A stretch of 64,000 nucleotides of DNA from an uncultured Thermoleophilia bacterium (GCA_963715985.1 CAVQSP010000009.1:1-64000); one strand, 5' to 3'. Counted from the first letter of the stretch, positions 1 through 64,000 are shown. A program made the numbers and translations. The notes: generated by a model not told the origin, from the sequence alone.

Positions 1-1
1 C

Positions 2-490
2 CTCGAGTGGGCGCAGCGCAACCTGCAGGCCAACGGGTTCACCTCCGTGCTGGAGCCGGGCGGCGCCGATGGCGCCCCCGGCAGCGCCCGCCACGGCCAC
101 GCCGGCGAACACGGTGGACACGGCGGCCGCCCCGCCTCCCCTCACCGCCTCGTCCAGGCCGACTGCCTCCGCTGGCTGGCCGAGGCCGGCGGCCAGTACG
201 ACCTCATCTGGCTGGACCCGCCGACCTTCTCCAACTCAAAGCGCATGGGTCGCGCCACCTTCGACGTGCAGCGCGACCACGCGGACCTGCTGCGCATGAC
301 GGCGCGGCGGCTGCTGGCCCCCGGCGGCGTCCTGCTCTTCGCCACCAACCGCCGCGGCTTCCGTCTCGAGCGCAGCGAGCTGACCGGGCTCACGGTCACG
401 GACCTCTCGCGCTCCACCCTCCCCTTCGACTGCACGCGCGCGGCCAACCGCCACCACGTCTTCCGCCTGGAGCACTCCGCCCCCCACTGA
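2..490 (+). CDS. rlmKL: C-terminal part of 23S rRNA methyltransferase RlmK/L (partial at window edge)
   Basis: Frame open from position 2 (LEWAQRNLQANG). Contains the DLIWLDPPTFSNSKRM and FDVQRDH motifs of the RlmK domain. Confidence 0.8.
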   Translation, partial: LEWAQRNLQANGFTSVLEPGGADGAPGSARHGHAGEHGGHGGRPASPHRLVQADCLRWLAEAGGQYDLIWLDPPTFSNSKRMGRATFDVQRDHADLLRMTARRLLAPGGVLLFATNRRGFRLERSELTGLTVTDLSRSTLPFDCTRAANRHHVFRLEHSAPH

Positions 491-568
491 CCTGCGCTGG
501 GACACGGTCAACGGCGACGCGCCTTGTCCGAAGTCAATGCGGGAGGAGACTCCTTCCTGTGAGATGGC

Positions 569-586
569 TTGTGCGAGTCACCACAA
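569..586. promoter_or_regulatory. Palindromic operator TTGTG-N8-CACAA (Rex- or CRP/FNR-type)
   Basis: TTGTGCGAGTCACCACAA ends 19 nt upstream of the cytochrome ATG. A similar site lies at 31795-31812. Confidence 0.55.
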
Positions 587-605
587 ATAGGGGAAAGGGG
601 ATCGT

Positions 606-2133
606 ATGGTCCGATCAGTCGCGGGGTGCACCGCAGTGCTCGTTCTCGCCGCGGCGCTGCTGCTCGCGGGGCCGGCGGGAGCGGCCACGTACACTCCACA
701 GGAGTGCATCACCTGTCACACCACGAGCACGCCGGGCATCGTCACGCAGTATCAGGACGGCGCCATGTCCAAGAAGGGTGTGACGTGCGTGAGCTGCCAC
801 GGCGCCGACCACAGTCGCATCTTCGCCGACCAGGGCAAGGTGCCGGCCGGCACGTGCGCCAAGGCGGGGTGCCACCCCGACCAGTACGCGGAGTTCGCAC
901 ACAAGGACGCGGCCGGCGGGTACACAAACAAGCACGCCATCGGCTGGACCAGGATGACGGCGGCGGCGCGTTACAAGGTGATGCCGGAGGCGGAGCGCTA
1001 CGAGATGTGCGAGCGCTGCCACAACATCGGCTACGTCTCCGCCGACGGCTCGGTGGGCAAGTGCGACTCCTGCCACACCCGGCACACGTTCTCCGCACAG
1101 GAGGCGATGGAGCCGGAGGCCTGCGGCACCTGCCACATGGGCCCCGATCACGAGCAGATCGACATGTGGACCAAGAGCAAGCACGGCGTCGTCTACACGA
1201 CCGAGAAGAACCGCGTGAGCGGCAACCCCGACCGCGCGCCCACCTGCGTCACCTGTCACATGCCGGCTCAGGAGAAGCCCGCCGGCCAGCCGCTCGTCCA
1301 CGACGTGTCGACCAACATCACGCTGGGCACCGTCGCGCAGGGCGCGCGCCTGCCGGGGGTCGCCCTCCCCGTGCCCATGCGCACCATCACCAACGACGAG
1401 TTCACCGCGAAACGCGCCAAGATGTCCGCCATCTGCGGGCAGTGCCACGCCGCGAGCTTCGTCAAGAAGAACCTCGAGGGCGCCGACCAGATCAAGACCG
1501 ACGTGGACACGCTGCTCTGGGACCCGGTGATGCGCATCCGCGGCCTCTGGTACGACGGGCTGCTCGACCCCATGCCGGTCAACCGGGCGCCGAACCCGCT
1601 GTTCGGCCTCAACCTGGTGCTCGGCGGGCAGCAGCTGTACGGCGGCACGTCGGCCATCGAGCAGCTCTTCTTCTACACGTACAAGTACGACCACGTGAAC
1701 ACCTTCAAGGGCGCCTACCACATCAACCCCGACTACAGCCACTGGTTCGGCTGGGCTCGACGTCAACGTGGATCGCGACCTCATCGCCGGCGAGGAGGCC
1801 AAGCTCCGCCGTCTCGAGATGCCCTACGACGCCGGCTTCACGGCCCGCGGCCTCGTGGCCGGCAAGAAGACCCGCTTCGACGCCTCGCAGCTGCTCGGCT
1901 GGGGCAACGCGTCGCCCAATACGTTCTCGTGGTGGTTCGGCGACGGGTCGAGCGAAGGCACGGTGACGGCCATGGCCGGCGTGGCCAAGGCTGCCCACGT
2001 GTACGCCGCGCCGGGGACGTACAAGGTGCGACTGACCTGCGCCGACTCGGACTCCGTGAACGACAGCGCCCAGCCACTGCTGTGCTCGGCGCTGCGCACG
2101 ACGACGCTGACGGTCAAGGTCACGAGGAAGTAG
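606..2133 (+). CDS. Secreted octaheme cytochrome c, HAO family, with C-terminal PKD domain (+1 frameshift near 1757)
   Basis: Signal peptide. Heme motifs CITCH, CVSCH, CAKAGCH, CERCH, CDSCH, CGTCH, CVTCH, CGQCH. HAO-like CHTRHTFS, CHMGPDH and HINPDYSHW. Continues in ORF 1768..2133 with WWFGDG and HVYAAPGTYKVRL (PKD). Confidence 0.85.
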
Positions 2134-2163
2134 TACGGCGCTGGGAACAGGTCGCCGGACGAT

Positions 2164-2193
2164 GGCCCGGGCGCCCTTCGCGGGGCCCGGGCC
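2164..2193 (+). terminator. GC-rich hairpin after the cytochrome gene
   Basis: GGCCCGGGC(G)CCC-TTCGC-GGGGCCCGGGCC inverted repeat, no strong U-tract. Confidence 0.5.
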
Positions 2194-2263
2194 TCGTCCT
2201 CCGGCGGGTGTATGCTCGTGCCGGTCGACGCCGGTCGGCGTCGTTCGAGTGAGGGGGAGAGTC

Positions 2264-4372
2264 GTGGGGGAGTCCTCTTCTGGGGGCCCTGCCGGGCTGG
2301 GTCCCACCACGGCGCCGTACGGTTCGTGGGCATCGCCGATCACCGCGCGCCTCATCGCCGAGTCGGGCGTAGGCTTGGGTGCGCTGCACGCAGCGGCCGG
2401 CGCCCTGTTCTGGCTCGAGATCCGGCCGCTCGACGGCGGGCGGACCGCCCTCGTGCGCAGCACTCTGGACGGGGGCGTCCGGGATATCACGCCGACAAGC
2501 GCCAACGTGCGCACGCTGGTGCACGAGTACGGCGGGGGAGCGTACACGCTCCACGAGCGGCCGGGCGGCGGCGTCACCCTGTTCTACAGCGAGTTCGCCG
2601 ACCAGCGGTTGTACCGGCTCGAGATCGGCGGCGGAGTGGCGGACGGCGCAGCCGGGGGCCCGCCCCGCCCCATCACGCCCGCAGCCCCGCGGCCCCGCAG
2701 CCTCCGGTACGCCGACGGGTGCGTGAGCCCGGACGGGCGCACTCTGTACTGCGTGCGCGAGCGGCACGATCCGGAGGGCGTCGTCAACGAGCTCGTCGCA
2801 CTTGACACCGACGGCGCCGGCGAGGCCATGGTCGTCGCCGGTGGTCACGACTTCTACGCCGCGCCGCGGCTGAGCCCGGACGGGCGCCGCCTGGCATGGC
2901 TGTGCTGGGACCACCCGCGGATGCCGTGGGACGGCACGGAGCTGTGGGTGGCGGACGTCACGGCCGCCGGAGGCCTCGCCGCAGAGCGGCGCGTGGCCGG
3001 CGGCCCCTCCGAGAGCGTGCTGCAGCCGGCCTGGAGCGCGGACGGCCGGCTCCACTTCGTCAGCGACCGCAGCGGGTGGTGGAACCTGTACCGGGCGGAG
3101 GGCGACGCTGCCGAGGAGGCCGGGCGCGCCACCGCGCTCGCACCCACCGAGGCGGAGTTCGCCGGCCCATCCTGGGTCTTCGGCCTGCAGAACTACCGCT
3201 TCCTGCCCGACGGCCGCATCGCCGCCTGCTTCCGCCGGCACGGGGTCGACCGCCTCTGCATCATCGGCGCCGATCGGGCCGTCACACCGGTACCCTGCGC
3301 CCTGACCGTCTTCTCTTCCCTGGTCGTCGCCGGCCACGACGTGGCGGCGGTGGCCGGAAGCCCGACCCGAAGCCCTGCAGTGGTGGTCCTGGATCTCGCG
3401 AGCGGGGACATCCGCGTGCTGCGGAGGAGCACGTCTGTCGACGTCGACCCCGGCTACTTCTCCACGCCACAGCCCATCGAGTTCCCCACCTCCTACGATC
3501 CGGAGTCGATCGACGGCCCGCTGGCGGCAGATCCGGCGTGCGCCGGCGAGCACGGTGAGCCCGCGGACACGTGCACGCTCAGCGCTCACGCCCTCTACTA
3601 CCCGCCGGCGAACCGCGACTTCCGCGGGCCGCAGGAAGAGCGACCTCCGCTCATCGTCATGAGCCACGGCGGCCCGACCTCGGCGGCCGGTACCGTGCTC
3701 TCGCTGAGCATCCAGTATTGGACGTCGCGCGGCATCGCCGTGGTGGACGTGGACTACGGGGGCTCGAGCGGGTACGGCCGCGCCTACCGGGAGCGGCTGC
3801 GCGGCAATTGGGGCATCGTCGACACCGTCGACTGCATCAACGCCGCGCGCTTCCTCGCGGCGCGCGGCGACGTGGATCTCGCGCGCCTGGCGGTGACCGG
3901 CGGCAGCGCCGGCGGCTACACCGCACTCAACGCGCTCACGCGCCACGACGTCTTCGCCGCCGGCGCCTCGTACTTCGGCGTGGCCGACCTGGAGGCGTTC
4001 GCGTCCGGCGGCACGCACAAGTTCGAGGAGCAGTACCTCCTGGGGCTCATCGGGCCGTACCCGGAGCAGGCCGCGACGTACCTGGAGCGTTCGCCGATCA
4101 ACCACGTGGCCGACATCGCCTGTCCGGTGATCCTCTTCCAGGGGCTCGAGGACGCGATCGTACCGCCGGCGCAGTCGGAGGTCATCGTCGCGGCGCTGGA
4201 GCGCAACGGGCTGCCGCACGCGTACCTCGCCTTCCCCGGGGAGCAGCACGGGTTCCGCGCCGCGGAGAACATCGTGAGGAGCAACGAGGCGGAGCTGTAC
4301 TTCTACGGACGCGTGTTCGGGTTCACGCCCGCCGACGACATCGAGCCGGTGGAGATCAAGAACCTGCGCTGA
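2264..4372 (+). CDS. S9 family peptidase (prolyl oligopeptidase/acylaminoacyl peptidase)
   Basis: HGGPT, GGSAGG nucleophile elbow, QGLEDAIVP, GEQHGF. GTG start chosen after GGGGAG. Confidence 0.9.
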   Translation: MGESSSGGPAGLGPTTAPYGSWASPITARLIAESGVGLGALHAAAGALFWLEIRPLDGGRTALVRSTLDGGVRDITPTSANVRTLVHEYGGGAYTLHERPGGGVTLFYSEFADQRLYRLEIGGGVADGAAGGPPRPITPAAPRPRSLRYADGCVSPDGRTLYCVRERHDPEGVVNELVALDTDGAGEAMVVAGGHDFYAAPRLSPDGRRLAWLCWDHPRMPWDGTELWVADVTAAGGLAAERRVAGGPSESVLQPAWSADGRLHFVSDRSGWWNLYRAEGDAAEEAGRATALAPTEAEFAGPSWVFGLQNYRFLPDGRIAACFRRHGVDRLCIIGADRAVTPVPCALTVFSSLVVAGHDVAAVAGSPTRSPAVVVLDLASGDIRVLRRSTSVDVDPGYFSTPQPIEFPTSYDPESIDGPLAADPACAGEHGEPADTCTLSAHALYYPPANRDFRGPQEERPPLIVMSHGGPTSAAGTVLSLSIQYWTSRGIAVVDVDYGGSSGYGRAYRERLRGNWGIVDTVDCINAARFLAARGDVDLARLAVTGGSAGGYTALNALTRHDVFAAGASYFGVADLEAFASGGTHKFEEQYLLGLIGPYPEQAATYLERSPINHVADIACPVILFQGLEDAIVPPAQSEVIVAALERNGLPHAYLAFPGEQHGFRAAENIVRSNEAELYFYGRVFGFTPADDIEPVEIKNLR

Positions 4373-4423
4373 CCAGTGTGCGGTGGGCCTTCGGCGCCCC
4401 GCACGTTGACCCGACTTTGTCGG

Positions 4424-5494
4424 TCAATCGCTCCAGGCGAGGGTGATCGGCAACAGGCTGACGGTGAACTCCCGGGCGTCGGGTGACGGCGCCTCGAGTC
4501 CCGCGATGACTTCCGTCACGATCTCCTCGTCGGCGGTGCGCGCCACGGCCTCACGCGCCGCCAGCCTCACGTCAGGGTCGGGGTCCATGAGCAGCGCCGC
4601 GACCGTCTCAGCGGCGCGCGGCGAGGCGAGACGGACGAGCTCGTCGCACACGGCCCGGCGCGTCACCGGGTCGTCGCTCTCGGCGAGCTCGAGCAGTTCC
4701 TCCAGGGCGCCGTGCCCGAACATCATCGCGAGGACGTCGGCGAAAGCGCCTTCGGACCTGGTGGCCTCGAAGGCCTGTCGCACGGCCTGCGCGCCGCGCG
4801 CGTCGCCGATGAGCCCGAGCGCACGCACGGCCTCTTCGTAGATAGGCCCTTCGGAGCCCTGCGACTCGATGAGGAACAGCAGCGGCCGCACGGCGCGCAG
4901 GTCGCCGAGCTGGCCGAGCGCGTCAACGGCAGCACAGGTGTCGTAGGGGTAGGCATCGGCCCACGCCTCCTCGTCGTTCTCGCGCGACGGCAGCTGCACC
5001 GGGCGCGTCGCCAGCGCGATGAGCCGCGGGACCGCGCGCCGTGCGTCCTGTGCCCCCAGAGCGTAGGCGGCAGTCTGGCGCACGAGCTCCTCGGGGTCGT
5101 CGAGCAGCCGGATGAGCGGCAGCTCTGCAGCCCCCGACGTGTCGCGGAGGGCCGTGAAGAGGAAGGCGGACGTGGCGCGCACGTCAGGGTCGTCGTGCGA
5201 GAAGCACCCCAGCAGGGCCTTGACCGCGGGCTCCCCCAGCTCGCCGAGCAGGGCGGTGGCGGTGTCGCGGCCGCGGCGAGGGTCGGCGCAGAGTCCCTGC
5301 ACCAGAGGCTCCACCGCCGCGGGACCGATGTCCAGAAGGAGCCGTCCGGCGCGCTCGGCGGCCGCCTCGTCCGCGTCCGGGTCGAAGAGCGCGCCGACCA
5401 CTTCGGCGGCGAGCTCGCGCAGGCGCTCCAACGTTGCCCGCACTTCCGCGGTCACGATGCTGCTGTCGACGACCTTGCTCACCGGATCCACCAC
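4424..5494 (-). CDS. HEAT/PBS-lyase repeat protein
   Basis: Repeated D-P-x-VR..AA.ALG units. GTG start after GGGGGAG. Confidence 0.8.
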   Translation of the reverse strand: MVDPVSKVVDSSIVTAEVRATLERLRELAAEVVGALFDPDADEAAAERAGRLLLDIGPAAVEPLVQGLCADPRRGRDTATALLGELGEPAVKALLGCFSHDDPDVRATSAFLFTALRDTSGAAELPLIRLLDDPEELVRQTAAYALGAQDARRAVPRLIALATRPVQLPSRENDEEAWADAYPYDTCAAVDALGQLGDLRAVRPLLFLIESQGSEGPIYEEAVRALGLIGDARGAQAVRQAFEATRSEGAFADVLAMMFGHGALEELLELAESDDPVTRRAVCDELVRLASPRAAETVAALLMDPDPDVRLAAREAVARTADEEIVTEVIAGLEAPSPDAREFTVSLLPITLAWSD

Positions 5495-5667
5495 TGGCGC
5501 TCCCCCGCACCCGCGCGCCCGCACCCTGACGGCCGGGCGTCGTTGGTCCCTAGCATAAAGGAACGCCGACGGCGTTGCCGCCGCGGGGAAGCGTCGGCCG
5601 ATAGCGCGGAGTACACTCCGGGCATGCATGCAGCCGCTCATCACGACGCGCGCGCCGGAGCCGGGCG

Positions 5668-6390
5668 GTGGAACGCACGAAGACCTGCCGCTCCGCGCGA
5701 GCATTGACCGCGGCCGTGCTGGTCGCCCTCGCCGGCCTGATGGGCCTGGCCTCCTTCGGCGCCGGCCTCGCGGCCCCCGCGGCGGCGTCCGCCGCCGAGA
5801 AGGCCGCCCGCCCGCCCATCACGGTCAAGCTCATCCCGTTCGGCGCCACGCGCAAGGCGCAGACCGCCACCTACAACCAGCGCCACTACCACCAGCACAC
5901 CTGGAAGCTCACAGATCCCAAGGTGGTGGTGTTGCACCACACCTCGGGCGCCGACTGGGAGTCCGCCTGGTGGACCTTCGCCAACAACACGGCCTACGCG
6001 TCGGGTCCCAAGCCCGAGAAGCCCGGCGTGTCCGCCCACTTCATCGTGGACAAGGACGGCACCATCTACCAGTGTCTCCCGCTCACCGTGCGCGGCCGTC
6101 ACGCCATCGGCATGAACTGGACGTCCTTCGGCATCGAGTTCGTGCAGGAGGACGTGAGCGGCAAGGATGGCCACTGGATGGACCGGCAGATCCTGAACCG
6201 CAGGAAGCAGATCGACTCGGGCCTCAAGCTGGTCCGCTACCTGCTGGACCGCTTCGGCATCAAGAACGCGAACGTGGTGGGGCACGCCACGGCCAACGAT
6301 TCGCCGTACTTCAAGGACTACACCGGCATCAAGAACGGGGCCGGCGACTGGTTCGCGCCCGAGGTCAAAGCCTTCCGCGCGCGACTGTAG
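5668..6390 (+). CDS. N-acetylmuramoyl-L-alanine amidase (Amidase_2), secreted
   Basis: Signal-like N-terminus, VVLHHT, SAHFIVDKDGTIYQ, HAIGMN, SFGIEF, VVGH. Start uncertain. Confidence 0.85.
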   Translation: MERTKTCRSARALTAAVLVALAGLMGLASFGAGLAAPAAASAAEKAARPPITVKLIPFGATRKAQTATYNQRHYHQHTWKLTDPKVVVLHHTSGADWESAWWTFANNTAYASGPKPEKPGVSAHFIVDKDGTIYQCLPLTVRGRHAIGMNWTSFGIEFVQEDVSGKDGHWMDRQILNRRKQIDSGLKLVRYLLDRFGIKNANVVGHATANDSPYFKDYTGIKNGAGDWFAPEVKAFRARL

Positions 6391-6467
6391 GACCTCGCTC
6401 CGGCCCTACCCGGCGGCGGGCCCGTCTCCGTCCACCGCAGTCGACGTCTGAGGCGTAGACTTGGGCC

Positions 6468-7454
6468 ATGGCGATCAAGCTCGACGGCATCCACTTCCTG
6501 GTCACGTACCGCTGCACCTACGCGTGCGACCACTGCTTCGTGTGGGGGTCGCCGGACGCCGACCAGACGATGACACTGGCGCAGCTCACGAGCGTCATCG
6601 AGCAGGCGGCCGCGTGCGGCGTCACCGACGTGTACTTCGAGGGCGGCGAGCCGACGCTGGCGTACCCCATCGTGGTCGCGGCGGCGAAGCACGCCCGCGA
6701 GCACGGCCTCGACTTCGGCATCGTCAGCAACTGCTTCTGGGCGACGTCGCGCGCGGACGCCCGCGTCTGGCTCGAGCCCTTCGTCGATCTGGGCATCAGC
6801 GACCTCTCGCTGTCGTCCTACGCCTACTTCGTCGAGGACGCGGATGAGGACCGGCTGCGCAACGCGATGCTCGCGGCGCAGGATCTCGGGCTGCCCGCCG
6901 GGGTGCTCGAGGTAGGCGCGCCGGCGTGCCTCGACATCCCCGGGCTCTGCACCGGCGACGTGGGCGACGTGATGTACAAGGGCCGGGCGGCCGTCGCGCT
7001 CGCCCCCGGGCGAGAGTGCCGGCCGCCCGAGACGCTCGTCACCTGCCCGCACGAGGACTTCACGGAGCCGGGCCGTGCGCACGTGGGGCCCGAGGGCGAG
7101 CTGCAGGTCTGCCAGGGCATCAGCGCCGGCAACGTCTTCGCGGGCGGCGACGGACCGGCTGCGCCGGCCGACCTCGCCGCCCCACGCCCCGGCGGCCTGG
7201 CGGCTGTGCTGGACGCGTACGATCCGCACACCCGCCCGGTGATCCGCGACCTCGTCGCCGGCGGTCCGTGGGCGCTGGCCAAGGCCGTCGGCCACGTCCC
7301 CGGGCGCTCACAGTACGCTGACGAGTGTCACCTCTGCTATGAGGTCCGGGCCGCGTTGAGAGCCGCCGGCCGCTCTCCGGAGGTCATCACCCCGGGGCAG
7401 TGCTACGCGGAGAACGAAGCGAAGAACGAGGAGGAGGGAGACCATGCCGTCTGA
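6468..7454 (+). CDS. Radical SAM protein of unknown function
   Basis: CTYACDHC (CxxxCxxC), EGGEP, extra Cys motifs near the C-terminus (ECHLCY). Confidence 0.85.
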   Translation: MAIKLDGIHFLVTYRCTYACDHCFVWGSPDADQTMTLAQLTSVIEQAAACGVTDVYFEGGEPTLAYPIVVAAAKHAREHGLDFGIVSNCFWATSRADARVWLEPFVDLGISDLSLSSYAYFVEDADEDRLRNAMLAAQDLGLPAGVLEVGAPACLDIPGLCTGDVGDVMYKGRAAVALAPGRECRPPETLVTCPHEDFTEPGRAHVGPEGELQVCQGISAGNVFAGGDGPAAPADLAAPRPGGLAAVLDAYDPHTRPVIRDLVAGGPWALAKAVGHVPGRSQYADECHLCYEVRAALRAAGRSPEVITPGQCYAENEAKNEEEGDHAV

Positions 7455-7884
7455 GTGCGAAGGTTTCTGGGATGCCGCCAGCTACGCCATCGTCGGCCGT
7501 CAGAGCAGCAAGAAGGCATACCCGAAGATCACCTACGGGGCGCTCAAGGAGAAGGGCAAGACCGTGTATCCCATCGACCCGGGCAGCGGTGAGGTCGAGG
7601 GCGACAAGGCCTACCCGGACTTCGCCTCCCTGCCGTCACCGGTGCAGGCGGCCATCCTCGAGCTGCCCAAAGAAGAGACCGCCGCGTGGGTGGCCAAGGC
7701 CGCCGACGCCGGCGTGGAGCGGATCTGGATCCACCAGATGACCGACACGCCCGAGGCCCTCGCCGAGGCCGAGAAGCGCGGCCTCAAGGTCATCACGGGT
7801 CACTGCGCCGTGATGTACAACAAGCCGGGCATGAGCATGCACGCCCCGCACCGCTGGATCTGGAAGATGCTCGGCAAGTACTGA
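7444..7884 (+). CDS. CoA-binding protein (YccU-like)
   Basis: YAIVG, VYPIDP, AYPDFASLP, RIWIHQ, GHCAVM. Confidence 0.8.
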   Translation: MPSECEGFWDAASYAIVGRQSSKKAYPKITYGALKEKGKTVYPIDPGSGEVEGDKAYPDFASLPSPVQAAILELPKEETAAWVAKAADAGVERIWIHQMTDTPEALAEAEKRGLKVITGHCAVMYNKPGMSMHAPHRWIWKMLGKY

Positions 7885-7903
7885 GCCGACGCGGAGCGTG
7901 ACG

Positions 7904-7946
7904 CGCGAAGGGGGGCGGGCGCCTGCGGCGCCCGCCCCCCTTCGCG
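7904..7946. terminator. Perfect 20-bp hairpin between convergent genes
   Basis: CGCGAAGGGGGGCGGGCGCC-TGC-GGCGCCCGCCCCCCTTCGCG. Confidence 0.75.
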
Positions 7947-7951
7947 TCCCG

Positions 7952-8155
7952 CTACTGCATCATCTCCGGCGGCTCGGCGCGCTGCCGTGCCGGCAGCACC
8001 GCCACCACGATGAGGATGATCACCGGGAAGAAGATGGCGAGGATGATCCACAACGCCCGGTTGAGGTCCTTGCGGTCCACCATGCGCCACACGAAGAAGA
8101 GGCAGACGACCCAGACGATGAACCAGATCGTCGCGTAGAGAACCCAGCCGTTCAT
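7952..8155 (-). CDS. Small two-helix membrane protein (PLDc_N-like), 67 aa
   Basis: GAGGAGG RBS, two hydrophobic segments, LWIILAIFFPVI. Confidence 0.7.
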   Translation of the reverse strand: MNGWVLYATIWFIVWVVCLFFVWRMVDRKDLNRALWIILAIFFPVIILIVVAVLPARQRAEPPEMMQ

Positions 8156-8273
8156 GGCGCCTCCTCGATACCCTCAGGTGTGCAGCCGGCGCAGCCGGCC
8201 GCTCAGGTGAGGATTACCCGGACGGCTGCGAAACCCTGCGCGCCGCCGTGGGGCCGCCACGAGGAAGAGCGCG

Positions 8274-9910
8274 TCAGCCGGCGTAGCCGTCGGCGGCCGG
8301 CACCTCGTGAGACGGCAGCGGCACCGCGTCCTCGGGCAGACCCTGCACGTGTTCGAGGGCGCGCTCGGCGGCGGCGGCGCCCTCGCGCAGGCAGTCGCCG
8401 ATGCCGATGCCGTGGTAGGCGCCGCCGGCGAGCTCGATGCCGGGAACGCGAGCCACGCCTTGCTCGATCCTCGCGACCAGGTCGACGTGGCCCACCTTGT
8501 ACTGCGGCATGCCGCGCGGCCAGCGGAAGATCTCCGCGAGCTCGGGCTCCGCCGTGATGCCCATGATCTCGCGGAGCTCGGACCGCACCACGGCGATCAT
8601 CTCGTCGTCGTCCAGCTGCGCGGAGGCCTCGATGCCGGCGCGCCCGAGGAAGCTGCGCAGCAGCACATGGCCCTCGGGCGCGCGCCCGGGGAACTTGCTG
8701 GAGCTCCACGTGGTCGCCATCACCGGGCGCCCCTCGGCGCGTGGCACCACGAAGCCGAAGCCGGTGAGGTCGTGGGCCACATCCTTCGCGCGATACGCCA
8801 CCGAAAGGGTGGCCGTGCTGACGTACTCGATGGAGGCGAGGTCGGCGGCCGGGAGGGGCGCGACGTGGCGAAGCAGGTCGCCGGAGGCCCAGGCCGGCGT
8901 CGCCAGCACCACGGCGTCGACCACCATACGGCCACCGCCGGCCAGCTGCAGGGCGTAGGCGCCGAGCCGGCGCCGGAGGTGCCGCAGCCGGCGCCGCACG
9001 GCGCCATGCTCACGATCTCGACGCCGCCGTGGAGCCGCTCCGCGGGCAGCGAGGCGACCAGGGCGTCGCTGAGGTCCTGCAGCCCGCCCTTGAACGAGTA
9101 GAAGTAGGAGCGCGGACCGCCCGGTGCGCCGGACCCACCGGCCGCGCCCCTCGGCGCGCCGGGCGCGCCCGGGGCCGGGCCGCCGCCCGTCTTCGCGGCG
9201 GCCGCCTTCTGCCGCGCCTTGCGCCGCTTGAGCATGGCGAGGATCAGGCTGCGGTGCTCCTTCTCCATGTCCAGGAACATGGGGAACGTCGCGCGCACGC
9301 TCATCTTCTCGGGGTCGCCGGCGTGGATGCCGGCCACGATGGGCTCGGCGATGCGGTCCAGCGCCTCGCGCCCCAAACGCCGGCGCACGAAGTCGCCGAG
9401 GCTCTCGTCCGGCGTCCCGGCCGCGACCGGGCCCTTGGCGGCGCGGGCGCCGCCGCCGCGCGGCAGCACCAGGTCCATGCCCATGCGCAGCTTGCCGGGC
9501 CAGCTCATCAGCCCGCTCATGGCGAACGGCACCATGCGCGTGGGGACCATGAGGATGATGCCTTCCGGCAGCTCGTGCAGGCGCCCGCGCGCGTAGACGA
9601 AGCTCTTGCGGATCGACTCGTTGGAGTCCTCGAAACGGTCGCCGATGCCGAGCCGGCGGGCCATGGTGATGGGCCAGTGCTTCTCGATGATGGCCGAGTC
9701 GGGCCCGCCCTCCACCACGAAGCCGTCACGGCGGCGGGTGTACACCTTGCCGCCGAAGCGTTCGTCGGTCTCGTACAGCTGCCAGTCGATGGAAGGATCG
9801 GCGGCGCGCGCGTCTTCGAGCACGCGCGCCGCCCCAAGGCCGGCCATGCCGCCGCCGACCACGGCGACCCGCAGCGACCTCGCGCCGCCCTGCTCAGACA
9901 CGCCGCTCAC
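8274..9910 (-). CDS. hemY: Coproporphyrinogen/protoporphyrinogen oxidase HemY (CgoX), frameshift near 8963
   Basis: VVGGGMAGL, EGGPDS, PIVAGIHAGD in ORF 8720..10201. TWSSSKFP, MPQYKVGH, GIGIGDC in ORF 8274..8999. GTG start overlaps the hemH stop. Confidence 0.88.
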
Positions 9911-10905
9911 CCCTGCGACGGCGGTGCATCCGGCCGACCCGGCGTGTGCAGTGGAGGCCGGTGCGCCAGGTATTCCACGACCACGTCCGCCAGCGCGTGG
10001 ATGAACTGCGGCGAGTCGTTGGGCGGCTCCGAGCGCCGGTACTCCATGCCCAGACCCTCGATCTCGGAGCGCAGCAGGATGTCCAGGTCGTACAGGGTCT
10101 CCACGTTGTCGCTGACGAAGCCCACCGGCACCACGAGGACCTTCTTCCAGCCCTCCTCCGCGATGGTGCGGACCACGTCCGCCACCTCGGGCTCCATCCA
10201 CTCGCCGCCGCTCCGTCCGGTGCTCTGGAAGCCGAACTTCCAGTCGCCCGGCACGAGGCTCGGCAGCAGCTGGGCGATGGTCTGCTGCAGCTGCTCCACG
10301 TAGGGGTCGCCCTCCCAGATGGTCTCAGCCGGCACGTTGTGCGCGGTGAAGAGCACGACCCACTCGTTCACGTCGCAGCCGTCCAGCGCCTCGGCGGCGT
10401 TCTTGCTGATGGCCTGCACGAAGTCCTTGTCCGCGTACCACCCCTCCAGCAGCGGGATGGTGCGACCGCGCGGGATGTCCGCTCCGGCCGCGCCCACAGC
10501 GGCCGGCACGCCCGTCAGGCCCTCCGCCGCGTCGATGGCGGCGCGGTACCTGCCGGTGGTGAGCCGCGAGGCGAACGGGCTGAGCGGGAGCGCGATCACA
10601 TCGTGCGCGTCGAGCTCGGCGAGGCAGTCCGCCACGGTGGGCTCCGTGTACAGGAAGCCGTGGCGCACGCGCACCGGGAAGGGCAGCTGCAGGGCGAGGC
10701 GGGCCTCCAGGGCGCGCGCCTGACGCACCGTGATGCCGGGCAAGGGGGAGGCGCCGCCGATCAGCCGGTACCTCTCCTCGACCACCGCGAGCGTGCGGGG
10801 GTCGGGCTCGCGGCCCATGAGGCGGCGCAGGAAGACGGGGATCTGCTCCGCCGTCTCCGGGCCGCCGTAGGCGAGCAGAGCGATGTCGACGATGCTCTCG
10901 GGCAC
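9907..10905 (-). CDS. hemH: Ferrochelatase (HemH/CpfC)
   Basis: LLAYGGP, YRLIGGASPL, FTAHNVP, GFVSDNVETLYDLD. Confidence 0.9.
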   Translation of the reverse strand: MPESIVDIALLAYGGPETAEQIPVFLRRLMGREPDPRTLAVVEERYRLIGGASPLPGITVRQARALEARLALQLPFPVRVRHGFLYTEPTVADCLAELDAHDVIALPLSPFASRLTTGRYRAAIDAAEGLTGVPAAVGAAGADIPRGRTIPLLEGWYADKDFVQAISKNAAEALDGCDVNEWVVLFTAHNVPAETIWEGDPYVEQLQQTIAQLLPSLVPGDWKFGFQSTGRSGGEWMEPEVADVVRTIAEEGWKKVLVVPVGFVSDNVETLYDLDILLRSEIEGLGMEYRRSEPPNDSPQFIHALADVVVEYLAHRPPLHTPGRPDAPPSQG

Positions 10906-10915
10906 GGCCGGCCTC

Positions 10916-11947
10916 TCAGACGGCCGCCGCGGAGAGCCGGTGCACCGCGTCGATGACGTACTTGACGTTGTCCGGCGGCGTCTGCGGCACGAGGCCGTGT
11001 CCGAGGTTGAAGATGTGCCCGGGGCGGCCGCCGACCCTGGCGATGATGTCGGCCACGCGCTCCTCGATGGCGCCCGTAGGGCCGAGAAGGGTGATGGGGT
11101 CCAGGTTGCCCTGCACGGCCACGTCGCCGAGCTGTGCCCAGGCGCGGTCGATGTCGATGCGCCAGTCGACCCCGATGACCTCGCTGCCGGCGGTGGCGAT
11201 GTGGTCCAGCATGGCCGAGGCGCCGTTGCCGAAGTAGATCACCGGCGCCCCCTTGCCCTTGACCTTGTCGACCACGGAGCGCACGTGCGGCAGCACCAGG
11301 TGCTCGTAGTCGAACGGGCCCAGCCAGCCGACCCAGGAGTCGAACAGCTGCACGACCTGGGCGCCGGCGGCGATCTGCGCCAGCAGGTAGTCGACGACGA
11401 CGTCGGAGATGAGGCTCATCAGCCGGCCGAAGGTGACCGGGTCCTCGTACATCAGCTTCTTGACGTACGTGTAGTTGCGAGAGTGGCCGCCCTCCACGAT
11501 GTAGCTCGCCAGCGTGAAGGGCGCCCCGGAGAAGCCGATGAGCGGCACGCGTTCGCCGAGCTCGTGCCGCACCAGGCGGATGGCGTCCATCACGTACTGC
11601 AGGTCGGCGGCCGCGTCGATGGTGTGCACGCCGGCGAGGTCGGCGGCACCACGCACCGGCCGCTCGATCACCGGCCCGTCCTCCGGCGTGAAGTGGAAGC
11701 CGATGCCCATGGGCTCGAGCGGCAGCAGGATGTCGGCGAAGATGATGGCCGCGTCCAGGTCGAAGCGGCGCAGCGGCTGCAGCGTGACCTCGGCAGCGAT
11801 GTCCGGCCGCATGCACATCTCCACGAACGAGAGCTTCTCGCGGATGGCGCGGTACTCGGGCAGATAGCGGCCCGCCTGGCGCATCAGCCACACGGGCGTC
11901 GCGTCGACCGGCCGGCGGGCGCAGGCGTGCAGAAGGCGCATGGTCAT
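10916..11947 (-). CDS. hemE: Uroporphyrinogen decarboxylase
   Basis: PVWLMRQAGRYLPEY, FSGAPFTLASY, QGNLDP, FNLGHG. Confidence 0.95.
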   Translation of the reverse strand: MTMRLLHACARRPVDATPVWLMRQAGRYLPEYRAIREKLSFVEMCMRPDIAAEVTLQPLRRFDLDAAIIFADILLPLEPMGIGFHFTPEDGPVIERPVRGAADLAGVHTIDAAADLQYVMDAIRLVRHELGERVPLIGFSGAPFTLASYIVEGGHSRNYTYVKKLMYEDPVTFGRLMSLISDVVVDYLLAQIAAGAQVVQLFDSWVGWLGPFDYEHLVLPHVRSVVDKVKGKGAPVIYFGNGASAMLDHIATAGSEVIGVDWRIDIDRAWAQLGDVAVQGNLDPITLLGPTGAIEERVADIIARVGGRPGHIFNLGHGLVPQTPPDNVKYVIDAVHRLSAAAV

Positions 11948-12047
11948 CCTCTTGTCTGGTGGGCGGGACGCCTCGTCGGGCGTGTCATTGTAGCAAACGG
12001 GAGCCCGGAGGCTCCCGATGGTGGCGTGGGCACGTGCCGGTCGACGG

Positions 12048-12281
12048 TCACTGCGCCGGCCGGTACCCCTCTCCCAGAGCCGCCCTGTGGCACGTGTGGC
12101 ACACGGTGAGCGGCGACTCGCACGACTGCGGTGACACGACGTGGTATCTCAGGGCGCGAGAGCCCAGCGGAGACCCGCACAGGCCGCAGTGCGCGCTGTC
12201 GATGGAGCGCACTGTGGCTGCAGGCCCAGCCAGTGTGACTTCCGGTGACTCTGCCTGCGGCAGTGGGTGGACTTGGCCCAT
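12048..12281 (-). CDS. Small putative zinc-finger protein, 77 aa
   Basis: GGGGAGG RBS 4-5 nt before the ATG. CGLC ... CHTC pair. Confidence 0.6.
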   Translation of the reverse strand: MGQVHPLPQAESPEVTLAGPAATVRSIDSAHCGLCGSPLGSRALRYHVVSPQSCESPLTVCHTCHRAALGEGYRPAQ

Positions 12282-12513
12282 CGGTCCTCCCCGAGAGACG
12301 GGCACGCGGCTCCCGGGCAGGGAACCGCCACGCCAGAACCATGTGCTTTTGTTATGCCCCCGCCCGCGGCAGTCCGTAACCTCGCGGCGGAAGGCGCGGC
12401 GAGCACACGGCGGCGCCCTTATCCGCGTATCGATAACTATAACCTTTGCTGATTTGCAGGAGCAGCTTTACTTATGGACAATAGGCAGGCAGTCAACGAC
12501 CGCGAGGATGTCC

Positions 12514-13491
12514 ATGGCCAAGCGATTCGCATCGACCCCCGACGTGCCGCGCATCGAGAAGGGCGTCACGCTGTTCCGCAGCTGTCTCGTGTCCGCCGAG
12601 TACCCCGGCGTCGAGGCTTCGACGAAGTGGCTCTTCGAGCGCTTCGGCATCGAGTACACGGTCAACGAGGACCAGACGTGCTGCACCGGCCTCGGCTACT
12701 ACTCCGACCTCATGCCGATCCAGACGACAGTCGGCATCGCCGCGCGCAACGCCTGCGTCGTCGTCGACGACGAGCACCCCGTGATGAGCTACCTCTGCTC
12801 CACCTGCTACGCCATCAACAAGAAGGCGCGCAACATCCTGGACGTCGCCGACTACCGCGCGGAGACGAACGAGGTGCTGGCGAAGATCGGCCGCGAGTAC
12901 GACGACCGCGTCGCCGGGACGGTGCAGCACAAGCACACCCTCGAGATCCTGTGGGGCGCCCACGACAGCGTCCCCGACCTCATCAAGCGGCGTCTCGACG
13001 GCATCAAGGTCGCGACGCACCCCGCCTGCCACTACTGCAAGGTCTTCCCGGACGAGACCCTGGGCAACAACGAGAACTTCATGGTGCCGGAGGAGATGCT
13101 GATCCCCGCCGGGGTGGTCTGCACCGGCGCGTACAACGAGAAGCAGACGCACTGCGGGGCCGGCTTTCGCAAGCGCTTCGTGAACCCGTCGATCTCCGTC
13201 GGCGTGACGCAGAAGAAGCTGCACCGGCTGCACGAGGAGAACGTCGACGTCCTGGTGCACATGTGCCCCAACTGTCACGTCCAGTTCGACCGCTACAGCG
13301 ACATCATCTCCGCGAGCACCGGCGAGGAGTTCCCGTTCGTGCACCTGCACGTGCAGCAGCTCCTGGCGCTGGCGCTGGGCGCCGACCCCGAGAAGGTCGT
13401 CGGCATCCAGTCGCACTCCCAGGATGTCGAACCGTTCCTCGAGCGCATCGGCGCCCGTCAGCCCGCCGCGACCGCCGGAGGCTCGCGATGA
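12514..13491 (+). CDS. hdrB: Heterodisulfide reductase subunit B-like (CCG domains)
   Basis: FRSC..EYPGVE, QTCCTG, CSTC, HPACHY, HCGAG, CPNCHVQFD, LALG. Confidence 0.85.
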   Translation: MAKRFASTPDVPRIEKGVTLFRSCLVSAEYPGVEASTKWLFERFGIEYTVNEDQTCCTGLGYYSDLMPIQTTVGIAARNACVVVDDEHPVMSYLCSTCYAINKKARNILDVADYRAETNEVLAKIGREYDDRVAGTVQHKHTLEILWGAHDSVPDLIKRRLDGIKVATHPACHYCKVFPDETLGNNENFMVPEEMLIPAGVVCTGAYNEKQTHCGAGFRKRFVNPSISVGVTQKKLHRLHEENVDVLVHMCPNCHVQFDRYSDIISASTGEEFPFVHLHVQQLLALALGADPEKVVGIQSHSQDVEPFLERIGARQPAATAGGSR

Positions 13492-16400
13492 GGGCCGGGG
13501 TCTTTCTCTGCCAGTGCGGCGGCAACATCAGCGGCGTCGTTGATCTCGAGCCGCTGGCGGAGCACGCGCGCGGCCTGGACGGCGTCGTCGAGGTCGACAT
13601 CAACCAGTTCATGTGCGGCACCGAAGGCCGCGCGATGATCGAGAAGGCCGTGGAAGAGCGCGGCCTCGACCACTTCGTCATCGCCTCGTGCTCGCCGCGC
13701 TTCCAGGGCCCCACCTTCGAGCGCATCGCCCGCGAGCTCAAGCTGGGCGAGAACTCCGTGGCCTTCGGCAACATCCGCGAGGGCTGCTCCTACGTGCACG
13801 CGCACGAGCCCGAGCGCGCGCAGGTCAAGGCAAGGAAGATCGTCGAGGGCGCCGTCGCGCGTCTGCAGCACATGAGCGACCTGCCGCGTCGGCGCACCTT
13901 CCTCAACCGCTCGGTGCTGGTGGTCGGCGGCGGCATCGCCGGCCTCTCCGCCGCCGAGGAGCTCGCCGCCTCGGGCATCGAGGTCCACCTGGTCGAGCGC
14001 CAGCAGAGCATCGGCGGCTACATGTCCCGGCTCAGCAAGACCTTCCCGACCGAGGACTGCGCCATGTGCAGCCTCGCTCCCCGGCTGACCGGCGCGGCCA
14101 CCAACAGCCGCATCCACATCCACGCGCTGTCGGACGTGACCTCCGTCACCGGACCGCCCGGCGAGTTCAACATCACCGTCCGCCACCGCGCGCGCTACGT
14201 GAACGAGAAGTGCGTCGGCTGCGGCGAGTGCGCCGCCGTGTGCCCCGTGACGTATCCCAACGAGTTCGACTTCGGCGTCAGCGAACGGACGGCGATCTCG
14301 CGGCCGTTCGCCAACGCCGTACCGGCGACGTTCGCCGTCGACCGCAAGGGCTGGAGCCCGTGCAAGACGGCCTGCCCCGTCCACACGTCCGCTCACGGGT
14401 ACGTGGCGCTGGTCGCCAAGGGCCGCTACGAGGAGGCCTACCGGGTCGCCAGCGAGCCGAATCCCTTCCCCAGCGTCTGCGGCCGCATCTGCACGCACGT
14501 CTGCGAGACCGAGTGCACGCGCGGCAACGTCGAGGACCCGATCGCCATCGCCGGCATCAAGCGCTTCGTCGCCGACCACGGCGCGCCGGCGGAGCTGCCC
14601 GCGCCGCTGCCCGTCTTCTACGACGAGCCCGTCGCGATCGTCGGCGGCGGCCCCGCAGGCCTCACCGCCGCCCGCGAGCTCGCCCAGTTCGGCTACAAGG
14701 CGACCGTGTTCGAGGCACTCCCGGTCGCCGGCGGCATGCTGCGCGTCGGCATCCCCGAGTACCGCCTGCCGCGCACCGCGCTGCAGGAGGAGGTCGATCG
14801 CATCACCGCCCTGGGCATCGAGCTCAGGACCGGGCAGCGCTGCGGCACCGACTTCACCGTCGACTCGCTGTTCGCCGACGGCTACAAGGCCGTGTTCCTG
14901 GCGACCGGCCTGCACCAGAGCAAGGACCTGCCGATAGACGGCCTCGACCAGCAGGGCGTCGTGCGCGCCGTGGAGTTCCTGCGCGCGCAGGCGCTCGGCG
15001 AGAGCCCGACCACCGGCAAGCGCGTGGTCGTGGTCGGCGGCGGCGATGTGGCCTACGACGCCGGCCGCACCGCGTTCCGCTGCGGCGCCGACGAGGTCAC
15101 CCTGGCCTGCATCGAGGACGAGCGCACGGCGCCGGCCTCGTCCGAGGAGGTCGAAGAGGGCAAGGAAGAGCAGGTCCACGTCGAGTACTCGCTCGTGCCC
15201 GTCGAGATCCTCGGGCAAGGACGGCGTCGCGAGCGGCGTCAAGTTCCAGCGCTGCACCTTGGGCGAGCCCAACGAGCGCGGCTGGCGCCCGCCGGTCCCC
15301 GTGGAGGGCGAGTTCGTCGAGCTCGAGGCCGACACGGTGATCTTCGCCGTCGGCCAGGCGATCGTCGCCGACTTCCTCGCCGGCGCCGACGGCGTCGCCG
15401 TCGAGCGCGGCCAGATCCAGGTGGACACCGACACGATGATGACCGGCCGCACCGGCGTCTTCGCCGGCGGCGACGCGGCCGCGATGGGCCCCTGGACGGC
15501 GATCGAGGCGATCGCCGCCGGCCGTCGCGGCGCCCGCGCCATCCACGACTTCCTGCGCGGCGAGCAGCTCGTCCCTGTGTGGGACTCCGAGGCCGACAAG
15601 GTCAAGATCCCGCACACCGAGCTCGAGCCCCTCGAGCCGCAGGCGCGACGCATCATGAAGACCCTCGACGGCGTCACCCGCCGCACCACCTGGGAGGAGG
15701 TCCGCCTCGGCTTCAGCGAGGAGGACGTCCGCGCCGAGGCCGAGCGCTGCCTCGACTGCGCCGTGTGCTCCGACTGCAGGTCGTGCGTCACGGCGTGCCC
15801 CGCCGACGCCATCGACTTCGACCAGAAGCCCTGGGACGAGGAGATCACCGTCGGCGCGATCATCCTCGCCACCGGCCATCAGGAGTTCGACGCCACGCGC
15901 AAGCTGCCGCTCGGGTACGGCCGCTTCAAGAACGTGCTCACGCAGAGCCAGCTCGCCCGGCTGCTGTCGGCCTCCGGGCCGACCGCGGGCGAGCTCAAGC
16001 GCCCCTCCGACGGCGAGACGCCCAGGCGCATCTTCATGCTCCAGTGCGTCGGCTCGCGCGACTGCACGAGCAGCGGCAACGAGCACTGCTCGGCCATCTG
16101 CTGTCTGTTCGCCACGCTGCACAGCTCGCTGATCAAGCAGCACTACCCGGACGCGGAGATCACCATCGGCTACACCGACATGCGCACGCCGGGCAAGGCG
16201 CACGAGGAGTACTACCGCCTCGTGCAGGAGCGCGGCGTGCGCTACGTGCGCGGCCGCGTCGGCGAGATCCTCGAGGAGCTGGACGGCACGCTCACCGTGC
16301 GCATGGAGAACACCATGACCGGCACCAAGAGCGAGGAGCCCTACGACCTCGTCGTGCTCTCCGCCGGCCTCGAGGGCTCCAAGGGCACGCAGGACATCGC

Positions 16401-16830
16401 CCGCGTCGCCGGCGTCCAGACCGCGGCGGCCGGCTTCATCCGCGAGTTCCACCCCAAGCTGGCTCCCGTCGACACGCAGCGGACCGGCATGTTCCTGTGC
16501 GGCACCGCCCAGGGACCCAAGACGATCCCCGAGTCGATCGCCCAGGCGAAGGCCGCGGCGGCCCGCGCCATCAGCATGCTGAGCACGGGCTTCGCGATGA
16601 CGCCCGCCCAGGTCGCCTCGAGCGACGTGGACGTCTGCGTCGCCTGCGGCGTCTGCGAGACCGCCTGTCCGCAGACGGCGATCACCATCACCGTCGGCGC
16701 CGACGCGCACTCGTTCGTCGACCCCAACATCTGCCGCGGCTGCGGCATCTGCGCCGCCGAGTGCCCCACGGGGGCGATGCAGCTCGGCGGCTTCAGCGAC
16801 GCCGAGGTGCTGGCGGAGGCGACGGTCTGA
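13488..16830 (+). CDS. hdrA: Large HdrA with inserted GltD/NfnB-like NAD(P)H-flavin module (HdrL type), frameshift near 15213
   Basis: GVFLCQCGGNI, CSPR, NIREGC, GGGIAG, KTFPTEDC. Insert has PCKTACP, CGRICTHVCE, GGGPAG, GIPEYRLP, GVFAGGD, EAERCLDC. Then QCVGSRD, CSAICC, GPKTIP and two C-terminal ferredoxin motifs. Confidence 0.85.
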
Positions 16831-17316
16831 TGACGGTGTCCGCGACCACCCTCGGATGCGACGAGCGCCGACCGCACCATCGTCGCGTTCTGCTGCCGGG
16901 AGTGCGCCTACGCGGCGGCCGACGCGAGCGCCAACGCGCGCACGCCGCTGCCGCCGACGGTACGCCTGGTGCTGATGCCTTGCACCGGCCGCGTCAGCCC
17001 GCTGCACCTGCTGAGCGCGCTGGCCGAGGGCGCCGACGGCGTCATGGTCGCCGGATGCCTGCTCGGCCAGTGCCACTACCGCGAGGGCAACTTCAGCGCC
17101 GTCGACCGGGTGGCGTTCGTGCAGCGCCTGCTCAAGAGCGTCGGCGTGGAGCCCGAGCGCTGCCGCATGTTCACGATGAGCGCCGGCGAGCCGCCCAAGT
17201 TCGTCGCCGCCGTCCGCGAGATGGACCGCGTCATCAGCGGCCTGCCGCCGCTGCCACGCTCCGAGGCCGGCGAGGCCGGCCGGGCCGTGCCCGCCGCGGA
17301 GAGGGGGGCCGCCTGA
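16830..17316 (+). CDS. MvhD-like [2Fe-2S] subunit (frameshift near 16849)
   Basis: IVAFCCRECAYAAAD, PCTGRV, GADGVMVAGC, CHYREGN. TGATG coupling to the upstream hdrA. Confidence 0.85.
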
Positions 17317-17759
17317 TGCCGCTCACCCACCGCGGCCGCGAGATCCTGGACCGCGTGCCCGGCGGCTCGCTGCAGAGCACCGTCGGCGTCGGCTGCGAGA
17401 TCGTCCGCCACGAGGAGCTCTGCGTCGGCTGCGGCACCTGCGCCAGGAACTGCCCCAGCGGCGCCTCCGAGCGCGGCGACTTCTTCGACGTGAACCAGCT
17501 CCTGGACGCGCCGGAGGGCAGCCGCCGCGGCGAGCTCGGCGCTGCGCTGCGCCGGCTCATGCAGCACGAGCCCGACGGCCCCGTCGAGGTGCCGGAGCGC
17601 GTCACCGTCTACCGCACCATCGTCTACGACGACGAGAAGTGCCTCGGCTGCGGCACCTGCGCTCGCGGGCTGCCCGGCCGAAGCGATCGAGGCGCGGCCG
17701 CCGAAGGCCGACGCCGCGCCGGCCCAGCCCGGCCGCAGGCCGAAGGGGCGCCGGCATGA
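17316..17759 (+). CDS. 2x[4Fe-4S] ferredoxin-like protein (indel near 17668)
   Basis: CVGCGTCARNCP, and CLGCGTCARG(CP) after correcting one base. Confidence 0.75.
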   Translation: MPLTHRGREILDRVPGGSLQSTVGVGCEIVRHEELCVGCGTCARNCPSGASERGDFFDVNQLLDAPEGSRRGELGAALRRLMQHEPDGPVEVPERVTVYRTIVYDDEKCLGCGTCARGLPGRSDRGAAAEGRRRAGPARPQAEGAPA

Positions 17760-20214
17760 CGCTCCTCCGGCGGCAGCGGTCCGGCGCGCCCGCTGGTGCT
17801 CCTCTGCGAGTGCGCCGGCACGCTCACCAACATCGACTTCGACCGGCTCGAGCAGCACGCCGGCCTGCACGCCGACGTCATGCGCGGCACCCACTGGTGC
17901 AGCCGCGTCGGCCAGGCGCAGATGCTCGAGCTCATGGACGCTGGAGCCGGGGGCGAGGCCGGAGCCGAAGGCGGACGGCAGCTCGTCTTCGCCGGCTGCT
18001 CCGCCGACTTCGCCGCGCGCCGCTTCCAGAAGCTGCTGGCGCGCGGCCTCCAGCTCGAGATCGCCGACATCCGCGAGGGCTGCAGCTGGGTGCACGGCGA
18101 CGACGTCGACGCGGTCACCGACAAGGCCGCCCGCGTCATCGACTCGTCGATCGCCTACCCGGACGCCCCCGCGGACACGATGAGCTACGCCGAGCGCCAG
18201 GACACCGTCGTGGTCATCGGCGGCGGCGTGGCCGGCACGCAGGCCGCCGCCGAGCTCGCCCAGATGGGCCACCACGTCGAGCTCGTCGAGCGGCGGCCGT
18301 TCCTCGGCGGCCGCGCCGCCCGCATCGGCACCGTGTTCCCCACCAACGACTGCGGCCAGTGCCTGCCGACCACCGACGCGCAGGCCGGCACGCGCAAGTG
18401 CTTCCACCGCAACGTCGCCATCGACCATCCCGGACCTGAGCATCCACCGCCGCTCCACCGTCGAGTCGGTCACCGGCCACCCCGGCGACTTCCAGGTGAG
18501 CATCCGCACGCTGCCCAACATCGTCACCGACGCGTGCATCAACTGCGGCACCTGCGAGACCGTGTGCGAGGTCGAGTCGTCCGAGCCCGGCAAGAAGGCG
18601 ATCTTCACCGAGTTCTACGACGGCCGCGTGATCCGCACCGTCGACCTCGAGACCTGCACCTTCTGCGGCAAGTGCGCCGGGGAGTGCCCTGTCGAGGCGA
18701 TCGACTTCGCCCAGTCGCCGAAGCGCACCACCGTGCACGCCGGCGCGATCCTCACGGCCACCGGCTGCGAGCCGGCGCCCCGCGAGTACTTCGACTACCT
18801 GGGCTACGGGCACGACGGCGTCGTCACCCAGGTGGAGCTGGCCGACATGCTCGACGACTGGTCCGCGCAGGCCTCGCTCGGCCGCATGCCCGTCGAGGAG
18901 CTCGTCATGATCCAGTGCGCCGGCTCGCGCGACCAGCGGCACCTGCCGCACTGCTCGCGCCTCTGCTGCATGATCGCGCTCAAGCACGCGATCCGGCTCA
19001 AGACGCTCTTCCCGGCGATGAAGGTCACCATCTGCTACCTCGAGATGAGAACGGCCGGCGTGGGCTACGAGAACTGGTTCCTGGACGCACGCCGCGCCGG
19101 TGTCGAGTTCCTGCGCGGCACGCCGCCCGAGGTCCAGTTCGACGCCGCCGGCCGGCCGGTGATCGAGGTCGAGGACGTCACCGCGGCGCGCAAGCGCGTG
19201 CTGCGGCCGGACCTCGTGGTGCTCAGCACCGGCATGGTGCCGGCCGAGGGCACGGACAAGCTCGCGCAGACGCTCGCCGTCGACCACGACAAGGACGGCT
19301 TCATCGAGATCCTCGACCGCAAGAACCGCGCCACCGAGACCAGCGGCGAGGGCATCTTCGTCTGCGGCTCCGCCGCCGGCCCCAAGGCGCTCATCGAGGT
19401 CAACACCGAGGCCTCCGCGGTGGCCAGCGAGATCCACAACTTCCTGACGTCCGCCGGGCGTCGCGGGACGGCGGCGTCGCGGGTCGACGCCTCCCAGTGC
19501 GTCGGCTGCGACACCTGCTCGACCATGTGTCCGTTCAACGCCATCACGCTGGTCGACCGGCCGGAGTGGGAGGCGCGGCCGGACGAGGTGAAGGATGACG
19601 GCAAGCTCGCCGTCATCGACGCCGAGAGCTGCCGCGCCTGCGGCATCTGCGCCGCCAACTGCCCCGAGGTCGCGATCGCCCACAACCTCAGCGACGACGC
19701 CCTGTTCGGTCGCATCGCGACCATGACGCAGGGCGTCGACAAGCCCGTCGTCGGCTTCTACTGCAAGGAGTGCGCCGGCGCCGCCATCGGCCTCGCCGGC
19801 CAGCGGCGCGACAAGTACCCGGAGGGCGTACGGCTCATCGAGCTGCCGTGCCTCGGGCGAGTGAGCGCCCTGCACATCGTGGAGGCGGCCCGCCTGGGCG
19901 CGGCCGGCGTGTTCCTCGCCGGGTGCGCGGAAGGCCGCTGTCAGTACCGCACCGGCGACGCGAGCGCGCTCGAGCAGATGACGATCGCCGAGGAGGTGCT
20001 GGCCGAGGGCGGCACCCCGCTGCCGCTCGAGCTGTGGCACCTCTGCGCCGTCGACCGCCTGAGCGTCGGCCGGCGCATCCGCATGTTCCACGCCAGGGCC
20101 GTCGGTGACGAGCTCTCCGACGAGCTCGTCGAGCATGAGATGGAACTGATCGGCGCCACGGCTGCCGCCGGCGCCGGCTGCGCGGGAGGTGATCCCTGTG
20201 GCTGCGGTCACTGA
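17756..20214 (+). CDS. hdrA: HdrA-MvhD fusion (QmoB-like architecture), frameshifts near 17770 and 18430
   Basis: LCECAGT, IREGCSW, GGGVAG, VFPTNDC, inserted ferredoxin, QCAGSRD, CSRLCC, C-terminal ferredoxin, then FYCKEC, PCLGRV, GCAEGRC (MvhD). Confidence 0.82.
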
Positions 20215-21383
20215 CACCCACGAGTACCCGCAAGCAGTGGTCGATGAGTTCGAGCGCCTCAAGCGAGAGTGCAGCATCTGCTACCAGTGCGGCACCTGCA
20301 CCTCAAGCTGCCCGAGCGGGCGCGAGCTCTACCGCGGCCCGCGACGCATCGTCCGGCTCATCCTGGCCGGCGAGATCGAGGCGGTCCTCAAGAGCGACGA
20401 CCTCTGGCGCTGCACCGAGTGCGGCGCCTGCACGTCGGTGTGCCGCATGGACATCGACGTCGCCGCCGTCCTGCAGAGCCTGCGTCGGCTGGAGCGCGAG
20501 CACGGCGGGGCGATCCACTGCGCGGAGCGCACCGCCGCCGACGTGGCCGCCGGCCACCTGCGCAGAAGCGGCCGCGCATCGACAACCTGCGCTTCGGCGC
20601 GGCCATGGTCTCCAGGGGCTACGTGCCCAAGGACAAGGTCGGCGGCGCCGAGATGGGCGTGAAGCTGGCGAAGCAGCTGCTGCCGGGCCGAAAGCAGCGA
20701 CCGGCGAGCGCAGCGGCTCCGGCCGCGGGCGCCGTCGCGCTGCCCTTCTACGCGGGCTGCGCGATCCCGCAGGACCACGAGCTGCACGCCCTCGTGCACG
20801 AGGTGGCCGTGGGCTTCGGCGTCCGCCTCGACGAGACGGCGGACGCCGGCTGCTGCGGCCACCCGAGCCGCGGCTCGGTGAGCAGCCTGTTCACAAGTGA
20901 GGAGCGCGTCTGCACGGCGTGCCCCGCCTGCGACGCCAGCCTCGAGGACGCCGGGGTGGCGTCTCAGCCGCTCTGGGACGTACTCACCGAGCGCGCAGCC
21001 CGCAGCGCGGCCATCGAGCTCCGCGCCGCAGGGCCCGCCTTCGTGCCCGTACGTCGGCTGCCTCGCCGACCGCGACGCCGTCGCTGGCAGCGCTCGGCGA
21101 CGCCGCCGAGCAGTCCGGCGCACGGATGGCGGTCGACTACCCGACCCTCCACAACGGCTGCTGCGGCGCCCTCGGCGGCATGTACCGCGGCGCCACCAAG
21201 TCGAGCGCGCGGCTCCTGGAGTTCGCCTCGCGGCAGCACGCGCCGGTGGTCACCACCTGCGTGCTGTGCCGCGACAACCTCCGCTCGGCCGCGCGCGAGC
21301 TCAAGCTCGGCGTCCCCGTCCACTTCTGGCCCGAGTTCTTCCGGGCTGTGCCGACCACTCCCGAGGAGCACGCCGATGCCTGA
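20189..21383 (+). CDS. Compact HdrC-HdrB fusion (HdrD-like), about three frameshifts (near 20563, 21047, 21080)
   Basis: CYQCGTCTSSCP and WRCTECGACTSVC. Two CCG units: YAGC..GCCG..CPAC and YVGC..GCCG..CVLC. Confidence 0.7.
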
Positions 21384-22050
21384 CGCCAAAGACAACCCGT
21401 ACGCGCACATCGCCGACGACGCGTTCGCGGCCGCCCCGCGACGCGACCCCGACCTCGTCAAGCGCATCCTCGAGGACCCGCGCATGCACGACCACAAGGA
21501 CGGCTTCCAGAGCTGCATCCAGTGCGGCGTCTGCACCTCCGGCTGTCCGGCGGCGCGCTTCACCGAGTACTCGCCGCGCGAGACGGCGCGCCGCGCTCTG
21601 GACGGCGACGTCACGCTGCTCGAGGACGACAACGTCTGGTACTGCTACTACTGCTACACCTGCCAGAGCCGCTGCCCGCGCCACAACAGCGTCGCGGTGA
21701 TCAACCAGGTCGTGCGCGGCATCCAGGTGGAGAACGGCCGCGGCCGCCGGCACGTCGAGATGTTCGCCGAGTGGTGCGGCAACTTCTACGAGAAGGGCAT
21801 GGGCGGCGACCCGCACCTCATGTTCCCGGCCATCGGCGAGGCGTGGGGCGAGAAGTGGACGGACTACATGGAGCATCTGCTCGAGATCCGTGAGGAGCTC
21901 GGGCTGGGAGACCTCTTCCCGCCGGACGAGGTGGTCAAGGAGGTCCAGACGATCTTCGAGGCGACCGGCTTCAAGGAGCGCCTGGCGGCCGTGCGTGGAG
22001 ACGCAGCCGAGCACGGGAACGCGGCCGCCGAGGAGCCCGGCGACAGCTGA
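21376..22050 (+). CDS. hdrC: Heterodisulfide reductase subunit C-like
   Basis: CIQCGVCTSGCP, YSPR, WYCYYCYTCQSRCPR. GAGGAG RBS. Confidence 0.88.
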   Translation: MPDAKDNPYAHIADDAFAAAPRRDPDLVKRILEDPRMHDHKDGFQSCIQCGVCTSGCPAARFTEYSPRETARRALDGDVTLLEDDNVWYCYYCYTCQSRCPRHNSVAVINQVVRGIQVENGRGRRHVEMFAEWCGNFYEKGMGGDPHLMFPAIGEAWGEKWTDYMEHLLEIREELGLGDLFPPDEVVKEVQTIFEATGFKERLAAVRGDAAEHGNAAAEEPGDS

Positions 22051-22134
22051 GAGCTGGGCGCCGCCGGATGCGGACCGTCCCCGTGACGGCACTCATCGGG
22101 TAGGCTTGCGGGGTCCTGCGACCCCGGAGGCCCC

Positions 22135-22983
22135 ATGGAGCCAAGCGGAGGGGCGGCCGCGCGGCTGCGGCAGCGCGCGGGCGCGGTGATCGGCGTCGTC
22201 CTCGCGCACAACCTGCCGAGGCTCGCGGCCGCACTCACCTACTACACCGTCCTCTCCCTGCTGCCGGCGCTCCTCGTGATGGTCGCGCTGCTCGGCCTCA
22301 TCGGCCTGTCTCCGGAGACCGTGAACGAGCTCCTCGACGCGGTCGGGGACCTGGGAGGGCGCTGGCTCACGGACTTCGTGTCGGGCGCCCTCGACAGCGT
22401 CCTCAACTCGCACTCTTCGGGACTTGTGCTCGGCCTCGGCGCGCTGTTCGCCGTCTGGGCCGCGTCCGGCTACGTGGGCGCCTACATGTGGGCGGCGGAC
22501 AGGATCCACGACGTGGAGACGCCGAGGCCCTTCTGGCACGAGCTCCCGCTGCGCGTAGGTCTCGCCCTGCTGCTGCTGGTGCTGCTCGCGGCCACGGCCG
22601 CGGGCCTGACCGTCGTCGGGCCCGTCGGCTCCTGGATCGCGGACGCCACCGGCATCGGCAACGGCCCGCTCCACCTCTGGACCTGGATCAAGTGGCCGCT
22701 CCTCGTCGTCGTCGGCCTCCTGGTGTTCGGCCTGCTCTACCGCTTCGGGCCGGCGGAGCGAGGGCGCGGTGTCTGGAGCCTGCTGGCGGGCGCCGCGACC
22801 GCCGTGCTCCTGTGGCTGCTGGTCTCGGCGGTCTTCGGCTACTACCTGGCCAACTGGGCGTCGTACAGCCGCGTGTACGGCGCCCTGGCGACCGGCATCG
22901 CCTTCCTCGTGTGGGCCTGGCTGCTGAACCTCGCGGTGCTGGCCGGCGCCGAGGTGGAACGAGCGCTGGGGCGGCGGGCCTGA
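22135..22983 (+). CDS. YihY/virulence factor BrkB family membrane protein
   Basis: AAALTYY..LSLLP, WAASGY, YSRVYGALA, GAEV. Confidence 0.88.
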   Translation: MEPSGGAAARLRQRAGAVIGVVLAHNLPRLAAALTYYTVLSLLPALLVMVALLGLIGLSPETVNELLDAVGDLGGRWLTDFVSGALDSVLNSHSSGLVLGLGALFAVWAASGYVGAYMWAADRIHDVETPRPFWHELPLRVGLALLLLVLLAATAAGLTVVGPVGSWIADATGIGNGPLHLWTWIKWPLLVVVGLLVFGLLYRFGPAERGRGVWSLLAGAATAVLLWLLVSAVFGYYLANWASYSRVYGALATGIAFLVWAWLLNLAVLAGAEVERALGRRA

Positions 22984-23000
22984 AGGGACTGCGTCTCGGC

Positions 23001-23353
23001 TCAGTCCTCGTCGATGACGATTCCGTGAGCTGGATCATCGGAGCCTCGGGGTCCAGACGCACCGTCAGCGACCCGCACTGCGCGCACGCCGGCTGAGGCG
23101 CGTTCGCGCTGAACTCGTGACTACAGTCCATGCATACCGCCGAGACCGGCCTGTGCTCCACGTGCAGAGCTGCGCCGAGGAAGAGGTCGTCGTCCTGCGT
23201 CAGCATCTCGAAGTACATGATGATCGAGTCTTCGGTGAAATCCGCAGCGGGCGTCATGACGATGTGCACGTCGGTGATCCTCTTCGCGTTGCCCTCCACC
23301 GCCGCGTCGCGTGCGCGGTCGATGATCCCCTGAGTGATGCCCAGTTCATGCAC
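23001..23353 (-). CDS. hypA: Hydrogenase nickel metallochaperone HypA (indel near 23022)
   Basis: MHELGI start, CMDC and CAQC. Corrected end is IVIDED-stop. Confidence 0.88.
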
Positions 23354-23656
23354 GGTGGCCCCTTTCTCCCAGGCTGAGCCCTCGGAGTGCTTCTGTCCCC
23401 ACTCACCAGACGCGCTTCAGCCTGGCTGCCCCGTCTCCGCGCGGCATCATCGTGGCCGATTCTAGCAAGTCCGCGGCAGCAGCTCGCCGACAGGCATGTC
23501 CGGCGCCCGCCGCGTCCGAACTGCGTGCGTGGTGCCACGAGGCCTCCGTGCTCGGCGGTGACGGATCCGATGCGCCGCGCCGGCGCGCCACACGGCGCGG
23601 GGCCCGAACGGACTGTGTCCCCGCGCCGACGCCCGCAAGCGCAGGCGCGCCCCTCG

Positions 23657-24139
23657 TCAGACCTCGTCCAGGAGGGTCCCGATCTCCTCGAGCATCTGGC
23701 GCACCAGATCCGGGAGAGCGGCCTCAAGCTCCGGCCGGAGGCGCTCTCCGAACGTGAGATTGTCGCTGATCTCCACGGCGAGGATGTGGATGTCCCCCTC
23801 GCCGGGCACGTGGATACCCATTCGCCGGCCGAGCTCCATGGCGGTGGCGAAGTTGGCGTCGTGCACGTTGTTAAGGTGCATCGTCTCGCGCAGCGCCTCA
23901 CCGTCGAAGCGATACCAGTCGCCCGGCCTGCCGCCGTCGGTCATGATGGAATCCAGCACGATGAGACGGTCGAACCCAGCCACGACGTCGAGCAGCTCGA
24001 GGCCTCCGGTGCAGCACTCCTCCTGGACGACCAGGTCGTGGCGTGACTGGAGCTCGCGGCCGAGACCTTCCGCCAGCCGGATACCGATCGCGTCATCGCT
24101 CAGGATGGGGTTGCCCATACCAAGCAGCAGCGTCCTCAC
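23657..24139 (-). CDS. Hydrogenase maturation protease
   Basis: LGMGNPILSDDAIG, GGLELL, IVLDSI, NVHD. Confidence 0.92.
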   Translation of the reverse strand: MRTLLLGMGNPILSDDAIGIRLAEGLGRELQSRHDLVVQEECCTGGLELLDVVAGFDRLIVLDSIMTDGGRPGDWYRFDGEALRETMHLNNVHDANFATAMELGRRMGIHVPGEGDIHILAVEISDNLTFGERLRPELEAALPDLVRQMLEEIGTLLDEV

Positions 24140-24142
24140 GCG

Positions 24143-25609
24143 TCAGCACCCGCGCCGGAACTCATGGCTCACCTCGCCGCCCCGATGAAAGCGCACGCGC
24201 AGCGGCATCTGGCCGGGCAAGCTGTGCGTCGCGCAGCTGTAGCAGGGATCGAAGGCGCGGAACGCCATCTCGACCATGTTGAGGATCCCCTGATCGGGCT
24301 CCTTGCCGGGCTGGATCAGCGTCTCAGCCACCTTCTTCGTCACCATCTGGATGGGAGCATTGTTGTTCGTGGTCCCCACGATGAGGTTGGCGCTCGTGCA
24401 GATGGCGTTCTCGTCGCAGGTGTAGTGGTGGGTGAGCGTGCCGCGCATGGCTTCGACGATGCCTACGCCCTCGCCGGTCACGCGCTCGGGGATGACGCGG
24501 TAGGCGTCCCCGGTGATCTCGGGGTCGTCGCAGTACATCTGCAGCGTCTCGGCGTTCTGCACCATCTCCACAAGTCGCGCCCAGTGCTGGGCGAGCAGCA
24601 TCCTGCTGGGATGACCGCCGAGGGTCGCGAACATCTCCTCGTACGCCTCCTGGGCCTTGGGCGTCGCCATGCGGTCGGCGACGTTGAGGCGGGCCAGCGG
24701 CGTGGCGCAGTAGATGGAGGAGTCGATGCCCTCCGCGAACCCCTTCCAGCCGCGCTTCTTGAGGTACGGGAACTTGAGGTAGGTCCAGGGCTCGACGTGC
24801 TCGGCCACGTAGTCGGCGTACTCGGGGGCGTCATAGCGGTAGAGCTCGGCGCCCTCGAAGTCGACCACGCGGACCTGGCCGTCGTAGAAGTCCGGCGCGT
24901 TGTTCTTGTCGACCAGGCCCATGTTCTGCACGTCGAGCGTGTAGGGGCCGTTGGCGATGATGTCGAGGTACGTGGGGTTGGCGAGTACGACATCACGGAA
25001 GAGCTGCAGGGAGAACTGGGTGAACTCGTACAGCTCTGCCACCATCGGCCGGATCTGCTCGAGCTCGTCCGGCTTGAGGCCTTTGGCCACGCCGCCGGGG
25101 ATGCACCAGATGTCCTGCGTGGAGCGTCCACCGATGATGCGCTGGATCTCCTGCGCCTTGCCGCGCGAGGCGATGACGGCGCCGCCGATCTCGAGCCCCA
25201 CCTTGGCGACCACGCCGAGCACGTTGCGGATCGCGGGGTCGGCGTCCGGGCCGAGCACGAAGTCGGGCGCCGCGAGCGCATAGAAATGGGCGATGTGGCT
25301 GTGGATGTAGTGCGCGTTGTAGTACATGCGGCGCAGCTTCACTGCCAGCTCTGGCACCTCGCCGCCGAAGCAGCCGTCCACGGCCTTGGCGCTGGCCATA
25401 TGGTGGCTGGCCGGGCACACGCCGCAGATGCGCGTGACGAGGCGCGGCAGCTCTTCGATGGGCCGGCCCACGACGAAGCGCTCGAAGCCGCGCAGCTCGG
25501 GGATCTGGAAGTAGCAGTCCTCCACGGCCCCGGCGTCATCGAGGAAGATCTCGATCTTGCCGTGGCCCTCGAGGCGGGTGATGGGATCGATGCTGATCTT
25601 CCTCGTCAT
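24143..25609 (-). CDS. mvhA: [NiFe]-hydrogenase large subunit, group 3c (MvhA)
   Basis: TRLEGHGK, L1 RICGVCP, EAMRGTL, L2 DPCYSCATH plus a cleavable extension. Confidence 0.92.
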   Translation of the reverse strand: MTRKISIDPITRLEGHGKIEIFLDDAGAVEDCYFQIPELRGFERFVVGRPIEELPRLVTRICGVCPASHHMASAKAVDGCFGGEVPELAVKLRRMYYNAHYIHSHIAHFYALAAPDFVLGPDADPAIRNVLGVVAKVGLEIGGAVIASRGKAQEIQRIIGGRSTQDIWCIPGGVAKGLKPDELEQIRPMVAELYEFTQFSLQLFRDVVLANPTYLDIIANGPYTLDVQNMGLVDKNNAPDFYDGQVRVVDFEGAELYRYDAPEYADYVAEHVEPWTYLKFPYLKKRGWKGFAEGIDSSIYCATPLARLNVADRMATPKAQEAYEEMFATLGGHPSRMLLAQHWARLVEMVQNAETLQMYCDDPEITGDAYRVIPERVTGEGVGIVEAMRGTLTHHYTCDENAICTSANLIVGTTNNNAPIQMVTKKVAETLIQPGKEPDQGILNMVEMAFRAFDPCYSCATHSLPGQMPLRVRFHRGGEVSHEFRRGC

Positions 25610-26571
25610 TGGCGGACGCTCCTTTGCAGCAGCGAGGCGGGCGCGCTGAAGCGATAGGCGAACCCCGCGAAGTCGGGCAGGCCTTCAAGGATGCGATCGA
25701 TCTCCGCCGGATCGTTGCTGTCGATCACGGACACGACGGCCGAGAGCAGCTTGGCTCCCTGGTCGACCACCCCGGGTAGCGGACCGTAGCAGCCGCGGCA
25801 CGGGATGCCGCTCGTCGGGCAGCGGGCGCCGCAGCCCGCGCGGGTGGCAACGCCCGCGCACAACACGCCCTGCTCCAGCAGGCACACCTCCGGGTCGGCC
25901 ATGATCTGCCAGGGCCGGTGAAAGCCGGTGATCTTCTTCTCGTTCTTCGTGCGTGCGCACTCGTCGCACAGGGCCGTCTCCGACGCGCCCACGACCGAGC
26001 CGAGCGGCGGTAGCTGGCCCTGGACCACGGCCAGCACGACCGCCTTCACCTGGTCGGCGGCCGGCGGACACCCCGGGACGTAGTAGTCGACGGGCACGAT
26101 ATCGTCGAGCTTGTAGACGCGCTTGTAGAAGCCGGGGATGGTGAGCATCGTGCCGTTCATGCCCGTCTCCGGACGCGGCAGCGTGATGTTGCCCTTCTCG
26201 ATGCTCGGGTTGTCGAGGTACGCGGTACTCATGATCTCGTCCCGGGAGACGAAGTTGGCGAGTCCCGGGATGCCGCCGAGGTGGGCGCACGAACCGAAGG
26301 CCACGAGCAGCTTGCTCTTGCGGCGCAGGAGCTTCGCGATGTGCTCGTTCTCGGAATTGCGTACCGCCCCGTTGAACAGCGTCAGGTCGAGCTCGCCGTC
26401 CTGCATCGCCTCCACGTCCGCGTACTTGCCGTCGACGGCGATGGGCCAGAGGCGGATGTCGGCGGCGGCGGCCACGTCGAGGATGAACTCGTTCGTGTCA
26501 AGGACCGCGACGTCGCAGCCGCCGCACGCGGCGCCCCAGTACAGCGCGATCTGCAGTTTCTCGCCGGCCAC
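25606..26571 (-). CDS. mvhG: [NiFe]-hydrogenase small subunit (MvhG)
   Basis: ACGGC, GSCAHLGG, PGCPP, CDEC, CLLEQG.LC.G..TRAGC, CRGCYG. Confidence 0.92.
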   Translation of the reverse strand: MAGEKLQIALYWGAACGGCDVAVLDTNEFILDVAAAADIRLWPIAVDGKYADVEAMQDGELDLTLFNGAVRNSENEHIAKLLRRKSKLLVAFGSCAHLGGIPGLANFVSRDEIMSTAYLDNPSIEKGNITLPRPETGMNGTMLTIPGFYKRVYKLDDIVPVDYYVPGCPPAADQVKAVVLAVVQGQLPPLGSVVGASETALCDECARTKNEKKITGFHRPWQIMADPEVCLLEQGVLCAGVATRAGCGARCPTSGIPCRGCYGPLPGVVDQGAKLLSAVVSVIDSNDPAEIDRILEGLPDFAGFAYRFSAPASLLQRSVRQ

Positions 26572-26574
26572 GGC

Positions 26575-27009
26575 TCACCTCTCCACTGCGTCGCCCGCCA
26601 GCGCCATCTTCACGCGGCTGGGCCCCAGCGCCCGGAGGCGCTCCGTCATGTCGTCGACGATGTCGGCGAAGCGCATGCCCTCGCTGGCGCTGACCCACTC
26701 GAGACGGACGCGCTCGTCCTCGATACCGAAGTCGGCGAGCATCCTCTTGAGCAGCGGCATGCGGCGCATCGTCTTGTAGTTGCCCTCCGAGTAGTGGCAG
26801 TCGCCGGGGTGGCAGCCGCAGACCAGCACCCCATCGGCACCCTCGGCCAGCGCTTTGATCACGAACGTCGGGTCGATGCGGGCCGAGCACATGACGCGGA
26901 TCACGCGTACGTTCGAGTGGTAGTGGATGCGGCTCGTCCCGGCCAGGTCCGCTCCCGAGTAGGAGCACCAGTTGCAGAGGAAGCCGACGATCTTGGGCTC
27001 GAAGCTCAT
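26575..27009 (-). CDS. mvhD: MvhD [2Fe-2S] subunit
   Basis: [41 protein letters not shown]. Confidence 0.93.
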
Positions 27010-28730
27010 GCCAGCACCCCCGCTATCTCGGCGAAGATCTGTTGGTCCGTGAAGTGCCTCGCCTTGATGGCCGCCGAGGGGCAGGTGGCCACGCAGGCTC
27101 CGCACGCCTTGCACAGGGCGCTGATGACGTGACTGCGCTTCTTCTCCGCGTCGAACTCGATGGCCGAGTACGGGCAGATCTCGTTGCAGACCCGGCATCC
27201 GGAGCAGAGCTCTTCATCGACCGCCGCGAACATCGCGTCGATCTCGAGCTTGCCGCGGGAGATCTTGCCCAGGATGCGGCCCGCGGCGGCGCGTGCCTGG
27301 GCGACCGAGTCCGGGATGTCCTTGGGCGCCTGGCAGGCGCCGGCGATGTAGATGCCGTCGGTCGTGGTCGCCACAGGGTCCAGCTTGGGGTGGCTCTCGA
27401 TGAACCAGCCGTCCTTGTCCTGGCTGATATTGACGAGGTGGGTCACCGCCTCGGCGTCCTCTCGCGGCTCCATCCCCACCATGAGGATGATGAGGTCGGC
27501 CGGCAGCTCGATCTGCTCGCCGGACAACTGCTCGTCGACCACGATGAGCATCTCGCAGTCGTCGCCGGGGTCGGCGCGCCTCACCACCGGGTGCTCGCCC
27601 TTGCCGTACATCAGGAACAGCGTCTTGACCTCGGCACTGCGCCGGTAGAAGTCCTCGCAGCCCTTGCCGAACGCGTGCATATCGATGTACACGTCCGACA
27701 CGTAGCTGCCGGGCAGCGCCGACTTGACCTCATGCGCGTACTTGAGCGCCGTCATGCAGCACACCCGCGAGCAGTAGCCGTTGAACTCCTCGCTGCGGCT
27801 GCCGACGCAGTGGATCACCGCCACGTACTGAGGCAGGCGGCCGTCCTTCATCTCGATGCGGCCCTGACGCAGCATGCGCTCGAACTCGAAGGACGTGATC
27901 ACGTTGGGCAGCTTGCCGTAGCCCAGGTGCGTCGCCCGCGAGGCATCGAACTCCCTGTAGCCGGTGCACACGATGACGCTGCCGACGTCGACGACCTGCC
28001 GCGGTGGGTCTTCACCGGACGAGCGGTGGACGAGGGTGGCCTTGAAGTTGCCGACGAACCCCTCGAGCTTCTCGAGCTCCGTCTGGACCATGACCTCCAC
28101 GTGCGGATGCTCCATGACGCGTGTGATGCGGTCGGTCAACATGTCGTGGGCCGAGTCCAGATAGGGCGCCGTCAGGTCGACGCGCCCTATGTTGCCGCCC
28201 AGCGCCCGCTCTCTCTCGACGAGGTACACGAGCTTGCCCGCGTTGGCGAGCTCGAGGGCGGCGGACAGGCCGGCGATGCCGCCGCCCAGGATCAGCGTGT
28301 TCGGGCACATGTCGACCGACATGCGCTCAAGCGGCTCATGCTGCGCGACCCGGTACACGGCTGCGCGCACCAGGTCGGTGGCCTTCTCCGTCGCCTCGGA
28401 CGGGTCGTCGTGGACCCAGCTGCACTGCTCGCGGATGTTGGCCATCTGCACGAGATACGAGTTGACGCCTGCCGACTCCGCGGCGCGCCGAAACGTGGGC
28501 TCGTGCATCCTGGGGCTGCACGCGGCCACGACGATGCGCTCCAGGCCTTCATCCTGGATGTCCTGCGCGATCATCTCCTGGCCGGGGTTGGAGCACATGT
28601 ACTTGTACGAGCGCGCGACGGCGACGCCGGGGAGTGCGGACGCAGCCTTCACGACTGCGTCGCAGTCGACGACCTTGGCGATGTTCGTGCCGCAGTTGCA
28701 GATGTACACGCCGATGCGTGGCTCCTCCAT
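27006..28730 (-). CDS. hdrA: HdrA-like flavoprotein with N-terminal cluster domain and C-terminal ferredoxin but no inserted ferredoxin
   Basis: [67 protein letters not shown]. Confidence 0.9.
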
Positions 28731-28742
28731 CTCTTCACCCCC

Positions 28743-29912
28743 TCAGGCCGTGTGGACCTGCGTCTGCGGTTCGGCACCTCTGTGCGCCGCCGCGGTTCCG
28801 CCCGCGCCCTCGCGGGCCAGAGCTGTGGCGCGCACCTGGGCCAGGTACATCGCCAAGGGCCGGTAGGCGAGGTGCGACCATTTGCTGAACGGCACCTCGA
28901 GCGCCAGCATCGGCACGACCATGGACAGGTGCACGATGTAGGTGACGTTGGCGGCCGCGTCCATGCCGCTGCGATGCAGGATGTGCTGCAGGATGCCCGT
29001 GAGCGCGACGACGAGGATCAGGACGAGGAAGATCCAGTCGGACTCGTGCGAGTGGCGATACTGCGCCGCCGACTTCGTCACGCGATTGCGCAGGAAGAGG
29101 ATCGTGGCGATCACGAGGCCGGCCGTCGCGAGGTAGCCGGCCACGTGGACCGACCAGTCGATGGCCGGCCCTGACGCCATGTCGCTCAGGAAGAACATGA
29201 TGAGCACCAGCATGGTGACGTAGCTCAGCATGAGCGCCAGATGGGTCACCCAAGGTGTCTTGCGCTCGCACTTGCTGTAGCGGGCCTGCGTGAAGAAGTG
29301 GGTGGGCAGCATCCACACGCTCGTGACATAGCTGCCCAGTGTCGTGGGCAACTCCTTGTCACGCCCCATCGTGAACCACCACATGCGCGCGGCGTTGCTC
29401 AGCAGGAACACGAGGAGCACGCCGGCAAGGATCCAGTCGAAGACGTGGATGCTCGAACTCGGCAGGAACGCGTTGGCGCCGTCGTAGTCAGACAGGCTGC
29501 CTTGCGACATGCCGAACAGCGTGAAGCCGATGGCCGTGAGGATGGCCACGAGGATGATCGCGCCCAGCTCCCAGCGCCACGACTTGTAGAACAGCCGGGA
29601 GATCCCCGTCCAGTCATAGCGTGAGGTGAGCCAGCGCCGCAGGCTCATCATCGTCTCCCCGGGCTCGGCGTCGCGAGGGCACTGCTCCGAGCATTCGCCA
29701 CAGTAGTAGCAGAGCCAGGGGTCCAGCTGGCTCTCGAGCTTCTCCTCGAGCCCCATCTGCAGGTAGCGCATCGGTTTGCGCGGGAACACGTACGGAGCCG
29801 CGGAGAAGGGGCATACGGCAGAGCAGTTACCGCAGTGGTAGCAGTTCATCACGTCCTCGGCCCCGTATGGCTCAAGCTCTTCGATGAGTTTGGGATTGGC
29901 TCTGATAGCCAT
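28743..29912 (-). CDS. QmoC-like membrane subunit (HdrC-type 2x[4Fe-4S] domain plus cytochrome b-like TM domain)
   Basis: CYHCGNCSAVCP, WLCYYCGECSEQCPR, several TM helices with His residues, PFSKWSHLAYRP. Confidence 0.85.
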   Translation of the reverse strand: MAIRANPKLIEELEPYGAEDVMNCYHCGNCSAVCPFSAAPYVFPRKPMRYLQMGLEEKLESQLDPWLCYYCGECSEQCPRDAEPGETMMSLRRWLTSRYDWTGISRLFYKSWRWELGAIILVAILTAIGFTLFGMSQGSLSDYDGANAFLPSSSIHVFDWILAGVLLVFLLSNAARMWWFTMGRDKELPTTLGSYVTSVWMLPTHFFTQARYSKCERKTPWVTHLALMLSYVTMLVLIMFFLSDMASGPAIDWSVHVAGYLATAGLVIATILFLRNRVTKSAAQYRHSHESDWIFLVLILVVALTGILQHILHRSGMDAAANVTYIVHLSMVVPMLALEVPFSKWSHLAYRPLAMYLAQVRATALAREGAGGTAAAHRGAEPQTQVHTA

Positions 29913-29921
29913 GCGGCCCTC

Positions 29922-31733
29922 CTACGACGCTGCGACCAGGCTCTTGGCGCGAGCCTCGATGTCCGTGAGGCTGACGTTGGCGACGCTCTCGAGTCCCCGC
30001 CCCGTCATGGCGCCCTCAAGCGCCCGCGCCGCGACCGCGGATGCTTGCGCCACCGTGTCGGGGATGTCTTTGGGGCCCTGGCAGACACCGGCGACGTACA
30101 CACCGCCGCGCTCCGTGCCCGTGGGGTCGCCGTTATAGTCGGCCTCGGTGAACCATCCGTAGCTGTCGCGCGGGATGTCCAGCATCCCGGCGAGCTCGTC
30201 CGAGCGCTCTGCCGGCACGAGGCCGACGGCGAGCAGCACCATGTCCACCGGGAACTCCATGACGCTGTCGCTGAGGATGTCCTCGCCCTTCACGTACATC
30301 TGGCCGTCCTGCGACGTCACCGTCGCCGAACGGCCCCTGATGATGAACGTGCCTTCGTCCTGGATGCGCTCGAAGAAGGCCTCGTAGCCTTTGCCGAACG
30401 CACGCATGTCGATGTAGAACTCGTAGCAGGGCGCCTCGGGCAGCTTCTCCTTCACGAGATGGGCGAACTTGAGCGAGTACATGCAGCACACGCGGGAGCA
30501 GTAGGCGTTGTAGTTCGTGTCGCGCGAGCCCACGCAGTGGATGATGGCCACGCTTCGCGGCGCGGCGCCCTCGGGGTCGAAGACCCATTCGTCGACCTTC
30601 TTGCGCTTGTTGTGACGCAGCGTCTTGGTGACGATGCGGCCGCCCGTCGGGCCCGACGCGTTCGTGAGCCGTTCGAACTCCAGGGCCGTGAGGACGTTAG
30701 GGTGCACGCCGTAGCCGTATTGCTCGATCCTCGCGGCGTCGAGCGTCTCGTAGCCGGTCGCCACGATCACGCTGCCGACCTCGACCTGCATGACGTCGCC
30801 GTGCGCATCCAGGTCGATGCAGTCCTTGGGGCACTTCTTCGCGCACGCCCCGCACTTCTGCCCGTTGGTCTGCACGTAGGTGCACGATGCTTCGTCGACC
30901 AGGTAGGCGTTGGGCACCGCCTGCGGGAAGGGGATGTACACGGCCTTGCGGTCGGCGATGCCGGCGTCGAACTCACTGGGCACGCTGACTGGACAGACGT
31001 CACTGCACATGGCGCAGGCCACGCAGGCGCTCTCATCCACCCGGCGTGCGTGTCTGAGGATCGTGGCCTTGAACGCCCCGGGGACGCCCGTGACCGACTC
31101 GACCTCGGAGTACGTGAGGAGGTCGATCATCTCGTGCTGGCCCACGGCCACCATCTTCGGGGTCAGGATGCAGGCCGCGCAGTCGAGCGTGGGGAAGGTC
31201 TTGTCGAACATGGCCATGTGGCCGCCGATGGTGCCCGAGCGCTCGACGAGGTAGACCCTCTTGCCGCCGTCGGCGATCTCCAAGGCGGCCTGGATGCCCG
31301 CGATGCCGCCGCCGATGACCAGCGTGGCGGCGCCCCACTTCGTGTCCTTCGGCTGTGCGGCGAGCGTGAAGGGAACGCCGTACACCGCGCACGCGGCGAT
31401 CGCCTTGGCCCGCGCGGTCGCGCCTTCCCCGCCCGTGGCGTGCTCGCGGAACGAGGCGAGCCTCACCTCATCCGGCTCGCCGCCCGCAAGCGCCATGGCG
31501 CGCGTGAAGGCCGGCTTGAAGAAGCCGGGGGAATCCCCGGCGATGACGATCCGGTCGAGATGCTCGGCGGCGATCTCGTCGGCGAGCACTTTTGGGTCGA
31601 GCTTGGGCATCACGCCAAGCTGCCTCACGACCTCCACTTGAGGCAGGTTCGCCACGTAGCGGGCGACGGACTCGAGGTTCACGCCGTCGCCGTCGTCGCC
31701 GCCGGCCCGGCACTCATAGACTCCGATCCTCAT
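29922..31733 (-). CDS. hdrA: HdrA-like flavoprotein with degenerate N-domain and inserted ferredoxin but no C-terminal ferredoxin
   Basis: GGGIAG, KTFPTLDCAAC, CVACAMCSDVCP, CGACAKKCP, EFER, CSRVCC, DMRAFGK, GPKDIPD. ATG at 31733 after GGAGG. Confidence 0.88.
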   Translation of the reverse strand: MRIGVYECRAGGDDGDGVNLESVARYVANLPQVEVVRQLGVMPKLDPKVLADEIAAEHLDRIVIAGDSPGFFKPAFTRAMALAGGEPDEVRLASFREHATGGEGATARAKAIAACAVYGVPFTLAAQPKDTKWGAATLVIGGGIAGIQAALEIADGGKRVYLVERSGTIGGHMAMFDKTFPTLDCAACILTPKMVAVGQHEMIDLLTYSEVESVTGVPGAFKATILRHARRVDESACVACAMCSDVCPVSVPSEFDAGIADRKAVYIPFPQAVPNAYLVDEASCTYVQTNGQKCGACAKKCPKDCIDLDAHGDVMQVEVGSVIVATGYETLDAARIEQYGYGVHPNVLTALEFERLTNASGPTGGRIVTKTLRHNKRKKVDEWVFDPEGAAPRSVAIIHCVGSRDTNYNAYCSRVCCMYSLKFAHLVKEKLPEAPCYEFYIDMRAFGKGYEAFFERIQDEGTFIIRGRSATVTSQDGQMYVKGEDILSDSVMEFPVDMVLLAVGLVPAERSDELAGMLDIPRDSYGWFTEADYNGDPTGTERGGVYVAGVCQGPKDIPDTVAQASAVAARALEGAMTGRGLESVANVSLTDIEARAKSLVAAS

Positions 31734-31794
31734 CTCGCCCTCCGTGGCCGCGTCGCCTGGTGACCTGGCAGCGGGCACAGCCCCGCTGCGGACC

Positions 31795-31843
31795 TTGTGA
31801 AACCGCCCACATGGCATACTAGACTTACCCTACGGAGCGTCAA
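31795..31843 (-). promoter_or_regulatory. Sigma70-type promoter with an overlapping Rex/CRP-like operator for the hdrA-qmoC-mvh operon
   Basis: Minus strand TTGACG-N16-TAGTAT, followed 3 nt later by ATGTGGGCGGTTTCACAA. Confidence 0.65.
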
Positions 31844-32084
31844 GGGTGTTCGAGCAAATATCAGGTAATAACCCTACTCTTCTTGCCATGTCGCTCAGCA
31901 TTCGGCCTGGTACGAGCCTCCTGTGCTACTCGGAGATCGCCATGCCGGTCCCCCTACGACGTTGCCAGAAGACGCCCCAGCACATATCGTGATGACAAGG
32001 ACGTGGCATGGTCCTAAGGTGATGCTCGTACCCCGCCTTGTGCGGTCGAGCACAAGACAGTGACTGACGGCTGGAGGGGCGGCA

Positions 32085-33386
32085 GTGGGCCTGCAGTCAA
32101 CGCTTCGCTATCTGGATCCGTTCCGCGAACGGGGGACGCGGCACAAGATCAGCGCCGACGAGCGCGCCACGCTGCGCATGGTCAACCAGAAGGTCGCCGC
32201 CAAGCAGTCCCTCAACGATATCGCCGACTTCCTCTTCGAACGCACGAGGTCACTCGTGCCCTGCGATCGCATCGGGCTGGCGTTCATCGACGACAGTGGC
32301 GAGCGCGTCATCGCCCACTACGCCCGGGCCGACTATCAGCCTCTCCTGCTGACGAAGGGGTACGCCGCCGACCTCAAAGGCGGCTCGCTGGAGCGGGTCA
32401 TCAAGAACGCCCAGCCGCGCATCATCGACGATCTCGAGACGCACGCCCACGAGCACCCCGCGAGCCACTCGTCTCACCTTCTGCTGCGCGAGGGTGTCCG
32501 ATCCAGTATCACGTGTCCTCTGACCGTCGAGGGGCGCGTCGTCGGGTTCATGTTCCGCGATTCGCGCCGCCCCGGCGCCTTCAACGCCCACCACGTCGAT
32601 CTGGAGATGGCCATCTCCGAGCGTCTGAGCCAAGCCGTCGAGAAGGCGTGGCGCATCGAGCAGCTTACGGCCGCCAATCAGGCGTACCTGGAGATGCTCG
32701 CGTTCGTGAGTCACGAGATCAAGAACCCCATTGCGTCGCTCGTGACGGATGCGCGCCTGCTGTCCCAGGGGTATCTCGGCGCTCTCGAACCTCAGCAGGT
32801 GGACAAGGTCGACCGGATGATCGGCAAGGGGGAGTATCTCCTGAGCCTCGTGCAGGACTACCTGGATCTCGCCCGGATCGACGGGGGCGGTCTCACCCTC
32901 ACCAAGCGCGAGGATGTGGACATCGTGACGGACGTCATCGCGCCGTCCATCGACCTGGTGCGCGCGGACATGGATCGCCGCGGCATGCAGCTGGAGCTGG
33001 ACCTTCCGCGCGACACGGTGAAGGCCGAGTGTGATCCCATGCTGTTGCGCATCGTGATGGTGAACCTCATCGGCAATGCGGTGAAGTACGGCGACGAGTC
33101 CGGCACCATCCGCGTGCGAGTCCTGCGGGAGCCCTCCCGACTCGAGGTCTCGGTGTGGAACGAGGGTCCCGGGTTCCAGCCTGAGGACCGTGGGCGCCTC
33201 TTCCAGCGGTTCTCGCGCCTGCGAACGCCGCACGGCGAGACCAGGCGCGGGACCGGCGTCGGGCTGTACAGCGCCTGGCGCATCGTGCGCCTGCACAACG
33301 GGCGCATCCGCGCCCGCTCCGAACCGGGCTCCTGGGCCGAGTTCTCCTTCGAGCTCGCGCAGCCGCTCGATCTTCCCGGGACCTGA
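32085..33386 (+). CDS. Cytoplasmic GAF-domain histidine kinase
   Basis: N-terminal GAF, H-box FVSHEIKNP, NLIGNAVKY, NEGPG, GTGVGL. Confidence 0.9.
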   Translation: MGLQSTLRYLDPFRERGTRHKISADERATLRMVNQKVAAKQSLNDIADFLFERTRSLVPCDRIGLAFIDDSGERVIAHYARADYQPLLLTKGYAADLKGGSLERVIKNAQPRIIDDLETHAHEHPASHSSHLLLREGVRSSITCPLTVEGRVVGFMFRDSRRPGAFNAHHVDLEMAISERLSQAVEKAWRIEQLTAANQAYLEMLAFVSHEIKNPIASLVTDARLLSQGYLGALEPQQVDKVDRMIGKGEYLLSLVQDYLDLARIDGGGLTLTKREDVDIVTDVIAPSIDLVRADMDRRGMQLELDLPRDTVKAECDPMLLRIVMVNLIGNAVKYGDESGTIRVRVLREPSRLEVSVWNEGPGFQPEDRGRLFQRFSRLRTPHGETRRGTGVGLYSAWRIVRLHNGRIRARSEPGSWAEFSFELAQPLDLPGT

Positions 33387-33397
33387 GAGAGCGCCTC

Positions 33398-34498
33398 ATG
33401 GATGCGGCTACACTCCCAGATGCCGAGACTCGCGCGCGGACGGCGACAGGCCGCGCCGACGGCGGACGCGCCGGCGGGCGACCGCGGCCGCGACGCCCCA
33501 TGGTCCTGCGGGTGGTGCTCGTGAACGCAGTGTTGGCGGCGTGCGTGGCCGGCGGGAGCGTGATGGCCGCGAGGACGGCCGGAGACCGGCAGGGCCTCGT
33601 CGCGGCGGCGCTGGTCATCGGCGCAGCGTGCGCAGCCGTACTGGTCAACATCCTCTTCGTGGGCCCGGCGGGAAGGCTGCTGGGCGACCTCGCCGGCGCC
33701 ATGGAGAACGCGCACCGCGGTGAGATGGAGTGTCGCGTGAAGGACGACTGGCGCGACCCGGACCTCCGCCGGCTGTCGACATCGTTCAACGAGATGTGCC
33801 GCCGCCTCGGGAACGAGTCTCTGAACTACGCGGAGAGGCAGCTCGGCAGCGTGGAGGAGGAGCGCCGGCGGATCGGACGGGAGCTCCACGACGAGACCAG
33901 CCAGACCCTCACCGCCACGCTCGTGCGCCTGGATCTGTGCGACAAGGCGATGCAGGACCACGACGCGGCTGAAGCCCACCGTCAGGCCGTCACCTGCAAA
34001 GAGCTCATCGGCCACGCGATCGAGGAGATCAAGCTGCTCGTGTACGACCTGCGGCCCGTGATGCTCGATGACTTCGGCCTGGTCCCGACCCTGCGCTGGT
34101 ACATCCAGTCGCACCTGCAGGATGTGGGGCCTGCGATCGACACCGACTTCGAGGAGGCCGATCGGCGCCTTCCCGGCGAGATCGAGACCGCGCTGTATCG
34201 CATCTCTCAGGAAGCTCTGGGCAACGCCGTCCGGCACGCCGAGGCCACCAAGATCCATCTGCGTCTGGTCACCAAGCCCGGGTTCGTGAGCCTGGCGGTG
34301 ATCGACAACGGGCGGGGCTTCGAGATGGACTCCCTGCACCACAGCGACAGCCGCCGCGGCGTAGGATTGGTCTCCTTGAGAGAGCGCGTCGAGCTGGTGG
34401 GGGGGACGGTGAACGTCGAGTCGGCAATCGGCCGCGGGACACGTTTGTACGTGCTCATACCGCTGAACGGCGAGACCACCGGCGAGGGAAGACCATGA
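33398..34498 (+). CDS. Membrane histidine kinase, HisKA_3 (NarX/UhpB type) with HAMP
   Basis: Two TM helices, ERRRIGRELHDETSQ, LRPVMLDDFGL, QEALGNAVRHA, DNGRGF. Confidence 0.9.
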   Translation: MDAATLPDAETRARTATGRADGGRAGGRPRPRRPMVLRVVLVNAVLAACVAGGSVMAARTAGDRQGLVAAALVIGAACAAVLVNILFVGPAGRLLGDLAGAMENAHRGEMECRVKDDWRDPDLRRLSTSFNEMCRRLGNESLNYAERQLGSVEEERRRIGRELHDETSQTLTATLVRLDLCDKAMQDHDAAEAHRQAVTCKELIGHAIEEIKLLVYDLRPVMLDDFGLVPTLRWYIQSHLQDVGPAIDTDFEEADRRLPGEIETALYRISQEALGNAVRHAEATKIHLRLVTKPGFVSLAVIDNGRGFEMDSLHHSDSRRGVGLVSLRERVELVGGTVNVESAIGRGTRLYVLIPLNGETTGEGRP

Positions 34499-35169
34499 GT
34501 CCGAGCGAGAGAAGTGAACCTATCAGGGTCCTGCTTGTCGACGACCACGCCATCCTGCGCCAGGGCGTGCACGCCCTGCTCGCGCGCGAGCCGGACATCC
34601 TCGTGGTGGGAGAAGCCGGCGATGGGCAGGAGGCGCTGGACCAGATGCCCGAACTGCTCCCCGACGTCGTCATCATGGACATCGTCATGCCCCGCATGAA
34701 CGGCCTCGAGGCGACACGGCTGCTCAAGGAGCGGTATCCGCATGTCCGTACCCTCATCCTCAGCATGTACGACGACCAGGAGTATGTCGTGCAGATCATC
34801 CAGGCGGGCGCCGCCGGCTACGTGCTCAAACGGGTGGTGACCGAGGATCTTGTGAGAGCCATCCACGAAGTCCATGCGGGAGGCTCGTTTCTCTATCCGC
34901 CCATCGCGGCCACGCTCATCGGCGACTACCTGCGCGTCACTCAGGGCGAGCAGCCCGCCGACCAGGGCGAACCCCTCACGGCCAGGGAGCGCGAGGTGCT
35001 CAAGCTGATCGCCGAGGGCAACACCAACATCGCGATCGCCGAACGCCTCGGCCTGAGCCGCAAGACCGTCGACACCCATCGCGCGCACGCCATGCGCAAG
35101 CTGGACCTCCACGAGGTGACCGAAGTCGTGAAGTACGCGCTGCGCACGGGGCTCATCACGCTGGACTGA
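34495..35169 (+). CDS. NarL/LuxR family response regulator
   Basis: LLVDDH, IMDIVMP, LTAREREVLKLIAEG, KTVDTHR. Confidence 0.93.
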   Translation: MSPSERSEPIRVLLVDDHAILRQGVHALLAREPDILVVGEAGDGQEALDQMPELLPDVVIMDIVMPRMNGLEATRLLKERYPHVRTLILSMYDDQEYVVQIIQAGAAGYVLKRVVTEDLVRAIHEVHAGGSFLYPPIAATLIGDYLRVTQGEQPADQGEPLTAREREVLKLIAEGNTNIAIAERLGLSRKTVDTHRAHAMRKLDLHEVTEVVKYALRTGLITLD

Positions 35170-35210
35170 CGCCCAGCGGCGTGCCTTCTGCTGGCCGCGC
35201 GGCTACCGCG

Positions 35211-35429
35211 TCACGCGGTCTCCGCCTGCGGCGGCCGCGTGAAGCCGTCCACGATGCGCAGCACGCCGTACACGATGAGGTACAGGCCGATCAGCCACAG
35301 GATGGCGAGGGCGCCGCTCACCGGGTAGGCGAAGAAGACGATACCGACGACGATCGAGAGGACGCCGAGGACGATCATCAGGATCCCGGTGATGACCGAC
35401 AAAGCCATCCACGCCCCCCTGCTTCTCAT
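35211..35429 (-). CDS. Small DUF308/HdeD-like membrane protein, 72 aa
   Basis: AAGGAG RBS, GVLSIVVGIV..P, WLIGLYLIVYG. Confidence 0.7.
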   Translation of the reverse strand: MRSRGAWMALSVITGILMIVLGVLSIVVGIVFFAYPVSGALAILWLIGLYLIVYGVLRIVDGFTRPPQAETA

Positions 35430-35559
35430 GTGCCGCTCCTTCTCGCGATTCGACGACTGCCCCGCATGACTGCCCCGCTCATACACTATCGCGGCGGCCC
35501 GGGCGCTGTCTCCGGGCCAGGCACGGCATCCCGCTGAGCGTGAGCGTATACTGCCCCTC

Positions 35560-36489
35560 ATGACTCAGCTCAACGAACTCCAGCGGGAACTCCGCCACCT
35601 CGCGGAGGAGCGCGATGCGGTCATCTTGGCGCACAACTACCAGCGCCCGGAGGTGCAGGACGCCGCCGACTACACCGGCGACTCCCTCGAGCTCTCGCGC
35701 ATCGCGCAGAAGGACCCGCACAGCGTCATCCTGTTCTGCGGTGTGCACTTCATGGCCGAGACGGCCTACATCCTCTCGCCGCAGAAGACGGTGCTCATGC
35801 CGGACAAACGCGCCGGCTGCCCCATGGCCGACATGGTCACGGTGCACGGCCTGCGCGACCTCAAGGCCAGGCATCCCGACGCCGTGGTGGTCTCCTACGT
35901 GAACACCTCCGCGGACATCAAGGCCGAGACCGACGTGTGCTGCACGAGCGCCAACGCGGTGCAGATCGTGGAGCGCTTCCCCAAGGACCAGAAGATCATC
36001 TTCGTTCCCGACCGCAACCTGGGCGACTACGTCGCCCGCCAGAGCGGTCGCGAGGAGACCATGATCCTCTGGCAGGGCTGGTGCCACGTGCACGACGACT
36101 TCCGCGCCGCCGAGATCGAGCAGATCCGTGCCGACAACCCCGGCGCCGTGCTCATGGCGCACCCGGAGAGCCGCCGCGAGGTGCTGGACATCGCGGACGT
36201 GGTCACCAGCACGTCGGGGATGCTGCGCTACCCCGCCGGCAGCGACGCCACGACGTTCATCGTCGCCACGGAGACCGGCTTGCTGTACCGCCTCGGCATC
36301 CTGTACCCGGAGAGGAAGTTCATCCCCGCCTCGAGCAGGGCCGTGTGCCCCAACATGAAGCTCACCACGCTGGAGAAGTGCGTCGCCGCTTTGAGCGACG
36401 AGTGGGACGACGTGCTCGACCACGAGGTCACCGTCGGCGAGCACATCCGCCTCAAGGCGCTGGCCGCCGTCCAGCGGATGCTCGAGTAG
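35560..36489 (+). CDS. nadA: Quinolinate synthase
   Basis: ILAHNYQ, GDSLELS, FCGVHFMAET, AGCPMAD, YVNTSA, TSANA, AHPE, CPNMK. Confidence 0.95.
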   Translation: MTQLNELQRELRHLAEERDAVILAHNYQRPEVQDAADYTGDSLELSRIAQKDPHSVILFCGVHFMAETAYILSPQKTVLMPDKRAGCPMADMVTVHGLRDLKARHPDAVVVSYVNTSADIKAETDVCCTSANAVQIVERFPKDQKIIFVPDRNLGDYVARQSGREETMILWQGWCHVHDDFRAAEIEQIRADNPGAVLMAHPESRREVLDIADVVTSTSGMLRYPAGSDATTFIVATETGLLYRLGILYPERKFIPASSRAVCPNMKLTTLEKCVAALSDEWDDVLDHEVTVGEHIRLKALAAVQRMLE

Positions 36490-36530
36490 CTCGCACGTCC
36501 TGCGGGGCCGCGTGCCCGCCGGTTCTGCCG

Positions 36531-36747
36531 CTATCGCGTCGCCAGCAACTCCGAGACCGTCACGAAGCCGTAGCCGCGTGCGGCCAGCGCCTCCAGGATC
36601 AGCGGCAGCGCGCGCCGTGAGGCGTCGGCGGCTCTGGCCCCACGGGTGCAGCAGGATGATGGAGCCCGGCCGCACGTTGGCGAGCACGTAGCGCACCATG
36701 GCCTGCGGGTCGCCGGCGCATGGGCTCCGGGCTGGGAACTTCGCCAC
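36531..36747 (-). pseudogene. C-terminal remnant of a polysaccharide deacetylase
   Basis: VRPGSIILLHPW, then after a frameshift ALPLILEALAARGYGFVTVSELL. The N-terminal part is absent. Confidence 0.65.
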
Positions 36748-36843
36748 AGCGCTCTAAGATGAACGCAGTCATCGAGCAGACGCGGAGTGCGCCGAGGCCG
36801 ACCGGTGCCCCGGCGAAGCATCCCCGAGAGGAGTTGAGCGAGC

Positions 36844-38598
36844 ATGACATACATGACCGCCAGCGAGGCCATGGTCGAGACCCTCCGCATGGAGGGTGTG
36901 ACCGAGGTCTTCGGCATCGTCGGATCCGCCTACATGGACGCGCTCGACCTGTTCCCGGCCGCAGGCATCCGCTTTCTCGCTGTGCGGCACGAGCAGTCAG
37001 CGGCGCACATGGCCGACGCCTACGCGCGCGTCACCGGGCGCGCCTCCATGTGCACGGGTCAGAACGGCCCGGGCATCACGAACATGGTGACCGGCATCGC
37101 CGCGGCCTACCACGCACACTCGCCCGTGATCCTGCTCACCCCGTCATCGATGAGCGCCTTCCGCGGCCTTGACGGCTTCCAGGAGGTGGACCAGCTCCCC
37201 ATCTTCAGCACCGTCACGAAGTTCCAGATCCAGGTGAACCGGCCCGACCGCATCGCGGAGGCTTTGCGCACCGCCATCCGTGCCGCCTACGCCGAGCGCG
37301 GGCCGGTGCAGATCGACGTCCCGCGCGACTACTTCTACGGCGAGGCCGATTACGCCATCCTCGAACCGCAGGAGTACCGGGCCTGGAAGCGGGGCGCCGG
37401 CGACGATGAGTCGCTGGACCTCGCCGCCGACGTGCTGGCCGCCGCGAAGAACCCGGTCATCATCGCGGGGCTCGGCGTCACCGAGACCGATGCCGCCGGC
37501 GTGGTCTCCCGGCTGGCGCAGCAACTCGGAGCGCCGGTAGTGACGTCGTACCAGCACACCGACGCGTTCCCATACACCGACCCGCTCGCGGTCGGGCCGA
37601 TCGGCTACCAGGGATCCAAGGCGGCCATGACGCTGCTCTCCAGAGCCGACGTCGTGTTCGCGCTCGGCACCCGCCTGAACCCGTTCGGCAACCTGCCGCA
37701 GTACGGGTTCGACTACTTTCCCAGCGACGCGAAGATCGTCCAGGTCGACATCGACTATCGCCAGGTCGGCCGCATCAAGCCACTCGCGGTGGGCATCATC
37801 GGCGATGCCAAAGCGGCTGCCGAGGCCATCCACAGCCGCCTCGTCGCTCGACAGGGGGCCAGGATCGCGGACCCCGCCCGCCTGGCCGAGATCGCCGGAG
37901 CCAAGCTCGCCTGGACGGAGGAGCTCGCCTCCTGGTCGCGCTCGGATGCGAGCCCCATCAGCCCGCGTCGCGCGCTGGCCGAGCTCGCCGCCGCTCTGCC
38001 CGAGGACGCCATCGTGACCAGCGACATCGGCAACGTCTGTTCGGTCGCGAACGCGTACCTGAGGTTCGCAAGGCCGCGCTCGTTCCTGCCGGCGCTGGGC
38101 TTCGGCAATTGCGGCTTCGCCTACCCGGCCGCGCTGGGAGCCAAGGTCGCCGCCCCCGAGCGCCCTGTGGCGGCCATCATCGGCGACGGGGCCTGGGGGA
38201 TGAGCCTGCATGAAGTCATGACCGCGGTGGAGGAGGATCTCCCGGTCGTCGCCCTCGTCTACAACAACCAGCAGTGGGGCGCCGAGAAGAAGAACCAGAT
38301 CGACTTCTACGACGACCGCTTCGTGGGCGCCGACATCGGCAGGAGCATCGGCGGCTTCGACTTCGCGGCGATCGCCACCGCGATGGGAGCCGACGGTATC
38401 CGCGTGACGCACCCGGGCGACCTCGCCGACGCCTATCGCTCGGCCTTCGCCTCCGGTCGTCCGACCGTCCTCGAGATCATGGTGGACCCGGAGGAGCTGG
38501 CGGAACCGTTCCGCCGGGACGCGCTCCAGACGCCGAAGCGCTACCTGGACCGCTACCGGCATCTGGACGTGGACAACTTCTCCGCGCCCCCGGAGTGA
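36844..38598 (+). CDS. xsc: Sulfoacetaldehyde acetyltransferase (TPP enzyme)
   Basis: SEAMVETL, FGIVGSAYMD, HEQSAAHMAD, QNGPGITN, GYQGSKAAM, DIGNVCS, GDGAWGMS, WGAEKKNQIDFYDDRF. Confidence 0.88.
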   Translation: MTYMTASEAMVETLRMEGVTEVFGIVGSAYMDALDLFPAAGIRFLAVRHEQSAAHMADAYARVTGRASMCTGQNGPGITNMVTGIAAAYHAHSPVILLTPSSMSAFRGLDGFQEVDQLPIFSTVTKFQIQVNRPDRIAEALRTAIRAAYAERGPVQIDVPRDYFYGEADYAILEPQEYRAWKRGAGDDESLDLAADVLAAAKNPVIIAGLGVTETDAAGVVSRLAQQLGAPVVTSYQHTDAFPYTDPLAVGPIGYQGSKAAMTLLSRADVVFALGTRLNPFGNLPQYGFDYFPSDAKIVQVDIDYRQVGRIKPLAVGIIGDAKAAAEAIHSRLVARQGARIADPARLAEIAGAKLAWTEELASWSRSDASPISPRRALAELAAALPEDAIVTSDIGNVCSVANAYLRFARPRSFLPALGFGNCGFAYPAALGAKVAAPERPVAAIIGDGAWGMSLHEVMTAVEEDLPVVALVYNNQQWGAEKKNQIDFYDDRFVGADIGRSIGGFDFAAIATAMGADGIRVTHPGDLADAYRSAFASGRPTVLEIMVDPEELAEPFRRDALQTPKRYLDRYRHLDVDNFSAPPE

Positions 38599-38663
38599 AC
38601 CGGGAGGCCGGCGGCATGCCGATCCGCGCGGCGCTTGCGGACCCGCCGGGTCGCGCCTCCCGG

Positions 38664-39620
38664 TCAGCCTGCGACGCCCGCTCCGGCCACGGGCTCCGGC
38701 TCCGCGAACAGGACCGTGGAGAGGTAGCGCTCGCCTGTGTCGCACAGCACCGTCACGATGAGCTTGCCACGGTTCTCCGGACGGCTGCCGACCACATACG
38801 CGGCGTACACGTTGGCGCCGGCGCTGATGCCCACCAGCACGCCCTCGGCGGCAAGCTCACGAGCGGACTCCAGGGCCTGGTCGTTGGTGACCTTGACGAC
38901 CTCGTCGTACACCGCGGTGTCGAGCACCGCGGGCACGAAGCCGGCGCCCATGCCCTGGATCTTGTGCGGCCCCGGATCCCCACCGCTGAGCACCGGCGAG
39001 TCGGCGGGCTCGGCGGCCACGATCTGCACGCCGGGCTTGCGCTCCTTGAGCACCTGACCCACGCCGGTGACCGTGCCACCCGTCCCCACGCCGGCCACGA
39101 AGACGTCCACGGTGCCGTCGGTGTCGGTCCACACCTCTTCCGCGGTGGTGCGGCGATGGACCTCAGGGTTGGCGGGGTTCTCGAACTGCTGCGGCATGAA
39201 CGCGCCGGGGATCTCCTGGCTGAGCTCCGTGGCCTTTGCGATGGCGCCCTTCATGCCCTGGGCGCCGGGGGTGAGCACCAGCTCGGCGCCGTACGCGCGC
39301 AGCAGGTTGCGGCGCTCGATGCTCATCGTCTCCGGCATGGTGAGCAGCACCTTGTACCCGCGCGCCGCAGCGACCATGGCGAGGGCGATGCCGGTGTTGC
39401 CGCTCGTCGGCTCGACGATGGTCGTGCCGTCCGGCGAGACGAGACCGGCCCGCTCGGCGGCGTCGAACATGGAGAGACCGATGCGGTCCTTCACGCTGCC
39501 GCCGGGGTTGAACGACTCCAGCTTGCCCACGATGGTGGCGCCCGAGCGCTCCGAGATGCCGCGCAGCTTGACGAGCGGCGTGCCGCCGATGAGCTCCGTG
39601 ATGTCGTTGGCGATCCTCAT
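38664..39620 (-). CDS. cysK: Cysteine synthase A
   Basis: [53 protein letters not shown]. Confidence 0.93.
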
Positions 39621-39655
39621 GGTTGTCTTCTCCTTGTGGATGGACGTGTCGCTGA

Positions 39656-40096
39656 TCAGATCTGGTACATGGGCTGGCCGCCGCGCTGCTGACGCTCGCG
39701 CTCGGCCAGATCGGAGATGCTGGTGCCGGCGAGGACGCCTTCGAACGCCGCCTCTGCCTCGTGCCATACCACGGACGGCCCGCAGAGGTCCTCGAGGTCG
39801 CAGTGGCCCGAGGTACAGGCGGCGACGCTCACCGGACCATCCAGGACCTCCACCACATCGAGGACGCTGACGTTCTCCGGACGGCGCGCGAAGGCGAAGC
39901 CGCCGCCGGCGCCGCGGTGACTGCTGAGCAGCCCGCCGCGGCGCAGCGACCCGAACAGCTGCTCGAGAAACTGCGCCGGCAGGTCACGCTCGCCGGCCAG
40001 GTCGGCTACTCGCACCGGGCGCACATCGCCGCCGGTGCGAAGCGCAAGTTCCACGAGGGCTCTGACTGCGTAGCGGCTCTTGGACGAGACGTGCAT
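39656..40096 (-). CDS. Rrf2 family regulator (CymR/IscR-like)
   Basis: [22 protein letters not shown], Cys triad, C-terminal MYQI. Confidence 0.9.
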
Positions 40097-40110
40097 GCGA
40101 CCTTACTTGA

Positions 40111-40166
40111 GTTAGCTTATAAAATTGGTCAACAATTACTCTAGCGGTCGCCGCGGAGTCTGTCAA
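40111..40166 (-). promoter_or_regulatory. Sigma70-type promoter and AT-rich putative Rrf2 operator
   Basis: Minus strand TTGACA-N17-TAGAGT, then AATTGTTGACCAATTTTATAAGCTAAC. Confidence 0.7.
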
Positions 40167-40263
40167 GCGGTGGGTCACACGGAGGTGGCGGGGCAGGCGA
40201 GGCGTCAGAGGCGGCCCGGCGTGGCATACTGAGTCAGGCAAGAAGCGACGAACGGAGTCTCGC

Positions 40264-40530
40264 GTGGCCAGCGTCCAGATCAGCCTGCCCTCCACGCTCA
40301 CGTCCCCCGAGCCCCCGACGACCATGGAGTGCGACGGCGCCACCGTCGCTGAGGCGCTGCGCGACATCGCGGCACAGAAGCCGCGCTACGAGCAGCGCAT
40401 CTTCTACAACGACCGCCTGCTGGTGAGCGTGGTGCTCAACGGCGGTCACCTCTCTCCGCTGGTCGCCCGGGACACCGAGCTGCACGACGGCGACCGCCTC
40501 GAGCTGGTCACTCCCGTGGCCGGCGGCTAA
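40264..40530 (+). CDS. MoaD/ThiS family sulfur carrier
   Basis: 88 aa with GATVAEAL, VVLNG, LHDGD and C-terminal VAGG. Confidence 0.88.
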   Translation: MASVQISLPSTLTSPEPPTTMECDGATVAEALRDIAAQKPRYEQRIFYNDRLLVSVVLNGGHLSPLVARDTELHDGDRLELVTPVAGG

Positions 40531-40550
40531 GCAATGAGGAAGGACACGAC

Positions 40551-41042
40551 ATGAGCCTGTGGGCAACGCGCGAGTCCCGCAACCAGCTGCTGCTCGCCGG
40601 CCTGCGCATCCTCATGGGCGTGATCTTCCTCGCCGTGTGGTCCGACAACCTCGTCAAGGGCTACTACTCGCCGGACGGATGGGCGCACTTCGTGCAGCGC
40701 TACGCAGACACGACCAAGGTGGCCCCCTACGCCTCGGTGCTCGACAACGTGCTCATCCCGAACGCCGCCATCGTCGCCCGCGGCCAGCTCGCCATCGAGT
40801 TCGTCGTCTTCGGGCTGTTCCTCGTGTTCGGCGTGTTCACGCCGGTGTCCGGGCTGCTGGCGGCCGGCTTCCAGCTGAACCTCTTGATCGCCACGTCCGG
40901 CATCCCGACGGAGTGGCCGGGCACGTACATCATCATGTGCCTGCTTCTGGTGGCGGTGGCCCTGGGGCAGTCGGGGCGCACGCTGGGCGTGGACGCGCTG
41001 CTGGCGAAGAGAAACCCGCACCCGCGCCTGCCGGTGTATTAG
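40551..41042 (+). CDS. DoxX/DoxD (TQO small subunit-like) membrane protein
   Basis: LRILMG, IEFVVFGLFLVFG, GRTLGVD, about four TM helices. Confidence 0.78.
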   Translation: MSLWATRESRNQLLLAGLRILMGVIFLAVWSDNLVKGYYSPDGWAHFVQRYADTTKVAPYASVLDNVLIPNAAIVARGQLAIEFVVFGLFLVFGVFTPVSGLLAAGFQLNLLIATSGIPTEWPGTYIIMCLLLVAVALGQSGRTLGVDALLAKRNPHPRLPVY

Positions 41043-41817
41043 GCGACGCGCCAGGCGCGACGGTCGCTGAGCGGTGGAGTGGGGCCTGAGGGCCTGGGCG
41101 AAAGCCGAACAGCCGCAGGCGGAAGAGGCACCAGAAGATGTCCCACACGGCGCCCAGCGTGCCGCCCCAGGTACCGGCGATCTTGGAGCGCCCGGCCCGC
41201 GGCCGGTACCGCGTGTCGCGCACGACGATGCGCGCGCCGAGCAGATGCGCCTTGACCGCCATCTCGGTGGGGAACGCGTAGGCGCGCTCCTCGAGGCGCA
41301 GCCGCTCGAGCAGGTCCAGGCGCACGGCCCGGAACGGTCCGTCGTCGCTGAGCCGCAGGCCGAACCAGAAGAGGAGGCTCACGGCCAGCCAGTCGTTGCC
41401 GCGCCGCTGGTGAAGGGGCATCCTCCCGGCCGAGGCGCCGCGCACGGCCCGGCGGCGCGAGCCTATCGCGAGGTCCGCCACGCCGGCGAGCACCGGCCCG
41501 ACGAGGCAAGGGACCTGGGAGGGGTCGTCCGTGCCGTCCGCCTCCATGAACACCACCGCGCGAGCGCCACGGGCGGCGGCGGCGCGGGCGCCGGTGAGGC
41601 ACGGGTAGCCGTAGCCTCGCCGCCGCTCGTGCAGCACATCGGCCCCGGCGGCGCGCACGATCTCCGGGCCGCCGTCCGAGGAGCCGTTGTCCACGAAGAT
41701 CGTGCGGCCGAGCAGGCCGAGGCCGTGGAGCTCGGCCAGCAGCGCCGGCAGCGCCTCCGCCTCGTCCAGCATCGGCACGACGATGCAGTAGTCTGGGCCG
41801 TGTGATGAAGCGTCCAC
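40933..41817 (-). CDS. Glycosyltransferase family 2 (polyprenol-phosphate glycosyltransferase-like), both ends uncertain
   Basis: IVVPMLDE, VDNGSSD, RGYGYPC, FMEADG, IGSR, GPFRAV, YRPRAGRSKI. The tail overlapping doxX is probably a frameshift artefact. Confidence 0.85.
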   Translation of the reverse strand: MDASSHGPDYCIVVPMLDEAEALPALLAELHGLGLLGRTIFVDNGSSDGGPEIVRAAGADVLHERRRGYGYPCLTGARAAAARGARAVVFMEADGTDDPSQVPCLVGPVLAGVADLAIGSRRRAVRGASAGRMPLHQRRGNDWLAVSLLFWFGLRLSDDGPFRAVRLDLLERLRLEERAYAFPTEMAVKAHLLGARIVVRDTRYRPRAGRSKIAGTWGGTLGAVWDIFWCLFRLRLFGFRPGPQAPLHRSATVAPGASPNTPAGAGAGFSSPAARPRPACAPTAPGPPPPEAGT

Positions 41818-43091
41818 GCCTGCGCGCCTACCTCGGTCTGGGCCTCCTGGCCGCCGGTCTGTGCGGCCTCGCGCTCTCGGGCGACCTGCTACAGCACCCT
41901 GAGCGGCTGTGGGCATTCTACGGCCTGTCCCTGGCCGGGTTCGGGCTGCTCGCGAGCGCGGCGACCAGCCTGCCGCTGCGCGTGGCCGTGGTCGCCGCCG
42001 TGGTCGTCCGCCTGCTGTTCCTGCCCGGCGTGCCCAGTCTCAGCGACGACTTCTACCGCTACCTCTGGGACGGACGCGTGCAGCTGGCCGGCGAGAACCC
42101 GTATCTGTACGCGCCGGCCGATCCGCGGCTGGACGGCGTGGCGTTCGCCGGCCGCGCCGACGTCAACCACCCGCGGCTGCGGACGGTGTACCCGCCGCTG
42201 GAGCAGGCCACGTTCCTCGGCGTCGCCGCGGCGAGCGACGCCGCCGGACGGCTGGCCGGCGGCGGCGAGCAGGCGATCGGCGCCGCCGGAGCCGCCGCTG
42301 GAGCCGCCGCCGAAGGCGCATCGGCCGGCGCGGTGAGACGCGGGCTGCTGGCGTTGAAACTGGTAGCTGGGGCCGCCGATCTGCTGACGGCGGCGGCCGT
42401 GTGGTGGCTCGCCGGCGCAAGGCGGAGACGGCAGGCCACCGTGCTCTACCTGCTGTGCCCTGCCGTGATCGTACAGACCTGGGAGTCAGCGCATCTGGAG
42501 GTGGTCGCCGTCGGGCTGGCGGTTCTGGCGGCCGGGCTGCTCGTGCGCGGCCGCGACTGGCAGAGCGGGATCGCGCTCGGCCTGGCGGCGGCGTTCAGGC
42601 TCATGCCGGCCGCGCTGCTGGTGCCGGCGCTGCTGGGCGGGCGGGCGAAGCCCGCCCGCTTTCTCGCCGGCTTCATCCCCGCGCTCGTCATCCCCTACCT
42701 GCCGTACCTGCTCCGCGGCGGCGCCTTTGGCTCGCTCTGGCAGAGCGGGACCGGGTGGACCGGCAGTTCGCTGCTCTTCTTCCTTCTCAGCATCGCGCTC
42801 TCACCGCAGATCGCGCGCCTGCTGTGCCTGGCCGTCTTTGTCGCCGGTGCGGTGCTGATCGCGCGGCGGCTGCGCGGGAGGCCGCGAACGGCCGAAGCGT
42901 TCGCCTGGACGCTCACACTGCTCGTGGTCTGCCTGCCGGTGGTGCACGCGTGGTACTGGCTCATGCCGCTCACCTTCGGGCTCGTGGCCGGCGTCTGGCT
43001 GCCCGTCGTGCTGGGCCTTGCGGCGCCGCTGCCCGAGGCCCTCACCACCCGGTGGCCGCGCGGGCACGCCTGGACCATACTGGGCCGATGA
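41802..43091 (+). CDS. GT-C fold membrane glycosyltransferase (GT87/DUF2029-like)
   Basis: LSDDFYRYLWDGRVQLAGENPY, TVYPP, SAHLE, PVVHAWY, multiple TM helices. Confidence 0.8.
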   Translation: MMKRPRLRAYLGLGLLAAGLCGLALSGDLLQHPERLWAFYGLSLAGFGLLASAATSLPLRVAVVAAVVVRLLFLPGVPSLSDDFYRYLWDGRVQLAGENPYLYAPADPRLDGVAFAGRADVNHPRLRTVYPPLEQATFLGVAAASDAAGRLAGGGEQAIGAAGAAAGAAAEGASAGAVRRGLLALKLVAGAADLLTAAAVWWLAGARRRRQATVLYLLCPAVIVQTWESAHLEVVAVGLAVLAAGLLVRGRDWQSGIALGLAAAFRLMPAALLVPALLGGRAKPARFLAGFIPALVIPYLPYLLRGGAFGSLWQSGTGWTGSSLLFFLLSIALSPQIARLLCLAVFVAGAVLIARRLRGRPRTAEAFAWTLTLLVVCLPVVHAWYWLMPLTFGLVAGVWLPVVLGLAAPLPEALTTRWPRGHAWTILGR

Positions 43092-45068
43092 TGAGCACCG
43101 AGGCAGACACGCGCCGAGGGCCGGCACCCTCTCTCCTGAACGGCGCCGCCGTGCTCGCCGTGATGGCCAGGCCCCTGCTGCGCGGCGCCGTGAAGAGCCG
43201 GCTCGCCGCGTCCGTCGGCGCCGACGAGGCGCTGGCCGTGTATGCACGTCTGCTCGACGAGACGCTGCGCAGCGCCGAGCAGGTCCCCGGCGCGACGCTG
43301 GTACTGGCGGAGGCCGTTCCGGAGGGCGACGGAGGACCGCGTGACCTCGCTGAGCGCCCCGCCGATCCGCTCGCCGGCCGATCTCCGCGCTGGCGCCGCC
43401 TGCCCCAGCGGCGCGGCACGCTCGGCGAGCGCCTCGCGGGGGTGTTCGCCGACCTCTTCGCCGCAGGTGCGGGGCGCGTCGTGATCGTGGGCAGCGACAG
43501 TCCGTCGCTGCCGGCCGAATACCTCGAACAGGCCTTCGACGTGCTGGGCAGCGACGGAGCCGCCGAGCCGGGGAGCTCCGCGCGGCCGCACGCGCCACGC
43601 GCGAGCGGCGACAGGCTGGTGCTGGGCCCGGCCGCCGACGGCGGCTACTACCTCATCGGGCTGGCGCGCGCGCGCCTGGGAACGGCACGCGGCGGACGTG
43701 ACCGGCATCCTCCGCACCGCGCCCATGAGCACGTCCGGCCTGCTGGCCGCGACACTCGCGGCCGCCACTGCGCGCGGCCTGGCGGTGGCGCAGATCCCGC
43801 TGTGGGTGGACGTCGACCGCGTCGAGGACCTCGTGCTGCTCGATCGCCTCGCGTGCGAGAGCGACGCGCGCGGCGAGCCGGGCGGCGGGGAGCTGCGCGA
43901 GGTCTACCTGCACGTCACGCACCGCTGCGGGCGGGACTGCCGCCACTGCTACGACAAGGGCGCCGAGCGCGCGGCCGGCGAGCTCACGACCGCCGAATGG
44001 AAGGGCGTCGTCAACCAGTGCGCCGCCCTCGGTGCGCGCAGTTTCGTCTTCATCGGCGGCGACCCGCTCCTGCGCGACGACTTCCTGGAGCTCGTCGACC
44101 ACATCGCGGGGGTGCACGAGGCCCGTGTGCGGTTCTTCTTCAACAGCCGCGTGACAGAGGCGGAGGCGGCCGCGCTGGCCCTGGCGGGCCGCGGCCGCCT
44201 GACCCCGCTGGCCAGCATCGACGGGCCGCGGGAGATCAACGACGAGCTGCGCGGCCCGGGCAGCTACGACGACGTGATGACGTCCATCGCGCACCTGCAG
44301 GCGGCCGGGCTCGAGCCGGTGGCGAACACGGTGCTCGTGCGGCCGGCGCTGGCCGGCCTGACGCAGCTCGCCCGCGAGCTGCGCGACGCCGGCGTCCGCC
44401 GGCTCCACCTGATCCTGCCGCACCAGCAGGGCGGCCTGCCCGACGACCTCGACCTCGTGCCGTCGGGAGAGGAGCTGCTGGCCGCCGTGAGAGAGCTGCT
44501 GATCGTCGCCGGCGACATCGGCCTGACGGTGGACAACCTGCCCAGCTGGCGGCGGCGTGTGGGCGCGCGCAACGACCTCTGTGCGGCCGGCTGCCGCGAC
44601 GTGGCCGTGGACCCCTACGGCAACGTCCACGCCTGCGTGATCACCGCCGGCGACCCCGCCTTCGTGGCCGGCTCGCTGCGCGAGCGCCCGCTGGCCGAGA
44701 TCTGGCGCACGTCCAGCAGCCTGCGGCTGCTGCGCGCGGCGCGCGCCCGCGACAGGGCCGAGTGCGCCGCCTGCGCCGTGGTGGACTCCTGTGGCGGCGA
44801 GTGCTGGGTGCAGGCGCACTACGCCGCCCGCGCCCACGACGAGCCGGCCGGCTACGCCGCGGCGTTCCCCTACTGCGACCTCGTGCGACCCATCTTCGAG
44901 GAGCTCGCCGCGGAGCTGGTGGCCGAAGAAACGCGCGCGGCCAGTCTCGGCGCAGCGACCGGAGGCGAAGGCAGCGCGGCCGCGGCGGATGCCTGCGCGG
45001 CCGCCGGCGCCTGCGGCGGTCAGGCCGCCGCGGGCGCGGACGCCTACTCCCTCTTCGACTGCATATGA
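43088..45068 (+). CDS. DUF2064 (TIGR04282-type transferase) fused to a radical SAM/SPASM domain, frameshift near 43670, may extend to 45077 via Sec
   Basis: VKSRLA, LGERL, GSDSP, LGPAADGGYYLIG. The next frame supplies MST..DVDRVEDL (end of DUF2064) and runs without a stop into CGRDCRHC, GGDP, SIDG and SPASM Cys (CAAG, HAC, CAAC, CGGEC, YC). Confidence 0.8.
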
Positions 45069-45111
45069 GGATACTGACGGCGCGGGCGTGACCCGCGCGA
45101 AGCAGACCGTC
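45069..45111 (+). promoter_or_regulatory. Candidate bacterial SECIS hairpin
   Basis: GCGCGGG-CGTGA-CCCGCGC stem-loop, with the loop 18 nt after the UGA at 45066-45068, G at loop position 2, and a lower GACG/CGTC stem. Confidence 0.4.
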
Positions 45112-45164
45112 GCGGCGCCCGAGCGCGTCCCGTCCGCGACAGGCTCCGAGCCCGCATCCAGCCT

Positions 45165-45422
45165 CTAGCCCAGACCCAGCCGGCGGTCGAGCTCGCCCGT
45201 GGCGTTGAGCCGTGCGAGCTCGTCGTACCCGCCCACGAACTCGTCGTCGATGAAGATCTCGGGCGCGGTACGCCGCCCGGAGCGCTCCTCCATCTCTCGC
45301 CGCAGTGCATCGTCGTACGTGACGTCGATCTCGCGATAGTCCAGGCCCTTGGAGGCCAGGAGCTTCTTGGCCATGACACAGTAGGGGCACCACTCCGTAG
45401 AGTAGACCTCGATGTCCGCCAC
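45165..45422 (-). CDS. Glutaredoxin (GrxC-like)
   Basis: WCPYC, RTAPEIFI, GGYDEL. GAGGAGGTG RBS. Confidence 0.9.
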   Translation of the reverse strand: MADIEVYSTEWCPYCVMAKKLLASKGLDYREIDVTYDDALRREMEERSGRRTAPEIFIDDEFVGGYDELARLNATGELDRRLGLG

Positions 45423-45773
45423 GATCACCTCCTCGATCTCAGTGGAAGCGTCCGGTCGACCCGCACGGTCCCAGACGCCTCTGCAAGCATGGCGCAGCGC
45501 GGCCCGAAGCGCGACCTCGGTCAACTCCTTCGACCGCTCCCGCCGCTTCCCGTCGCGCGCACCGCACACGGACCCCACAGCGCACTCCCGGCCCGTCGGC
45601 AGGCATGTTCCGCGGCGCCCTTACAGTCGCACGTACGTCCAACGGTGCTCTCTATTGAAATCGCGATCAGGACCATGCCCACCGGCCGACGTCGCCGCAC
45701 TCTGATTTCAGACACCGGCGATCGGTCTGCCGCCGTGGGATCGGCGGCGGTACGCTGCGCCTGGTGGCGCAGT

Positions 45774-46949
45774 TCACGACGCGTCGGCCGCCACCTTCAG
45801 CACCGCCGAGCCGCGCACCCTGTCCTCCTTGAGGTCGAGTAGCGCCTGATTGGCCTGCTCGAGGGGGTACTCCTGCACGCGGCTCACCACGGGGACCAGA
45901 GCCGCGTCGCGCAGCAACTCGCGGGCGTCCTGGCGCGTGGAGTTGGCCACGCTGCGCACCACGCGCTCGCCATAGATCCACGGGTACTCGATGGGCGGGA
46001 TGGGCGACGAGTAGATCCCGCCCAGCGCCACGATGCCGCCCTTCTCGAGCCGGCGCAGAGCGTCCACGGCGAGCTCGCCGGCCGGCGCGAACACGATGGC
46101 GGCGTCGAAGAGCACGCCCGGATCCTCGCCGGCCTGGCCGGCCCAGACCGCGCCCAGCTCCAGGGCGAGGCTGCGGTGCTCCTCGTCGCGGGCGATGCCG
46201 TACACCTCCCAGCAGCGCCAGATGGCGATCTGCGCGCACAACGAGGCGGCCGAGCCGAACCCGTAGATGGCGAGGCGGCCCAGCCGCTCGGAGCCCGGGC
46301 GCGGCGGCGGCCAGATGGGCCAGCGTTCGCGTTCCTTGACGGCGGTCAGCTCGGACGCGGCGTCATGCGTCGCGCCGCCGCCGAGGCCCGCCCCCTCGCC
46401 CACGATGCCCACGAGGCGCAGGCAGCGGTACCCGATGATGCCGGCGCACAGCAGCGGGGCAGCGGCCATGGGCGACATGTCGAGCGGCAGGCGGTAGACG
46501 AACGCCGCCGGCGCCACCGTGTACTCGGCGAAGCCGCCGTCCACGTCCCACCCCGTGAACAGCGCGTCCTCGCACAGGTTCTCCCTGCCGCGCGCACAGA
46601 AGCGGCAGGTCCCGTCGGTCTGGTGCAGCCACGGGACGCCGACGCGCTCGCCCACGATGAGCGGCGGCGCGCCGGTCTCGCCGCCGGGCACCACGCCGTC
46701 GGCGCCGGGCCCCAGCGCGACGACCTCGCCGACGATCTGGTGTCCCGGTACCACGGGCGAGCGGTGCGGCGGCAGCTCGCCCTCGAGGATGTGCAGATCG
46801 GTGCGGCACACGCCGCACGCCAGCACGCGCAGCAGCACCTGGCCGTCGCCGGGCTCGGGCACCGGCAGCTCGACGAGCTTGAGCGGCGCCTCCGACACCG
46901 GAGCCGGCGCCGCCAGCTGCATGGCCTTCATCGTCGCGGGCATGGCCAC
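45774..46949 (-). CDS. Zinc-dependent alcohol dehydrogenase family protein
   Basis: CGVCRTDLH, PGHQIVG, CRFC..ENLC, APLLCAG, YGFG. Confidence 0.9.
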   Translation of the reverse strand: MAMPATMKAMQLAAPAPVSEAPLKLVELPVPEPGDGQVLLRVLACGVCRTDLHILEGELPPHRSPVVPGHQIVGEVVALGPGADGVVPGGETGAPPLIVGERVGVPWLHQTDGTCRFCARGRENLCEDALFTGWDVDGGFAEYTVAPAAFVYRLPLDMSPMAAAPLLCAGIIGYRCLRLVGIVGEGAGLGGGATHDAASELTAVKERERWPIWPPPRPGSERLGRLAIYGFGSAASLCAQIAIWRCWEVYGIARDEEHRSLALELGAVWAGQAGEDPGVLFDAAIVFAPAGELAVDALRRLEKGGIVALGGIYSSPIPPIEYPWIYGERVVRSVANSTRQDARELLRDAALVPVVSRVQEYPLEQANQALLDLKEDRVRGSAVLKVAADAS

Positions 46950-47129
46950 TCCCTCTCGCCTACTCGCCGTTGATCACCATCACGGTCACGTCGCCAGACC
47001 GGCGCTCGCCGGTGGCGTGCAGCGCCACGCCGCCGGGGTATGCATCGGTCGGCCCGGCCAGAGCTTGAGCCTACGTCACCCGCGCGGAATCACCAAGGCC
47101 CGCCCGGCGCGGGGGACCCGGGCGTCTCC

Positions 47130-47444
47130 TCAGGAAGCGGCGACGGTACGGCGGGGATGCGTGAAGGCGGCCACCAGAAGCGCGACGGCAGCCGGCACGA
47201 AGAAGAGGCCGGCCTGGGTCGTCATCAGCACGCACGCGGCGACCAGCAGGATCGCGAGCGCCCGGCGCAGCCAGGAGGTGTGGGCGAAGCGGGCGACGAG
47301 CAGGACACCGGCGGCGGCCAGAGCCCACGCGCCCACCAAGGGCCAGGAGTCCTCCCCGATGACCACGAAGACGAGCGCCTCCGCGGCGAGGAACAACACG
47401 ATGCTGGCTTCCAGCGGCCTCGGCACCATGCGTGCCTTGGCCAC
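47130..47444 (-). CDS. Small hydrophobic membrane protein
   Basis: About 104 aa with 3-4 TM segments, directly after the ABC permease. Confidence 0.55.
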   Translation of the reverse strand: MAKARMVPRPLEASIVLFLAAEALVFVVIGEDSWPLVGAWALAAAGVLLVARFAHTSWLRRALAILLVAACVLMTTQAGLFFVPAAVALLVAAFTHPRRTVAAS

Positions 47445-47446
47445 GC

Positions 47447-48370
47447 TCAAGAGAGCACGTCTTTGCGGCGGAACACGAGGTAGGCGACGAAGGTGAGACC
47501 GAAGCTCCACGCCGCGAACACACCCAGGCCCTTGAGGATGGGTCGCCAGTAGATGGGGTCGCGGAAGAAGTTGGAGAAGTCCAGCAGGTAGTTGGGGAAG
47601 ACCCACGGCCGCAGCCAGTCGAAGTAGCTGAAGGCGATGAGCACCGTGATGACGATGTAGACGACGATCGTGCCGATGAGGGCGGTGAGACTCGAGTCGG
47701 TGAGCGTGCTGAAGAGCAGCGCCATGGAGACAATGCACGACATGGCGGCCAGGCCGTAGAGGCAGGAGAGCAGGATGAGGCCGAGGCCGTGCCACACGCC
47801 GACGGTGGAACCGGAGAGCGTGATCATCGGGTGCAGGCCGAAGAAGAGGCCGCCGAACAGCAGCCCGCCGGCCACCATGAGGGCGAAGCCCACGGCCAGA
47901 TACACCATGGCCATCGTCCACTTGGACAACAGGAAGCCGCCGCGGCGCACGGGACGCAGCAGCACGATGCGCAGCGTGCCGAGCTCGGCCTCGCCGGCGA
48001 TCATGTAGCCGGCGACCATGGCCGCAGCCATCGGCAGCAGGAACGGCAGCAGCGATGACAGCGCCGCCATGGTGACGAACATGCCGTTGCTGGTGATCTG
48101 CTCGATGAACAACGGCCCGCCGCCCTCGTCGTGCGGGTTGGCGTTGCCCGCCAGGTACAGCGCCAGGGAGATGAGGAAGGGGATGAGGAAGGCGCCGCCC
48201 CAGATGAGGTAGCTGCGGCGCTGGAAGAGAAGCTTGATCCACTCGCGCCGCAGCGCCCCCCAGGCGTGGCCGCGCATGCCGCCGGCGGTGCTGCCGTGGG
48301 CGTGGCCGGCGGAGCCGGCCGTGACGGCCGGGTCGCCGGCCTGCACCGGCGGGGCGGGGGCGGCGCTCAT
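47447..48370 (-). CDS. ABC-2 type exporter permease
   Basis: REWIKL, IAGEAELGTLR, FRRKDVLS, multiple TM helices. Confidence 0.88.
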   Translation of the reverse strand: MSAAPAPPVQAGDPAVTAGSAGHAHGSTAGGMRGHAWGALRREWIKLLFQRRSYLIWGGAFLIPFLISLALYLAGNANPHDEGGGPLFIEQITSNGMFVTMAALSSLLPFLLPMAAAMVAGYMIAGEAELGTLRIVLLRPVRRGGFLLSKWTMAMVYLAVGFALMVAGGLLFGGLFFGLHPMITLSGSTVGVWHGLGLILLSCLYGLAAMSCIVSMALLFSTLTDSSLTALIGTIVVYIVITVLIAFSYFDWLRPWVFPNYLLDFSNFFRDPIYWRPILKGLGVFAAWSFGLTFVAYLVFRRKDVLS

Positions 48371-49425
48371 CGCCGGCCTCCCGGCAGGATGCGGGCGAGG
48401 CCGGCGCGCCGCTTCTTCTGCGCCGGCCGGTCCCCGTCGCTGCCGGTCAGCTCGAGGAAGAAGTCCTCGAGGCCCTGCTCGGTCGCCGGCACCACGGCCC
48501 GGACCTCGACGCCGTCGGCGACGAGCCGCCGCACCATCTCGGGCACGGCGTCCTCGTCGGCCTTGACGATCAGGTAGCCCTCGTCCACGCTCACGCCGCC
48601 GGCGCCGAACTGGCCGCGCAACACGTCGGCGGCGCGGCCCTGGTCGCCGGTGACGACCTTGATGGCGTCGTCCTTGGGGCGCAGCTCGCTCACGGGCCCC
48701 TGCACCACGACGCGGCCCCTGTTGATGATCACGGCGCGCGTGCACACCTGCTCCACCTCGTGCAGCAGGTGCGAGCTCAGGAAGACCGTGGTGCCGGCGG
48801 CGCCGAGGTCGCGGATGAGCTCGCGCACGTCCTTCATGCCGCGCGGGTCCAGGCCGCTGGTGGGCTCGTCCAGCACGATGAGCTCGGGGCTGTGCAGCAG
48901 CGCCTGGGCGATGCCGAGGCGCTGCTTCATGCCGTGGCTGAAGCCGCCCACGCGGTCGTTGGCGCGGTCGCCGAGGGCGACGATCTCGAGCACCTCGTCG
49001 ATGCGCTCCTCGCTCACGGGGCCCGTCATGCTGCCCAGCAGGCGCAGGTTCCGGCGCGCGCTCATCAGCGGGTAGAAGGTGGGGTCGTCCACGAACCCGC
49101 CCACGTGCCGGAGCGCGTCCTGGAGCTCGCCCGGCACCCGGTGCCCGCAGACCTCCACGTGGCCGCTGGTCGGGTGGATGAGGCCCAGGGCGAGCCGGAT
49201 GACCGTCGTCTTGCCGGCTCCATTGGGCCCGAGAAAGCCGAACACGTCGCCCCGGCACACCTGCATGTCCAGACCGTCCACGGCGCGGAGGGCACCGAAC
49301 TGCTTGGTGAGGGCGTGCGTGGTCAGGACGGGGGCGCGGCCTTCGCAGCTCTGCTGCGGCCGCGCCCCCTCCTGTCCACTCACCTGCTGCGCGTCGGTGA
49401 CGTCTTGCGTCTCGCCTTCTTCCAC
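48367..49425 (-). CDS. ABC transporter ATP-binding protein (start approximate)
   Basis: GPNGAGKTT, FSHGMKQR, LDEPTSGLD, SSHLL. Confidence 0.92.
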   Translation of the reverse strand: MEEGETQDVTDAQQVSGQEGARPQQSCEGRAPVLTTHALTKQFGALRAVDGLDMQVCRGDVFGFLGPNGAGKTTVIRLALGLIHPTSGHVEVCGHRVPGELQDALRHVGGFVDDPTFYPLMSARRNLRLLGSMTGPVSEERIDEVLEIVALGDRANDRVGGFSHGMKQRLGIAQALLHSPELIVLDEPTSGLDPRGMKDVRELIRDLGAAGTTVFLSSHLLHEVEQVCTRAVIINRGRVVVQGPVSELRPKDDAIKVVTGDQGRAADVLRGQFGAGGVSVDEGYLIVKADEDAVPEMVRRLVADGVEVRAVVPATEQGLEDFFLELTGSDGDRPAQKKRRAGLARILPGGRR

Positions 49426-49426
49426 A

Positions 49427-50776
49427 TCAACGCACGGACTGCACGAAGGCCTCGAGGTCAGCGGCCGGCACCATGCCGCCGGCCATGAGGGTCGTGTCGC
49501 CCTGCTGCCAGATGTACACGCCACCCAGCGGCGTGGTCATCGAGCGCACGGGTGACCCGCCGACCGTGGCCGTGCCGACCAGCGCCGGCAGCTGCTTGAG
49601 CTGCTTCTCGAGCTCGGGCGTGGTCCTGGTCTGTGCCAAGGCGATGCTGCCGAAGCCGTCCCCGTACAGGAGCACCGAGGCCGGCCCCATAGCGGCGGCG
49701 TCCGCCGGGGCGCCGGAAGCGCCGCCGAGGCCCATCTGCGCGAGGTCGAACACCGGAGTGCCGAGCGCCGTGAGCGGCATGCCGTTGTCGAACACGTAGG
49801 CCCACTTGAACGGCCGGGCGGTGTAGCCCTGCGCCGAGGCGATCGGGTAGTCCACGAGCTTCTGCGCCTGCGCCTGCGTCAGCAGGGCGTGCCGCGCGAG
49901 ATCCATGTGCTGCGCCTCTGCAGCCGCACCGGAGTGCCCCTGCGGGCTCGCGTCGCCCTGCCTCTTCTCCAGCTTCTTCTGGAGCTCGGCGGCGTCCACG
50001 GACTTCGTCGTCACCTGGGCGCCCGCGGGCGGTGTGAACTCGAACAGCTTGGGGTCGACCGGCGCGTACGACACGCTGTCGAAGCCGAACCTGAGCACCG
50101 CGGGGCCGCCGCTCCTGGCGTAGACCTCAAGGCTGAGCGGCATCATGGTCTCGCCGTCGACGGCAGCCTGTACGGCGCCGAGGGCGGTGTCGTTCGCGAC
50201 GGGCGTCATGCGCAGCAGGTACGCGGCCCGGCCGGCCACCGTGGCCTGACCGGCCACGTCGACCGTGGCGTACGGCGCCAGCTGCTGGAGGAACATCGCG
50301 ATGGTGAGCGGCGTCATCGCCGATGGTGCCGGCTCCGGCGACTGCGCGGGCAGATCGCCGGTGAGCGACCACTGCTCGGCCGTGTTGGTGGCCGAGTCAT
50401 ACGTCCACGCCGTCTGCGCGGCCTTGCTGACGCCGGCGACCTGGTCGCCACCGCTGCCCTGCGACTCGACGCGCACGCCGGCGTCGCTGACCCAGATGCG
50501 TCCAGAGCCGCTTGACGTGAGCGGCGACTGCGCCGGCAGCTGCGCCATGCCGGAGGCGGTGCCGATGTCTCCGAACAGCGTGTTGTTCCACGAGACTTCG
50601 CCGCTGACGGACGTGACCGAACCCTCGGTGGTGGCCATCTTGGCCATGAGGTCCTGGGCCGAGATCGCCGGCAGGTCGGCCGTGGACCCGGCACCGGCCA
50701 CAGCCACCACACCGGCCACCAGTGCGATGGCGGCGACGACCGCGATGACGACGTACAGCCAGACTCTCGATCTCAT
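49427..50776 (-). CDS. Exported LolA/DUF2092-like protein
   Basis: N-terminal anchor, LPAISAQDL, WTYDS, VAGRAAYLLR, FEFTPPAGA. Confidence 0.7.
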   Translation of the reverse strand: MRSRVWLYVVIAVVAAIALVAGVVAVAGAGSTADLPAISAQDLMAKMATTEGSVTSVSGEVSWNNTLFGDIGTASGMAQLPAQSPLTSSGSGRIWVSDAGVRVESQGSGGDQVAGVSKAAQTAWTYDSATNTAEQWSLTGDLPAQSPEPAPSAMTPLTIAMFLQQLAPYATVDVAGQATVAGRAAYLLRMTPVANDTALGAVQAAVDGETMMPLSLEVYARSGGPAVLRFGFDSVSYAPVDPKLFEFTPPAGAQVTTKSVDAAELQKKLEKRQGDASPQGHSGAAAEAQHMDLARHALLTQAQAQKLVDYPIASAQGYTARPFKWAYVFDNGMPLTALGTPVFDLAQMGLGGASGAPADAAAMGPASVLLYGDGFGSIALAQTRTTPELEKQLKQLPALVGTATVGGSPVRSMTTPLGGVYIWQQGDTTLMAGGMVPAADLEAFVQSVR

Positions 50777-50905
50777 GGGGACCCCTTCCGCGCGTTGCTG
50801 CTGTCTACGGTGTACCCCCCACGCCCCGCGGCTGCAACCTTACGCTCGCGACCGTAACGCGGCTTCACACGGTTCGGGGTGCCCGACGAGCCGCAGGAAC
50901 GCCCG

Positions 50906-52156
50906 TCACTGCAGCGATGGCACGTACTCCAGCCAGCCTTGGTAGAAGTCGTCCCAGCTCACGCCCAGCGCGTCGTGCACGGCGGTATCCAGGCCGTCGG
51001 CGGAGAGATCCGAGTCGGCCAGGGCCTGCAGCAAGGGCCGCAGCTTGGCCAGGCCCCAGCGGTCGAGCACGTAGTGCACCATGGAGGCGGCCTCGAGGTA
51101 GGCGAGCCGGACGTCGTCGGTGGACGAGCCCATCCACAGGTTCCCGGTGCCTATGGCGTCGACCAGCGGCCACAGCTGGTTGCCGGTCGCGACCTCCTCG
51201 AGCAACGGCGACCAGTCGCGCCCTCCCTCCACGGCCGTGGCCAGGCCCTCCATCAGGAACGTGGGTGCGTGCTCCGTGTGCGCGAACCACTGGCCGGTGT
51301 AGGCGTGGGTGAGCTCGTGCGACAGCATGAGCGGCATCCAGTCGCCGGTGCCGTCCAGCGAGGGTCCCAACACGCCCACGTCGCGGATGCGCCAGGGGCG
51401 GGTGGACATGCGCGGCCCGGCGTTGGAGAAGAAGCGGATGCGGTCCTCGTCCGGGCCGCCCCCGAGCGAGGCCTTGAGGTCGCCGAGCGACGAGTAGACG
51501 GAGGCGAGGACCTCCTCGTCGGGCTTGACGCCCACCAGTGACAGGCGCGGCAGGGCGGTGACGGCGGCGTCGGCAAGCCTCTCCGCGCGGGCCTTGGAGC
51601 GCCTGTCGGCGATCACGAGGAGCCCATTGCGCTCTACGGTCACGGGGTCGTGGAAGGCCATGAGGAACTCGCGGTCGACGGCCTTGGGCGTCTGGTCGGC
51701 GAAGGCGACCACGCGACCGTCGAGCACTTCGAGGTCGAGCACGCGCTCGCCGCCGACGCGGTCGTCCGGGCCCGTGCGCGCGAGGCGCCCGCTGCCGAAG
51801 ACGTCGAAGCGACCAGGCACACCGGGGATGGGGCGAACGACGAACTCGAACGAGGTCCACGGCAGCGGTGAGAGGTGGCGGAACAGCTCGCCGAGGGCCC
51901 TGCGCGCGGGCTTGCCGGTGGCGGGCAAGGCGGCGCGGAAGGCGGCGCGGTCGCCGGCGCGCAGCGCCGCCGCGGCGCCCGCGAGCGCCGCCTCGGCCTC
52001 GGCCCGGGTCGCGGCGCGCACGACGGGCGGCGAGGTGGCGGCGGGCTCCTGGAAGGCGAGCGGCAGGAAGGCGACGAAGCCGGCCAGCACAAGCAGGGCG
52101 CCGGCCACCGCCATGAGCACGAGCCACGGCCGCACGCGTGAACGTGACGGAGTCAT
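50906..52156 (-). CDS. Membrane-anchored gluzincin-like metallopeptidase
   Basis: N-terminal TM helix, HELTH followed by EGLA. Confidence 0.7.
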   Translation of the reverse strand: MTPSRSRVRPWLVLMAVAGALLVLAGFVAFLPLAFQEPAATSPPVVRAATRAEAEAALAGAAAALRAGDRAAFRAALPATGKPARRALGELFRHLSPLPWTSFEFVVRPIPGVPGRFDVFGSGRLARTGPDDRVGGERVLDLEVLDGRVVAFADQTPKAVDREFLMAFHDPVTVERNGLLVIADRRSKARAERLADAAVTALPRLSLVGVKPDEEVLASVYSSLGDLKASLGGGPDEDRIRFFSNAGPRMSTRPWRIRDVGVLGPSLDGTGDWMPLMLSHELTHAYTGQWFAHTEHAPTFLMEGLATAVEGGRDWSPLLEEVATGNQLWPLVDAIGTGNLWMGSSTDDVRLAYLEAASMVHYVLDRWGLAKLRPLLQALADSDLSADGLDTAVHDALGVSWDDFYQGWLEYVPSLQ

Positions 52157-52160
52157 GCGG

Positions 52161-53131
52161 TCATTGTACGCGGTGGCGAGAGGCGGCGCGCCGGGCCCGG
52201 CGCTCGGCTTCGGCGCGGCGGCGCAGCTCCCGCGCCGTCTCCGTGCGCGCCGGCGGAGGCGGCGCCGGCAGCAGGCCGGTCACGAAGGAGCCGACCGCGG
52301 CGGCCTCCGCATCGCCGCTGGCGCACATGATGCGCACCAGCCGCTCGTAGTGCGCCACGGCGATCCTGCCGGCGTGCTCGGGCAGCAGCACCTCGGCCGC
52401 GAATGTCGCCGTCTGCCGCTCCAGCAGGCCGGCCGTGGCCGCCGGCGCGATGACGAGCGCAGCGAAGTCGGCCCGCCCGCTCAGCTGCGCGCTCCGCGCC
52501 GCGAAGAGGAGCGTGCGCGCCAGCTGGTAGAAGCGGTGCAGCGGGCAGCTGCCGGGCTCACCGCCTGCCGGTACGAGCGCCTCCGGACGAAAGAGGCCCG
52601 CCGCCACGTCCCAGTAGCCGCGCGCCTCGCGCCTGCCCTCGCGGAGGGCCAGTCGGCACGGCGCAGACGTGCCCGTCGCCCTGTCGGAGCCGGGCCCGTA
52701 GAAGCCGCGGCAGGCGTCCGGGACCTGGCCGCAGCCGCGCGAGCCCGCCAGCGCGTCGCGCAGGAACTTGGACTCCACGGCCACGACGGCGTCGCCGGAC
52801 TCCAGCAGCGCGTCCACGGCGGTGGCCCGGGCGCCGCGCTCGTGCAGCACGTCCGGGTCCGAGACCTCGAGCGCGACCCGCCAGCGTCGGCCGGCGCGCC
52901 GCCGAGCGGCTCGCCCAGCCCCGGCAGGCACCCGCTGAGGAGCTCGTCGATGACTGCGTGCCGCACCTCGAGCGCGCCCAGCGGCGCCCAGGCGCTCAGG
53001 CACAGCGCCTGGGAGGAGCGCGGGCTGGCGGCGTGCGTGTGCCACGGGAAGCCGGGCCCGAGGGCGGCGGCCACGCCGGGGTACAGCGACGGGTTGCGCA
53101 GGATCCGCTCGAAGCGCGACGGCGACATCAT
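52161..53131 (-). CDS. Putative PD-(D/E)xK nuclease (PGN_0703-like), frameshift near 52885
   Basis: SSQALC, then TAVDALL..VAVESKF and FYQLAR, with several Cys. Confidence 0.55.
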
Positions 53132-53218
53132 CGCTCCAGTGTAGTACCCGCCGTGACGGGAGCGCGGCGGGCGCGCGAGTGGCCCGACCGCCGCGCCGCG
53201 TGTACTCTTGCGAGAACG

Positions 53219-54649
53219 ATGGCGGACCCCGGCAGAGATCCCAAGCCCTACAACGTGTATCGCAGCGGCGAGCCGCAGCCCGGCGAGCCGCCGGCCGCCT
53301 CCCTGCCGGCCGCTTCCCCGCGCGCCGGCGCGCAGACCGCCGCTGCACCACCCGCCACGCCCCCCGTCGCCGGCCCTCTGGGCCCGGCCGCGGGCGGCGC
53401 CCCGCCGCGCGGGCCGTCCCGGCCCGCGGCCCGGGGCGCCCGCCCGCCGCGCCGCCGCAGGCGCCGCGGCGGGCTCGTGCTGCTCGTCGTCCTCCTCGTC
53501 GTGCTCGCGCTCGCCGCCGGCACGCTCGCCATGCTGCGACCCTTCGGCGGCAAGGACGCCTCCGCGGGCGCGCAGACCTCCGCGTCCGGACAGACCGGCG
53601 GACAGCAGGACGGCACGCAGCCTGCCGCCCAGCCCTCGGCGACCGGCTCCCCCATCGTCAACCCCACACACTCGCCGACGCCCAAGCCCTCGCCCAAGGT
53701 GGCCACCGTCACCGGCGGCGGCGACGTGATCGGCGGCTTCGGCGTCAGCTCCGTGGTGGGCAGCATGGGCTCCGGCCTCTTCAAGAGCATCGCCCCGCAC
53801 TTCGAGGCCAGCGACTACGGCTTCGTGAACCTGGAGTCGCCGCTCACCACCGGCGGCGACCCGCAGGGCTGGAAGGACGTCGTCATCAAGGGCAACCCGG
53901 CGCTGGCCAAGGCCATGGCCAAGAGCGGCATCAACGTCGTGACCATGGCCAACAACCACGCCGGCGACATGGGCGACAGCGGCCTGCTGGACAGCTTCAA
54001 GTACTGCGAGAAGGCCGGCATCACCGTGGTGGGGGCCGGCAAGACCCTCAAGCAGGCGCAGGCCGGCGCCGTGCTCACCAGGAACGGCGTCAAGACCGCC
54101 TTCCTCGGGTTCACGGACGTGCTGCCGGTCGGCTACCCCGCCACGTCCACCAGCCCCGGCACGTCGCCGGGCAGAGCCAACATCAACGCGGTCAAGACCA
54201 ACATCCGCAACGCCGCCAGGAAGTCCGACTTCGTGGTGGTGGGCTGGCACTGGAACTTCGAGTACAAGCGCGCGCCCAGCTATCTGGAGTCGAGCGAGGG
54301 CAAGGCCGCGGTCGACTCCGGCGCCGACATCGTGTTCGCCCACCACCCACACCTGCTCGACGGCGTGCAGGCGTATCACGGCGGCCTCATCTTCTACAGC
54401 CTCGGCAACCTGGTGTTCAGCGGCTTCTCCGGTGAGACCGCTCAGACCATCCTCGTGAAGGCGAAGATGACGAAGGACTCCATCGACGCCAAGCTCATCC
54501 CGGTGACCATCAGCGGCTCCGGCGTACCCACCGTGGCCGGCGGCTCCACAGGCCTCAGCATCCTGCAGCGCGTCCAGAGCCTGTCGGCGAGCCTGGGCAC
54601 CAAGGTGACGATCTCCGACGGGCGCGGCTACGTGCACGTGAAGCGCTGA
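53219..54649 (+). CDS. CapA/PGA_cap family metallophosphoesterase-like protein
   Basis: Pro-rich N-terminus, TM helix, GGDV, VNLESP, ANNHAGD, GWHW, HHPH, YSLGN. Confidence 0.88.
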   Translation: MADPGRDPKPYNVYRSGEPQPGEPPAASLPAASPRAGAQTAAAPPATPPVAGPLGPAAGGAPPRGPSRPAARGARPPRRRRRRGGLVLLVVLLVVLALAAGTLAMLRPFGGKDASAGAQTSASGQTGGQQDGTQPAAQPSATGSPIVNPTHSPTPKPSPKVATVTGGGDVIGGFGVSSVVGSMGSGLFKSIAPHFEASDYGFVNLESPLTTGGDPQGWKDVVIKGNPALAKAMAKSGINVVTMANNHAGDMGDSGLLDSFKYCEKAGITVVGAGKTLKQAQAGAVLTRNGVKTAFLGFTDVLPVGYPATSTSPGTSPGRANINAVKTNIRNAARKSDFVVVGWHWNFEYKRAPSYLESSEGKAAVDSGADIVFAHHPHLLDGVQAYHGGLIFYSLGNLVFSGFSGETAQTILVKAKMTKDSIDAKLIPVTISGSGVPTVAGGSTGLSILQRVQSLSASLGTKVTISDGRGYVHVKR

Positions 54650-54671
54650 TGCGCCTCTCCCTCCCCAGCTG

Positions 54672-55467
54672 ATGCGCCCGCTCCTCTTCCAGATCGGCGA
54701 CTTCAAGGTGTACAGCTTCGGGCTCATGGCCGCCCTTGCCCTCATCGTGCCGGGCATCACCATCGTGCGGCCGCTCGTGCGGCGTCGCGGCGTGCGCTCG
54801 GACTTCGCCTACGAGCTCATCGTCGCCGCGGGCATCGGCGGCTTCGTGGGTGCGCGCATCTACTACATGATCGAGAACTGGAGCGCGGTGCACACCGCCT
54901 TCTGGAGCACCCTGTTCGGCGGCATCGGCTTCGTGTGGTACGGCGGCCTCATCGGCGGCTTCGTCGGCGTGGTCGGCTGGACCCTCATCCGCAAGGTGCC
55001 GCTGGACATCATCGCCAACGCCATGGCCCCCGCGACCGCGATGGGCTACGCCATCGGCCGCATCGGCTGCCAGCTCGCCGGCGACGGCGACTACGGCAAG
55101 CCTTCCACCCTGCCGTGGGCGATGGGCTACCCCAAGGGTACCGTCCCGACACCGCCGGGAGTGCGCGTCCACCCCACGCCCATCTACGAGATCATCATCA
55201 TGGCGTTCGTCGTCTGGATCCTGTGGCGCCTGGCCACGCGCTACGACAAGTCGGGCTGGTGGACGTTCGGCTGGTTCCTCGTGCTCTCGGGAGTGGAGCG
55301 CTTCTTCGTCGAGTTCCTGCGCCGCAACCCGGTGTGGTTCTGGCACCTCACGCAGCCGCAGTGGGTGGCCATCGTGAGCATGCTCATCGGAGCGGTGCTC
55401 ATCTTCGCCTTCACGAAGAAGCGCGCCGTGCTGACCGGCCGGCGCGCCGGTGCCCGGCTCCGCCTGA
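54672..55467 (+). CDS. lgt: Prolipoprotein diacylglyceryl transferase (3' end probably frameshifted; ORF track runs to 55763)
   Basis: GARIYY, WYGGLIGG, GRIGC, HPTPIYE, RFFVEFLR. Confidence 0.88.
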
Positions 55468-55499
55468 CCGTCCGCGGCCGCCGGGCCGGCGCGGCGCTC

Positions 55500-56771
55500 T
55501 TACAGCTCACTCAGCGGCAGCGAGGTGACGTCGTCGCCCAGCGGCAGGCGGCGGTCGCCAAGATAGACCACGTAGCCGGGCGCCACGGCGTCTCCCAGAT
55601 CCGCCCGCAACCCGCGGATACCCCGAGTCATTCGTGCCGTGGCGGTGGCGGAGGTCTTGATCTCCAGCGGGACCAGGCGCTCGCGACCGGCGTCCCCCGT
55701 CTCGGCGAGGACGTCGACCTCGACGCCTGTGGCGGTGCGCCAGAAGTGCAGGCGAGGCGTTAGAGCGCGGTGCAGCGCGGCCTTGAGGAGCTCGCCGACG
55801 ACCGCGGTCTCGGCCAGCACGCCGGCCATCGGCCCCGCCGCCGCGTGCGACGCGTCCCGCAGGCCGACGAGGTGACACAGCGTGCCTGTGTCGGTGAAGT
55901 ACACCTTGGGCGTCTTGACCAGTCGCTTGCCGAGGTTGGCGAAGTACGGGCGGAGCGTGAAGACCTGGTAGCTGGCCTCGAGGATCGACAGCCAGCGCCT
56001 CGCCGTAGTGACGGCAATGCCGAGGTCGCGCGCGAGGCTGGTGAGGTTGAGGAGCTGGCCCGAGCGTGCCGCGAGCGCACGCAAGAACAGCTGGAACTGC
56101 ACGACGTCACCCACCTGGGTCATGCTGCGGACATCGCGCTCGAGATAGGTGCCCACGTAACTGTCGTGCCACAGATCGGCATCGAGCTGGGGTTCGGCGG
56201 CGAGCTGGGGGTACAGCCCGCGGACGAAGGTCGTCCAGAAGTCCAGCGGCGAGCCGAAGGCGGCGGCTTGGGCTGACGGCCCGGAGGTGGCGGTGCGAGC
56301 GGAAGGCTTCTGCGTATGCTCCCACGGCAGTGGCCTCTCGGGGCTTCCGGCCAGCTCGCGCAGCGATAGCGGGAGCAACCGCAGCAGGGCGACGCGGCCG
56401 GCCAGCGACTCCGTCACGCCGGCCGCAAGCATGATGTTCCGCGAACCGGTGAGGACCCACTGTCCGCGAGCCGCGCGGTGCTCGTCGATCCGCTCCTTCA
56501 CGTACGAAAGCAGAGCCGGGGCGTTCTGGACCTCGTCCAGGATCAGCGGCGGCGGAAACGCGGCCAGAAAGCCGCGCGGGTCGCGGGTCGCGGCTTCACG
56601 CGCATCAGGCGCATCGAGGGAGACGTACCCATGGGTGGCCGCAAGCGCGTGGCGCAGCAGCGTGGTCTTGCCCGCCTGGCGTGGCCCCGTGAGCATGACG
56701 GCGGGGAACTGCTCGAGGGCGTGCAGGAGCGTCGCCTCGAGCGTGCGTGGAATGTAGACAGGGTCGCTCAT
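55500..56771 (-). CDS. AAA+ ATPase with DUF4143-type C-terminus
   Basis: GPRQAGKTT, LDEVQ, LTGS, ESLAGR, TYLERDV, KTPKVYFTDTG, EVD..EIK. Confidence 0.9.
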   Translation of the reverse strand: MSDPVYIPRTLEATLLHALEQFPAVMLTGPRQAGKTTLLRHALAATHGYVSLDAPDAREAATRDPRGFLAAFPPPLILDEVQNAPALLSYVKERIDEHRAARGQWVLTGSRNIMLAAGVTESLAGRVALLRLLPLSLRELAGSPERPLPWEHTQKPSARTATSGPSAQAAAFGSPLDFWTTFVRGLYPQLAAEPQLDADLWHDSYVGTYLERDVRSMTQVGDVVQFQLFLRALAARSGQLLNLTSLARDLGIAVTTARRWLSILEASYQVFTLRPYFANLGKRLVKTPKVYFTDTGTLCHLVGLRDASHAAAGPMAGVLAETAVVGELLKAALHRALTPRLHFWRTATGVEVDVLAETGDAGRERLVPLEIKTSATATARMTRGIRGLRADLGDAVAPGYVVYLGDRRLPLGDDVTSLPLSEL

Positions 56772-56780
56772 GTCCTTGCA

Positions 56781-56808
56781 ATTATGCTACGTAAAAGCAC
56801 GATTACAA
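56781..56808 (-). promoter_or_regulatory. Promoter of the DUF4143 ATPase
   Basis: Minus strand TTGTAA-N16-CATAAT ending 9 nt before the ATG, in an AT-rich patch. Confidence 0.55.
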
Positions 56809-56868
56809 GGTTTGTCGCGCAGCGGCCGCCCGCGCCCGGGGCCGCAAGGCGGATCCCGCGCCGGCCCC

Positions 56869-57987
56869 TCAGAAGTACGACGTCAGCCCGCCGCGCCGGC
56901 GCACGTCCACGCTGGCGCAGTGGAACCCGCCGCCGATGGTCTCGAAGTCGTAGAAGGGGCACTCGATGGGCGTGAAGCCCCAGCGCTTCAACGCGCTGAT
57001 GAGGCGCTCCTCGCCCTTGGCGACGATGACCCGCTGCTCGTCGAGCATCACCACGTTCATGCTGATCCAGCGTGAGCAGTTGTACATGGGGTGGTCCGGC
57101 GGCATGTCCGGCTCCGGGCAGGTGAGCACGTCCCAGCCCGCCTGCGCGAACATGTCCGGGACCTTGGCGCAGCGTTCCGGGTGCACGAGCAGCTTGCCGG
57201 GCGCCAGCGGGTAGAACGTGGCGTCGATGTGCATGGGGTGGGTGTCGTAGACCTCCACCTCGTGCACGCGGATCTCGGGCTCCAGGTGGCGCCGCAGCCA
57301 CTCGATGCCGAAGCTGTTGCAGCAGCTCGACCGGGCGATGAAGAGGTCGCGGCCGCACTTGATGGCGTCGGCCGCGTCGAAGAGCGGCTCGAACTCGGTG
57401 GCGATGGTGCGCTGCGGCTCGCCCTCCTCCATGGGCACGTAGTCCGGCAGGTAGGAGGCGTCGCTCAGCTCGGGGCGCGGGGCGGAGACCCAGCGCGCCC
57501 CTCCCCGGAAGTACTCCTTGCACAGGTTCTTGTAGGCGTGGTGCTCGAAGAAGCGACTGCGCCAGCCCATCGGCGCCTCGATGATCTGGTCGCCGACGAT
57601 GAGCAGCACGTCGCGGGGCATGAGCGCGTAGCAGGAGCTGGGGAGGGACCAGCCGGGGGCCGCGATGGGCCGGTCCCAGGCGAACCGCTCAGGGCGCCGC
57701 ACGGTGACGCCCTCGGCCTCGAGGATGTGCACGAAGGCCTCGATGTCGGCCTCGGCCTTCTTGAGCATCTCGGCCGGCCAGCGCCGCCCGCCCTCCGCCT
57801 GGAAGAACGGCCACTGCGTCTTGTCGTGCACCACCGCCGGGGTGATGGTCTCCCACGGCGGGACGAGCGCGTCCTCGACGATGCCGACGACGATCTCCTC
57901 GAGAGGGTCCCACTCGTTGAAGGTGTTGACGGGGCCTGTCACGGCGGGCGGCCGGCGGGCCGCGGGCTGGGATCCGCTGGGACTCAC
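56869..57987 (-). CDS. Amidinotransferase (L-Arg:Gly/inosamine amidinotransferase family)
   Basis: NEWDPLEEIVVG, MPRD, FDAAD, HIDAT, SMNV, GGGFHC. AAGGAG RBS. Confidence 0.9.
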   Translation of the reverse strand: MSPSGSQPAARRPPAVTGPVNTFNEWDPLEEIVVGIVEDALVPPWETITPAVVHDKTQWPFFQAEGGRRWPAEMLKKAEADIEAFVHILEAEGVTVRRPERFAWDRPIAAPGWSLPSSCYALMPRDVLLIVGDQIIEAPMGWRSRFFEHHAYKNLCKEYFRGGARWVSAPRPELSDASYLPDYVPMEEGEPQRTIATEFEPLFDAADAIKCGRDLFIARSSCCNSFGIEWLRRHLEPEIRVHEVEVYDTHPMHIDATFYPLAPGKLLVHPERCAKVPDMFAQAGWDVLTCPEPDMPPDHPMYNCSRWISMNVVMLDEQRVIVAKGEERLISALKRWGFTPIECPFYDFETIGGGFHCASVDVRRRGGLTSYF

Positions 57988-58265
57988 GACGTTCACTCCT
58001 TGTCATCTACACGGAGCCTCAGGGCGCTGCCTGAGACGTGGGGCATGAGTTGGCCGAGTGTACCCGACTCGCTCGGACCCCGAGCCCGTGAATGCAGTCG
58101 TGGCGGGAGCCGAGGTGCGGTCGCACACCGTCCACGGGCCTCTTCCCGCAATGTCCACCCGGGTACCTCCTGTCACCCGCAGACCGCGGGTGGGCGGGAG
58201 CGTATCCTCTCAGCATGGACCTGGCATCTCGTGTTCCACGGGATCCGTGCTACACTGGCACCGCG

Positions 58266-58502
58266 ATGGCGAATCTCACCATCACCGTGGACGACCGGCT
58301 GCTGAAGCTTGCCCGGCTTCGCGCTCTGGAGCAGGGCACGTCGGTCAACGCGCTCCTGCGGGAGTATCTGGAGGCGTACGCGGGCGCCGCGGACGCACAG
58401 GCTCGGGCTCTCGACGATCTTCTCCAGCTCTCCGCCGCCACGACGTCGCACAGCGGCTCGGCGACCTGGACCCGTGAGGACCTCCACGAGCGCGACGCGT
58501 GA
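58266..58502 (+). CDS. Antitoxin (RHH/VapB-like)
   Basis: MANLTITVD, GTSVNALLREYL, WTREDLHER. GTGA overlap with the PIN gene. Confidence 0.85.
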   Translation: MANLTITVDDRLLKLARLRALEQGTSVNALLREYLEAYAGAADAQARALDDLLQLSAATTSHSGSATWTREDLHERDA

Positions 58503-58915
58503 GGACGTTCGTCGACACCAACGTCCTCGTCTACCTCTTCGACGCCGGTGAACCCGCCAAACAGGAGAGAGCCCGCCAGGTGATCAGCGACCTCTGCCGC
58601 GCCGGCACGCTGGTGGTGAGCTCCCAGGTACTGAGCGAGTTCTACGTCGCCGTCACCCGCAAGCTCGAGGAGCCACTGCCGCCCGACCTGGCGCTTCGGG
58701 CCCTCGCCGACCTCGCGGCGTACCCGTGCGTCGCCATCGACGCCGCGCTCGTCCAGCGCGCGGCGGCGCACTCCGCCGCCGACCGCTTGTCGTACTGGGA
58801 TGCGCTCATCGTCGAGGCTGCCGTCGAAGCCGGGGCGGACGTCCTCTGCTCGGAGGACTTCCAGGCGGGCCGCTCCTATCAGGGCGTGCTCGTCGACGAC
58901 CCCTTCGCGAGCTGA
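58499..58915 (+). CDS. PIN-domain toxin (VapC-like)
   Basis: FVDTNVLVY, QVLSEF, SYWDALI, SEDFQ. Confidence 0.92.
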   Translation: MRTFVDTNVLVYLFDAGEPAKQERARQVISDLCRAGTLVVSSQVLSEFYVAVTRKLEEPLPPDLALRALADLAAYPCVAIDAALVQRAAAHSAADRLSYWDALIVEAAVEAGADVLCSEDFQAGRSYQGVLVDDPFAS

Positions 58916-58933
58916 CGCCCGGATCCGCTGCCG

Positions 58934-59843
58934 TCACGGCGGGCACTTGCCGCAGATCGACCTGAACTGCATGGTGCTGAGATAGCGGTCGCCGCGGTCG
59001 GGGAGGAGCACGACGATGGTGCCGCTCGTCGATCTCGGCGGCGATCTGCATGGCCACGGCGACGGCGGCGCCGCTCGACGAGCCGACGAAGAGGCCCTCG
59101 CTTCTGGCCAGCAGCTTCGTCATCTCGAAGGCCTCGCCATCCCCCACCAGGCGCCGGTCGTCGAGGTCGTCCGGCCGGAAGATGCCCGGCACCATCGACT
59201 CCGTCATGTTCTTGAGGCCCTGGATGGCGTGGCCCTCCACGGGCTCCACGCCGACGATGCGCACGCCGGGCTTCACGGACTTCAGGTAGCGGCCGGTGCC
59301 CATCAGCGTGCCGGTCGTCCCCATGCCGGCGACGAAGTAGTCCACCTCGCCGGCGGTCTGCTCGTAGATCTCGGGGCCGGTCGTCCTGACGTGGGCGAGC
59401 ACGTTGTCGGGGTTCTCGTACTGGTTGGGCATGTAGTACGTCTCGGGCTCCCGCTCCACGAGCCTGTGGGCCTCCCAGATGGCCCCGTCGATGCCCTCGT
59501 GGGCCGGGGTCAGCGACACCTCCGCGCCGAGCCCCTGCAGGATCATGCTGCGCTCGGCGCTCACGCACTCGGGCATGCAGAGGTGCACCCGGTAGCCCTT
59601 GGCGGCACCGATCATGGCGATGGCGATGCCGGTGTTGCCGGACGTGGGCTCGAGGATGGTCTTGCCCTTGACGAGCTCGCCGCGGGCTTCGGCGCCGGCG
59701 ATCATCGAGAGCGCCGGGCGATCCTTGACCGAGCCGCCGGGATTCGCTCCCTCCAGCTTGCAGAGGACACGCACGCCGGGCTTCCGGCTGATGTTCATGA
59801 GCTCAACGAGCGGCGTGTTGCCGATCGCCTCGAGGAGGTTCAT
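58934..59843 (-). CDS. Second cysteine synthase (CysM-like), frameshift near 59025
   Basis: [36 protein letters not shown]. Corrected C-terminus is PDRGDRYLSTMQFRSICGKCPP. Confidence 0.85.
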
Positions 59844-59976
59844 CGCGGCGCCTTTCGTGGGGAGGACCGGCGCCTATGATAGTGGGCACGGCCTCGCCGA
59901 AGAAACACTCGTGCGACTGGCCCGTGACGCCGGGAGCACGGATACTGACGGCAGCAGTGGCAAAAAGGGGGCGGCT

Positions 59977-61292
59977 CTGTCCGGAGACGGGCTCGAACGC
60001 GTGCGGATCGTGCTCGGCAGCCGTGACTTCCGCGTCCTCCTCGCTGCCCGCCTGGCCAGCCAGGTCGCGGAGGGCGCCTTTCTGGCCTCCGTGATGAACA
60101 CGGTCGTCTTTCTGCCGGAATCTCAGAGCACCGTGCGCGGGTTCGCCATTGCGACGGCCATCACCCTGCTGCCCTTCTCGCTGCTCGAGCCCGTCGCGGG
60201 CGTGTTCGTGGATCGCTGGCCACGCCGTCCCATCCTGGTGGCCCTTCCGCTGGTGCGAGCGGCGGCGGCGCTCCTGGCGGTCCCGGGGCTGAGCGCCGTG
60301 GCCGCGGTCTACGCAGGCACGTTCATCGTGTTCTCGGCGAACCGGCTCTTCCAGGCCACCACGGCGGCCGTCATCCCCCGCGTGGTGGGCGGCGAGGGGA
60401 GCATGCGCCGGAGCCCGACGCGCCGTCTCAGGTCGGCGCCGGAGGTCGGCCGCGGCCGTCCGACGACGCCCTGCTCTTCAGCGCCAACATGATCACGGCC
60501 GTCGTCGGGACGGTGGCTCTGTTCGGCGGCGTGCTCGTGGGCGGCCTCCTGTCGGGGGCGGGGGGCACGCCGGCGGTGATCGCCTTCTCCGGGGTGACCT
60601 GGGTGGCGGCGGCGGTCTTCAGTGCGAAGCTGTCCAACCCGCTGCCGCCGAAGAACCCGCCTGCCACTGCATTGAGAAGCCAGCTGGTGGCCACCATCGC
60701 CGACCTCGGGGACGGCTTCCGGCGCATCGGCAGGACGCCGGCCGCCCTCGCGCCGATCCTGACGGTGGGCGTCGGCCAGTTCCTGCAGGTGCTGGTCATC
60801 GCCGCCGCCCTCGTGGTGATCAGGGAGAGCCTCGGCGCAGGTCTCATGACGTTCTCCGCGCTCGTGGCCGCCGGTGGCGTGGGGGTCTTTCTCGGCTTCT
60901 CGACCGCCGGGCTGATGCGCTCGCGCCTGCCCAACCAGCTGCTCATCGCCGCGGCCTTCATCCTCGCGGCCCTGGCCCTGTTGCCCGCCGCCGTGGTGGC
61001 CCTGAACGCGTTCACGCTGACCGTCGGGGCCGTGCTCCTCGGCGCCTCCTACGGATGGACGCGAGTGCCCGTGGACACGCTCGCGCAGCGGGCCGTGCCC
61101 GACAACTACCGCGGCCGGGTGTTCACGGCCATCGACCTGGCCTTCAGCACCGCGCGCGTGCTGGCAGCCCTCGCAGCCGTGGTGGTCGTGCCGCTGCTCG
61201 GCCCACGGACGACGTTCGTCGTGCTGGCGGTCCTCTTCCTCCTCTGGGCACCAGTAGTCCCTCTCTGGCTCCATGGCGACCGCGGCGGGTGA
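59977..61292 (+). CDS. MFS transporter (frameshift around 60410-60470, start uncertain)
   Basis: RDFRVLL, GVFVDRWPRR (motif A), VPDNYRGRVF, about 12 TM helices over two frames. Confidence 0.8.
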
Positions 61293-61352
61293 TCTGCGGC
61301 GGCTCGTCGCACGACTCGCCGCGCGCGCGTGCACCGCGTAGAGTCCGGGACG

Positions 61353-61811
61353 ATGCCGACCGGGATGGAGCAGAGCGGGATCGTGATTCGTCGCAGCGAG
61401 GACTTCGCAGCAGCGCTCGAGCTCGCGAGGGAGGCGGAGCTTGAGGTCGCCCAGGATGCGAGCGAGCCGCTCGCGCTGTGGGGTGCCTTCGACGGTGAGC
61501 TGCTGGTCGGCGTGGTCACGCTGGCGGCTGAAGGCGACATCCCGATCGTGGGGTGGATCGCGGTCAAGGCCGCGTACCGCGGCCGGGGTATCGCGAGCCG
61601 GCTGCTGGCCGCCGCGGAGGAGGAAGCGCGCAGACGCGGCGAGACCGTCCTCTGGGCGACGGCCCGCGCACCCGGGTTCTTCATCTCCAGAGGCTACGAG
61701 GTGATCGCCTCCGGCGAGCAGCGGGACCTCCTGCTCACCGACTGCCGCGACTGCCGGCAGCTGGACAGCACCTGCTGGCCCCAAGTGGTGCGTAAGACCC
61801 TCGTTCCCTGA
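61353..61811 (+). CDS. GNAT family N-acetyltransferase
   Basis: YRGRGIASRLL, FFISRGY, C-terminal CRDC..C. Confidence 0.82.
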   Translation: MPTGMEQSGIVIRRSEDFAAALELAREAELEVAQDASEPLALWGAFDGELLVGVVTLAAEGDIPIVGWIAVKAAYRGRGIASRLLAAAEEEARRRGETVLWATARAPGFFISRGYEVIASGEQRDLLLTDCRDCRQLDSTCWPQVVRKTLVP

Positions 61812-61846
61812 GTCGCCGGGCGTCCCGCTCGACTGCCCTGCGGAAC

Positions 61847-62371
61847 TCAGGCCGGCGCCGGCGAGAGGCTCCACTGCGTCCACGTCATCCCCGTGGTCAC
61901 AAGCCACGTGCTCAGCAGGTCCAAGCCCACCACGAGAATCAGCAGGACCACCTCGAGCAGCGAGATCCAGTTCATCTGCCGGCTGTTGAACGTCGAGACG
62001 GTCACGATGCCCCCCGTAGGGCTGCGGCTCTCGGAGCCGCCGACGCTGCGGCACGCCGCGAACGCGGTCACGGCCATGGTGGAGGCGACGGCCGCGCTGC
62101 CGAAGTGGGGATCGCCGTGCTGCGCAAGGACCAGCAGGCACACGGCCACGAAGATGCCCACAACGCGGACCGTGGTGGGCATGCTCCTCGTGAGGATGGA
62201 AGCGTTGCGCGGCCGGGGCTTGCGCAGCATGAGCCCCGGCGTCTCCAGGCCGAAGCCCAGCGCCACACCGAGAGGAGCGTCGACGAGGAGGTCGATCCAG
62301 AGAGTCTGCGGGGCCGTGAACGGCTCGCCGGCGAGGATGTCGAAGATCGTCGCCTCGATGAAGGTGAGCAC
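61847..62371 (-). pseudogene. C-terminal fragment of a cation-transporting P-type ATPase
   Basis: QTLWIDLLVDAPLGVALG..PGLMLRKPR matches only the C-terminal TM region. No DKTGT or nucleotide-binding domain. Confidence 0.7.
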
Positions 62372-62423
62372 GAAGGCGGCCGGCGGGCGTGTCGCGGCCG
62401 GCCGGCAAGGCCGCTCCGGCCGT

Positions 62424-63195
62424 TCAGCCGGCCGGGACGATGAGCAGCGGGCAGGGGGCCGTGGCCAGCAGGGCCTTCACCACGGCCCCGTGACCGTCGG
62501 CGAAGCTGCCGTTCCAGCTGAGCACGATGAGCTCGGCGGCCAGCGACTCGCATCTCCTTGACGATGGTGGGGGCAGGCGCGCCGACACGCACGCAGACGC
62601 GGTGCCGGCCGCCCTCCGGGCACTGCGAGAAGCGCATGCAGAACTCGTCCTGCCAGGCGCTCCACTCGTAGTGCTCCTGGTCGACGATGCGCGGCGCCGG
62701 GAAGCTGCCCTCCTCGCCGGGCGTGGAACCGGTCATCACGTGCAGCATCACGATCTCGCGGCCGCGCGCGCACAGCGCGTCATCGGCGTGCTTCATGGCC
62801 GCCGACGCCGACGGACTGCCCTCGAGGGGCACGAGCAGACGGCGCAGGCCCGTGAGCGGGCGCATGCCCGGCCGCACCAGGAAGAGGGGCACGCCGTGAC
62901 CGCCCAGCAGGGTCTCGGTGACGTGGCCCAGGCCCGGCCCTGAGCGCGTGCGCAGCCCGAGGGCGACGGCGTGTACCTCCACTTTGCCGACGATGTCGGC
63001 CAGCGCACCGGCGGCGTCGCCCTCCAGCTCGACGATCTCGAGGCCGTCCACGTCTGCGCTGGGCAGCTCCGGCTCCCCGGGGTCGTGCACGTGCACGGCA
63101 CGCACTGTCCAGCCGGCAGCCTTCGCCAGGTTGCGGGAGCCGGCGACGAGCTCTGCGTCGGCGCGCGGGTCGGAGATGGCGACGAGGAGCGTCAA
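62424..63195 (-). CDS. Tandem universal stress protein (frameshift near 62550)
   Basis: GLGHVTETLL, RLLVPLEGS, APCPLLIV. TTG start overlaps the GH65 stop. Confidence 0.75.
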
Positions 63196-64000
63196 AGCTG
63201 GACGACCTCCCAAGGGCATCCGTCGGATCGCCGCAGACGGTGCTTGCCGGGAGAGAACTGCCGCTCCACCCCGTCGAGCAGAACCGTGAGCGCGGCTCGT
63301 TCTACTGTTATACCCACGTGGTCGGCGTGCTTGCTGCGACGCAGGTCGAACTCCGCCCGCGTGCCGCGGAACCACAACGGCACCCGCACCCGCTTCCACT
63401 GCGGCGGCAGGTGCGGGTCGATGAGCAGCGCCTCGTCGCGGCGCTGCAGCCCGGCGAAGCCCATCACCGCGGCCTGCCAGAGGCCACCCATGGTGGCCAT
63501 GTGCAGGCCGCGCGCCGCGTTGCCCATGTTGTCGGCGAGGTCGATGGCGGCCGCCATCTTGAAGTCCTCCACCGCGGTGGCCACGTCGCCCAGGCGCGCC
63601 GCGACGGCCGAGTAGATGCCCGGGCTCAGCGAGCTGCCGTGGCAGGTGATGGGCTCGTAGTAGTCGTAGTTGGCGCGTGCGATGTCGTCGCCGAACTCGT
63701 CCGAGAGGATGTGACACAGCATCACGACGTCGGCCTGTTTGACCACCTTGGCCTGCAGCGTCACGTCGCGCCCCAGAAGGAGGTCGGCGGGCATGGGCCG
63801 CGGCCGCAGCTTCTCGATGGGGATGTCCTCCATGCCGTAGAAGCCGGCGAACTGCTCGAACAGCTTGGTGTGCGGGTCGTACCCGTCGACGAGCCCGTAG
63901 GCGACCTCCAGCCAGTCCGAGATCTCCGGGTCTCCCAGGTCCAAGCGATCGCGCAGCTCCTGCGCGTACCCCGAGTCCACGCGCTCCAGCCACGCCAGCG
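63192..64000 (-). CDS. Glycoside hydrolase family 65 phosphorylase, C-terminal part (partial)
   Basis: EQFAGF, KQADVVML, HGSSLS, GLHMATMGG.W, PHLPPQW. Confidence 0.9.
   Translation of the reverse strand, partial: LAWLERVDSGYAQELRDRLDLGDPEISDWLEVAYGLVDGYDPHTKLFEQFAGFYGMEDIPIEKLRPRPMPADLLLGRDVTLQAKVVKQADVVMLCHILSDEFGDDIARANYDYYEPITCHGSSLSPGIYSAVAARLGDVATAVEDFKMAAAIDLADNMGNAARGLHMATMGGLWQAAVMGFAGLQRRDEALLIDPHLPPQWKRVRVPLWFRGTRAEFDLRRSKHADHVGITVERAALTVLLDGVERQFSPGKHRLRRSDGCPWEVVQL

What the first reader, a model, noticed from the sequence alone, without database searches (positions are those of the whole stretch)
23001..31733. QmoC-anchored HdrA-HdrA-MvhDGA operon: a possibly membrane-coupled group 3c hydrogenase
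Seen: hdrA, qmoC-like, hdrA, mvhD, mvhG, mvhA, protease and hypA in one run, with no hdrB and no aprAB/sat in the window. Established: MvhADG normally partners soluble HdrABC, while QmoABC links the quinone pool to AprAB. Inference: H2 electrons could bifurcate at HdrA between ferredoxin and menaquinone via the heme-b QmoC, or the reaction could run as confurcation. I know of no biochemical characterisation of such a complex.
Basis: partly seen in the sequence, partly recalled or inferred. Interest (0 to 1): 0.78.

Follow-up and report, generated by a model that had tools for sequence, protein, structure and literature searches.

The report
Membrane-anchored hydrogenase with QmoC-like cytochrome
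A soil or wetland actinobacterium carries a tightly packed operon, shared by several bacterial phyla, that joins a cytoplasmic hydrogen-oxidising enzyme to two flavoproteins and a membrane cytochrome, probably to split electrons from hydrogen between the membrane quinone pool and ferredoxin.

Summary
On the minus strand, 31817 to about 23000, lie hdrA1, a qmoC-like gene, hdrA2, mvhD, mvhG, mvhA, a maturation protease and hypA. The first six genes, in the same order, are complete in 47 of the 80 related loci examined. Their labels span Actinomycetota, Acidobacteriota, Myxococcota, Krumholzibacteriota and Eisenbacteria.

The QmoC-like protein keeps all eight Fe-S cysteines and the conserved histidines. 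Its model has an HdrC-like head on a NarI-like membrane domain. It falls below NCBI's QmoC cut-off and outside the canonical QmoC clade.

The genome, 88.8% complete, shows no aprA or dsrA. It does show a futalosine-pathway gene, an acetyl-CoA synthase gene and many ferredoxin oxidoreductases.

The two HdrA copies have complementary domains, which points to an obligate heterodimer.

One claim is wrong: an hdrB-like gene and two hdrC-like genes lie in the window at 11788-22050.

The proposed H2-to-menaquinone-plus-ferredoxin bifurcation is the best reading, but it is already in print as a hypothesis for Archaeoglobi methanogens. No biochemistry was found. This is a bacterial member of a described, uncharacterised kind.

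The parts
29922..31817 (-). hdrA1: HdrA-like flavoprotein, 631 aa. It has the inserted ferredoxin domain and the Cys194/Cys197 equivalents. Its N-terminal cluster cysteines are degenerate and it has no C-terminal ferredoxin domain.
   Evidence: NCBIfam HdrA2, E 6e-164. Aligned with PDB 5odc_A, residues 28-601 to 3-563. Conservation in relatives.
28743..29912 (-). qmoC-like gene: HdrC-like two-cluster head plus a six-helix NarI-like cytochrome b domain, 389 aa.
   Evidence: NF038018, 195.7 bits against a cut-off of 300, full length. AF2 pLDDT 92.6. Foldseek matches HdrC and NarI. 8 Cys and H156, H224, H289, H328, H347 are present in 79-80 of 80 loci.
27006..28730 (-). hdrA2: HdrA-like flavoprotein, 574 aa. 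[quoted passage not shown] It lacks the inserted ferredoxin domain and the Cys194/197 equivalents.
   Evidence: NCBIfam HdrA2, E 1e-183. Aligned with PDB 8rvu_a, 1-233 to 9-242 and 240-572 to 320-652. Conservation.
26575..27009 (-). mvhD: [2Fe-2S] adaptor subunit. Its start overlaps the hdrA2 stop as ATGA.
   Evidence: Pfam FlpD, E 7e-55; NCBIfam VhuD, E 1e-38. Translation. Overlap.
25606..26571 (-). mvhG: hydrogenase small subunit. No twin-arginine signal is visible at its N-terminus.
   Evidence: NCBIfam VhuG, E 1.5e-61. Translation.
24143..25609 (-). mvhA: [NiFe] hydrogenase large subunit, 488 aa, with both CxxC metal-site motifs and a C-terminal tail for the protease. Its start overlaps the mvhG stop as ATGA.
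   Evidence: NCBIfam VhuA, 366 bits. Best solved relatives are Mvh subunit A, 9sw2_F and 5odc_F, E 1e-114. Motif Cys/His present in 47-49 of 47-49 relatives. Overlap.
23657..24139 (-). Hydrogenase maturation endopeptidase.
   Evidence: Pfam HycI, E 5e-8; TIGR00072, E 2e-23. Present behind mvhA in most complete loci.
22688..23353 (-). hypA nickel chaperone. The domain covers residues 1-100. The Arg/Pro-rich tail beyond about 23020 overlaps brkB and is probably a read-through caused by a one-base difference.
   Evidence: Pfam HypA, E 2e-19. Translation. Extra C after 23020 in a related contig.
32085..35169 (+). Divergent GAF histidine kinase, second histidine kinase and LuxR/NarL-type response regulator: candidate regulators of the operon.
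   Evidence: Pfam. All three lie in the same divergent position in 8 of the closest loci (L009, L012-L017, L019). The second kinase plus regulator lie there in 5 more. The regulatory role is inferred.

Best explanation
The six gene products form one membrane-bound complex.

Proposed electron path:
1. MvhAG oxidises H2 in the cytoplasm.
2. MvhD hands the electrons to the C-terminal ferredoxin domain of HdrA2.
3. They reach a bifurcating FAD in an obligate HdrA1/HdrA2 heterodimer.
4. The high-potential electron leaves through the Fe-S cluster of the flavin domain, the two clusters of the HdrC-like head of the QmoC-like protein and its b-type haems, and ends on menaquinone.
5. The low-potential electron leaves through the single complete N-terminal cluster, built from the HdrA2 cysteines plus the Cys197 equivalent of HdrA1, and the inserted ferredoxin domain of HdrA1, and ends on ferredoxin.

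Overall: 2 H2 + menaquinone + 2 oxidised ferredoxin give menaquinol + 2 reduced ferredoxin. The strongly downhill quinone branch pays for ferredoxin reduction, so that H2 can feed CO2 fixation and 2-oxoacid synthases.

Shown here: gene content, conserved order, cofactor-binding residues, folds and genome context. Inferred: that the proteins assemble, the direction of flow, bifurcation itself, and menaquinone and ferredoxin as the acceptors.
For: - Synteny: 47 of 80 related loci carry hdrA1, qmoC-like, hdrA2, mvhD, mvhG and mvhA in this order. 6 more are cut by contig ends. Labels span at least five phyla.
- Coupling: ATGA overlaps at hdrA2/mvhD and mvhG/mvhA.
- QmoC-like protein: 8 Fe-S Cys in 79-80 of 80 loci. 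H156, H224, H289, H328 and H347 in 80 of 80. H224, H328 and H347 are also invariant in an alignment with 8 of the 10 canonical QmoC representatives. The model has pLDDT 92.6 and matches HdrC and NarI chains.
- Complementary HdrA copies. HdrA1 keeps Cys194/197 in 54 of 54 relatives and seven of the eight inserted-domain Cys in 54-55 of 54-55 (the eighth, C333, in 37 of 55). It has no Cys at 38 or 95 and only 1 of 54 at 127. HdrA2 keeps the four N-terminal Cys in 58-59 of 58-59 and eight C-terminal-domain Cys in 57 of 57. It has no Cys at the 194/197 equivalents in 0 of 58.
- The domain-to-function map and the heterodimer logic come from passages of PMC9012536.
- MvhA is nearest to solved Mvh large subunits, E 1e-114.
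- Genome: MqnA/D family hit of 222 bits. No aprA above 38 bits and no dsrA. A CdhC/acetyl-CoA synthase hit. 13 POR_N matches, some of them pieces of one gene. One haem-copper oxidase.
- Potentials: menaquinone -74 to -75 mV and ferredoxin about -450 mV, as given in the abstract listed and the passage. H2 at -414 mV is textbook knowledge.
Against: - No biochemical or genetic evidence exists for this complex in any organism.
- Assembly was not tested. No complex prediction was run.
- The haem ligands are inferred from conservation and fold. No residue-level match to the NarI ligands was obtained, and Foldseek gave no match at E <= 0.001.
- The QmoC-like protein fails NCBI's QmoC cut-off (195.7 against 300).
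- menA was not found, so menaquinone rests on one futalosine-family hit in an 88.8%-complete, 7.3%-contaminated genome.
- An HdrB/HdrC-type cluster lies next door in this window and could in principle take electrons from Mvh.
- If the quinone site lies on the outer side of the membrane, as in NarI, quinone reduction would consume membrane potential. The energetic gain is therefore unclear.
- Both HdrA copies keep flavin-binding motifs, so which flavin bifurcates is unknown.
Confidence: 0.55

Rival explanations
1. A plain, non-bifurcating cytoplasmic uptake hydrogenase. H2 electrons run through the HdrA proteins as a wire to the QmoC-like cytochrome and menaquinone. Ferredoxin is not a substrate.
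For: The H2-to-menaquinone step is strongly downhill by itself (potentials as). The membrane cytochrome and the hydrogenase are the only parts with an obvious substrate. No ferredoxin gene lies in the operon.
Against: Two flavoproteins with conserved flavin motifs would be needless for a wire. So would the inserted ferredoxin domain, seven of whose eight Cys are kept in 54-55 of 54-55 relatives. Every characterised HdrA module cited in the passages read serves bifurcation or confurcation.
Confidence: 0.15
2. A Qmo-like confurcating complex. Menaquinol and H2 together reduce a mid-potential soluble acceptor not encoded in the operon, such as a sulfur-carrier persulfide, a DsrC-like disulfide or an APS-reductase-like enzyme. 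This follows the proposal for QmoABC with a hydrogenase as co-donor.
For: A hydrogenase as co-donor of Qmo is one of the hypotheses in PMC3333476 (passages). The same genome has a 60%-identical QmoC-like paralogue in a cluster with DsrE2 and TusA sulfur carriers. 20 of 80 related loci are of that type, and they interleave with the Mvh type in the tree.
Against: No aprA above 38 bits and no dsrA in the genome, which is 88.8% complete. No sulfur-carrier gene lies in the Mvh-type operon in this window, and one search found none between hdrA1 and the protease in the other loci. There is no catalytic HdrB/CCG subunit in the operon.
Confidence: 0.12
3. Mvh really serves the neighbouring soluble Hdr-type cluster (HdrB-like, HdrL-type HdrA, MvhD, HdrC-like at 11788-22050). 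The HdrA1/QmoC-like/HdrA2 genes form a separate complex that merely shares the operon.
For: The neighbouring cluster has HdrB-like (345.5 bits), HdrC-like and two MvhD-type domains but no hydrogenase of its own.
Against: That neighbourhood is not conserved. The HdrC-like query found 0 of 53 Mvh-type loci. The HdrB-like query found only 21-25%-identical hits in 7 of 53. The six-gene order is conserved across phyla. mvhD is translationally coupled to hdrA2. The neighbouring cluster shows several frame switches in this assembly.
Confidence: 0.05
4. The complex runs backwards as an H2-evolving confurcating enzyme that oxidises menaquinol and reduced ferredoxin.
For: Group 3 hydrogenases are often called bidirectional (passage).
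Against: Menaquinol at about -75 mV is some 340 mV too positive to reduce protons. Reduced ferredoxin supplies far less driving force than that deficit. It would need a large input from the membrane potential.
Confidence: 0.03

Closest known systems
Mvh / two HdrA / QmoC gene cluster of Ca. Methanoglobus nevadensis and Ca. M. hypatiae (Archaeoglobi). bioRxiv 10.1101/2022.12.01.518715 and 10.1101/2023.09.08.556235; passages read.
   Same: The same listed parts: MvhA, MvhG, MvhD, two HdrA homologues and a membrane cytochrome b QmoC with an HdrC part. AprAB is absent from that genome too. The same printed hypothesis: H2 electrons bifurcated to menaquinone and ferredoxin. The cluster is reported as highly expressed in the culture.
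   Different: The cluster is archaeal, from thermophilic methanogens; here it lies in bacteria of at least five phyla. I could not obtain the archaeal sequences, so identity, gene order and the complementary HdrA pattern could not be compared. Neither case has biochemistry.
[quoted passage not shown]
   Same: QmoC architecture: an HdrC-like head plus a dihaem cytochrome b. Two HdrA-like flavoproteins. An MvhD-type module next to one of them; it is fused in QmoB according to the passage, and a separate but coupled gene here.
   Different: The protein is below NCBI's QmoC cut-off (195.7 against 300 bits). It lies outside the canonical clade (96* branch). No aprBA or dsr genes were found. The gene order is A-C-B-like, with a full hydrogenase attached. 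The expected flow is towards the quinone, not from it.
HdrABC-MvhAGD of methanogens (PDB 5odc, 8rvu, 9sw2).
   Same: MvhA, MvhG, MvhD and HdrA are the closest solved relatives. H2-driven flavin-based bifurcation to ferredoxin is the model mechanism.
   Different: There is no HdrB and no separate HdrC. The heterodisulfide branch is replaced by a membrane cytochrome. The HdrA homodimer is replaced by two complementary paralogues, as proposed for tandem HdrA genes of ANME archaea (PMC9012536).
EtfABCX, a membrane-associated bifurcating flavoenzyme (abstract of PMC10734219, listed).
   Same: The same logic: a mid-potential donor reduces menaquinone and low-potential ferredoxin together.
   Different: The proteins are unrelated. 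The donor is NADH, not H2.

Membership tests
QmoC (NCBIfam NF038018, equivalog of the AprAB-linked Qmo complex) | Score at or above the curated cut-off of 300 bits | tested here: not met
   195.7 bits over model positions 4-358 of 360. Of 74 full-length representatives of the wider family, only 10 pass the cut-off.
QmoC (NCBIfam NF038018, equivalog of the AprAB-linked Qmo complex) | HdrC-like N-terminal domain with two CxxCxxCxxxC motifs | tested here: met
   All 8 Cys are invariant in alignment A2 with canonical QmoC and present in 79-80 of 80 loci. Foldseek matches HdrC chains at probability 1.00.
QmoC (NCBIfam NF038018, equivalog of the AprAB-linked Qmo complex) | Membrane cytochrome b domain of NarI/HdrE type with conserved histidines | tested here: met
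   Six long helices plus a C-terminal helix in the model, pLDDT 92.6. NarI chains match at probability 0.99-1.00 over about 190 columns, but with E > 0.1. H224, H328 and H347 are shared with canonical QmoC. Haem binding itself is not testable here.
QmoC (NCBIfam NF038018, equivalog of the AprAB-linked Qmo complex) | Genomic partnership with aprBA (and sat, dsr) | tested here: not met
   aprA best hit is 38 bits against a cut-off of 642. There is no dsrA hit. The genome is 88.8% complete. sat was not searched.
QmoC (NCBIfam NF038018, equivalog of the AprAB-linked Qmo complex) | Placement inside the canonical QmoC clade | tested here: not met
   Quick IQ-TREE of 120 rows. The 10 canonical representatives sit on one side of a 96* branch. 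The window's protein sits in an 84-row clade with 100* support on a branch of length 1.34. The tree carries long-branch warnings.
Group 3c [NiFe] hydrogenase (MvhADG type) | Large subunit with N- and C-terminal CxxC nickel-iron site motifs and a cleavable tail | tested here: met
   Both motifs are seen in the alignment with 9sw2_F. The Cys/His are kept in 47-49 of 47-49 relatives. The protease gene follows.
Group 3c [NiFe] hydrogenase (MvhADG type) | Closest relatives are Mvh/Vhu large subunits; formal HydDB class | tested here: inconclusive
   The best solved matches are Mvh subunit A, E 1e-114, ahead of NAD-linked and bifurcating NiFe enzymes. The best NCBIfam match is VhuA at 366 bits, below that model's 800-bit cut-off. 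HydDB was not available.
Group 3c [NiFe] hydrogenase (MvhADG type) | MvhD and MvhG subunits, HdrA next door, cytoplasmic small subunit | tested here: met
   FlpD E 7e-55; VhuG E 1.5e-61. No twin-arginine motif at the MvhG N-terminus, by eye only.
HdrABC heterodisulfide reductase | HdrA flavoprotein with flavin-domain Fe-S cluster | tested here: met
   Both copies align with solved HdrA, E 1e-136 and 6e-158. The flavin-domain cluster Cys are kept in 55 of 55 and 57-58 of 58 relatives.
HdrABC heterodisulfide reductase | Catalytic HdrB with CCG domains in the same unit | tested here: not met
   No CCG protein lies among the eight genes. The only HdrB-like gene lies about 9 kb away on the other strand, and that neighbourhood is not conserved.
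Mvh / 2x HdrA / QmoC cluster described in Archaeoglobi | Same gene content as described in print | tested here: met
   The descriptions list MvhAGD, two HdrA and an HdrC-QmoC cytochrome b. The window holds the same set.
Mvh / 2x HdrA / QmoC cluster described in Archaeoglobi | Sequence-level orthology with the archaeal genes | not testable with these tools
   The archaeal sequences could not be obtained. The one fused representative that I followed (P0126, L103) has no MvhA or MvhG beside it and is a different, HdrB-bearing form.

The most novel reading that the evidence does not exclude
This is a widespread bacterial respiratory module that no one has characterised: the first hydrogenase-driven flavin-based bifurcation onto the quinone pool.
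- It is built on an asymmetric HdrA1/HdrA2 heterodimer with a single electron path.
- It lets soil and wetland Actinomycetota, Acidobacteriota and others make reduced ferredoxin for CO2 fixation from H2 while charging the menaquinone pool.
- The same QmoC-like anchor is re-used with an NAD(P)H-oxidising HdrL input and sulfur carriers in a sister module, so it would be a plug-in platform for different donors.
Probability: 0.45. Interest if true: 0.8.

Novelty: new member of a known kind. Interest (0 to 1): 0.55.

Why it matters
Group 3c hydrogenases in bacteria are routinely annotated as partners of soluble HdrABC. Two of the genome papers read here do so.

If the module works as inferred, many soil, peat, wetland and sediment bacteria would couple H2 oxidation directly to the quinone pool and to ferredoxin. 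That would change how their H2 use, CO2 fixation and energy budgets are modelled. It would also add a third input type, H2, to quinone-linked bifurcation, known so far from the NADH-driven EtfABCX.

The complementary HdrA pair offers a natural single-path version of the HdrA dimer, which would help to dissect bifurcation.

Because the hypothesis is already printed for Archaeoglobi, the new value here lies in three points:
- the bacterial breadth of the operon;
- the heterodimer logic;
- the sister module with sulfur carriers.

Tried and rejected
The origin of P0126 and P0138 is therefore unknown.
- I guessed that P0126 (584 aa, QmoC-like plus HdrC) was the Archaeoglobi form. Its contig (L103, 51% GC) holds a 764-aa QmoC-like/HdrC/HdrB-like fusion, HdrA, MvhD and a double HdrA, but no MvhA or MvhG. 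The guess is rejected.
- The solved-structure search found no QmoC or other full-length relative. Only HdrC-type heads matched.
- Foldseek gave no match at E <= 0.001. The NarI matches are by probability and TM-score only. VIA-align was not run.
- One literature query failed on a term that was too short and was re-sent (0 papers). PMC10553843 was listed as holding 'QmoC', but the word is not in its main text.
- Sequencing runs: no run holds half of the sampled words. The best shares, 0.22-0.41, are in wetland, freshwater-sediment, sediment and soil metagenomes.
- Two RNA libraries hold small shares. Their contigs, 85-99% alike, lie only between 24185 and 31475. One of them (255 bases, 6 differences) bridges the hdrA1/qmoC-like junction. 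These libraries were found with this very stretch, may contain DNA and are contigs. I therefore count this as no more than a hint of transcription in relatives. The lack of cover over the protease and hypA is no finding.
- No complex prediction was made. I judged that a pass would come largely from likeness to solved HdrA-HdrC structures.
- menA search: no hit.

Full report
**What is there**

The window has about 70% G+C, so raw ORF lists are crowded with false frames. Filtering by third-position G+C leaves one run of genes on the minus strand between 31817 and about 23000. Pfam and NCBIfam name them as follows:
- hdrA1, 29922-31817, 631 aa.
- A qmoC-like gene, 28743-29912, 389 aa.
- hdrA2, 27006-28730, 574 aa.
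- mvhD, 26575-27009.
- mvhG, 25606-26571.
- mvhA, 24143-25609, 488 aa.
- A hydrogenase maturation protease, 23657-24139.
- hypA, from 23353 downwards.

Gaps between the first genes are 9 and 12 bases. hdrA2/mvhD and mvhG/mvhA overlap as ATGA.

**Two corrections to the observation**

First, the window is not free of hdrB. The plus strand from 11788 to 22050 holds another Hdr-type cluster:
- An HdrB-like protein (NF041780, 345.5 bits against a cut-off of 450).
- An HdrA with a GltD/NfnB-like insertion. This is the 'HdrL' type named in PMC2702500 (passages).
- An MvhD, a small ferredoxin and an HdrA-MvhD.
- Two HdrC-like pieces.

Second, the hypA frame does not stop after its domain. It runs into the convergent brkB gene. 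A related metagenome contig has one more base after 23020, so this is probably a one-base difference or an assembly error.

**Is the arrangement more than chance?**

The QmoC-like protein has thousands of relatives. A scan of one genome per species found 302 loci that encode a relative. The best 80 were fetched with 9 kb on each side, and I laid the window's proteins on them with tblastn.
- 53 of 80 have Mvh genes directly behind the qmoC-like gene.
- 47 of these carry all six genes in the window's order and strand. The other 6 are cut by a contig end.
- 20 of 80 belong to a second type (see 'A sister module').
- 7 are neither. 5 of them are cut by contig ends. 2 acidobacterial loci have hdrA1, qmoC-like and hdrA2 without Mvh behind them.

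The record titles name Thermoleophilia, Gaiellales and other Actinomycetota. They also name Terriglobia, Holophagae, Aminicenantes, Vicinamibacterales and Thermoanaerobaculaceae (Acidobacteriota), Krumholzibacteriota, Eisenbacteria, and Anaeromyxobacteraceae or 'Deltaproteobacteria'. All 80 are metagenome-assembled genomes, and some bins may be mislabelled.

The closest relatives (85-90% identical QmoC-like protein) are Thermoleophilia, which is the likely class of this genome. In the 8 closest loci the divergent GAF kinase, second kinase and NarL-type regulator of the window (32085-35169) are also in place. The neighbouring HdrB/HdrC cluster is not found near the operon elsewhere.

**The QmoC-like protein**

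- It matches NCBI's QmoC model over its whole length but scores 195.7 bits against a cut-off of 300.
- Of 74 full-length representatives of the wider family, only 10 pass that cut-off.
- In an alignment with 8 of those 10, several residues are invariant: the eight Fe-S cysteines, C215, H224, R277, D292, H328, K344, H347 and R351.
- Within the 80 loci, H156, H224, H289, H328 and H347 are present in 80 of 80. H256 and H313 are present in 78 of 80 and H205 in 74 of 80.
- An AlphaFold model from 87 sequences has pLDDT 92.6. It shows a small N-terminal domain, six long helices and a C-terminal helix.
- Foldseek matches the head to HdrC chains and the membrane part to NarI, the dihaem subunit of nitrate reductase. 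Probability is 0.99-1.00 and TM-score on the target is 0.44-0.46, but no match reaches E 0.001.
Which four histidines bind the two haems was not resolved.
- In a quick maximum-likelihood tree of 120 sequences, the canonical QmoC representatives sit on one side of a 96* branch. The Mvh-linked and sulfur-linked proteins form an 84-row clade with 100* support on a long branch. The tool warned of long branches.

The protein works like QmoC in architecture but is not a member of the AprAB-linked family.

**The two HdrA proteins**

Compared with solved methanogen HdrA:
- HdrA1 keeps the flavin domain, the inserted ferredoxin domain and both cysteines of the Cys194/Cys197 pair. It has lost three of four N-terminal cluster cysteines and the whole C-terminal ferredoxin domain.
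[quoted passage not shown] It lacks the inserted domain entirely and has Ser and Asp at the Cys194/197 places.
- These features hold in the relatives. HdrA1 has Cys194/197 in 54 of 54 and seven of the eight inserted-domain Cys in 54-55 of 54-55. HdrA2 has the N-terminal Cys in 58-59 of 58-59, the C-terminal-domain Cys in 57 of 57 and no Cys at the 194/197 places in 58.

According to the passages of PMC9012536 that I read, the methanogen enzyme works as follows:
- It receives electrons from MvhD through the C-terminal ferredoxin domain.
- It sends one pair out through the flavin-domain cluster to HdrBC.
- It sends the other pair through the N-terminal cluster, which borrows Cys197 from the partner subunit, and the inserted ferredoxin domain to ferredoxin.
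- Tandem HdrA genes with complementary losses are proposed there to form heterodimers.

The pair in this window fits that pattern exactly. Only HdrA2 can dock MvhD, and mvhD is translationally coupled to it. Only one complete N-terminal cluster can form, from HdrA2 plus Cys216 of HdrA1. Only HdrA1 can hand electrons to ferredoxin.

**The hydrogenase**

- MvhA is nearest to the solved Mvh large subunits (E 1e-114), ahead of NAD-linked enzymes.
- It has both metal-site motifs and a C-terminal tail.
- MvhG shows no export signal by eye.
- Group 3c is therefore supported. HydDB itself could not be run.

**Genome context**

The genome is a 4.35-Mb, 22-contig assembly, 88.8% complete with 7.3% contamination.
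- No aprA above 38 bits and no dsrA.
- No menA, but a strong MqnA/MqnD-family hit for the futalosine route to menaquinone.
- One haem-copper oxidase.
- An acetyl-CoA synthase (CdhC) gene split over two frames.
- 13 matches to the 2-oxoacid:ferredoxin oxidoreductase N-domain, some of them pieces of one gene.
- A second NiFe hydrogenase on two look-alike contigs.

A quinone pool, sinks for menaquinol and users of reduced ferredoxin are thus plausibly present. A sulfate-reduction partner for a Qmo complex is not.

**Mechanism**

The best reading is a membrane-anchored complex that oxidises H2 and splits the electrons at an HdrA flavin. One goes through the HdrC-like head and the haems to menaquinone. 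The other goes through the inserted ferredoxin domain of HdrA1 to ferredoxin.

With H2 at -414 mV (textbook), menaquinone at about -75 mV and ferredoxin at about -450 mV (abstract listed), the quinone branch is strongly downhill. It can pay for the slightly uphill ferredoxin branch. The reverse reaction, confurcation to H2, is not feasible without a large energy input.

Shown: gene content, order, coupling, cofactor ligands, folds and genome context. Inferred: assembly, direction, bifurcation and the two acceptors. I give this 0.55.

The rivals are:
- a plain H2:quinone oxidoreductase (0.15);
- a Qmo-like confurcation onto an unknown sulfur-linked acceptor (0.12);
- Mvh serving the neighbouring soluble Hdr cluster (0.05);
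- H2 evolution (0.03).

**A sister module**

The genome has a second QmoC-like gene, 60% identical, on contig 10. Its cluster also holds an ArsR-type regulator, an HdrL-type HdrA with a GltD-like NAD(P)H module (995 aa), a second HdrA, DsrE2, a 136-aa protein and TusA.

20 of the 80 loci are of this type, all labelled Actinomycetota or unlabelled. In the tree they interleave with the Mvh type. The same anchor thus appears to be used with H2 or with NAD(P)H as input. The sulfur carriers leave room for a sulfur-linked acceptor.

**Comparison with what is known**

- The same gene set was described as a 'fascinating' and 'unique' cluster in Ca. Methanoglobus nevadensis and Ca. M. hypatiae: MvhAGD, two HdrA and a cytochrome b QmoC with an HdrC part.
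- Those papers print the same speculation, that it links H2, ferredoxin and menaquinone. They report high expression in the culture (passages read).
- A hydrogenase as co-donor of Qmo was also considered in PMC3333476.
- I found no paper that describes the cluster in bacteria, and none with biochemistry (full-text searches). The library lacks most subscription journals. The Appel et al. 2021 review cited by those papers was not available to me.
- Two genome papers on related bacteria simply write 'MvhAGD-HdrABC' or discuss other Hdr clusters.

**Verdict**

It is a bacterial member of a kind already described and hypothesised in archaea. Interest: 0.55.

Noticed in passing
window 11788-22050 (+): A second Hdr-type cluster. 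It holds an HdrB-like gene (11788-13488), an HdrL-type HdrA with a GltD/NfnB-like insertion, MvhD (16834-17316), a small ferredoxin (17313-17756), an HdrA-MvhD, and two HdrC-like pieces (20150-20659 and about 21450-22047). The coding frame switches without a stop near 15100, 18400, 20480, 21000 and 21300. These are either assembly indels or a decaying cluster.
   Followed up: partly
G000 contig 10, 120700-134549 (locus L008): A paralogous module: ArsR-type regulator, HdrL-type HdrA (995 aa), HdrA (578 aa), DsrE2, QmoC-like (379 aa, 60% identical), a 136-aa protein of no family, and TusA. 20 of 80 related loci are of this type. What its electron acceptor is, and what the sulfur carriers do, is unexplained.
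   Followed up: partly
window 22688-23353 (-) and 22135-22983 (+): The hypA frame lacks a stop after its domain and overlaps the end of the convergent brkB-family gene by about 300 bases. A related wetland metagenome contig has an extra C after 23020.
   Followed up: partly
window 9907-11947 (-): Ferrochelatase and uroporphyrinogen decarboxylase genes lie directly beside the Hdr clusters. Haem synthesis next to genes for a haem b protein may be coincidence.
   Followed up: no
G000 contigs 19 (8401-9567) and 6 (14696-15862): A second [NiFe] hydrogenase large-subunit gene appears on two contigs with identical scores. This suggests duplicated contigs or two strains in the bin, which has 7.3% contamination.
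   Followed up: no
G000 contig 11, 144815-145280: The acetyl-CoA synthase (CdhC) match is split over two frames. This is another sign of single-base indels in the assembly.
   Followed up: no
L103 5570-16156 (metagenome contig, 51% GC): A 764-aa fusion of a QmoC-like cytochrome with HdrC- and HdrB-like parts. It is followed by a full HdrA, MvhD, a 392-aa ORF, a 1021-aa double HdrA, an HdrC-like gene and a 294-aa ORF. There is no hydrogenase. It is a membrane-bound Hdr of the 'HdrF' sort, with a fused HdrA heterodimer.
   Followed up: partly
L021, L022, L033, L037, L057, L069, L084 (upstream of the operon): In these loci a second, more distant HdrA-MvhD-MvhG(-MvhA-protease) set, 44-65% identical, lies next to the QmoC-linked operon. 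Some genomes therefore carry two Mvh systems side by side.
   Followed up: no
L061 and L066 (Acidobacteriota): hdrA1, qmoC-like and hdrA2 occur without mvhG or mvhA within 9 kb downstream. An MvhD-like gene lies upstream. The electron donor of this form is open.
   Followed up: no
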